From positions 539 through 29,748 of the forward strand of contig CAZBSB010000002.1 in assembly GCA_964494535.1 (NCBI GenBank): a stretch of 29,210 nucleotides of DNA. Reading direction: 5' to 3'. Source of the stretch: an uncultured Rhodospirillales bacterium (GTDB lineage Bacteria > Pseudomonadota > Alphaproteobacteria > UBA9219 > RFNS01). This document shows positions 1-29,210 of the stretch, in pieces. Every line of letters starts with the position of its first letter. Position 1 is the stretch's first letter. The notes under the pieces were generated by a model that did no database searches, was not told the origin of the DNA, and was given only the letters and a program-made list of their open reading frames with translations. The position numbers and the translations under genes are program-made.

Positions 1-612
1 CGTGACCGGAAAGTGCCGTCGGATGAACAGCAACACCGGGTTATGCGCGATGTCCGGCCCATGGCCGTCGCCGGCGCGCAGCATCTTGATGCCAGCATAG
101 ACCAGAAAGACGCCGAAAACCAGCATCAGCCAGCTGAATTCAGCAATCAGCGCGGCGCCGACGCCGATCATCACGGCGCGGAACAACACAACGCCGATAA
201 TGCCCCAGAACAGCACACGATGCTGGTAACGCTGCGGAATTTTGAAGAAGCCGAAAATCAGCGCGATGACGAAGACATTGTCCATGGACAAGGACAGCTC
301 CACCAGATAGCCGGTCAGATAAAGCTGCACGGCCTGCCAGCCGCGCTTGCTGTCGTCGGCGATCTGCAGTTGCTTGTCCGTCATGGTTTCAACGGGCTGG
401 GTGCTGTAGAGCCAGTAAATCGCCACGGCGAAGAGCAGACCCAGCGCGCCATAGAAGGCACAACTTCGCATGCTCTCCTTGACATTTACTTCATGTGCCT
501 TGCGGTGAAATACGCCCAAATCCAGCGCCAGCAATGTCAACACGATGCCCAGGAAAGCGAACCAGCTCCACAGCGGTTTGCCAAGCCAAATCAGGTGGAG
601 AAATTCGGGCAT
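1..612 (-). CDS. terC: TerC/Alx-family integral membrane protein (3' end runs off the window)
   Basis: Not in the ORF track; translated by hand from ATG at 612: MPEFLHLIWLGKPLWSWFAFLGIVLTLLALDLGVFHRKAHEVNVKES...YLTGYLVELSLSMDNVFVIALIFGFFKIPQRYQHRVLFWGIIG. These are hallmark TerC/Alx motifs. The frame stays open to position 1. Confidence 0.9.
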   Translation of the reverse strand, partial: MPEFLHLIWLGKPLWSWFAFLGIVLTLLALDLGVFHRKAHEVNVKESMRSCAFYGALGLLFAVAIYWLYSTQPVETMTDKQLQIADDSKRGWQAVQLYLTGYLVELSLSMDNVFVIALIFGFFKIPQRYQHRVLFWGIIGVVLFRAVMIGVGAALIAEFSWLMLVFGVFLVYAGIKMLRAGDGHGPDIAHNPVLLFIRRHFPVT

Positions 613-745
613 TCAGGCAACCTGCACAAGGGTGGAGGAGGAGAGGAAGGATGCGGCTAAGATTAGGGGGAAACCGCGCCACCGCAAGCAAAATGCGCGG
701 CTGCCGCAGCAGCCGCGCCGATTTGCTCGATGCGATAAAGCCAAA

Positions 746-1480
746 TTACTTCTTGGCCGGAGCCTTGGCCGGGGCGGCCTTGGCGGCGGCCGGCGCCGCA
801 GCGCCCTTGCCGGCAGCAGCGGGCGCGGCGGCGGCGGGGGCGCCACTTTTGCCCGCAGCTGGCGCCGCGGCGGCGGCTGGCGTGGCTGCGGCCGTGGTCG
901 CTTCCTCCGCCTTGGCGGCGGCCGGCGGCACGATGGTGGCGATGGTGAAGCCGTCTTCCAGCACGCTCTTGGCGCCCTGCGGCAGCTTGACCATACTGAG
1001 CGGAATGCTGGCGTTCATTTCCAGGCCGGAGACGTCAATATCCAGATGTTCCGGAATCTGATCGGGATTGATCATGATCTCCAGATCATGCAGCACGGCA
1101 TTCAACATGCCGCCGCGCTTAAGGCCGGGCGACTTGTCTTGGTTGATGAAATGCAACGGCACGGCGACACGGACGCGGGTGTTGGCGGCGACGCGCAGGA
1201 AATCCACATGCAGCGGCCGGTCAGTCAGCGGGTCAAACTGCACGTCGCGGGGCAGCACGCGGTGCTTCTTGCCCTGGACGTCAATTTCATAAAGATGGGT
1301 GAAGAAGCCGGCGCGGTTGATTTCCCGCTCCATCAGCTTCTGCTCAATAGCGATCAAGACCGGCGCCTGCTTGTCGCCATAAATGACGGCAGGAACCTGG
1401 CTTGAACGGCGGGTGGCGCGGGCGCCGCCTTTGCCGGAACGGGCGCGCAGGTCAGCGGAAAGTGTGGCAAGCTTTGCCAT
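746..1480 (-). CDS. rplY: 50S ribosomal protein L25/Ctc with Ala/Pro/Lys-rich tail
   Basis: Motifs RARSGKGGARATRR, VPAVIYG, DVQFDPLTDRPLHVDF, SPGLKRGGML; SD-like AAGGGAG upstream. Confidence 0.97.
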   Translation of the reverse strand: MAKLATLSADLRARSGKGGARATRRSSQVPAVIYGDKQAPVLIAIEQKLMEREINRAGFFTHLYEIDVQGKKHRVLPRDVQFDPLTDRPLHVDFLRVAANTRVRVAVPLHFINQDKSPGLKRGGMLNAVLHDLEIMINPDQIPEHLDIDVSGLEMNASIPLSMVKLPQGAKSVLEDGFTIATIVPPAAAKAEEATTAAATPAAAAAPAAGKSGAPAAAAPAAAGKGAAAPAAAKAAPAKAPAKK

Positions 1481-1768
1481 GGTGATGCTCCCTTACATGG
1501 TCGGTTGACGTGCGGGCGACCTACTCGCGGAATGCACGGGCGAGAGCCTCCAGGGATGCTACGCGCCAAAATGTAGTGGTGTTGTGCCGGAAACTTGGTG
1601 CAAATGCAACATAAAGACTGCCATGCCGCTACGATAGTCTCAGAAACTATAGAGTTATGCCGATAACCTGTCCAACCGTCTGTACAAATTAAGACTCCGG
1701 TTGACGGGAAGGGGGCGGCAGGGCATTTTGCCGTCCAAGCCATTCATATTGCTGAAAGCTATTGCCGC

Positions 1769-3781
1769 ATGACTGCTCCCACCGAGTTGCACACCGCCCC
1801 CACCCCCCCTGATCTGGCCAATGCCATTCGTTTTTTGGCCATTGACGCGGTGGAGCAGGCGAAATCTGGCCATCCTGGGATGCCGATGGGCATGGCCGAT
1901 GTGGCGACGGTGCTGTGGCAAAAATTCATCAAATTCAATCCGCTTGACCCGCATTGGCCGGATCGTGACCGTTTTGTCCTCTCCGCCGGCCACGGCTCGA
2001 TGCTGCTTTATGCGGTGAATTACCTCACCGGCTATCAGCACATGACTCTGGAGGAGATTAAAAATTTCCGCCAATGGGGCAGCAAGACGCCCGGCCACCC
2101 AGAAAACGATGTTGATCTGGGTATCGAAACCACCACCGGCCCGTTGGGGCAGGGCATCGCCACGGCGGTCGGCATGGCCTTGGCTGAGCGGATTCTGGCT
2201 GCTCGTTTCGGCGCAGACCTGGTGGATCACCACACTTATGTCATCGCCTCGGACGGCGATTTGATGGAAGGCATCAGTCATGAGGCGGCGTCGCTCGCGG
2301 GTCACCTCAAACTGAATCGTCTCCTCGTCTATTATGACGATAACGGCATCTCAATTGACGGCAAGACCGATTTGTCTTTCACAGAAAACACGGCGCAGCG
2401 TTTCTCGGCCTATGGCTGGAGTGTGCAGCAGATTGACGGGCACGACCCGGCCGCGATTGCCAAAGCAACACAGGCGGCGCTGCAGAGCGACAGGCCCAGC
2501 CTCATCGCCTGCCGCACCACCATCGGCTTCGGCTCGCCCGGCAAGGCCGGCAGCAAAGACAGCCACGGCTCGCCGCTGGGAGCCACGGAAACTGCCGCGA
2601 CCCGCCAGGCTCTGGGCTGGAATCATCCGCCTTTCACGGTGCCGGAACCGGTGCTGAACGCCTGGCGCGGTTTTGCCGGCCGCTGCCAGCTGGCGCACAG
2701 CGCCTGGCTGCAACGCTATCAGGGCAGCGCGCATAAGGCGGTTTTTGATGCTGCACTTCAAGGCACAGTGCCAGCAACGGTAGCGCCCGCTCTAACGCAA
2801 CTGATGACCAAATACGCCGCCGAAAAACCCAGCCGCGCCACCCGCCAATGTTCCGGCGACGTGCTAGAAACTTTGTTGCCGCTCATCCCGGAACTCATCG
2901 GCGGCTCCGCCGACCTCACCGGTTCGGTCAACACCCAGGTCAAGAATTTCGGCGCCATCCAGGCCGGCAGTTACGGCGGCCGATATATCCATTATGGCGT
3001 GCGCGAACATGGCATGGCGGCCGCCATGAACGGCATGGCGCTGCATGGCGGCGTGGTGCCCTATGCCGGCACTTTCCTTCAATTCGCCGATTATTGCCGG
3101 CCGGCCATCCGGCTTTCGGCGCTCATGCATCAGCGCGTCATTTACGTTATGACTCATGACAGCATCGGCCTGGGCGAAGATGGGCCAACGCATCAGCCGG
3201 TGGAGCATCTCGCGGCCTTGCGCGCCATTCCCAACCTCCATGTGTTTCGCCCCTGCGACGGTATCGAGACCGCGGAATGCTGGGCGGCGGCGCTGGCGCT
3301 GCACCACGCGCCGAGCCTCATCAGCCTGACGCGCCAAAACCTGCCGACGCTGCGTGGCCGCGACGGTCAGGTCTGTCCGGAAAACCTCACATCCTGCGGC
3401 GCCTATGTGCTGCAGGAAGCCGAAGGCGCGCGCCAAGTGACCTTGCTGGCCACGGGTTCCGAGGTGCATCTGGCAGTGGCAGCGCGGGCGGAATTGGCCA
3501 AAGCGGGCATCCAGGCCGCCGTGGTTTCCATGCCCTGCTGGGAATTGTTTGACCAGCAAAGTGCTGACTATCAAGCGCAAGTGCTGGGCACGGCGCCGCG
3601 TGTGGCTTGTGAAGCTGCCAGCGGCTTCGGCTGGTCGCGCTATCTGAATGGTCAAGGTTGCGCCTTCATCGGCATGACCGGTTTCGGCGCTTCGGCGCCC
3701 GCGCCGGTGCTATATGAAAAATTCGGCATCACGACGACCGCCATCGTTGCGGCGGCGCGGAAGTTGTTGCAGAGCGCCTGA
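1769..3781 (+). CDS. tkt: Transketolase
   Basis: Motifs [62 protein letters not shown]. Confidence 0.99.
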
Positions 3782-3936
3782 TTGTCATCGCGGCAATTGC
3801 CATGGTCAACAGGAATGTCGTGACATACGGGGGCTAAGCCTGCAGCACTTGGTCACGTGCAGGTGCTGTTGCATTTTGCCATCCGGCCGCTATGCTGTGC
3901 CCGTAAAAAATCCCATGTTTTTCAGGAGTATGAATA

Positions 3937-4944
3937 ATGGCAATTCGCGTCGCTATCAATGGTTTTGGCCGCATCGGGCGGCTGGTCTATCGCGCGCTGG
4001 TGGAATCCGGCCGCACGGATATCGAGGTGGTGGCCATCAACGATTTGGCCGACACCGTCACCAACGCCCATCTGCTGAAATATGACTCCGTGCATGGCCG
4101 CTTCGGCGGCAGCGTGGTGGCGGAAGGCGACCATCTGCTGGTCAACGGCAAGAAGCTGATGGCGGTGCAGGTGGCTGACCCGACCAAGCTGCCCTGGGGC
4201 GAGATGAAGATTGACGTGGCGCTGGAATGTTCCGGCCGCTTCACCAAGCGCGACGACGCGGCGAAGCATCTGACCGCCGGCGCCAAGAAGGTGCTGATCT
4301 CCGCCCCCGCGACGGATGAGGACATCACCGTGGTCTATGGCGTGAACCACGCCAAGCTCAAGGCCAGCGATACCATCGTCTCCAACGCCTCCTGCACCAC
4401 CAACTGCCTGGCACCGGTGGCTTCGGTGTTGCAAAAACTGGTGGGCATCGAACACGGTTTCATGACCACCATCCATTCCTATACCGGCGACCAGCGCGTG
4501 GTGGACACCATGCACAGCGACCTGCATCGCGCCCGCGCCTCGGCCCTGAACATGATTCCGACCTCCACCGGCGCGGCCAAGGCGGTAGGCAAAGTGCTGC
4601 CGGAATTGAAGGGCAAGCTGGACGGCACCGCCATCCGCGTGCCGACCCCCAACGTCTCGGTGGTGGATTTGAAATTCGTGGCCAGCCGCACCACCACGGT
4701 GGAAGAGATCAACAAGGCGGTGCAAGCGGCGGCCGACGGTGAGCTGAAAGGCATTCTCGGCACCTATGACGAGCCGCTGGTCTCCACCGACTTCAACCAT
4801 GACCCGCGCTCCTCCATCTTCGCCCTGGCTGAGACCAAGGTCATGGGCGGCAGCTTCGTGCGCGTCATGAGTTGGTATGACAATGAATGGGGCTTCTCCA
4901 ACCGCATGGGCGACACGGCGGTGGCCATGATGGCGGCAAAATAA
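3937..4944 (+). CDS. gap: Glyceraldehyde-3-phosphate dehydrogenase, type I
   Basis: Motifs INGFGRIGR, catalytic [23 protein letters not shown]; AGGAG SD upstream. Confidence 0.99.
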
Positions 4945-4968
4945 TGGCCTGACAAAGCCTTGTCCGGC

Positions 4969-4997
4969 AAAGGCGCGGTCGCCAGCCGCGCCTTTTT
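4969..4997 (+). terminator. Rho-independent terminator after gap
   Basis: AAAGGCGCGG-TCGCCAG-CCGCGCCTTT-TT: perfect 10-bp stem followed by a T run. Confidence 0.8.
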
Positions 4998-5055
4998 GCT
5001 ACCGTCAAACCACAGAAATAAGCTATAGTGCGCGCTTGTTTGAGCGCGGAAACCG

Positions 5056-7839
5056 ATGAGCGAAGACGAACCGATCCGCCACCGCAGCGTCTTGACCGAC
5101 ACGCAACTAGCGCCGCCCCTGCCTGGGTCGGTGCTGCTGACTGGTACGCGCTGGCTGCTGCTGCTGGAGCAAAATCTGCGCCTCTGCTGGCGGTTTTATT
5201 GTGTTCTGGGTCTGTTTCTAGCGCTGTCCTGGCTCGATCTGTTTCGTTACCTGCCGAGTTTTGTCCACTTCGTCGTGCTGACGCTGTTTTGCGCTGCGGC
5301 GCTGCTGGCCTTGCGTGGCACGGGCGCGGGCTGGAAATTGCCGTCCCTGGCGGCCGCTGCCCGCCGGGTAGAAGCCGCCAACGCCGTCCAAAATTTCCCG
5401 TATGAAGCGCTGACGGCCGAGCCGGTCTATCCGCAGCAAGACAGCGCCGTCAAAACCCTGTGGCAGCGCCACCAGGAACGGGCGCGCCAGGCCTTGCAAA
5501 AACTGCAGCTGCCGCTGCCCGCTTTCAGCATCCATGGCGCCGATCCTTATTATGCGCGCCTCGGCATAAGCGCGCTGCTGCTGCTGGCGCTGGTGACGGG
5601 GCGCGGGGAGTTCGGCGCCCGCCTTGAGCGTGCCGTGACGCCTGTGGCGTCAAACGAATTGCATCTCGGCCCGGCGGCGAAAATCACCGCCTGGGTGACG
5701 CCGCCGCCTTATACCGGCCAGCCGCCGATTCTGCTGGCGGAAAACGGCAAGATCGCCGCCAACAAAGAATGGAGCATTCCGGCTGGCAGCAAACTGGCGC
5801 TGCGCGTCGCGGAAGTGGATGAGGCACCGCTGCTGGTCACCGACGGCGCCGAGACGCCCTTCGTCAAATCCGGCGAACAGAACTTCACGCTGGATATGAC
5901 CATGCCGGCCACCAGTCTGCTGAAAATCACTAGTGGCTGGATGACCCTGGCGCGCTGGCCGGTGACCTATGTGCCGGACAAGGCGCCGCAGGCCAACTGG
6001 CTGTCGCCGCCGGAGGCGGACAAGCAGGATCATGTGGAACTGCAATATCGGGTGGAAGATGATTACGGCCTGACGCAGGTGCAGGCGGTGATGAGCCTCG
6101 CGGTCAGCGCTGTCGGCCTGCCGGCAGAGCCGCAGACCTTTGCGCTCTCCGGCGCCGGGCAGAAAAGCCTGGAAGGCAAGACCAGCCTGCCGCTCGGCAT
6201 CAACCTCTGGGCGGGAATGCCGGTCAATCTGGTACTCGAAGCCGCCGATCAGGCCGGGCAGACCGGCCGCAGCGGCAGCGTGTCGCTGACCTTGCCGGAG
6301 CATCGCTTCACCGACCCGCTGGCGCGCCAGCTGGCGGAGATGCGCAAGAAGCTGCTGCTCGACCCCAACGCGGAATGGAAGCCGACGCTCAACCAGCTGG
6401 TGGTGCTGGCGCAGGATGCGTCGCGTTATCGCGGCGACCCGCGCATCCTGCTCGGGATGCGCAGCACCGCGGTGCGCATGTATCATGATCGCGACCATGA
6501 GAACCTAACGCCGGTGGCCACCACTTTGTGGCAAATGGCGCTGCATCTGGATACCGGCGGCGTCACGCAGGCGGAAGAAAAGCTGCGCCAGGCGCAGCAA
6601 TCGCTGGAGCAGGCGCTGGCGGAAAAAGCCGACCCGGAGAAAATTCAGCAGAAGATGCAGGAGTTGCAGCAGGCGTTGGCCGATTATATGCAAAGCCTGG
6701 CGCGCAACCTGCCGCCCGAAGCGCAGGATATTCCGCAAGACCTGATGGACGAAGCAGGCCAGCAATTCGCCCGCGAGATGATGGACAAGATCAAGGAGAT
6801 TCAGGATTTGGCGCAAACCGGCGCGCATGAAGCCGCGCAGCAGAAACTGCAGGAATTGCAGAAGATGCTGGATCAGATGCGCAACATGGAGCCGATGACG
6901 GAGCAGCAGCAAAAAGACCTGGAAGCGCTGAAGCAGATGCGCGAACTGATTGAGAAGCAGGAAAAACTGCAGGAACAAACCGGCAAAGCGCAGCAGCAGG
7001 AACAACAGCAGCAGGCCGAACAGCGGCGGCAGGAAATGCAGCAGCAGGGGCAGCAGCAGCCGGCGCCAAAACCTGGCGAGGAAAAAAAGCCCTATGCCTC
7101 GCCGGTGCCGCGCGAAAATTACGATGATGAGCCGCAACCGCAGCAACAGCAACAGACGCAAAAACCGCAGCCGCAACCAGAACAACAACAGCAACAAGCA
7201 CAAAAACCGCAACCGCAAGATAGCCCGCCGCCGGATCGCGGCAATGAAACCACCCAAGCCCCTGGCCAGCCAGAAGGGCAGCAGCAAGGCGCCGCTGCGA
7301 GCAGCCCGGACAAGAACGGCAAGCCAGGCGCCAGCGGCACGGAAAAGCGGGAAGATTTATCCGCCGCGGGTCTGGCGCAACAACAGCAGGAATTGCGCGA
7401 GAAACTCGGCAAAATCGCCAACGATATGGCGGAGAAAGAGCAAGACCCGCCGCCACAATTGGGCACGGCCGATCAAGGCATGAAATCGGCGCAGCAAAAG
7501 CTAGGGCAAGAGGAATGGCCGCAAGCCAAATCCGAACAAAATAAAACGCTGCAGGCGCTGAAGGACATGGCCGAGAAAATGAAGCAGCAGTTGCAAAAGC
7601 AGCTGACCTTCCTGCCGTCGGGCGGGCAGGAAGGCAAAGAAGGGCAAGAGCGCAATCCCTTCAGCCGCCCGGACAAAGACAAAGGCAAGGGCGCCGTTGA
7701 TGACAAAGTCAAGGTGCCGGACGAGCAGGATGTGCAAAAAGCCCGTAAAATCCTGGACGAACTCCGCAAACGCAGCGGCGAATATGAACGGCCGAAGGAC
7801 GAACGCGGCTATATTGATCGGCTGCTCAACAAGAATTGA
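5056..7839 (+). CDS. TIGR02302/DUF4175-like membrane-anchored coiled-coil protein of unknown function
   Basis: N-terminal TM helices; motifs DPYYARL, AWVTPPPYTGQPP, DDYGL, LPEHRFTDPLAR; Gln-rich coils; C-terminal KARKILDELRKRSGEYERPKDERGYIDRLL. Family recognised from memory. Confidence 0.85.
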   Translation: MSEDEPIRHRSVLTDTQLAPPLPGSVLLTGTRWLLLLEQNLRLCWRFYCVLGLFLALSWLDLFRYLPSFVHFVVLTLFCAAALLALRGTGAGWKLPSLAAAARRVEAANAVQNFPYEALTAEPVYPQQDSAVKTLWQRHQERARQALQKLQLPLPAFSIHGADPYYARLGISALLLLALVTGRGEFGARLERAVTPVASNELHLGPAAKITAWVTPPPYTGQPPILLAENGKIAANKEWSIPAGSKLALRVAEVDEAPLLVTDGAETPFVKSGEQNFTLDMTMPATSLLKITSGWMTLARWPVTYVPDKAPQANWLSPPEADKQDHVELQYRVEDDYGLTQVQAVMSLAVSAVGLPAEPQTFALSGAGQKSLEGKTSLPLGINLWAGMPVNLVLEAADQAGQTGRSGSVSLTLPEHRFTDPLARQLAEMRKKLLLDPNAEWKPTLNQLVVLAQDASRYRGDPRILLGMRSTAVRMYHDRDHENLTPVATTLWQMALHLDTGGVTQAEEKLRQAQQSLEQALAEKADPEKIQQKMQELQQALADYMQSLARNLPPEAQDIPQDLMDEAGQQFAREMMDKIKEIQDLAQTGAHEAAQQKLQELQKMLDQMRNMEPMTEQQQKDLEALKQMRELIEKQEKLQEQTGKAQQQEQQQQAEQRRQEMQQQGQQQPAPKPGEEKKPYASPVPRENYDDEPQPQQQQQTQKPQPQPEQQQQQAQKPQPQDSPPPDRGNETTQAPGQPEGQQQGAAASSPDKNGKPGASGTEKREDLSAAGLAQQQQELREKLGKIANDMAEKEQDPPPQLGTADQGMKSAQQKLGQEEWPQAKSEQNKTLQALKDMAEKMKQQLQKQLTFLPSGGQEGKEGQERNPFSRPDKDKGKGAVDDKVKVPDEQDVQKARKILDELRKRSGEYERPKDERGYIDRLLNKN

Positions 7840-7942
7840 TCTTTGTCGCAAGCCTCGCGGGCTTTTGCTGCGGCGACGGAAGCGGTTGTCTTGGCCGTTA
7901 TCATGAGCAGATGCGCGCTGATATTTTGACAAAGTGCCGCCA

Positions 7943-8890
7943 ATGTTGACCAGAGTGTTGGTGGTCTTTCTCACCGGCAGCCTGCTGCTGACGGCCTGCG
8001 CCACCGTTGGTAAAACGCTGGGAGAAAATACCACGCTGCACACGCTGACATCCGGCGGGTTGCAGCGCGCCTATGCCCTGCATGTGCCACCCCATCTGCC
8101 GGAACGCCCCGTGCCACTGGTGCTGGTCTTCCATGGCGGCGGCGGCACGCCGGATTTTGCGGAGCGCGATACCGGTTTCAGCGCGGTGGCGGATCGGGAA
8201 GGGTTTCTGGTGGCTTATCCCGCCGCCTATCGCAAAAACTGGAATGACGGCCGCGAGTTGCAGGCCGTGGCAGCACAGCGCGACAAGATTGACGATGTCG
8301 CCTTCATAACCGCCTTGCTCGACGATATCGCCCGCCGTCACAAAATAGATGGCAAGCGCGTTTACGCCACCGGCCTCAGCAATGGCGGCGTCTTTTCGCA
8401 TTATCTCGGCGCCAAACTGGCCAATCGCTTGGCCGCCATCGCCCCGGTGGCGGGCGGCATCGCCGAGCCTTTCGCCCCTCATTTCGCGCCGACAGCGCCG
8501 GTCGCGGTGCTGCTCACCCACGGCACCGATGACACGCTGGTGCCTTATGCCGGCGGCGACATCACGGTGTTCGGCTCCTGGAGGCGCGGCCGCATTCTGG
8601 GCGTTGACGCCGCCGCCGCGAAATGGGCGCAGCACAACCAGACAGCCTTGCAACCCACGGCACTGGGCACGATTGACGCCGTGCCGGATGATAATTGCAA
8701 CGTCATCAAACAAACTTACCCCAACGGCCAGGCCGGCACTGAGGTGATGGTCTATCGATTGGAAGGCGCCGGCCACACCTGGCCAAACGGCAAGCAATAT
8801 CTGCCACAGTCACTCGTCGGCACCGTATGCCGCGAATTCAACGGCGCTGATGTGGTTTGGGACTTCTTCAAGCGCCATCCGAAACTGTGA
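7943..8890 (+). CDS. Lipoprotein alpha/beta-hydrolase, LpqC/PHB-depolymerase-like esterase
   Basis: Signal peptide with lipobox LLTAC; oxyanion HGGGG; nucleophile GLSNGG; HGTDD and GAGHTWP triad motifs. The start could instead be GTG 7934. Confidence 0.85.
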   Translation: MLTRVLVVFLTGSLLLTACATVGKTLGENTTLHTLTSGGLQRAYALHVPPHLPERPVPLVLVFHGGGGTPDFAERDTGFSAVADREGFLVAYPAAYRKNWNDGRELQAVAAQRDKIDDVAFITALLDDIARRHKIDGKRVYATGLSNGGVFSHYLGAKLANRLAAIAPVAGGIAEPFAPHFAPTAPVAVLLTHGTDDTLVPYAGGDITVFGSWRRGRILGVDAAAAKWAQHNQTALQPTALGTIDAVPDDNCNVIKQTYPNGQAGTEVMVYRLEGAGHTWPNGKQYLPQSLVGTVCREFNGADVVWDFFKRHPKL

Positions 8891-9060
8891 TGCTGGCAGG
8901 TTGCACCGCACAGAGGCCAAGACGCTTCCTCACACTACTTCCCCCTCTGCAACAGTCAGAAAGGCTTGCGGCTAGCCCGGTAGATACGCACCGTGTCATT
9001 TTCAAAATGACAGTCACGCACACCTGCAAACCACTTCCTAATCTGGAAAGTAATTTTGGC

Positions 9061-9519
9061 CTAAGCCGCTGTGGCCGTCGCTTCGTTGATGAGCAAGCGA
9101 TAGAGCGCGTCTTTATCGCGGGCTTGGCGGCAATCGGTGCAGAAGTCTGGGTTGCGGAGGATGCGCGACACTTCCGCTAAGGCGCGTAGATGGTCGGCGC
9201 CGGCTTCGGCGGGGGCGAGCAGGGCGAAGACGAGGTCAACCGGCGCACCGTCGGCGGCGCTGAAGTCCAAGGGTTGATCCAGCAGCGCCACGCAGCCATA
9301 GACGCGGCTGATGCCGCCGATGCGGCCATGGGGAATGGCCACGCCGTTGCCCATGCCGGTGGTGCCCAGCTGTTCCCGCTCCCACAGCGTGTTGACGATG
9401 GCGTGGCTGCTGAGTTCGGTGTCCGGCGCCAGGCAGTCGGCGATTTCCTCAAACAGCTGTTTGCGGCTGGTGCAATCCAGGCCGATGAGAATATGGGCGG
9501 GGGCAAGCAAATCCTGCAT
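9061..9519 (-). CDS. ptsN: PTS IIA(Ntr)-like nitrogen regulatory protein
   Basis: Motifs EREQLGTTGMGNGVAIPHGR, DGAPVDLVFALLAP, HLRALAEVSR; lies after hpf. Confidence 0.95.
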   Translation of the reverse strand: MQDLLAPAHILIGLDCTSRKQLFEEIADCLAPDTELSSHAIVNTLWEREQLGTTGMGNGVAIPHGRIGGISRVYGCVALLDQPLDFSAADGAPVDLVFALLAPAEAGADHLRALAEVSRILRNPDFCTDCRQARDKDALYRLLINEATATAA

Positions 9520-9531
9520 GGTAGGAACTCC

Positions 9532-10146
9532 TCAACCCGTCTTGCTCTGGCGCGGGGTCTGATTGACGGCGATGTGCTGCGCGGGGTCAACCCAGCCGAT
9601 ATGGCCGTCGGCGCGGCGGTAGATCATGTTCAGCTGGCCGTGCGAGCGGTTGCGGAACAGCAAGGCGGGCAGATCGCCGAGATCGAGGCGCATCACGGCT
9701 TCGCTGACGGTCAGCATTTCAATCGGCGTGGTCATTTCGGCAACGACGACGGGATTGGCCGGCGCTTCTTCCGCGGTTTCCGCTTCGCCATGCAGGACAT
9801 TGTATTGCGCCATGACGGCGGCCTCGGCGGCGGGCGGCGGCGCATCTTGGCGGTGGTGATCTTTCAGGCGCGTCTTGTGGCGGCGCAGGCGCTTGCCCAT
9901 TTTGGCCGAGGCTTCGTCAAACGCCACATAGGGGTCGTTGGCGCCGGCGGTGCTTTGCAGCGTGATGCCGCGGCCGGCGTGAACCAGGATATCGGCCTGG
10001 AACAAATGCGATTGGCGCGAGAAGGTGACGTGGGCGTCTATGGGGGTGCTGAAGTATTTCTTGACCGTCTCTTGCAAATTATCCGCGACGTGCTGGCGCA
10101 GCGAGTCGCCGACATCGAGCTGCTTGCCTTTGACCGTCAATTGCAT
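9532..10146 (-). CDS. hpf: Ribosome hibernation promoting factor, long HPF/RaiA
   Basis: Motifs MQLTVKGKQLDVGDSLRQHV, KRLRRHKTRLKDHH, EAVMRLDL, YRRADGHIGWVDP. Confidence 0.95.
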   Translation of the reverse strand: MQLTVKGKQLDVGDSLRQHVADNLQETVKKYFSTPIDAHVTFSRQSHLFQADILVHAGRGITLQSTAGANDPYVAFDEASAKMGKRLRRHKTRLKDHHRQDAPPPAAEAAVMAQYNVLHGEAETAEEAPANPVVVAEMTTPIEMLTVSEAVMRLDLGDLPALLFRNRSHGQLNMIYRRADGHIGWVDPAQHIAVNQTPRQSKTG

Positions 10147-10261
10147 GTTCCCGCTCCCTGGTTGGATGCCGCTTGGCGCGGCAGACCCTATCTGGCTGAC
10201 TATAGCATAGGGATGGCGGCGCCCAAGCGGATTCTTGCCGCAGGGTCGCCAAAAAAAATGC

Positions 10262-11767
10262 CTAACGCGCTGATTCTGAAACTATTCCCGCCGCGCCTGC
10301 GGCCGAACGGCGACGCGCGGCGGAGGAAGGGATGTGCATCGCTTCGCGGTATTTGGCGACGGTGCGGCGGGCGATGGCGATGCCTTCCTGCTGCAACAAC
10401 GCCGCGATGCGATCATCGGGCAAGATGGCGTTCGGCGCTTCGGCCTCGATCAGGGTTTTGATGCGGTGGCGCACGGCGGTGGCGGCCAGGGCATCGCCGC
10501 CATCCGTGGCGGCGATGGCGTTGGTGAAGAAATATTTCAGCTCAAAGATGCCGCGCGGCGTGGCGATATATTTGCTGGTGGTGACGCGGCTGATGGTGGA
10601 TTCGTGCATCGCCACATCCTCGGCGATCTGGCGCAGCGTGAGCGGGCGCAGATGCGTGACGCCATGGACGAAGAAATTGTCCTGCTGCTGCACGATGGCG
10701 CTGGCGGTCTTGAGGATAGTGGTGGCGCGCTGATGCAGCGCCTTGACCAGCCAATTGGCCTGTTGCCAGCGTTCCTGGATATAATCGCGCTCGGCCTTGA
10801 TTTTTACGCCGGCGGTCAGGCGCTGATAATAATGTTCGTTGGCGAGAACGCGGGGCAGGTTTTCTGGGTTGAGTTCTACCTGCCAGCCGCCGCCGGGCAG
10901 GGGGCGCAACAACACATCGGGTATCAGGGTCTGCGTGATGTCATGCGCGAAGGCCTGGGCGGGGCGCGGGTTGAGACGCTTGAGTTCCGTCAGCATGTCC
11001 GCGAGGTCAAGCGCGTCCACGCCACACAGCTGCTGCAGCTTTTTGTGGTCGCGGGCGGCGACAAGCGGCAAATTATCGAGCAAAGCGGCCATGGCCGGGT
11101 CGTAACGGTTTTGCTCGCGCAGCTGGAGCGCCAGGCATTCCGCGAGGCCGCGGGCGAAGATGCCGACGGGATCGCAGCGCTGCAGTTTGGCGATAACGCG
11201 GTCAAATTGCTCCGGCGTCGCTCCCAGTTGGGCGCGCACTAAATCCAACTCGGGCGGCAGGAAACCGTTGTCGTCCAGCATATCGAGTAGCGCAATGCCG
11301 ATGAGGCGCTCGAGAGGATCGGCGAAGTCGCAGTCTATCTGGGCGCTGAGGTGGTCGCGCAGGCTGGTGGCGGCGGGCAGGGTTTGCTCGAAAGAAAAAT
11401 CATCATCGCTGATGTTGTGCGCCGCTGTGCCGCTGGGGCGGTCGGACGCCCAGACATTATCAAAGTCGGTGTCCAGCGGGGTTTCTTGGGCGAAAGCGTC
11501 CGGCTCCGTGCGCGGGGTTTCAGCGAGCGGAGCGTCGAAAGCGGCGGGTTCCGGCTGTTCGGGTTCGGTCGGCACGGTTTCGTGCATGGCGGGCGCGTCG
11601 TTGTCGGTTTCCGCGCGTTCGAGCAGCGGGTTGGTCTCCAGCTCCGTTTGCACGAAATCCTGGAGTTCAAGGTTGGACATTTGCAACAGCTTGATGGCTT
11701 GCTGCAATTGTGGCGTCATCACCAAGGACTGGGACTGACGGAGATCAAGGCGCTGGTTCAGGCTCAT
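10262..11767 (-). CDS. rpoN: RNA polymerase sigma-54 factor
   Basis: Motifs MTPQLQQAIKLLQMSNLEL, HESTISRVT and the RpoN box ARRTVAKYRE. Confidence 0.98.
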   Translation of the reverse strand: MSLNQRLDLRQSQSLVMTPQLQQAIKLLQMSNLELQDFVQTELETNPLLERAETDNDAPAMHETVPTEPEQPEPAAFDAPLAETPRTEPDAFAQETPLDTDFDNVWASDRPSGTAAHNISDDDFSFEQTLPAATSLRDHLSAQIDCDFADPLERLIGIALLDMLDDNGFLPPELDLVRAQLGATPEQFDRVIAKLQRCDPVGIFARGLAECLALQLREQNRYDPAMAALLDNLPLVAARDHKKLQQLCGVDALDLADMLTELKRLNPRPAQAFAHDITQTLIPDVLLRPLPGGGWQVELNPENLPRVLANEHYYQRLTAGVKIKAERDYIQERWQQANWLVKALHQRATTILKTASAIVQQQDNFFVHGVTHLRPLTLRQIAEDVAMHESTISRVTTSKYIATPRGIFELKYFFTNAIAATDGGDALAATAVRHRIKTLIEAEAPNAILPDDRIAALLQQEGIAIARRTVAKYREAMHIPSSAARRRSAAGAAGIVSESAR

Positions 11768-11819
11768 GCGCCGACTTTACGGGGCAGGCGTTAACGGTTT
11801 CTTGCCAAACGAGTGAATT

Positions 11820-11835
11820 TGGCACCAGATTTGCA
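11820..11835 (+). promoter_or_regulatory. Sigma-54 -24/-12 site pointing away from rpoN
   Basis: TGGCAC-CAGAT-TTGCA is an exact match to TGGCAC-N5-TTGCW, 53-68 bp upstream of the rpoN ATG. Confidence 0.7.
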
Positions 11836-11916
11836 TAAAATTTGCAATGAGCATGATTGACCAATCAGAGTGACTACGATTTGCCACACAGAGCACTCAA
11901 ATAGGTAAGGGTGTTA

Positions 11917-11933
11917 CTTAGAATAATTCTAAT
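11917..11933. promoter_or_regulatory. Fur-family operator (Irr ICE/PerR-like) upstream of ahpC
   Basis: cTTAGAATAATTCTAAt: perfect 15-bp dyad, 15/17 match to the ICE consensus TTTRGAAYNRTTCYAAA. Confidence 0.6.
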
Positions 11934-11939
11934 TTACCC

Positions 11940-11968
11940 TTGGCAAAGCGTCACGACCGGCCTATAAC
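11940..11968 (+). promoter_or_regulatory. Sigma-70-type promoter for ahpC-ahpD
   Basis: TTGGCA-N17-TATAAC. Confidence 0.55.
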
Positions 11969-12038
11969 ACTGCCATGCAGCGCTGGCAGTCTAAGCCGGA
12001 CGCAGCAAAACCGTTAACCCAAGCAGGAGTTTCGCCCG

Positions 12039-12578
12039 ATGTTGACGATTGGTGACCAGTTTCCGCAATTCGCCATGACTGCCGTGACCGGCAATGATTT
12101 GAAGAGCGCCTTCAAGGACGTGACCAACCAGACCTATAAGGACAAGTGGCTGGTGGTGTTCTTCTGGCCGAAGGATTTCACTTTCGTCTGCCCCACCGAA
12201 ATCGCTTCCTTCGGCAAGATGAACAAGGACTTTGCCGATCGCGGCGCGCAGCTGCTGGGCGCTTCCATTGACAGCGAATTCGTCCATCTCGCCTGGCGCA
12301 ACAGCCACGCTGATTTGAAGAATCTGCCGTTCCCTATGCTGGCCGACATCAAGCGCGAGTTGAGCCAGGCGCTGGGCATCATGGACAAGAATGCCGGCGT
12401 CTCCATGCGCGCCACCTATATCGTTGACCCGCAGGGCATCATCCGCTTCGTCTCGGTGACCGATCTCAATGTCGGCCGCAACACGCAGGAAGTGCTGCGC
12501 GTGCTGGACGCGCTGCAGAGCGACGAGCTGTGCCCCTGCAACTGGCAGAAGGGTCAGGACACGCTGAAGGCGGCCTGA
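12039..12578 (+). CDS. ahpC: Peroxiredoxin AhpC (AhpD-coupled type)
   Basis: Peroxidatic motif WPKDFTFVCPTEI; C-terminal DELCPCNW; AGGAG SD. Confidence 0.96.
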   Translation: MLTIGDQFPQFAMTAVTGNDLKSAFKDVTNQTYKDKWLVVFFWPKDFTFVCPTEIASFGKMNKDFADRGAQLLGASIDSEFVHLAWRNSHADLKNLPFPMLADIKRELSQALGIMDKNAGVSMRATYIVDPQGIIRFVSVTDLNVGRNTQEVLRVLDALQSDELCPCNWQKGQDTLKAA

Positions 12579-12649
12579 TCGCTTGATGAACCAATCCAGG
12601 CCGCGCAACGCCATCATGGTTTGCGCGGCCTTTTTTCTGGGAGATAACG

Positions 12650-13201
12650 ATGAATATCGAGACCATCAAAGACCGTTTGCCGGACTATGCCCGCGATATC
12701 CGCCTGAATCTCGGCGGCATCACCACGATTGCCAGCCTGAACCCGCAGCAGCTCTGGGGCTGCGCCGTGGCCGCTGCCGCCGCTTGTCGCAATCCGGCGC
12801 TTTACCAGGCCGTGCTGGCCGAAGCCGCGCCGCACCTCTCGCCGGAGGCGCTGCAGGCTGCCAAAATCGCCGCGTCCTTGATGGCGATGAACAATATTTA
12901 TTATCGCTTCACCCATCTGGTGGGCAACGCGCAATATCGCAACATGCCGGCGCGCCTGCGCATGACGGCACTGGGCAACCCGGGCGCGGACAAGCTGGAT
13001 TTTGAACTGTGGTCGCTGGCCGTCTCCGCCATCAATGGCTGCGGCATGTGCATCGAAAGCCATGAGCATGAAGTGCTGGCCAAGGGCGCGACGGCGGAGA
13101 TGGTGCAGGACGCCGTGCGCATCGCCGCCATCATGCACGCCGCCGCCGTGACCTTGGAGATGGAAGCAGCCGCGGGCAGCACACTGGCCGCCGCGGCCTA
13201 A
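12650..13201 (+). CDS. ahpD: Alkyl hydroperoxide reductase AhpD (CMD family)
   Basis: Motifs LPDYARDIRLNL, MAMNNIYYRF, AVSAINGCGMCIESH (CxxC). Confidence 0.95.
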   Translation: MNIETIKDRLPDYARDIRLNLGGITTIASLNPQQLWGCAVAAAAACRNPALYQAVLAEAAPHLSPEALQAAKIAASLMAMNNIYYRFTHLVGNAQYRNMPARLRMTALGNPGADKLDFELWSLAVSAINGCGMCIESHEHEVLAKGATAEMVQDAVRIAAIMHAAAVTLEMEAAAGSTLAAAA

Positions 13202-13204
13202 ACC

Positions 13205-13927
13205 TTACGCATTGGCGCCGCCATCCACCGGAATGGTGGCGCCGGTGACGTAGCTGGCCTCGTCGCTGGCGATGAAGGCGATGACGTTCGCCACCTCTTC
13301 CGGCTTGCCGGCGCGCTTCATCGCCGCCACTTGGTCGGCGCCGTCCGGCAGCATGTCGGTGGCGATGGGCCCGGGCAGAATGGCGTTGACCGTGATGTTT
13401 TGCAGCGCCAGATCCTGCGCCCAGCCGCGCGTCATACCCGCCACCGCGAACTTCGTCATGGCATAGGCGCTCACGCCCGGGAAGATGCCGCGCTCACCCA
13501 GCACACTGCTGATATTGATGATGCGGCCGCCGGCTTTCAGGTGCTTGATGGCCGCTTGGGTGGTGGTGAAGACCGCGCGGACATTGACATTGAGCTGATG
13601 CTCAAACTGCGCCGCGTCAATCGCGCCGATGGCGCCGCCGCCTTCGAACACGCCGGCATTGTTGACCAGGATATCGAGCTTGCCGAACTGCTTGACCACG
13701 GTCTCCACCATCGCGCCCATGGCATCCGGCTGGCCGGCATCGGCCTTGATGACCAGGGCTTTGCGCCCCAGTGCCTTGATAGCTTCCGCCACCTTTTCCG
13801 CCGCTGCCGCGGATTTGCTGTAGGTCAGCGCGACGTCCGCCCCTTCCTGCGCCAGTTTCAGCGCCGTAGCGGCGCCGATGCCGCGCGCCCCGCCGGTGAC
13901 CAAAGCGACCTTATTGACTAAACGCAT
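13205..13927 (-). CDS. Classical short-chain dehydrogenase/reductase
   Basis: Motifs TGGARGIG, NNAG, YAMTK (YxxxK), PGPIATDM; GAGGAG SD. Confidence 0.93.
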   Translation of the reverse strand: MRLVNKVALVTGGARGIGAATALKLAQEGADVALTYSKSAAAAEKVAEAIKALGRKALVIKADAGQPDAMGAMVETVVKQFGKLDILVNNAGVFEGGGAIGAIDAAQFEHQLNVNVRAVFTTTQAAIKHLKAGGRIINISSVLGERGIFPGVSAYAMTKFAVAGMTRGWAQDLALQNITVNAILPGPIATDMLPDGADQVAAMKRAGKPEEVANVIAFIASDEASYVTGATIPVDGGANA

Positions 13928-14031
13928 AACATTCTCCTCGGATGAATGGATTATCGACCTACATCAAGTAGGTGCAGGCCTGTCGGTTTCAAGGACGGCT
14001 AAACAGCGCAGATTGCCGCAGCAGATTAAAG

Positions 14032-15099
14032 CTAAGCCGCCAATGCTTTATAGACAGTGGCCAACGCATGGCTCTCGCGGCTGGCTGCGCGCAACGCTTC
14101 CAGGGCGCGCGCCTGCTTGGCTGCTTCACCCGCCAGCTTCGCCACCAGCCTCTCCGTCTCACGCCAGTAAAGCTCACGCGCCTGAATGAGCGCGAAGCAT
14201 CGCCCTGGCCGGATCAACGCGTCATCGAGATCGCCGATATTCGGCAGATTGGTGGAAAAGATGATCTTCCGCCCCTGCGCCCGTACCACGCCGTCGGCAA
14301 TCGCCAGAAACCGATGCAGATGCTCGTTGCCTTCCGCGCGCGGCCGCAAAAGATGGTCGGCATCCTCCACCACGAAGGCGTCGTCATAGCCGGTGATGAA
14401 TTTGACGTAGATTTCGTCATTCTCCAGCGCGCGCTTGTCCCCGGTATAGAGCGCCTGCGCCTCGCCGCCATTGCGCCGCGACAGCGCGCCTAGAATGGCG
14501 CGGATCAGGCGCGTCTTGCCGGTGCCCGGCGGTCCCTGCAGCACCAGCACGGTTTCCGGCGCCGCGATATAACGGGCGACAAAATCCTGCACGCCGCCGG
14601 TGATTTCGGGATAGGCCTCGTCATGCAGAACATCATCCGCCATCTCCTCGATGCTGGCGCTTTCCAATTCATTTTTTCCAGTCAGAAAATGCCAATCGAT
14701 CGAAAACATCGGCTCACGGATGCGCTGCGCCTCGACCAGCGCCAAAACTTTTTGTTTTGCCGTCTCCGCCTGCGCAATGCTCTCTGCCCAAAGGTGAAAG
14801 CGGCAGGAGCAGTAATCTGCCTTGCGGCTGCCTTCCGCCGTAATGAACAACCCCGGCGCGTCCAGGATGACCGTGTTGGCGCCGACGCGCTGCGCCGCCC
14901 AGCCCAGGCTGAGCGCGAAATCGTCGAATAAAGCCTCTTGCTCGCGGCGCGCCGCGAACCGCAGCGTGCGGTGGACGGGATAGCGCGAGACGCCCGCTTC
15001 CAACGCCTGCGTCAGCCGCGTCTTGAGCAGAAAATCCGTCAGACCCCAGACCTCAAGCGCGATATTGGGCTGGCAGTTGCGTGCGGTATTGTTTTGCAT
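14032..15099 (-). CDS. Stand-alone single-domain AAA+ ATPase with uncharacterised N-terminal domain
   Basis: Walker A GPPGTGKT, Walker B FVVEDAD, SRH STN...LDDALIRPGR. Start chosen at ATG 15099 because of AAGAGG upstream; the ORF track starts at 15129. Confidence 0.85.
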   Translation of the reverse strand: MQNNTARNCQPNIALEVWGLTDFLLKTRLTQALEAGVSRYPVHRTLRFAARREQEALFDDFALSLGWAAQRVGANTVILDAPGLFITAEGSRKADYCSCRFHLWAESIAQAETAKQKVLALVEAQRIREPMFSIDWHFLTGKNELESASIEEMADDVLHDEAYPEITGGVQDFVARYIAAPETVLVLQGPPGTGKTRLIRAILGALSRRNGGEAQALYTGDKRALENDEIYVKFITGYDDAFVVEDADHLLRPRAEGNEHLHRFLAIADGVVRAQGRKIIFSTNLPNIGDLDDALIRPGRCFALIQARELYWRETERLVAKLAGEAAKQARALEALRAASRESHALATVYKALAA

Positions 15100-15202
15100 G
15101 GGAGCCTCTTGATAACAGGCGCGCACCATAGAGAAGTTGCCTATCCCTGGCTATCTTTTCCGTCATATCGCCCTATAATTGGCGCTTAAACAGGAGCATG
15201 GC

Positions 15203-16012
15203 GTGAAAATTCTATTCTTGGGCGATATTGTCGGCCGGTCGGGGCGGGAGGCGGTGGCGAAGCATCTGCCCGCACTGCGCGCCGCGCTGCAGCCGGATGT
15301 GGTGATCGCGAATGGCGAGAACGCGGCCGCCGGCTTCGGTATCACGCGCGCTATCGCGCAGGAGATGTTTACGCTGGGCGTGCATTGCGTCACCACCGGC
15401 AATCATGTGTGGGATCAGCGCGAGCTGCTCGGTCAGATTGACCAGGAGCCGAACCTGCTGCGCCCGCTGAACCTGACGGAAGGCGCGCCGGGGCGCGGCC
15501 ACACCATCATCACCACGGCGGCAGGGCAGAAAATCCTGATCCTCAATGTTATCGGCCGCCTGTTCATGGAAGCGCATGATGACCCTTTCGGCGTCACGCA
15601 AAAGTTCCTCGCTGCTTACCGGCTAGGGCAAAGCGTGGCGGCGATCTTCGTGGATTTCCACGCCGAGGCGAGTTCGGAAAAAATGGCTTTTGGGCATTGT
15701 CTTGATGGCAAGGTTTCCGCCGTCGTTGGCACCCACACCCATGTGCCGACGGCGGACGCGCTCGTGCTGCCGCGCGGCACCGCCTATCAGACCGATGCCG
15801 GCATGTGCGGGGATTATGACAGCGTCATCGGCATGAAGAAGGACATCCCCATCGCCAAATTCACCCGCAAATTGCCGACCGACCGGCTCAGCCCCGCCGA
15901 TGGCGAAGCCACGCTCTGCGGCTGTTATATCGTGACGCACGACCAAACCGGCCTCGCGCAATCCATCCGCCCCGTTCGCGTAGGCGGCAAACTGGCGGGG
16001 ACGGAGGGCTAG
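15203..16012 (+). CDS. ymdB: YmdB/TIGR00282-family metallophosphoesterase
   Basis: Motifs ILFLGDIVG, NGENAAAGFG, TTGNHVWD, DFHAEASSEK, GTHTHVPTAD, TDAGMCG; GTG 15203 follows AGGAG. Confidence 0.93.
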   Translation: MKILFLGDIVGRSGREAVAKHLPALRAALQPDVVIANGENAAAGFGITRAIAQEMFTLGVHCVTTGNHVWDQRELLGQIDQEPNLLRPLNLTEGAPGRGHTIITTAAGQKILILNVIGRLFMEAHDDPFGVTQKFLAAYRLGQSVAAIFVDFHAEASSEKMAFGHCLDGKVSAVVGTHTHVPTADALVLPRGTAYQTDAGMCGDYDSVIGMKKDIPIAKFTRKLPTDRLSPADGEATLCGCYIVTHDQTGLAQSIRPVRVGGKLAGTEG

Positions 16013-16027
16013 CGAGGCGGACTTTTT

Positions 16028-16174
16028 CTCTCCCCCTGCGGGATTTGAATGCAAAGCATTCATGGATAGAGAATCTGTGCGTTGTTACGCGCTAGATTCT
16101 CTTGGTGAGGGGTTCGATAACAAACATTGTACGCGCTGAACCAACCCCTCCCCTAACTCCTCCCGCAAGGGGAG
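16028..16174. repeat. Long palindromic REP/MITE-like element truncated by the IS
   Basis: Left arm CTCCCCCTGCGGGA (16030-16043) matches the reverse complement of right arm TCCCGCAAGGGGAG (16161-16174) at 13/14. An inner GGTGAGGGG/CCCCTCCCC pair and internal hairpins at 16046-16062 and 16068-16102 are also present. Confidence 0.7.
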
Positions 16175-16241
16175 TGACGTTCTCCCGGCCAATGTCGCCA
16201 AGATGAGGTAGAGTCTGCAACCCTGAATAAGGAGCAGACTG

Positions 16242-16505
16242 ATGAAGCAGCGGTTTGCGGAAGAACAGATTATTCGGGTATTGAAGGAAGCGGAGGCTGG
16301 GGCCAAAACGGCGGCTCTGTGCCGCAAGCATGGGATCAGCGACGCGACGTTCTATAACTGGAAGGCCAAGTATGGCGGCATGGAGGTGTCGGACGCGAAG
16401 AAGCTGCGCGCGTTGGAAAGCGAAAACGCGAAGCTGAAGAAGCTGGTCGCGGATTTAAGCCTCGACAAAGTGGCGCTGCAGGATCTGCTCTCAAAAAACT
16501 GGTAA
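16242..16505 (+). CDS. IS3 transposase OrfA (HTH)
   Basis: [11 protein letters not shown]...[21 protein letters not shown]...[15 protein letters not shown]. Confidence 0.93.
16493..16499 (+). other. -1 programmed ribosomal frameshift site A_AAA_AAC
   Basis: CTC TCA AAA AAC TGG TAA. A -1 shift enters the orfB frame ([15 protein letters not shown]). Confidence 0.85.
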
Positions 16506-16528
16506 AGCCCAAAGCGAAGAGGAAGGCC

Positions 16529-17365
16529 GTGGCGTATTCGAAGGAACGCTACGGCTTCTCCAAGCGGCGGGCTTGCCGAGTGGCCGATGCCTCACGACGG
16601 CGGATCAGCTATCAATCACGCAAGGACGACCATGCTCTACGCGAAGCGATGCGGCGTATCGCGGCTGAGCGGCGGCGGTTCGGCTATAAGCGGATTGCGG
16701 TGATGCTGCGCCGTGAAGGGCATGTTCACAACCTGAAGAAGATATGCCGCCTCTACCGTGAAGAAGGACTGATGGTGAAGCGCCGGAAGGGCCGCAAACG
16801 GGCCCCTGGCACACGGTTGCCGTTGCCGAAGCCGGACAGCCTTACTCAGGTGTGGTCGCTGGATTTTCTGAGCGACCAACTCTCGGATGGCCGCCGGTTT
16901 CGTATTCTGAGCGTCATGGATCAATGCAGCCGGGAGTGTCTGACGTTGGCGGCGGACACGTCGACTGGCGGGGCGCGGGTTGCCCGTGAGTTAGATGTCC
17001 TTGTGGCTCGTTACGGCAGGCCGCTTTGCATCGTCAGTGACAATGGCACCGAGCTGACCAGCCGCGCTATTCTCCTCTGGGCACAACAGAACGGCGTCGA
17101 ATGGCATTACATCACACCGGGCAAGCCCAGGGAAAACGGCTTCACCGAGAGCCTCAATAGCAGGATCAGGGATGAATGCCTGAACGAGCCAGTGTTCGAG
17201 AGCCTCGCTGCCGCTCGGCGGCTCATTGCGACGTGGCGGCAGGATTACAACAATATCCGGCCCCATGGCAGCCTCGACAACCAAACCCCGGCGGCCTGCC
17301 GCGCCGGTCTGCGCTCGACTCTTGCGGTCGCGCAGCCCGTCGCTTGCTCATGGAGCGGAACATGA
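16529..17365 (+). CDS. IS3 transposase OrfB (DDE domain), normally expressed as an OrfAB fusion
   Basis: Motifs [40 protein letters not shown]. Confidence 0.92.
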
Positions 17366-17485
17366 CTATCTTAACCTAAGGACTCTATCTCCCTATGGCG
17401 ACACAATGGGGAAGACGTCAGCACTTATTGTACTGCATTTTTCAGGCAACGTCGTGGCTTGATCTGTGGATTGCGAGCATGAACA

Positions 17486-17842
17486 ATGAGTCCCGAAGAT
17501 AAACCGAAACTCTTTAGCCCCGGAATTGGTAAGCGTGGAATGAATGAACTTCACTACGCTGCATACTGTGGCAGTGTTGGCGATTTACAGCAGTGCTTGA
17601 ACGCAGGATTTGATCCGAACGTGAAGGACGAATATCGCGGTTACACAGCCCTTCATTGGTTGGCGGATATGGCTGCAACCGGAGGGCCACGCGTTGAGAT
17701 GTTAAAATTACTTGTATCAAAGGGGGCTGATATAAATCGAGTAAGTGACACAGGCGAAACTGCTATGTCTCTTGCTGCTAAGGCCTCCGGACAAGGGGAT
17801 GATTTGGTTCTTGAGCTTGTAGCTCTGGGGGCCAAACATTGA
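17486..17842 (+). CDS. Small ankyrin-repeat protein
   Basis: Repeats LHYAAYCG...GFDPNVKD, GYTALHWLA...LLVSKGADIN, GETAMSLAA; AT-richer codon usage. Confidence 0.85.
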   Translation: MSPEDKPKLFSPGIGKRGMNELHYAAYCGSVGDLQQCLNAGFDPNVKDEYRGYTALHWLADMAATGGPRVEMLKLLVSKGADINRVSDTGETAMSLAAKASGQGDDLVLELVALGAKH

Positions 17843-18157
17843 AGGGTTGCTTAGTGCCCGACTTCATTCCGTTGTCTATGACATAAACAATTGATTTTTA
17901 TTCCAGAATAATTTGGTGGACCGACCAAGGTCATTCTGGGCACTTTTGGTTAATAAATACGTTTTTTGCATAAATTACCGCGCCTTGCGTGCGTTGAGCC
18001 TCAAGCCAAATTCAATAACAAGAGAGGTCTGTCGTAGATAAGTTTCCTTATATACGACAGAACCACAAGAGAACAAATGGATCGGATCGATCCGAACTAT
18101 CTCAAGGTGAGCGTCTCAAGTTGTAACACTAGAAGATTGTTTGGATACTTTAAGGGA

Positions 18158-18171
18158 TTGATGCAGATCAA
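18158..18171. promoter_or_regulatory. FNR/DNR box upstream of the phasin-like gene
   Basis: TTGAT-GCAG-ATCAA is a perfect TTGAT-N4-ATCAA. Confidence 0.8.
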
Positions 18172-18292
18172 GGATAAATCGTCAGACTCAATCCAAGCTT
18201 GCAGTAGGAAGGAGTACGCCAGGTGCTTGACTGGACGCCTCAGCCCCGTGCAGGTCGTTAACGATGGGATAATCGGTCAGAGGAGAACTAAT

Positions 18293-18772
18293 GTGACCAA
18301 TCAAGCAGGACAAGCAAAACAAAAAACGACGTTTGCAGATCAGCCGGATGAGTTCGTAACGGCATCTGCTCTGGCTGATGCGGCGGAAACTGAGAACGCG
18401 ACACCGGGGACATCGTTCGATGAGATTTTGGGATCATACAAAATGATGGCGGGAAGTGCGTGGCAGCATCTGGACACAATTAGTGTTCAGCACATGCAGA
18501 CCTGTCTGACAGTTACGGACCAGACAATGGCGAACGTTGATAAGATGACGGGTCTGGCGCTTGCTTTTGCGCGCGGCACGATTGCACAAGCGGCATCGGC
18601 GACACCGCTGACGCCAGTGTGGCCGGTTCCTGGCGAGTGGCTGGCGACGAACAAGAGCTTCTGCGATAGTGCGATCCGGCAACTCGAAATGGTGCTGGCG
18701 CTGCAGAAAAAGCTTACCGAAAGCGCAATGCTGCCTATTCGGCGTTCCGTCAGCAGGAATTCTCAAGGTTAA
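18293..18772 (+). CDS. Phasin-like (PHA granule-associated) helical protein
   Basis: GTG 7 nt after GAGGAG. The amphipathic pattern (TMANVDKMTGLALAFARGTIAQ...DSAIRQLEMVLALQKKLTESAMLPIRRSV) resembles PhaP. The longer ORF from 18077 would run through the FNR box and is probably not real. Confidence 0.5.
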   Translation: MTNQAGQAKQKTTFADQPDEFVTASALADAAETENATPGTSFDEILGSYKMMAGSAWQHLDTISVQHMQTCLTVTDQTMANVDKMTGLALAFARGTIAQAASATPLTPVWPVPGEWLATNKSFCDSAIRQLEMVLALQKKLTESAMLPIRRSVSRNSQG

Positions 18773-18865
18773 TGCGGTATTTACCGCAGCCATGCAACCG
18801 GATATTGCCCGCGGGAACTTCTGTTTGTCATTGGCAATGTTGGCGCTGCATCTTAGTATCGTGCC

Positions 18866-19948
18866 ATGAGCAATGAACGATATGCACGACAAACAGTATT
18901 AAAAGAGATAGGCGTAAAAGGGCAAGATCACCTCGCGCGAGCGTCCGTACTCTGTGTCGGCATCGGCGGCCTAGGGTCGCCAGCCGCGCTCTATTTGGCA
19001 GCGGCGGGCGTTGGGCGCATCGGCCTGGCTGATTTTGATGTCGTCGATGAAACCAATCTGCAACGCCAGATACTTTATACCAGCGAGGATGTTGACAGGC
19101 CAAAAGTACTCCAGGCCAGAGACAGGCTTGCCGCCTTCAACCCGCAGATAAAGATAGAAGCGCACAATACCGCGCTCTCTGCCGCTAACGCTTGTCAGCT
19201 TTTTGAAGCCTACGACGTCATTCTTGACGGTACCGATAATTTTTCAACAAAATTTCTCATCAACGACGCGGCCTACAAAATGGGCAAGCCATGGGTGTAT
19301 GGCGCGATACAGAATTTTGACGGCCAGGTCGCCGTGTTCGGCTCGGCAGCAGGTTCGTGCTACCGTTGTTTGTATCCTGAACCGCCCAAGGCAAAAATTA
19401 TGAACTGTGCGGAAGCGGGCGTGCTTGGGGCGGTTGTTGGTATTGTAGGGGTAACGCAGGCCTTGCAGGCCATACAGCTGCTTGTGGGCGACGGGGGTTT
19501 TGAGCCCTTAATCGGCAAGCTCTGGTTGCTTGATGGCAAGACAATGACCACACAAACGCTGGCGGTAGCCAGGAATCCGCAATGTGCGGTTTGTGCCCAT
19601 GCCAGAGATGCTGTTATTCTCCCGCAGGATGCTGCGGGGTGCGTTGCCGTGAGAGAAGTCGCCGCGAGCAAGCTGGCCACGCTGCCAAGCAACTTTGTCA
19701 TCGTCGATGTGCGTGAACAGAGTGAGTGGTCGCAAGGGCATGTTCCGAATGCGGTGCTTGCCCCGCTGTCATCTTTGGAAGCTGGTGACGATTGTGTCCT
19801 GCCGCGCGACGTTCTGCTGGTTGTCTATTGCCAAAGGGGCGTGCGCAGCCGTCGCGCAGCCGAAATCCTTGCGCAACGCGGCTATCAGAACATGTTAAGC
19901 CTTGCCGGAGGCTATCAGGCCTGGTTGCAGCAGGGTCCGCAGACATAA
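18866..19948 (+). CDS. moeB: MoeB/ThiF adenylyltransferase fused to a rhodanese domain (MoeZ-like)
   Basis: Motifs RYARQ, GIGGLGSP, DETNLQRQ, DGTDNF, CYRC, CAVC; rhodanese DVRE..EW..GH and YCQRGVRS. Confidence 0.95.
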   Translation: MSNERYARQTVLKEIGVKGQDHLARASVLCVGIGGLGSPAALYLAAAGVGRIGLADFDVVDETNLQRQILYTSEDVDRPKVLQARDRLAAFNPQIKIEAHNTALSAANACQLFEAYDVILDGTDNFSTKFLINDAAYKMGKPWVYGAIQNFDGQVAVFGSAAGSCYRCLYPEPPKAKIMNCAEAGVLGAVVGIVGVTQALQAIQLLVGDGGFEPLIGKLWLLDGKTMTTQTLAVARNPQCAVCAHARDAVILPQDAAGCVAVREVAASKLATLPSNFVIVDVREQSEWSQGHVPNAVLAPLSSLEAGDDCVLPRDVLLVVYCQRGVRSRRAAEILAQRGYQNMLSLAGGYQAWLQQGPQT

Positions 19949-19969
19949 ACCGAGAAGATTATGGCGGAG

Positions 19970-20314
19970 CTAGGAAGCTTGCGCAGCCTCCTGTCGTGGT
20001 CGCTTGTCGTTGCGGATATCGACCTGTACGATGAGCTCCAGACCACCGCTCATCAGACGTATGCCATCGCGATTCCTGCCGATGTTTCTGAGTAACGCTA
20101 AGGCTTCCTTGGGGAGTGTGAGAGTCAAAGCAATCGTTTGGCCGCTGTTGGTTGCGGCGAAGTGCGGCTGTTGACCGTCTTGCAAGATTTCGAGACCGAT
20201 GGCGAGGGGACGAGTCGGCAGCGCCATGCGCAGTCTCTGGCCAGCTTCCAGCTGCTGGAGATCGTCGGGCGATATTTTGCAAGTAAGGGAATGCTCGGCA
20301 AGCTTGAGATTCAT
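19970..20314 (-). CDS. Uncharacterised 114-aa protein, last gene of the moa operon
   Basis: Its ATG at 20314 overlaps the mobA TGA (ATGA). The sequence MNLKLAEHSLTCKISPDDLQQL...LELIVQVDIRNDKR looks protein-like. Confidence 0.7.
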   Translation of the reverse strand: MNLKLAEHSLTCKISPDDLQQLEAGQRLRMALPTRPLAIGLEILQDGQQPHFAATNSGQTIALTLTLPKEALALLRNIGRNRDGIRLMSGGLELIVQVDIRNDKRPRQEAAQAS

Positions 20315-20835
20315 GATTGGGTTAACTCCTGCCATTCTGGATGGGTGTTGAAGTTCCGCATAAAACCCGCAGCGCCGTCCGGGAGAGCGATTGGCTTGAT
20401 TGCGTACAAAGCCAGAAGCTCACGAACCGAAGGCGCATGGCTGGGGCGGTATGGCGGCACAAAATAGGCGGGCAGGGGATAATCCCGGTAATAGGATCCT
20501 CCCGGCTGAAGGAGCAGCCGTTGCAGGAGTTCGGCGTTCAGCAGCGGCATATCGACCGGCACGAACAGGTACCCCGCCGGGGCGGGGTTGGTTGTCATGA
20601 TATTGGCCATGGCAATGCCTGGCCCCTGAAAGGGTGTGTGGTCGGGCAAGCCATCATAACCTTGAACGGTGCCGCTGATCAGGGGCTGGGCAATACCAAT
20701 CTGCTGCAGCAGGGCAATCATATGCGCGACCAATGGCTGGCCACGATAATCAAGCATGGCTTTGTTTTGCCCCATCCGTGATGAGCGCCCCCCGGCGAGG
20801 ACGACCCCCGCGATCGATTGCTGCGCCTTAGCCAT
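20311..20835 (-). CDS. mobA: Molybdenum cofactor guanylyltransferase (compact MobA-like)
   Basis: Motifs LAGGRSSRMGQNKA, FQGP, VPVDMP, NFNT. ATG 20835 overlaps the end of moaE. Confidence 0.85.
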   Translation of the reverse strand: MAKAQQSIAGVVLAGGRSSRMGQNKAMLDYRGQPLVAHMIALLQQIGIAQPLISGTVQGYDGLPDHTPFQGPGIAMANIMTTNPAPAGYLFVPVDMPLLNAELLQRLLLQPGGSYYRDYPLPAYFVPPYRPSHAPSVRELLALYAIKPIALPDGAAGFMRNFNTHPEWQELTQS

Positions 20836-21265
20836 TGAGCGAGTGCCCCGGCAACCAGGCGCTTTTACCGTCCAGGTAGTGTTCCTGCTTCCATATCGGA
20901 AGCCGGGTTTTGATGGCTTCGATGACATGACGACATGCCGCAAAGCAGTCCGCCCGGTGCGCCGTACTCACCGCGATGAGAACGCTGATCTCGCCAACCG
21001 CCAGCTGCCCTTGAAAATGCGCCACATAGAAATGGGCGCCCGGCCACTGGGTGCCTCCTTCCTCACAAATGGCCTGCATTGTGCGGAGCGCGAGCGGTCC
21101 ATGAACATCATAAGTGATGCCGCTGACTTGCTTGCCTGCGTGGTGGTTGCGCACGACACCCGCAAAAAAATCGATGGCCCCGTGTCCGGGGTCGCGCACC
21201 GCATCCAGCGCGGCACTCATCGTGAGTGGTGTTTGCAGTATATGCACGGCGATTCGTGACGGCAC
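20828..21265 (-). CDS. moaE: Molybdopterin synthase catalytic subunit
   Basis: Motifs GAIDFFAGVVRNH, LAVGEISVLIAVSTAHRADCF, IKTRLPIWKQE. Confidence 0.95.
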   Translation of the reverse strand: MPSRIAVHILQTPLTMSAALDAVRDPGHGAIDFFAGVVRNHHAGKQVSGITYDVHGPLALRTMQAICEEGGTQWPGAHFYVAHFQGQLAVGEISVLIAVSTAHRADCFAACRHVIEAIKTRLPIWKQEHYLDGKSAWLPGHSLNG

Positions 21266-21267
21266 GG

Positions 21268-21516
21268 CTAGCCTCCACAGACCGGCGGCAGGATGACAAG
21301 CGTGCGAGAATCAACCGCGAGTTGAGCGTCATTGGACAAAATTGCGATATTGTCCGCGAGCACCGAGTCTTCGACGAGTTGGCGATGCTCAGCGCCCAGC
21401 GCACGCCATAACGCTGTCTTGAGCGTAGCGACGGTCGAACCGGCGGGGATTTCCAGCTCTATTCCGCTCCCCATAGTGCGAAACACGCCAAAATATTTGA
21501 TATGAACTGTTGTCAT
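21268..21516 (-). CDS. moaD: Molybdopterin synthase sulfur carrier
   Basis: MTTVHIKYFG...VILPPVCGG, with the C-terminal di-Gly; lies between moaC and moaE. Confidence 0.88.
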   Translation of the reverse strand: MTTVHIKYFGVFRTMGSGIELEIPAGSTVATLKTALWRALGAEHRQLVEDSVLADNIAILSNDAQLAVDSRTLVILPPVCGG

Positions 21517-21530
21517 CTTGCTGTCCGCAA

Positions 21531-22544
21531 TCAAGATTGTTGTTTGATTCTGCTGAGAGCCGTGCCGATAAAGGGCCGCAGAATATCCCAGCACTCTCGA
21601 ACAGCCTTCAGGCTGCCTGGCAGGGCAATAATCAGCGTCCCATCCTTCATGCCGGCGGTCATCCGCGATAACCAGGCCGTCTCCGTGATGTGCTGGCTTT
21701 CCTGCCGCAGCAGGTCGCCCAGACCATCCAGCATTTTATCGCATAATGCGGCCAACACATCGGGGGTGACATCGCGGGGGCCGGGGCCCGTGCCCCCGGA
21801 GGCCAGCAGGATATCGGGTTGATGCTGGCGAATGATCTGGCGCAGCGAAGCGGCAATTGTGGTCATATCGTCAGGCACGACCTGGTAGCAGGCGACGTCG
21901 GCTCCGGCCGCGGCGAGTGCTGTGCGCAGAAAAGCGCCAGATTCATCGGCATAGGTGCCGCGGCTGGCCCGGTCGCTCATGACCAGCACTGCCGCGCTGG
22001 TGCCGGCCAGCTCGTTTTGCGGCAATTGCTGCCGCAGCCAGTCGGGAATTCCAGAAGGATTAATCCAGAGTCCGCTTTTACCCCCGCTTTTGACCAGCAG
22101 CCGAATAGTGTGAATGGATAAATTGGGGTCCACCCCTTTGGTCAAATCCCAGAGCGTCAGCAATGCCGCCTGGGTGCCGCAAAGCGCTTCCATCTCGACA
22201 CCTGTTTTGGCATGAGCGCGCACCTGGCAATAGGCAATGACGGCCTGGTCGTCGTCCTGGAGCTCAAAGTGGACGGTTGCTTGATCGAGCGGCAGCGTAT
22301 GACAGAGCGGTATCGTATTCGGGGTATTCTTGGCGGCCATGATGGCGGCTGCCTCTGCCAGGGCGAGGACATTGCCCTTTGGCAACGTACCGGCCTTCAG
22401 GGCGGAATATGCTTCTGTTCCCAGCGCAATGCTGCCGCTTGCCACCGCCATGCGCCAGGTCGGACGTTTGCGTCCAACATCAATCATCTTGAACTGGGCA
22501 ACGCAGGTATCAGGAAACTGCAGGAAAGCCGAACTGGGCATCAT
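21531..22544 (-). CDS. moaC: Bifunctional MoaC plus MogA/MoaB fusion
   Basis: N-half has MIDVG.K, IPLCH, KTGVEMEAL. C-half has VMSDRASRG...DESG, GGTGPGPRDVTP, LPGS. Confidence 0.93.
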   Translation of the reverse strand: MMPSSAFLQFPDTCVAQFKMIDVGRKRPTWRMAVASGSIALGTEAYSALKAGTLPKGNVLALAEAAAIMAAKNTPNTIPLCHTLPLDQATVHFELQDDDQAVIAYCQVRAHAKTGVEMEALCGTQAALLTLWDLTKGVDPNLSIHTIRLLVKSGGKSGLWINPSGIPDWLRQQLPQNELAGTSAAVLVMSDRASRGTYADESGAFLRTALAAAGADVACYQVVPDDMTTIAASLRQIIRQHQPDILLASGGTGPGPRDVTPDVLAALCDKMLDGLGDLLRQESQHITETAWLSRMTAGMKDGTLIIALPGSLKAVRECWDILRPFIGTALSRIKQQS

Positions 22545-22549
22545 GATGA

Positions 22550-23539
22550 TTATCCTCCGATTGACGCCAAATGATGGGTCGCGCCGCTGTCTTGATGATG
22601 CAGCCCGTGCCCGGCGCGTTTATGTTGCAGGAGACTGACGATCCGGCTCTGCAGCTCCGCACCCTGCTCGTCATGCTGCAGCCAGCGCCGTAGTGAATAG
22701 CCTTCCTCTCCAAACAGGCAAAGGTGCAGATTGCCGCGTGCCGAAACCCGCAGGCGATTGCAGCTCTGACAAAAATCCTTGCCATAAGGGGCAATGATGC
22801 CAATGCGCCCTATGCCGCCCGGATGCATATATTCGATTGCCGGTCCGTCGTCATGCGCACGGATTGTCTGCTGCCACCCGCGCGCCCGCAGCGCACTGGT
22901 AATAAAGTCACTCGAGACATGATACTGCGCGAAATAGTCCTTGTTATCCAATGTCCGCATAAGTTCGATGAAGCGCAGGGTGAGATTATTGGTAACGACA
23001 AAATCGATGAAGGCATCCAGCTCGCTGTCATTCACGCCCTTGAGCAGAACCGTATTGATTTTGATCTTCTGAAATCCGGCATCGCGGCAGGCGGCAACCC
23101 CATGCAAAATTTCATTCAGTCGGTCATGGCCGGTGATATGACTAAAAATCGCGGGACGGAGCGAGTCGATGCTGATATTGATGGATTTGATGCCTGCGGC
23201 CGCATACGCAGCGGCGCGCTCACGCAGCCGGTAGCCGTTCGTTGTGACCGCGACCGTCTGGATGCCAGGAATACGACTGACTGACCGGGCGATTGCGACA
23301 AAATCCGTTCGTAAAGTCGGCTCCCCGCCGGTGAGGCGAATTTTTTTCATCCCTAATGCTGAAAAGGCTGTCACTAGTCGTGTAATTTCGTCCAGCGACA
23401 GAAAATCGTCGCAGCCTGATTTTGTGTAGCCGTTGGGTAGACAGTAGCTGCAGCGAAAATTACAAACGTCCGTCAGCGACAGACGGAGGTAATAAAATCG
23501 GCGACCGAAAGCATCCGCCAGGCCGGTGTTCGCTGTCAT
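22550..23539 (-). CDS. moaA: GTP 3',8-cyclase MoaA (radical SAM)
   Basis: Motifs YLRLSLTDVCNFRCSYC, FCQSCNRLR...LHLCLF and a GG end. The true start is ATG 23539, after AAGGAG. Confidence 0.97.
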   Translation of the reverse strand: MTANTGLADAFGRRFYYLRLSLTDVCNFRCSYCLPNGYTKSGCDDFLSLDEITRLVTAFSALGMKKIRLTGGEPTLRTDFVAIARSVSRIPGIQTVAVTTNGYRLRERAAAYAAAGIKSINISIDSLRPAIFSHITGHDRLNEILHGVAACRDAGFQKIKINTVLLKGVNDSELDAFIDFVVTNNLTLRFIELMRTLDNKDYFAQYHVSSDFITSALRARGWQQTIRAHDDGPAIEYMHPGGIGRIGIIAPYGKDFCQSCNRLRVSARGNLHLCLFGEEGYSLRRWLQHDEQGAELQSRIVSLLQHKRAGHGLHHQDSGATHHLASIGG

Positions 23540-23544
23540 ATGGC

Positions 23545-23647
23545 ATCTCCTTTCCAGACAGGGAGGCCGCGGCGTTTCCCCCGCAACCCCGGCCAAGAAG
23601 CCATATCGGTGACAACCGACTTAGGCTCAATGGCTTCGGAGCGATCC
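23545..23647 (-). promoter_or_regulatory. Moco (molybdenum cofactor) riboswitch-like leader of moaA
   Basis: mRNA reads AUCGCUCCGAAGCCAUUGAGCCUAAGUCGGUUGUCACCGAUAUGGCUUCUUGGCCGGGGUUGCGGGGGAAACGCCGCGGCCUCCCUGUCUGGAAAGGAGAU. It carries the CUCCGA, CCUAAG, UGGCC, GAAA-loop arm and CCUCCC...UGGAAAGG signatures, and the SD lies in the basal stem. Confidence 0.85.
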
Positions 23648-23706
23648 GGCGTTCTTCTCCGGATAATTCTTCAGGCGCATAGTGGCGGTAAAGCGCCTGG
23701 CGTAAC

Positions 23707-23720
23707 TTGACCACAATCAA
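23707..23720. promoter_or_regulatory. FNR/DNR box between the moa operon and the Crp/Fnr regulator
   Basis: TTGAC-CACA-ATCAA within the dyad ACTTGA-N6-TCAAGT; -10-like hexamers at class II spacing on both strands. Confidence 0.8.
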
Positions 23721-23785
23721 GTCGCGCCGCCTTTTATTTCAATAGATTAACACTGCAAGCAGGGTCGATTCTATTCTGCGGCACG

Positions 23786-24541
23786 ATGCCGCAGTATGTG
23801 AGCCTGAGGATGCAACAGCAAGTGCAGATCATCATGGATATTGCCCGACTCGTAAAGAACACTGCAATGTTTCAAAGCATTGAAGATACCGATCTCGCCT
23901 TGCTGCTGGAGCGTGCGCATCAGCGCCCCTATCAGAAGAACCGTGAGATCTTTGCCATGGGCGATGTAGCGGAGGCCTTCTATGTCGTTCTTAAAGGTTG
24001 GGTGAAGCTGTATCGCTTGTCGCGCGATGGCGGAGAGTCGGTTATTCATGTCCTCGGCCCCGGCGAGTCCTTTGCAGAAGCGGCCGTGTTCAATAACAAC
24101 AGAACCTATCCCGTTCATGCTCAGGCGCTGGAAGAGACTGTGCTGCTGGAAATTCCACGCAGCTTCTTCGTGCAGAAAATTGAGGGGGACAGTCAGTTCG
24201 CGTTACGTATCCTTGCCGCAATCGCATCACGGCAGCACTATCTGGTACAGCAAATCGAGCAGGTCACGACGCGGACGGCACCACAAAGAATTGGAGCCTT
24301 CCTGCTAAGATTTTGTGAACACAAAGAGGGTAGTGCGCGTGGTTTCTGGACGGTCAATCTGCCCTATGACAAATCGGTCATCGCCCATCGGCTTAGCATC
24401 CGGCCAGAGACATTCTCGCGTGCCCTGGCAAAACTATCGCCCTATGGCGTGAAGACCAATCCCAGCGGGGAGATAACGATTACCGATATGATGGCGTTGA
24501 CGGATTATTGCGATATCTCGCTGTTTGGCAAGCCGTGCTGA
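23786..24541 (+). CDS. Crp/Fnr-family regulator, DNR/NnrR-like (no FNR Fe-S Cys cluster)
   Basis: Motifs GWVKLYRLS.DG.E, GESFAEAAVF, and HTH LPYDKSVIAHRLSIRPETFSR (ExxSR). Start uncertain (23786, 23810 or 23834). Confidence 0.88.
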   Translation: MPQYVSLRMQQQVQIIMDIARLVKNTAMFQSIEDTDLALLLERAHQRPYQKNREIFAMGDVAEAFYVVLKGWVKLYRLSRDGGESVIHVLGPGESFAEAAVFNNNRTYPVHAQALEETVLLEIPRSFFVQKIEGDSQFALRILAAIASRQHYLVQQIEQVTTRTAPQRIGAFLLRFCEHKEGSARGFWTVNLPYDKSVIAHRLSIRPETFSRALAKLSPYGVKTNPSGEITITDMMALTDYCDISLFGKPC

Positions 24542-24562
24542 TATCCACTCCGTGCCTGGGGC

Positions 24563-25726
24563 TCAGGCTTCCTGGTTGTCGATCCGTCGGCTGACGAGCA
24601 TGGGCGCGTAAGCAAAGAAATAGAGCCCGAAGGCTGCTGACCACAAGGCAGCGGAGATTATGATGATGGTACTCATCTGGTCTGGCAGCATCATGGGGCC
24701 AAAGACTCTGAGCAAAGTGGCGCCCTGAATCAGGCCGAAGGCTACCACTGTCAGTCTGGAGGCATGCTGCTGCCGGCCTGTGTGGCCAAGAGTCACGCGG
24801 CACATCATGCCGAGACACATTGAACCGATACACCCTGCAGTTAACGCGTGAATAACACTGGCTAGGGTGGTGACGCCAATTCCGGTTAAAGCAAGCAAGA
24901 AGAGGCCAAGAACAAGCCAGCTGTAGCCAACATGCAAAATCCACAGCATCGGGTCACGTAAGGCGGGCATGGTGTGATAATGCCGCATGCGAAGACCGTG
25001 AACGGCTGCGGCTGCACCCGCCGAGGCGCTGAGCCAAAGACTGTTGGGGGCGAATATCAACGATAAGGTGGTCGCAATCAGCGTCATGAGCGCGATGAAG
25101 TCTGTTCGGGGCTGATCGGTCTGAAAAGCCATGATGCCCTTACGACGCAGCGCCGCCACCGTGAAAGATGGAATAATCCGCCCGCCAATGAGCGAAACCA
25201 TCGTCAGTATCATCATCAGCGCCACATAGAGTGACGTACGGCTAAGAGTTAGCAGAAAATATAAGTCAGAACCAAAAAGCACGCCGAGGAGAGTCAGAAA
25301 AACAAAATTGCGTTTGCTCCAACTGCGGATGAGCGGAATAGACAAAGATATTGTCAGGGCAGGGATAAAGGCCGTCGTGAACAGAATGGCAAGCCAGGGC
25401 GGCAAGCCCATATCAAAATTCACGGCGATACGGGCGATCATCCACAGCAAACATAGCAGCGCTAGGTGGAGCTGCCGAGCCGGCGCGCCGCCGGTCCAGT
25501 TGGCAACGGCAGTCAGCAGGAAGCCGGCGACAATTGCGATGGTGAAGCCGAAAATCATTTCGTGCGCATGCCAGGAAACCGGGTCGAGAAATGACGGCCC
25601 GGGCACGACGATGCCGGCGTAAAACCCGCCCCAAAGAACGAGGCAAAGCAGGCTGTAGAGCGAACCAAAGAAGAAAAACGGGCGGAACCCGCGCGCCAGA
25701 AAGGGGTGTGCCAAAAGACGGTTCAT
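24563..25726 (-). CDS. nnrS: NnrS family membrane protein (NO stress)
   Basis: Motifs GFRPFFF, WHAHEMIFGF, GFLLTAVANWTG, GGRIIPSFT, HALTAGCIG, RVTLGHTGR. Confidence 0.95.
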   Translation of the reverse strand: MNRLLAHPFLARGFRPFFFFGSLYSLLCLVLWGGFYAGIVVPGPSFLDPVSWHAHEMIFGFTIAIVAGFLLTAVANWTGGAPARQLHLALLCLLWMIARIAVNFDMGLPPWLAILFTTAFIPALTISLSIPLIRSWSKRNFVFLTLLGVLFGSDLYFLLTLSRTSLYVALMMILTMVSLIGGRIIPSFTVAALRRKGIMAFQTDQPRTDFIALMTLIATTLSLIFAPNSLWLSASAGAAAAVHGLRMRHYHTMPALRDPMLWILHVGYSWLVLGLFLLALTGIGVTTLASVIHALTAGCIGSMCLGMMCRVTLGHTGRQQHASRLTVVAFGLIQGATLLRVFGPMMLPDQMSTIIIISAALWSAAFGLYFFAYAPMLVSRRIDNQEA

Positions 25727-25742
25727 ACCATTTCTCTAAAAA

Positions 25743-26540
25743 CTATTGCACGAGAGGCGAATTTGCTGCCTCGAAATTATAGCCGCTTATCTGGGCGCGC
25801 CCGGCAAGGAGCGTGACATACTGATGGAAGGCTCGGTTCCAGCACTGCTCGTTCAGATATTCTTTGATCCAGGTGGCTACCGCAGAAAATGGCAACTGCC
25901 GCCCTTCGGCGCGTTTGTTGACGCGAATAATATGGTAGCCAACGCTCGTGGCTACCGGCTCTTTGCTCAGTTCACCCTCCTGCATCTGCAGGAGCGCGCT
26001 TTCAAATGCCAGCATGGTTTGCCCGTGGCTGATTTGCCCCAAGTGTCCCCCCGCGGACGCCGAGGAGCATGCTGATTCCGATCGTGCCAGCTGTTCGAAT
26101 AGCCCTGGCTCGGCGCGCAGCCTGGTCAAAGCAAGGTTGGCGCGCTCAAGGGCTTCGGCGCGCACCTTGGCCTGTTCTGGCGGCGCGAGGTAAAGAATAT
26201 GAGACACATCAAAGATTGGCGAGGTCAGGAACTTTTTCTGGTTGTTCTCATAGTAACGCAGGCAGGTCGCCTCGTCCGCCTCCGGAATTTTAATCTCTGA
26301 CTCCAGAAGATTATCAATGATCTGGTCTAAGTCTTTAATATTGTCCTGTCTTGAAGCTGACAAATAGCCCGCCTCTGTGGCGCGTTGCAAAAGCAATTCG
26401 CGGATGACCAGCGAGCGTTTGGCCGCATGTTGCGCCTCCGTGAGGCTGCCAGCTGGATGGTATTGCACCTCGGCATCAATATCAGTTTCAGATATTTTGC
26501 AGCCATTAATGATAATACCCGGGGTTAATGAGCGCATCAC
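25743..26540 (-). CDS. PpiC/parvulin-type peptidyl-prolyl isomerase (NifM-like, nar-associated)
   Basis: Motifs VSHIL, FEQLARSESACSS...GGHLG, FE.AL, PVATSVGYHII; overlaps the narI stop. Confidence 0.9.
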   Translation of the reverse strand: MMRSLTPGIIINGCKISETDIDAEVQYHPAGSLTEAQHAAKRSLVIRELLLQRATEAGYLSASRQDNIKDLDQIIDNLLESEIKIPEADEATCLRYYENNQKKFLTSPIFDVSHILYLAPPEQAKVRAEALERANLALTRLRAEPGLFEQLARSESACSSASAGGHLGQISHGQTMLAFESALLQMQEGELSKEPVATSVGYHIIRVNKRAEGRQLPFSAVATWIKEYLNEQCWNRAFHQYVTLLAGRAQISGYNFEAANSPLVQ

Positions 26541-27223
26541 GAAGCCCTCTTGCGGACAATCTGGTAAGGCCGGAACACAAAGCCGAGCGGGGCGCTCAAC
26601 ATATGAACCAGCCGTGTGAAGGGGAAGACCAGCAGGATGAATAAGCCAAGCGTGATGTGCAGTTTGAATACCAAGGCTGTGTCAGCGATAAATTCATGCG
26701 CTCCGCCGCGGAAGGTCACAATGTGCTGCGCCCACTCCATAAACTTGACCATCTCATGACCGTCCAGATGCTGCATGGATACAGTGATGGTGCATAAGCC
26801 AATCAGAAGTTGACTCAGCAGCAGGAAGAGCACGGCAATATCGGCAAAGGAACTATTGGCCCGGATGCGCGGATCAAAGAGTCGCCGATGGAGCAGGAGC
26901 AGCAACCCCACAAGGCAAAAGATGCCGGCAATGCCGCCGGCCGTGATGGCCAGAATCTGTTTGGCACCGTGTGAGACCCCCATGGCGTCAAAAACCGCGA
27001 TGGGGGTAAGCAGCCCGACAAAATGCCCGCCGAGAATGACCAGGATACCCGTATGGAAGAGGACGCTGCCCCAGATGAGCTGGCGGCGACGCAGGAGCTG
27101 GCTTGATTTGCTGCGCCAGGAGAATGGGTCGCGATCAAAGCGCAGCAGTGTGCCAAGCACGCAAGCGCCGAGCGCAATATAAGGAAAAATCTGGAACAAG
27201 AAAAAATCTAGACCGCTACTCAT
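26537..27223 (-). CDS. narI: Respiratory nitrate reductase gamma subunit (cytochrome b)
   Basis: Motifs FPYIALG, RFDRDPFSWRSKSSQLL, LFHTGIL, HITLG, FPFTRLVH. ATG 27223 overlaps the narJ TGA. Confidence 0.96.
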   Translation of the reverse strand: MSSGLDFFLFQIFPYIALGACVLGTLLRFDRDPFSWRSKSSQLLRRRQLIWGSVLFHTGILVILGGHFVGLLTPIAVFDAMGVSHGAKQILAITAGGIAGIFCLVGLLLLLHRRLFDPRIRANSSFADIAVLFLLLSQLLIGLCTITVSMQHLDGHEMVKFMEWAQHIVTFRGGAHEFIADTALVFKLHITLGLFILLVFPFTRLVHMLSAPLGFVFRPYQIVRKRAS

Positions 27224-27930
27224 ATCTTGACCTCCTGTGTCGCGCTGAGACGTTCTTCGATCGTGGCCAGCATGGCCTGAGCCTTCGGACAACCGTCGGA
27301 AATGCCGGTCGTTTGTGCTGTGTTGGTGAAGGCAAATTGCTCTTCCCACGCCGCGTCAAGCTCGGCAGCGGCAGCGGGGGCGCCTGAAGCCTGCTGCAGA
27401 GCTATCGCCAGCTGGGCGGGATCAGGGGCGCGTACCGCCATTTCGACCAAGCCGTCAAACAGAACGGCATAGGGAGATTGGCGTCGATTCAGCCGTTCAC
27501 CAATCGCGGCGACGACATTGACGGCGCTATCTAGATGGCCGCGGACAACTTCAAGCGGCTGCGTGCTAAGAAATTCGAGGAACAACGGCAAGTAGTCAGG
27601 CAGCTCATCGGTAGCGATATCGAGACCGGATTGCCGGTAGAGTTCCAGCAAATCGACCATGGCCTGCCCGCGATCGCGTGAATCGCCGTGAACGTGTTCA
27701 AAAAGATGCAGCGAGAGGGAAGGCGTGCGGTCAAACAGATCCGTATACGCCTCCTGCAGGTCGAGCAGATCTTCGTCCTGCTGTGAGCGGAGTAAATGAA
27801 TAATCTTTTTCTGTGTCGGGACGGTCAGCCAGCCTTCCTGCTGGAGAAGCCTCGCACAGCCATCAATCATTCCAGGCTCCTGTGATTCCGGATAGGACAG
27901 CAAACGGCCAATGACTTTCAACGTCAGCAT
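27220..27930 (-). CDS. narJ: Nitrate reductase maturation chaperone
   Basis: Motifs LLSYP, LQEAYTDLFDRTPSLSLHLFEHVHGDSRDRGQAMVDL, ELPDYLPLFLEF. Confidence 0.96.
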   Translation of the reverse strand: MLTLKVIGRLLSYPESQEPGMIDGCARLLQQEGWLTVPTQKKIIHLLRSQQDEDLLDLQEAYTDLFDRTPSLSLHLFEHVHGDSRDRGQAMVDLLELYRQSGLDIATDELPDYLPLFLEFLSTQPLEVVRGHLDSAVNVVAAIGERLNRRQSPYAVLFDGLVEMAVRAPDPAQLAIALQQASGAPAAAAELDAAWEEQFAFTNTAQTTGISDGCPKAQAMLATIEERLSATQEVKI

Positions 27931-27939
27931 TGATATCTC

Positions 27940-29210
27940 CTATCCGCACTGCCCGCCGCAACAACCACCGCAGCCGCTTGATTTCTTGGGCGGAGACTCG
28001 CTCGCATTGCGGGGTGCCAGCTCCGGCTCGTAGTGATCGCGGGTAAAAATGGTGTTGATACGGTTGTCCTTGGTTGAGCCGCTCTGGCCACGGCTTTGTT
28101 TCGGCTGTTCAAACAGGTCAAACTTGCTGTTGCTATGGCCAGCACACCCATTGCCGAAGCTAAAGCCACAACCGCCGCTTTCGCCATAAGCGTCCAGCGT
28201 TTCCTCACGGTGCCCGGTCGGAATGACATACCGATCTTCATAATTGGCAATCGCCATAATCTTGTACATGTCTTCGACCAGATCTGGCGTCAGCCCGGAT
28301 GCATAGAGTACCCCAGTGTCCACTTTGCCTTCGATATGTTTGCCGCGCATGTAGTGACGCATGGCCATCATGCGCTGCAGCGCCAGACGAACAGGTTGTT
28401 CTTTGCCGCCAGTCAGCATATTTGCCAGGTACTTTATCGGAATGCGCATATCATCCAGGTTTGGCATGACCCCATTCTGGGGAGCATCCAGTTTCCCTGC
28501 GTTGAGCGCAGATTGAACCGGCGAGAGCGGCGGAATATACCAAACCATCGGTAGCGTCCGGTACTCCGGGTGCAGGGGGAACGCCACTTTCCAGTCGATT
28601 GCCATTTTATAGACGGGCGATTTCTGCGCCGCTTCAATCCAGTTGTCCGGAATACCATCGCGCCGTGCCTGGGCGATGACTTCGGGGTCATGAGGATTGA
28701 GGAAAATGCGACACTGCGCCTCATAAAGGTCTTCGTTCTTCTCCACGCTGGCGGCTTCTTCAATCCGGTCTGCGTCATAGAGAATGACACCAAGATAGCG
28801 GATGCGACCAACGCAGGTTTCCGAGCAGACCGTCGGTTCGCCGTTTTCAATGCGCGGATAGCAGAATGTGCACTTCTCTGCCTTGCCGGTCTGCCAATTG
28901 TAGTAAATCTTTTTGTAAGGGCAGCCAGAGATACACATGCGCCAGCCGCGGCATTTATCCTGATCAACCAGAACAATCCCGTCTTCTTCGCGCTTGTAAA
29001 TCGAGCCGGACGGGCAGGATGCAACGCAGGTCGGGTTCAGGCAGTGCTCGCACAGACGCGGCAGATACATCATGAAAGTGTTTTCAAATTCACCATAGAT
29101 GTCTTTTTCCACATCGGTGAAGTTGTAGTCTTTCTTGCGATGCTCAAACTCCGTACCCAGGATTTCTTCCCAGTTTGGCCCCCAATTCACTTTCTCCATC
29201 CGCTGCCCTG
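27940..29210 (-). CDS. narH: Respiratory nitrate reductase beta subunit (5' part outside the window)
   Basis: Motifs WGPNWEE, LPRLCEHCLNPTCVASCPSG, CRGWRMCISGCPY, CTFCYPR, LHPEYRTLPMVWY. The frame is open to the window edge (GQRMEK). Confidence 0.97.
   Translation of the reverse strand, partial: GQRMEKVNWGPNWEEILGTEFEHRKKDYNFTDVEKDIYGEFENTFMMYLPRLCEHCLNPTCVASCPSGSIYKREEDGIVLVDQDKCRGWRMCISGCPYKKIYYNWQTGKAEKCTFCYPRIENGEPTVCSETCVGRIRYLGVILYDADRIEEAASVEKNEDLYEAQCRIFLNPHDPEVIAQARRDGIPDNWIEAAQKSPVYKMAIDWKVAFPLHPEYRTLPMVWYIPPLSPVQSALNAGKLDAPQNGVMPNLDDMRIPIKYLANMLTGGKEQPVRLALQRMMAMRHYMRGKHIEGKVDTGVLYASGLTPDLVEDMYKIMAIANYEDRYVIPTGHREETLDAYGESGGCGFSFGNGCAGHSNSKFDLFEQPKQSRGQSGSTKDNRINTIFTRDHYEPELAPRNASESPPKKSSGCGGCCGGQCG

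Follow-up and report, generated by a model that had tools for sequence, protein, structure and literature searches.

A Moco-family riboswitch lacking P3 precedes moaA, beside nitrate reductase genes, in a clade of Alphaproteobacteria with few known tungsten markers

The moaA leader described here is a genuine Moco-family riboswitch in its known P3-less form, the form that has been proposed to sense the tungsten cofactor (Tuco). It holds the moaA Shine–Dalgarno sequence inside the basal stem P1, heads a moa operon and is conserved among related Alphaproteobacteria. Apart from the single matches discussed below, the sampled genomes carry no tungsten markers. In our view the rule that a missing P3 means tungsten cofactor appears to fail in this clade. 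The RNA lies in a stretch of 29,210 nucleotides, called the window in the following, from a 2.35-Mb MAG (G000) which is 83% complete.

RF01055, the Moco RNA motif, is the only Rfam 15 family that cmscan finds in the whole window. The match is significant (53.4 bits at a gathering score of 36, E = 2.7e-10) and covers model positions 1-135, that is, the full model. The initial annotation had read Moco-riboswitch signatures from the leader and had suggested a covariance-model search with inspection of the missing stem. All signatures are indeed present except P3, which is removed by one clean 16-position deletion; all remaining stems are kept (Table 1). The direct UGGCC-GGG junction, from which the absence of one arm had been deduced, joins P2 to P4 by two nucleotides: the 3′ strand of P2, ending in CUUGGC (23600-23592), is followed only by C-G (23591-23590) and then by P4. 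The window RNA has two mismatches in P2 and one in P4. Both halves of the tetraloop receptor, CCUAAG (23625-23620) and UAUGG (23605-23601), are invariant in 33 relatives, and so is the GGAAAC of P4. CCUCCC and P5 (23563-23554) are followed by AAAGGAG (23553-23547), and the CCUCCC-P5-GGAAAGG core is closed by P1, as is characteristic of the RF01055 family. In P1 the sequence CUCC pairs with GGAG. The moaA Shine–Dalgarno sequence had been placed in the basal stem, and this GGAG, 7 nt 5′ of the moaA AUG (23539-23537), is at the same time the 3′ strand of P1. The position also agrees with the family: the RNA is located directly 5′ of moaA with the Shine–Dalgarno sequence inside P1 as expression platform. 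In 33 leaders GGAAAGGAG is kept, with the start codon 5-10 nt further on. A scan of the window revealed no terminator 3′ of the aptamer, and we therefore take the expression platform to act on translation, as in E. coli.

Table 1. Features of the leader and of its surroundings (window coordinates)
Feature	Position	Strand	Basis
RF01055 Moco riboswitch aptamer, P3-less form	23531..23653	-	cmscan; near-identical copies in two same-genus genomes
P0, 6-bp hairpin AUCCGG/CCGGAU with 9-nt loop, ends 2 nt before P1	23644..23664	-	folding; coordinates
P1 5′ strand CUCC	23638..23641	-	cmscan alignment; invariant or G-U-compatible over 33 sequences
P2 with 11-nt GAAA-tetraloop receptor	23592..23635	-	cmscan; receptor columns invariant in 33-sequence alignment
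P2-P4 linker, 2 nt (C-G), where P3 would stand	23590..23591	-	16 model positions deleted
P4 with GAAA tetraloop cap (23578-23575; GGAAAC)	23564..23589	-	cmscan alignment
P5 mini-hairpin after conserved CCUCCC	23554..23563	-	cmscan alignment
P1 3′ strand GGAG = moaA Shine–Dalgarno sequence	23547..23550	-	cmscan alignment; coordinates
FNR-type box TTGAT-N4-GTCAA, centre 23713.5, between the divergent genes and common to both	23707..23720	-	sequence
-10-like hexamer CACTAT, class II spacing from FNR box	23679..23684	-	relatives: CATACT/CATAAT at +29..+34 from box centre
moaA (GTP 3′,8-cyclase), first gene of the controlled operon	22550..23539	-	TIGR02666 334.5 bits, above cut-off; Radical_SAM and Mob_synth_C
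moaC fused to MoaB/Mog-type domain	21531..22544	-	PF01967 and PF00994
Probable moaD (ORF as listed; true start probably internal)	21268..21594	-	weak ThiS-family match, E = 8.9e-4, below cut-off
moaE	20828..21265	-	PF02391
mobA (ORF as listed; true start probably internal)	20311..20943	-	PF12804
Divergent Crp/Fnr-family regulator, FtrB-like	23786..24541	+	PF00027 and PF13545; best NCBIfam match FtrB, below its cut-off
narH, narJ, narI (respiratory nitrate reductase)	26537..29199	-	Pfam matches

A terminator-like 8-bp hairpin with a U-tract is found inside moaA at about codons 19-25 (23467-23485, minus strand), within the conserved YLRLSLTDVCNF coding stretch. We rejected it as a terminator. 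Conservation of the LRLSLTD codons accounts for part of the stem, and relatives of similar GC content do not have the U-tract. In this stretch the window uses codons ending in U (GUU UGU AAU UUU) despite a GC content of 59%.

The experimentally tested relative is the E. coli moaA riboswitch (Regulski et al. 2008, PMC2408646), an OFF switch which needs molybdenum insertion and has its Shine–Dalgarno sequence in P1. Both RNAs share P1, P2 with the receptor, P4 with the GAAA loop, P5 and the position before a moaA operon, and both appear to combine FNR-dependent transcription with riboswitch control of translation. In contrast to the E. coli RNA, where P3 is present and needed, the window RNA lacks P3 and carries an extra 5′ hairpin, P0, beside P1. 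Further differences are that we found neither a ModE nor a ModA partner for the window and that its operon includes a moaC-mog fusion and mobA. P3 is optional in the family as a whole, as 58 of the 176 original Moco RNAs are without it. In E. coli, regulation was lost once P3 had been deleted from the RNA (PMC2408646). P3-less forms must therefore differ in something else too.

Moco RNAs without P3 have been on record since 2008 (PMC2408646). The window leader, located before moaA in an alphaproteobacterium, belongs to this known type, and for annotation purposes it is an ordinary Rfam match. The alphaproteobacterial setting had been regarded as unusual, a view which we do not share: Hyphomonas neptunium is already contained in the 2008 data, and of 150 families sampled across the class 7 have RF01055. 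The Hyphomonas RNA, compared here by its description only, resembles the window RNA in that it is P3-less and comes from an alphaproteobacterium without identified tungsten genes (PMC2408646).

How widespread are such leaders? In the order of the window, 3 of 60 other genomes have an RF01055 match. Two are from the same genus and P3-less; being nearly identical to the window copy, they hold no covariation information. The third, from another family, has P3. Among the seven positive families of the class survey five have P3, one is P3-less and one gives a weak P3-less match. A search starting from relatives of MoaA added one more P3-less alphaproteobacterial MAG and the P3-bearing leaders of Robiginitomaculum, Kordiimonas and Asticcacaulis. 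The RNAs from all three surveys are located directly before moaA, most of them downstream of an FNR box; the same is true of the P3-bearing alphaproteobacterial riboswitches taken separately (before moaA in 9 of 9, mostly with an FNR box). Finally, an exact-pattern scan of a species-level genome collection for this type of P3-less junction returned 55 loci, about 50 of which are real leaders. These genomes with a P3-less moaA leader are mostly Micavibrio-like or unnamed Alphaproteobacteria. Our literature search, whose coverage was incomplete, found no report on Moco riboswitches in Micavibrio or in the P3-less alphaproteobacterial clade.

All 18 P3-less leaders that were tested exceed the Rfam cut-off (47-75 bits). 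In an alignment of 33 sequences the core motifs are invariant and compensatory changes are present in P4 and the inner part of P2; five positions of P4 have 4 to 8 of them per pair. When applied to the MAFFT alignment, RNAalifold recovered P1, the inner P2 and P4. It missed P0, the outer P2 and P5, which the alignment does not hold in register. In the MoaA tree the P3-less leaders fall into one clade (96% SH-aLRT), which also holds MoaAs of Sphingomonadales without riboswitch. Since this clade is nested within lineages that have P3, the stem need only have been lost once. Some clade members have one hairpin more, which sits in the loop of P5 (about 30 nt) or within P4 (L189, L201; L175, L192, L193, L204, L220). 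In L187, L196, L198, L199 and L207 the change from CCUCCC...GGAAAGG to CCUUCC...GAAAAGG is compensatory in P5.

With 53 bits the window RNA scores below some of its relatives, and given its mismatches in P2 and P4 one could think of a decaying relic that no longer regulates and leaves FNR alone in control. However, the core motifs are invariant over about 50 species, the stems covary and the Shine–Dalgarno sequence is always within P1. We regard decay of the aptamer as extremely improbable.

The riboswitch had been suggested to supply cofactor for the adjacent nitrate reductase (Nar), and the genomic setting fits this suggestion, as the RNA heads the moa operon beside narHJI. Beyond the divergent Crp/Fnr gene follow nnrS, a PpiC-type rotamase gene and then narI, narJ and narH. 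The narG gene of the same bin is on another contig (G000:C15; NarG TIGR01580, 2118 bits). In the stretch 187-14618 this contig further holds moeA, nrdD, two MFS genes of the NarK type, another gene of the Crp/Fnr family, genes for SCP2 and two U32 peptidases (UbiT/U/V-like; oxygen-independent ubiquinone synthesis) and a gene with a multicopper-oxidase domain. Taken with the window, this gene set looks like an island for anaerobic life. In the compared genomes (G001, G119, G192 and several P3-bearing relatives) narG is on the same contig as the riboswitch and within about 10 kb of it.

Several other observations concern the window and its origin. The transketolase of the window shares 60-65% identity with proteins from many Alphaproteobacteria. 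The labels of MAGs of the same genus read "Rhodospirillales bacterium" and "Bdellovibrionales bacterium", the latter order being the one in which NCBI places Micavibrio. Metagenomes of sludge, wastewater and bioreactors, collected in 12 studies, contain the DNA. An IS3-type transposase gene (16529-17365, plus strand; rve, rve_3, HTH_21) marks the border between the left part with 61.5% GC and the nar/moa part with 55% GC. Two open reading frames have no Pfam or NCBIfam match, one of 121 aa which overlaps mobA at the end of the moa operon (19970-20335, minus strand) and one of 231 aa upstream of moeB (18077-18772, plus strand).

A strict consensus scan did not detect a sigma-70 promoter at the leader. 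From the geometry of the FNR-type box and the -10-like hexamer we predict a transcription start near 23672. A near-perfect, mostly perfect, TTGAT-N4-ATCAA box at conserved distance is present in 31 of the 33 related P3-less leaders, and a CATACT-like -10 element is observed at +29..+34 from the box centre in leaders of the clade. Judging by these boxes, dual control by FNR and riboswitch, as for E. coli moaA, is conserved across the P3-less clade. Metatranscriptome contigs from wastewater and biofilm runs match moaA and the regulator gene with at least 99% identity at very low depth; none covers the leader, and at such depth they are uninformative on the transcription start and on P0.

The hairpin P0 upstream of the aptamer had been noticed in the initial annotation, which proposed that it overlaps the 5′ strand of the basal stem and could be the switching element. 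The hairpin itself (23664-23644) is real and conserved. The overlap, however, concerns only the 5′ flank of the RF01055 model, where the three outer consensus pairs are weak (C-G, G-U and C.U), and a competition with P1 is not borne out by the predicted folds. Taken alone, the window P0 is unremarkable (z = -0.4 against shuffles). Of the predicted states, only one forced alternative is without it. We scored each sequence separately for a hairpin that has 5 bp or more, reaches -4 kcal/mol or better, lies within the 30 nt before P1 and ends not more than 5 nt from it. Such a hairpin is present in 26 of 33 clade members and in 22% of random windows taken at these loci; as the sequences are related, a binomial p-value exaggerates the difference. 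The stems vary considerably, for example GCCAUG/CAUGGU, CUGCGGCGG/CCGCUGCGG, UUGCC/GGCAA and ACUGUG/CACAGU besides the AUCCGG/CCGGAU of the window. P0 thus appears to be conserved in the clade as a pairing, a covarying stem, and not as a sequence. In about 20 leaders P0 begins 7-11 nt after the start predicted from the FNR box. In the five to seven clade members without P0 the box is closer, and the transcript would begin at P1. Such a hairpin is missing from 8 of the 9 P3-bearing alphaproteobacterial leaders.

If P0 were the switching element, its 5′ arm, which contains GGAG, and its loop would pair with the 5′ strand of P1 (CGGAG/CUCCG) in the ligand-free state and would set the Shine–Dalgarno sequence free. 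In the window this forced alternative and the aptamer fold are indeed isoenergetic (-58.0 versus -57.9 kcal/mol), and the P0 loops of several relatives are purine-rich. But the 5′ strand of P1 pairs upstream with a probability of only 0.06 in the ensemble of the window and of 0.12 in the mean over 33 leaders, neither the GGAG mimic nor its pairing is conserved while the P0 stems vary freely, and the members which start at P1 have no P0 at all. We therefore rejected this anti-sequestor pairing and think it rather improbable that P0 switches. As P0 and P1 form together in a constrained fold, and in view of the low upstream pairing and the missing conservation of the mimic, P0 is in our folding models probably a static module, neither a competitor of P1 nor the switch. 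It could shield P1, which is short, and the aptamer from upstream sequence; alternatively, it may stack on P1 or guard the 5′ end. That it compensates for the lost P3 is speculation.

We now turn to the metal. The initial annotation correctly stated that arm-less variants were proposed as sensors of the tungsten cofactor. The proposal was based on tungsten genes in 17 of 19 host organisms of P3-less RNAs, the two exceptions being Haemophilus ducreyi and Hyphomonas neptunium (PMC2408646). The rule continues to serve as a diagnostic: in Eubacterium limosum the absence of P3 was taken in 2024 as confirming tungsten dependence (PMC11725836). Applied to the window, the proposal states that the RNA turns off molybdopterin synthesis as tungsten cofactor accumulates. 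P3 is absent, as it demands, and the remaining core is conserved as in the proposed Tuco RNAs. Since MPT feeds both cofactors, P3-less RNAs before moa genes, which are frequent before MPT-synthesis genes anyway, also fit the scheme (PMC2408646), which allows the MPT-synthesis genes controlled here for either cofactor. However, the proposed Tuco RNAs are linked to tupABC, AOR/WOR and tungsten-using anaerobes, whereas the enzyme neighbouring the window RNA is a Nar of the molybdenum type.

Tungsten markers in the host were not found, with one doubtful exception. In the genus of the window (G000-G003) the tungsten-type aldehyde oxidoreductase AOR (PF02730) and WtpA are not detected, ModA is found in 0 of 4 genomes, NarG in G000 and G001, and TupA gives one match. 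This TupA-like gene (G000:C289) could be read as a sign of tungsten use. It reaches 222 bits where the cut-off is 400, no genus-mate has it, and it lies on a contig of 2.6 kb with 73.7% GC, the highest value in a bin of 59.5% GC. We therefore discarded it as probable binning contamination. A second PF00384 gene (molybdopterin oxidoreductase; contig C154, 6.1 kb, 67.7% GC) is suspect in the same way and also probably a contaminant. Both outlier contigs would mislead a marker-gene census.

The 32 P3-less clade genomes, which count as roughly one evolutionary event because the clade is a single lineage, contain AOR (PF02730) once, TupA and WtpA never, ModA three times and NarG 29 times. As these are mostly incomplete MAGs, missing known markers do not prove that tungsten is not used. 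In G119, which is 99% complete, NarG is the only bis-MGD enzyme besides NuoG. The nine P3-bearing alphaproteobacterial genomes, for which the census covers three tungsten and molybdenum markers and NarG, show a similar picture with AOR (PF02730) in 0, TupA in 0, ModA in 8 and NarG in 7. The contrast in ModA (3 of 32 versus 8 of 9) is confounded by phylogeny. Almost all of the P3-less genomes, which are small and Micavibrio-like, lack ModA, TupA and WtpA despite Nar and a full Moco pathway. In most of them a known molybdate or tungstate transporter was not found. Bis-MGD enzymes can carry tungsten in some organisms, and a tungsten-active Nar is known in Pyrobaculum.

P3-less and P3-bearing leaders of this class share regulatory and genomic position, and P3 status shows no link to tungsten. 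The locus had been expected to bear on the rule connecting P3 with the metal, and within this clade our comparisons argue against that rule. Because the P3-bearing relatives occur in the same setting of FNR box and moaA, with NarG in 7 of 9 and neither AOR nor TupA, Moco would be the likely ligand and a missing P3 does not seem to be a reliable sign of tungsten. Together with the marker counts of the P3-less genomes and the probable contamination behind the TupA-like match, this leaves a Tuco sensor very improbable here.

The most economical reading of the gene content is likely that the P3-less RNA reports Moco; it could also report the cofactor part common to both metals. In the latter case a metal-blind aptamer would recognise the pterin-dithiolene part of Moco and Tuco and would report Moco in cells that use molybdenum only. 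Relaxed specificity of this kind would explain why one architecture goes with tungsten genes in anaerobes (PMC2408646, PMC11725836) and with Nar here. On the other hand, the E. coli RNA discriminates against Tuco (PMC2408646), so that the family is able to tell the metals apart, and we give this possibility a small though not negligible chance. A specific response to Moco is the reading that we prefer. To our knowledge neither binding experiments nor a liganded structure have so far demonstrated the ligand specificity of Moco versus Tuco riboswitches.

We suggest the following course of events. Under anoxia an FNR-type activator would start transcription near 23672. The mRNA would carry the static hairpin P0 at its 5′ end, followed by the aptamer. 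When the cofactor is plentiful, the folded aptamer would close P1, pairing CUCC with GGAG, and the ribosome-binding site of moaA would be hidden. The moaA-moaC/mog-moaD-moaE-mobA operon, which would feed the neighbouring nitrate reductase, would then be off. When the cofactor becomes scarce, P1 would open and moaA could be translated. The direction of the switch, with P1 closure by the cofactor blocking moaA translation, is drawn from analogy to the known system. FNR dependence, Moco as ligand and the role of P0 we infer from comparison of the leaders and their genomes. As a whole, a translational OFF riboswitch with an FNR-driven start, P1 closure by the cofactor, Moco as ligand and a static P0 is an explanation in which we have good though not full confidence.

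A further step would be to consider the P3-less and P0-bearing leaders of the Micavibrio-like Alphaproteobacteria as a distinct Moco-sensing subclass in which P0 partly offsets the loss of P3 by giving stability to the short P1 or to the fold. We put this forward tentatively, its chances being somewhat below even. If it is true, metal specificity does not depend on whether P3 has been lost, and the tungsten-riboswitch rule as used, for example, in PMC11725836 would be unsafe outside tungsten-using anaerobes.

In summary, the window locus and roughly 50 relatives provide natural P3-less switches which are coupled to a molybdenum enzyme, and tungsten markers are absent from their genomes. As close relatives with P3 occur in the same context, constructs of both forms would make a clean pair with which the rule can be tested. 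Tungsten metabolism should not be inferred from the RF01055 architecture alone.

Follow-up and report, generated by a model that had tools for sequence, protein, structure and literature searches.

The NarH subunit of nitrate reductase in an uncultured Rhodospirillales bacterium ends in a 56-residue extension tipped with four cysteines, and this extension is an undescribed, clade-wide accessory module on a textbook enzyme subunit. The tail is conserved among relatives, sits at the extreme C-terminus, and has a tip of the CC type that alternates, in related genomes, with a small Cys-tipped protein encoded between narH and narJ. NarGHI is the textbook model for the assembly of complex iron-sulfur molybdoenzymes. 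Judging from sequence comparisons, we read the tail, tentatively, as a flexible metal-thiolate arm that may help to load or protect the cofactors of the enzyme; what it holds would most likely be a metal ion or an iron-sulfur cluster.

The gene lies on the minus strand and runs off the end of its contig (C2). The relevant features of the window (by which we mean the whole stretch of 29,210 nucleotides that was analyzed) are as follows:

27940–29208, minus strand: narH, 3' 422 codons plus stop (matches to Fer4_11, Nitr_red_bet_C, TIGR01660 and E. coli NarH)
27931–27942, minus strand: narH stop codon TAG, the narJ Shine-Dalgarno sequence (AGGAG) overlapping that stop, and a 9-nt spacer (read from the sequence)
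27220–27930, minus strand: narJ, nitrate reductase assembly chaperone (Pfam Nitrate_red_del, PF02613)
26537–27349, minus strand: narI, gamma subunit (PF02665, E 6e-79)

Read on the minus strand, 27940–29208 translates into 422 residues of NarH uninterrupted by a stop; the fragment ends in PPKKSSGCGGCCGGQCG and is followed by TAG at 27940–27942. An earlier note on this DNA had identified NarH and its tail correctly, but had missed that the gene is on the minus strand; its 5' end, moreover, is cut away by the contig end. The missing first codons, with the first Cys group, are found at the start of another contig of the same assembly (C15), directly after narG. The fragment scores 677.7 bits against the TIGR01660 equivalog model (cut-off 524), and a full-length close relative (P0003, 552 amino acids, 86% identical over the tail region) scores 954.5 bits. 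Pfam finds only canonical NarH domains on the fragment (Fer4/Fer4_11 and Nitr_red_bet_C), and PDB chains of E. coli NarH match it at E 2e-177. Cys groups II–IV can be read directly (CEHCLNPTCVASCP; CRGWRMCISGCP; CTFC...CSETC) and group I (CIGCHTC...) is on contig C15, thus accounting for all four ligand groups of FS1–FS4. The narG-narH-narJ-narI operon is present, with narJ and narI downstream and narG upstream on contig C15. The protein is a genuine NarH and shows every defining feature that was tested.

The narJ gene opens with an ATG at 27930, only 9 nt past the narH stop; the tail is encoded directly before the narJ ribosome-binding site, as the earlier note had it. The listed narI open reading frame overlaps narJ, and for this reason translation of narI probably begins further downstream than at the listed GTG. 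An NnrS gene and a Crp/Fnr regulator gene adjoin the operon. The nar/Moco genes of the window form a stretch of ~55% GC beside an IS3-type integrase, compared with ~62% GC in the housekeeping part, which suggests that the nar operon, tail included, was probably acquired.

The extension begins after the conserved ..GNGC..DLF region of NarH and comprises E367–G422 (window 27943–28110), close to the length of about 55 residues first estimated for it. It can be divided into three parts:

28045–28110, minus strand: clade-specific conserved linker, residues 367–388 (EQPKQSRGQSGSTKDNRINTIF), recognized by its invariant columns in the alignment
27982–28044, minus strand: variable hydrophilic spacer, residues 389–409 (TRDHYEPELAPRNASESPPKK), differing in length and sequence between lineages
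27943–27981, minus strand: Gly/Cys tip, residues 410–422 (SSGCGGCCGGQCG), with four Cys, the last of them penultimate and followed by Gly-COOH

In the linker, an R, a G, and N-R-x-N-T-x-F are invariant among relatives in the alignment, and the longer pattern ..RG.SGS.K.NR.NT.F is nearly so. Retranslation of the end of the gene gives GCGGCCGGQCG-stop with exactly the codons quoted previously (TGC GGT GGT TGT TGC GGC GGG CAG TGC GGA TAG). An AlphaFold2 model of a full-length same-genus NarH, computed with a 47-sequence alignment, had a mean pLDDT of 43, too low for placing or describing the tail.

The obvious reference is E. coli NarH (PDB 1Q16 chain B), which belongs to the same family and shares the fold region, the FS1–FS4 Cys groups, the ..GCGF.FG.GC..F.LF pattern, and the narGHJI operon. 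However, it ends 18 residues past the aligned Phe (query position 368, chain residue 496 of 512) and has no Cys there, whereas the window's protein carries a 12-residue linker insertion, a variable spacer, and a four-Cys tip, 56 residues in total. The net gain over E. coli NarH is ~38 residues. The earlier note did not know the tail from characterized NarH proteins, and the comparison bears this out, given that it is without counterpart in the E. coli PDB chains and, as described below, in a broad sample of Pseudomonadota.

An extension of this kind, at the end of a gene in a metagenomic assembly, could be an artefact, and the earlier note named a frameshift, uniqueness to one assembly, or lack of conservation as outcomes that would count against it. 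Four same-genus assemblies (two species-level genomes, plus two further public MAG contigs; L002, L003, L006, and L007) independently carry the same tip. Against each of these, the 13-residue tip shows two synonymous and no nonsynonymous changes, whereas the spacer takes three of the six nonsynonymous differences per comparison (423 codons). This pattern points to purifying selection on the tip and not on the spacer. Because independent same-genus assemblies carry the tip with synonymous changes only, the sequences also argue that the tail is not an assembly or frameshift artefact.

Aligning NarH C-termini and searching for the motif in other NarH proteins extended this result well beyond the genus. 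A search with the C-terminal 83 residues against 5.8 billion proteins recovered 70 NarH proteins (full-length ones are 515–568 amino acids), nearly all of which have a comparable tail, and a scan of species-representative genomes yielded 70 loci. Pooling gave 114 distinct tails that follow the motif NR[VI]NT[IL]F. Comparable tips, with two to four Cys in a Gly/Ser matrix, are present in 107 of the 114, a finding that, together with the same-genus assemblies, disposes of all three of the doubts just mentioned. Among the Cys-bearing tails the number of Cys is three or four in 104 of 107 (exactly four in 56, only three in 48). The last Cys is terminal or penultimate in 95/107 (penultimate in 86, terminal in nine), and 64/107 have CG as their last two residues. 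Counted from the first Cys onward, the composition is 45% Gly, 22% Cys, and 16% Ser. The spacing of the Cys is variable, mostly one to four residues, with the last pair separated by anything from x1 to more than x8, and the length past the linker ranges from 15 to 56 residues. At least three His occur in 14 tails, often as runs (of the HGHMHQHH, HHNHDRDHKHH, and HSHDH types). Finally, five related loci keep the linker and the operon but lack the Cys tip.

Among the named records that bear the tail, nearly every one is a Micavibrio or Micavibrio-like MAG of the Alphaproteobacteria; one tail-bearing sequence (P0015) has the label Micavibrio aeruginosavorus. Some tail-bearing records are labeled Pseudobdellovibrionaceae or Bdellovibrionales by NCBI, and a few are odd bins labeled Nitrosomonas, Alcanivorax, or Saccharibacteria. 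Because an exhaustive search of representative sequences merged NarH into a single cluster alongside fragments and chimeras, tails were instead counted among 400 evenly sampled Pseudomonadota genomes, of which 51 besides the window's own have NarH (54 copies). In the 50 NarH 3' ends of this sample that were readable, no Cys follows either the G.GC motif or the NRxNTxF linker, and the conserved linker itself is absent from all 50 parsed ends. The only other NarH among 40 relatives in the window's order (L004) also lacks the Cys tail. As sampled here, then, the Cys-tipped tail is restricted to one clade and is wanting in E. coli-type NarH.

Searches against families and structures did not assign the tail to anything known. 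None of the models of known metal-binding families matches it; Pfam and NCBIfam families gave no match to the tails at E up to 10, including Fer4, rubredoxin, and the CCG domain (PF02754, HdrB/GlpC type), and an ESM Atlas feature search with the tail gave no usable match. The NCBIfam family TIGR04101 ("CCGSCS motif protein," function unknown) comprises a small protein with a CCGSC-type end that resembles the micro-protein of relatives (see below). Membership was rejected for NarH, as three tails gave no match at E up to 1; the micro-ORFs of relatives score 9–18 bits against this model, below the cut-off of 28, and the five tail-bearing genomes contain no TIGR04101 members. The literature searched, including that on Micavibrio nitrate reductase and on CCGSCS, contains no description of a Cys-rich NarH tail.

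Four clustered Cys on a flexible tether had been taken to suggest a metal or thiol site, in the form of an extra Fe-S site, a redox/NO sensor, or a cluster-delivery arm. The composition given above fits a site of this general kind (three or four Cys in 104/107, Gly and Ser as the matrix, His-rich spacers in 14). Of the three forms, an extra Fe-S site fixed in the electron wire is the least likely, because the Cys spacing and tail length vary freely and because the operon persists in five lineages from which the Cys tip has disappeared. Such a site would be a stable fifth centre (a rubredoxin-like Fe(Cys)4, a [4Fe-4S], or a [2Fe-2S]) that extends the electron wire or provides a second point of electron entry or exit. 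The presence of four Cys on an Fe-S subunit, exactly four in about half of the tails, is what such a centre would call for. However, nearly as many tails have only three, neither the spacing nor the distance from the fold is constrained, the Gly/Ser-rich segment lacks a hydrophobic shell, five lineages have dispensed with the tip, and neither Fer4, rubredoxin, nor CCG-domain models match. We consider a fixed fifth centre very improbable.

Evidence of another kind, not visible from the window by itself, comes from the interval between narH and narJ in relatives. The gap is bimodal in length, being 3–21 nt in most loci or 152–201 nt in loci with a micro-ORF; three intermediate gaps (50, 50, and 108 nt) contain no ORF. 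Every long gap contains an ORF of 45–60 codons with a ribosome-binding site upstream, and two loci whose sequence ends before narJ (L011 and L013) have the micro-ORF as well. Overall, 21 related loci encode, between narH and narJ, a micro-protein of 45–60 amino acids with a His + CCGxCGG end. It starts with a short hydrophobic motif, continues through a spacer rich in Lys, Gln, and Glu, and carries an invariant CCG[SG]CG core with a His no more than about six residues away. All 20 aligned micro-proteins have the three Cys together with this nearby His, thus four ligands (the 21st, from L033, was read from the raw frame only and is outside the alignment). The 9-nt gap in the window is too small for such an ORF. 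Tabulation of NarH tip type against the micro-ORF over 72 loci gave the following:

NarH tip containing CC, as in the window: 10 loci, none with a micro-ORF
NarH Cys tip without CC: 57 loci, 21 with a micro-ORF
NarH without Cys: five loci, none with a micro-ORF

The CC-type tip thus belongs to NarH in 10 loci and to the micro-protein in 21, and in no locus do both have it (Fisher's exact p = 0.024, uncorrected, for loci that are not phylogenetically independent). On a tree of the NarH core, the CC-type tip requires three changes, at least two of them forced by well-supported branches, each beside micro-ORF lineages. In one truncated locus (L028), the NarH tail resembles the C-terminal half of the micro-protein (KP.PH...CCGGCG). 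At the level of motifs, this evidence suggests that the tip may act at the C-terminus of NarH either as part of that protein or as a separate one. Searches by sequence found neither short free proteins like the window's tail nor longer fused forms of the micro-protein, so the case for a gene fusion is one of motif likeness and distribution.

These observations bear on the possibility that the tail is a tolerated low-complexity extension with no specific function, or one maintained by selection at the nucleic-acid level for narH-narJ coupling. Low complexity, variable length, and repeated loss are what a tolerated extension would show, and the overlap of the narH stop with the narJ Shine-Dalgarno sequence is suggestive of coupling. 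Yet the reading frame, the Cys number, and the terminal position are kept over 107 distinct tails in a long-diverged clade, change in the tip is exclusively synonymous within the genus, and relatives keep a separate gene, with its own ribosome-binding site, for a like tip. Furthermore, shuffled sequences fold just as well as the mRNA around the tip (z 0.06), and an RNA-structure explanation of the GC-rich tip was rejected on this basis. Neither a neutral nor an RNA-level origin seems at all probable to us.

Tentatively, we prefer the metal-thiolate arm, in favor of which we also count the purifying selection on the tip, the four ligands of the micro-protein, and the alternation of the CC-type tip between the two proteins. 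The conserved linker would probably pack on the enzyme, with the variable hydrophilic spacer bearing the tip, and the Gly-spaced three or four Cys (with His in some lineages) could enclose a metal ion of the soft class or else a small Fe-S unit. Nitrate reductase needs ~21 Fe, and for this reason Fe(II) or Fe-S would be the most attractive candidate, although Zn, Ni, or Cu class metals are also possible. Such an arm would be an accessory, outside the FS1–FS4 electron wire. It may keep metal or pass it on, either while NarGH is being assembled or afterwards, beside the step that involves NarJ, or it may shield exposed clusters, and the NarH tip seems functionally interchangeable with the free His/CCGxCGG micro-protein of relatives. 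The Cys number is held at three or four while spacing, length, and spacer drift, which fits a chelate that requires a number of ligands rather than a geometry.

Disordered tails with comparable properties are known from metal-handling proteins. Those of SlyD and HypB are His/Cys-rich and bind and deliver Ni and Zn (PMC7055735), and the CC...CH-COOH tail of E. coli FeoB was shown experimentally to be a ligand of Fe(II) and Zn(II) via Cys and His (PMC10647171). As in these cases, the NarH tail is a cytoplasmic, disordered, Cys-rich (and in several lineages His-containing) C-terminal tail on a protein that handles metallocentres, and the terminal CC + C + H of FeoB parallels both the CC-type tips and the His/Cys3 of the micro-protein. 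The NarH tails have the Cys/His-enriched composition of a metallochaperone-type terminal tail, and we count the His-rich runs, as in SlyD and HypB, in favor of a metal arm. In contrast, the known tails are on chaperones and transporters, and that of NarH is on the redox subunit of the client enzyme. Homology to them is not detectable beyond composition, apart from one weak match of a micro-protein to the SlyD tail region (E 0.054).

The position of the tip in the operon also counts in favor. Translation of narH reaches the tip last, the stop that follows it is coupled to narJ, and NarJ governs the late, post-NarH steps, namely insertion of FS0 (the His/Cys3 [4Fe-4S]) and then of Moco (PMC10609526; PMC5123574). 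So does the presence of a similar tip on HpnH, another Fe-S enzyme, in a genome of the same order. On the other side, E. coli has no arm of this kind and yet inserts the clusters of NarH during translation (PMC10609526), the tail matches no metal-binding model, and the five related loci without a Cys tip indicate that it is evolutionarily dispensable; all three count against a metal-binding arm. The arm as a substitute for a missing A-type Fe-S carrier was rejected, as such carriers (PF01521) are present in all five tail-bearing genomes checked. A narrower version, in which the tip (fused here, free in relatives) is a dedicated Fe or Fe-S hand-over device for the NarJ-dependent loading of FS0 into NarG, is a rather unlikely one in our estimation.

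The main rival is a redox-active swinging arm on which the terminal Cys pair would cycle between dithiol and disulfide. Such an arm would either draw electrons from the Fe-S chain of NarH or undergo exchange with thiols of the cytoplasm, with thioredoxin, or with S-nitrosothiols, which form when Nar makes NO from nitrite. As a thiol-based electron tap, linking the Fe-S wire of NarH to cytoplasmic thiols or S-nitrosothiols, it would be as novel as the hand-over device. The closest parallel is the thioredoxin reductase (TrxR) of Plasmodium falciparum, whose GCGGGKCG-COO- end is a C-terminal redox centre on a flexible arm in which the terminal Gly carboxylate matters (PMC6272602). Both ends have a Gly-spaced Cys pair at the extreme C-terminus and a penultimate Cys followed by Gly-COOH, and the window's GCCGGQCG-COOH is identical at six of eight positions. 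A related TrxR chain was also the only PDB match for a sister tail, at a nonsignificant E of 1.8. The frequency of terminal or penultimate Cys and of CG ends among the tails is likewise as in TrxR and DsrC-type arms. The TrxR centre, however, belongs to a disulfide reductase of the flavoprotein type, in which a buried CVNVGC is its partner; the protein that carries the tail here is not an FAD/NADPH disulfide oxidoreductase with CVNVGC, in that Pfam shows only NarH domains. The window's tail shows the C-x4-C-G-COOH spacing when measured from the earlier Cys of its CC pair, but this spacing occurs in only 10/107 related tails, and the variation in the last pair is hard to reconcile with a disulfide that is strongly tuned by ring size. 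Three or four Cys are kept though one or two would do, a dithiol arm accounts neither for the His-rich spacers nor for the His conserved in the micro-protein, and near the C-terminus of NarH no redox centre is known that could be its partner.

Genomic context offers a dithiol arm some further encouragement. The NnrS and Crp/Fnr regulator genes beside the operon would suit it. Glutathione synthesis genes (gshB and gshA; PF02955 and PF04107, which do not cover E. coli-type GshA) are clear in just one of five tail-bearing genomes, and a local protein thiol could therefore matter; that one genome has the tail too, and a link between the tail and the absence of glutathione is a loose observation. 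Within the window's own genome, a like tip ends only two other real proteins, the methionine sulfoxide reductase MsrA (Pfam PMSR; ..GGGCCGGGCHV), with its resolving-Cys tail, and a 90-amino-acid CxxC thioredoxin-like protein of the MTH895/ArsE family (..GCCGGGCH). MsrA relatives, however, end with a single Cys (..GGG.C[HR].), presumably at the expected resolving-cysteine position. Because they have only this one Cys in the tail, the likeness of the MsrA and NarH tips appears to be partly chance. Weighing these points, we regard a dithiol arm as doubtful, albeit a more serious contender than a fifth centre.

Elsewhere in the order, the radical-SAM enzyme HpnH of another genome ends in ..CCGSCGGH. 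A scan of 71 genomes of the order for the CCGxCGG DNA pattern gave matches at about the control rate, with one real C-terminal tip, that of HpnH. The MoaE of the window has no Cys tail. The NarH tail adds a case to what may be a portable module, a Cys tip found again on redox proteins unrelated to one another, such as HpnH and the thioredoxin-like protein.

To our knowledge, the delivery of FS0 and Moco to NarG is still described through NarJ only. A selected arm with three or four Cys, alternating with a Cys-tipped micro-protein encoded before narJ, would point to an unrecognized accessory function in this clade, which may be metal hand-over, protection, or thiol redox chemistry. Should the hand-over version of the metal-thiolate arm be true, the tail would be a cofactor chaperone built into the client enzyme itself. 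Even if the tip is inert, the annotation of these proteins is still corrected, because the tails are not frameshift artefacts.

Between narH and narJ, 21 of 72 related loci carry a gene of 45-60 codons with a ribosome-binding site ahead of it. The encoded micro-protein has a short hydrophobic N-terminus and a spacer rich in Lys; its CCG[SG]CG core is invariant, and a His lies nearby. Examples, from four of these loci, are as follows.

L025, 6180-6350: narH-narJ micro-ORF
L009, 1886-2026: narH-narJ micro-ORF
L018, 6179-6325: narH-narJ micro-ORF
L010, 1892-2071: narH-narJ micro-ORF

In no locus among the 72 does the micro-ORF occur together with a CC-containing NarH tip, and the 9-nt gap between narH and narJ in the window (27931-27939) holds no micro-ORF.

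The tail-type nar operons of three loci labelled in their records as Saccharibacteria (L013), Nitrosomonas (L024) and Alcanivorax (L026) are nested, at short distances, in the Micavibrio-like NarH clade, which suggests binning errors or recent transfer.

Similar Cys tips were found on three other proteins, one from a genome of the same order (G456) and two from the window's own genome (G000).

L169, 274-1527: HpnH of G456, a radical-SAM enzyme (TIGR03470, 536 bits)
C137, 3435-4043 (= L076, 1036-1644), plus strand: MsrA of G000
C176, 4029-4301 (= L077, 4029-4301), plus strand: 90-aa thioredoxin-like protein of G000; its active site is CPVC, and its match to the MTH895/ArsE family falls below cut-off

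HpnH has a C-terminal extension of ~77 residues, and its tip (..MCCGSCGGH) is the same as that of the nar micro-protein. MsrA ends in ..GGGCCGGGCHV, with three Cys, where the MsrA of relatives has one (..GGG.C[HR].); this tip is a resolving-Cys tail that has been locally expanded. The thioredoxin-like protein, whose gene adjoins that of a MarR-family regulator, ends in ..TGCCGGGCH.

The glutathione synthesis genes gshA (GCS2-type) and gshB were clearly detected in just one (G442) of five genomes with a Cys-tailed NarH. They were not clearly found in G441 (locus L041), G443 (L045), G444 (L025) or G000, the last being 83% complete; the gshA search covered the GCS2 type, as distinct from the E. 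coli type.

Besides narHJI, the window holds the following genes and elements.

25743-26540, minus strand: PpiC-type peptidyl-prolyl isomerase, directly after narI; NifM is among its best NCBIfam likenesses (E 3e-18, below cut-off)
24563-25726: NnrS, next after the isomerase
23786-24541: divergent Crp/Fnr-family regulator
23531-23653, minus strand: Moco riboswitch upstream of moaA (Rfam RF01055, 53.4 bits, gathering 36)
21531-22544, minus strand: fused MoaC and MoaB/Mog-type domain
21268-21594: ORF containing MoaD (weak, sub-threshold ThiS-family match only)
20828-21265: MoaE
18866-19948, plus strand: MoeB/ThiF fused to a C-terminal rhodanese domain
16529-17365: IS3-type integrase

The genes for MoaD and MoaE are located between the two fused Moco genes and MobA. 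Two plus-strand ORFs lack family matches: a 231-aa ORF within the nar/Moco block (18077-18772; Pfam and NCBIfam) and a 423-aa ORF (9190-10461; Pfam).

The nar/Moco block (16000-29210) begins beside the integrase and has a GC content of ~54-59%, versus 60-63% in the housekeeping part (1-16000). A search of 40 relatives in the order detected NarH solely in the genus of the window and in a single further genome, where it is without the tail. The block is probably an island gained horizontally.
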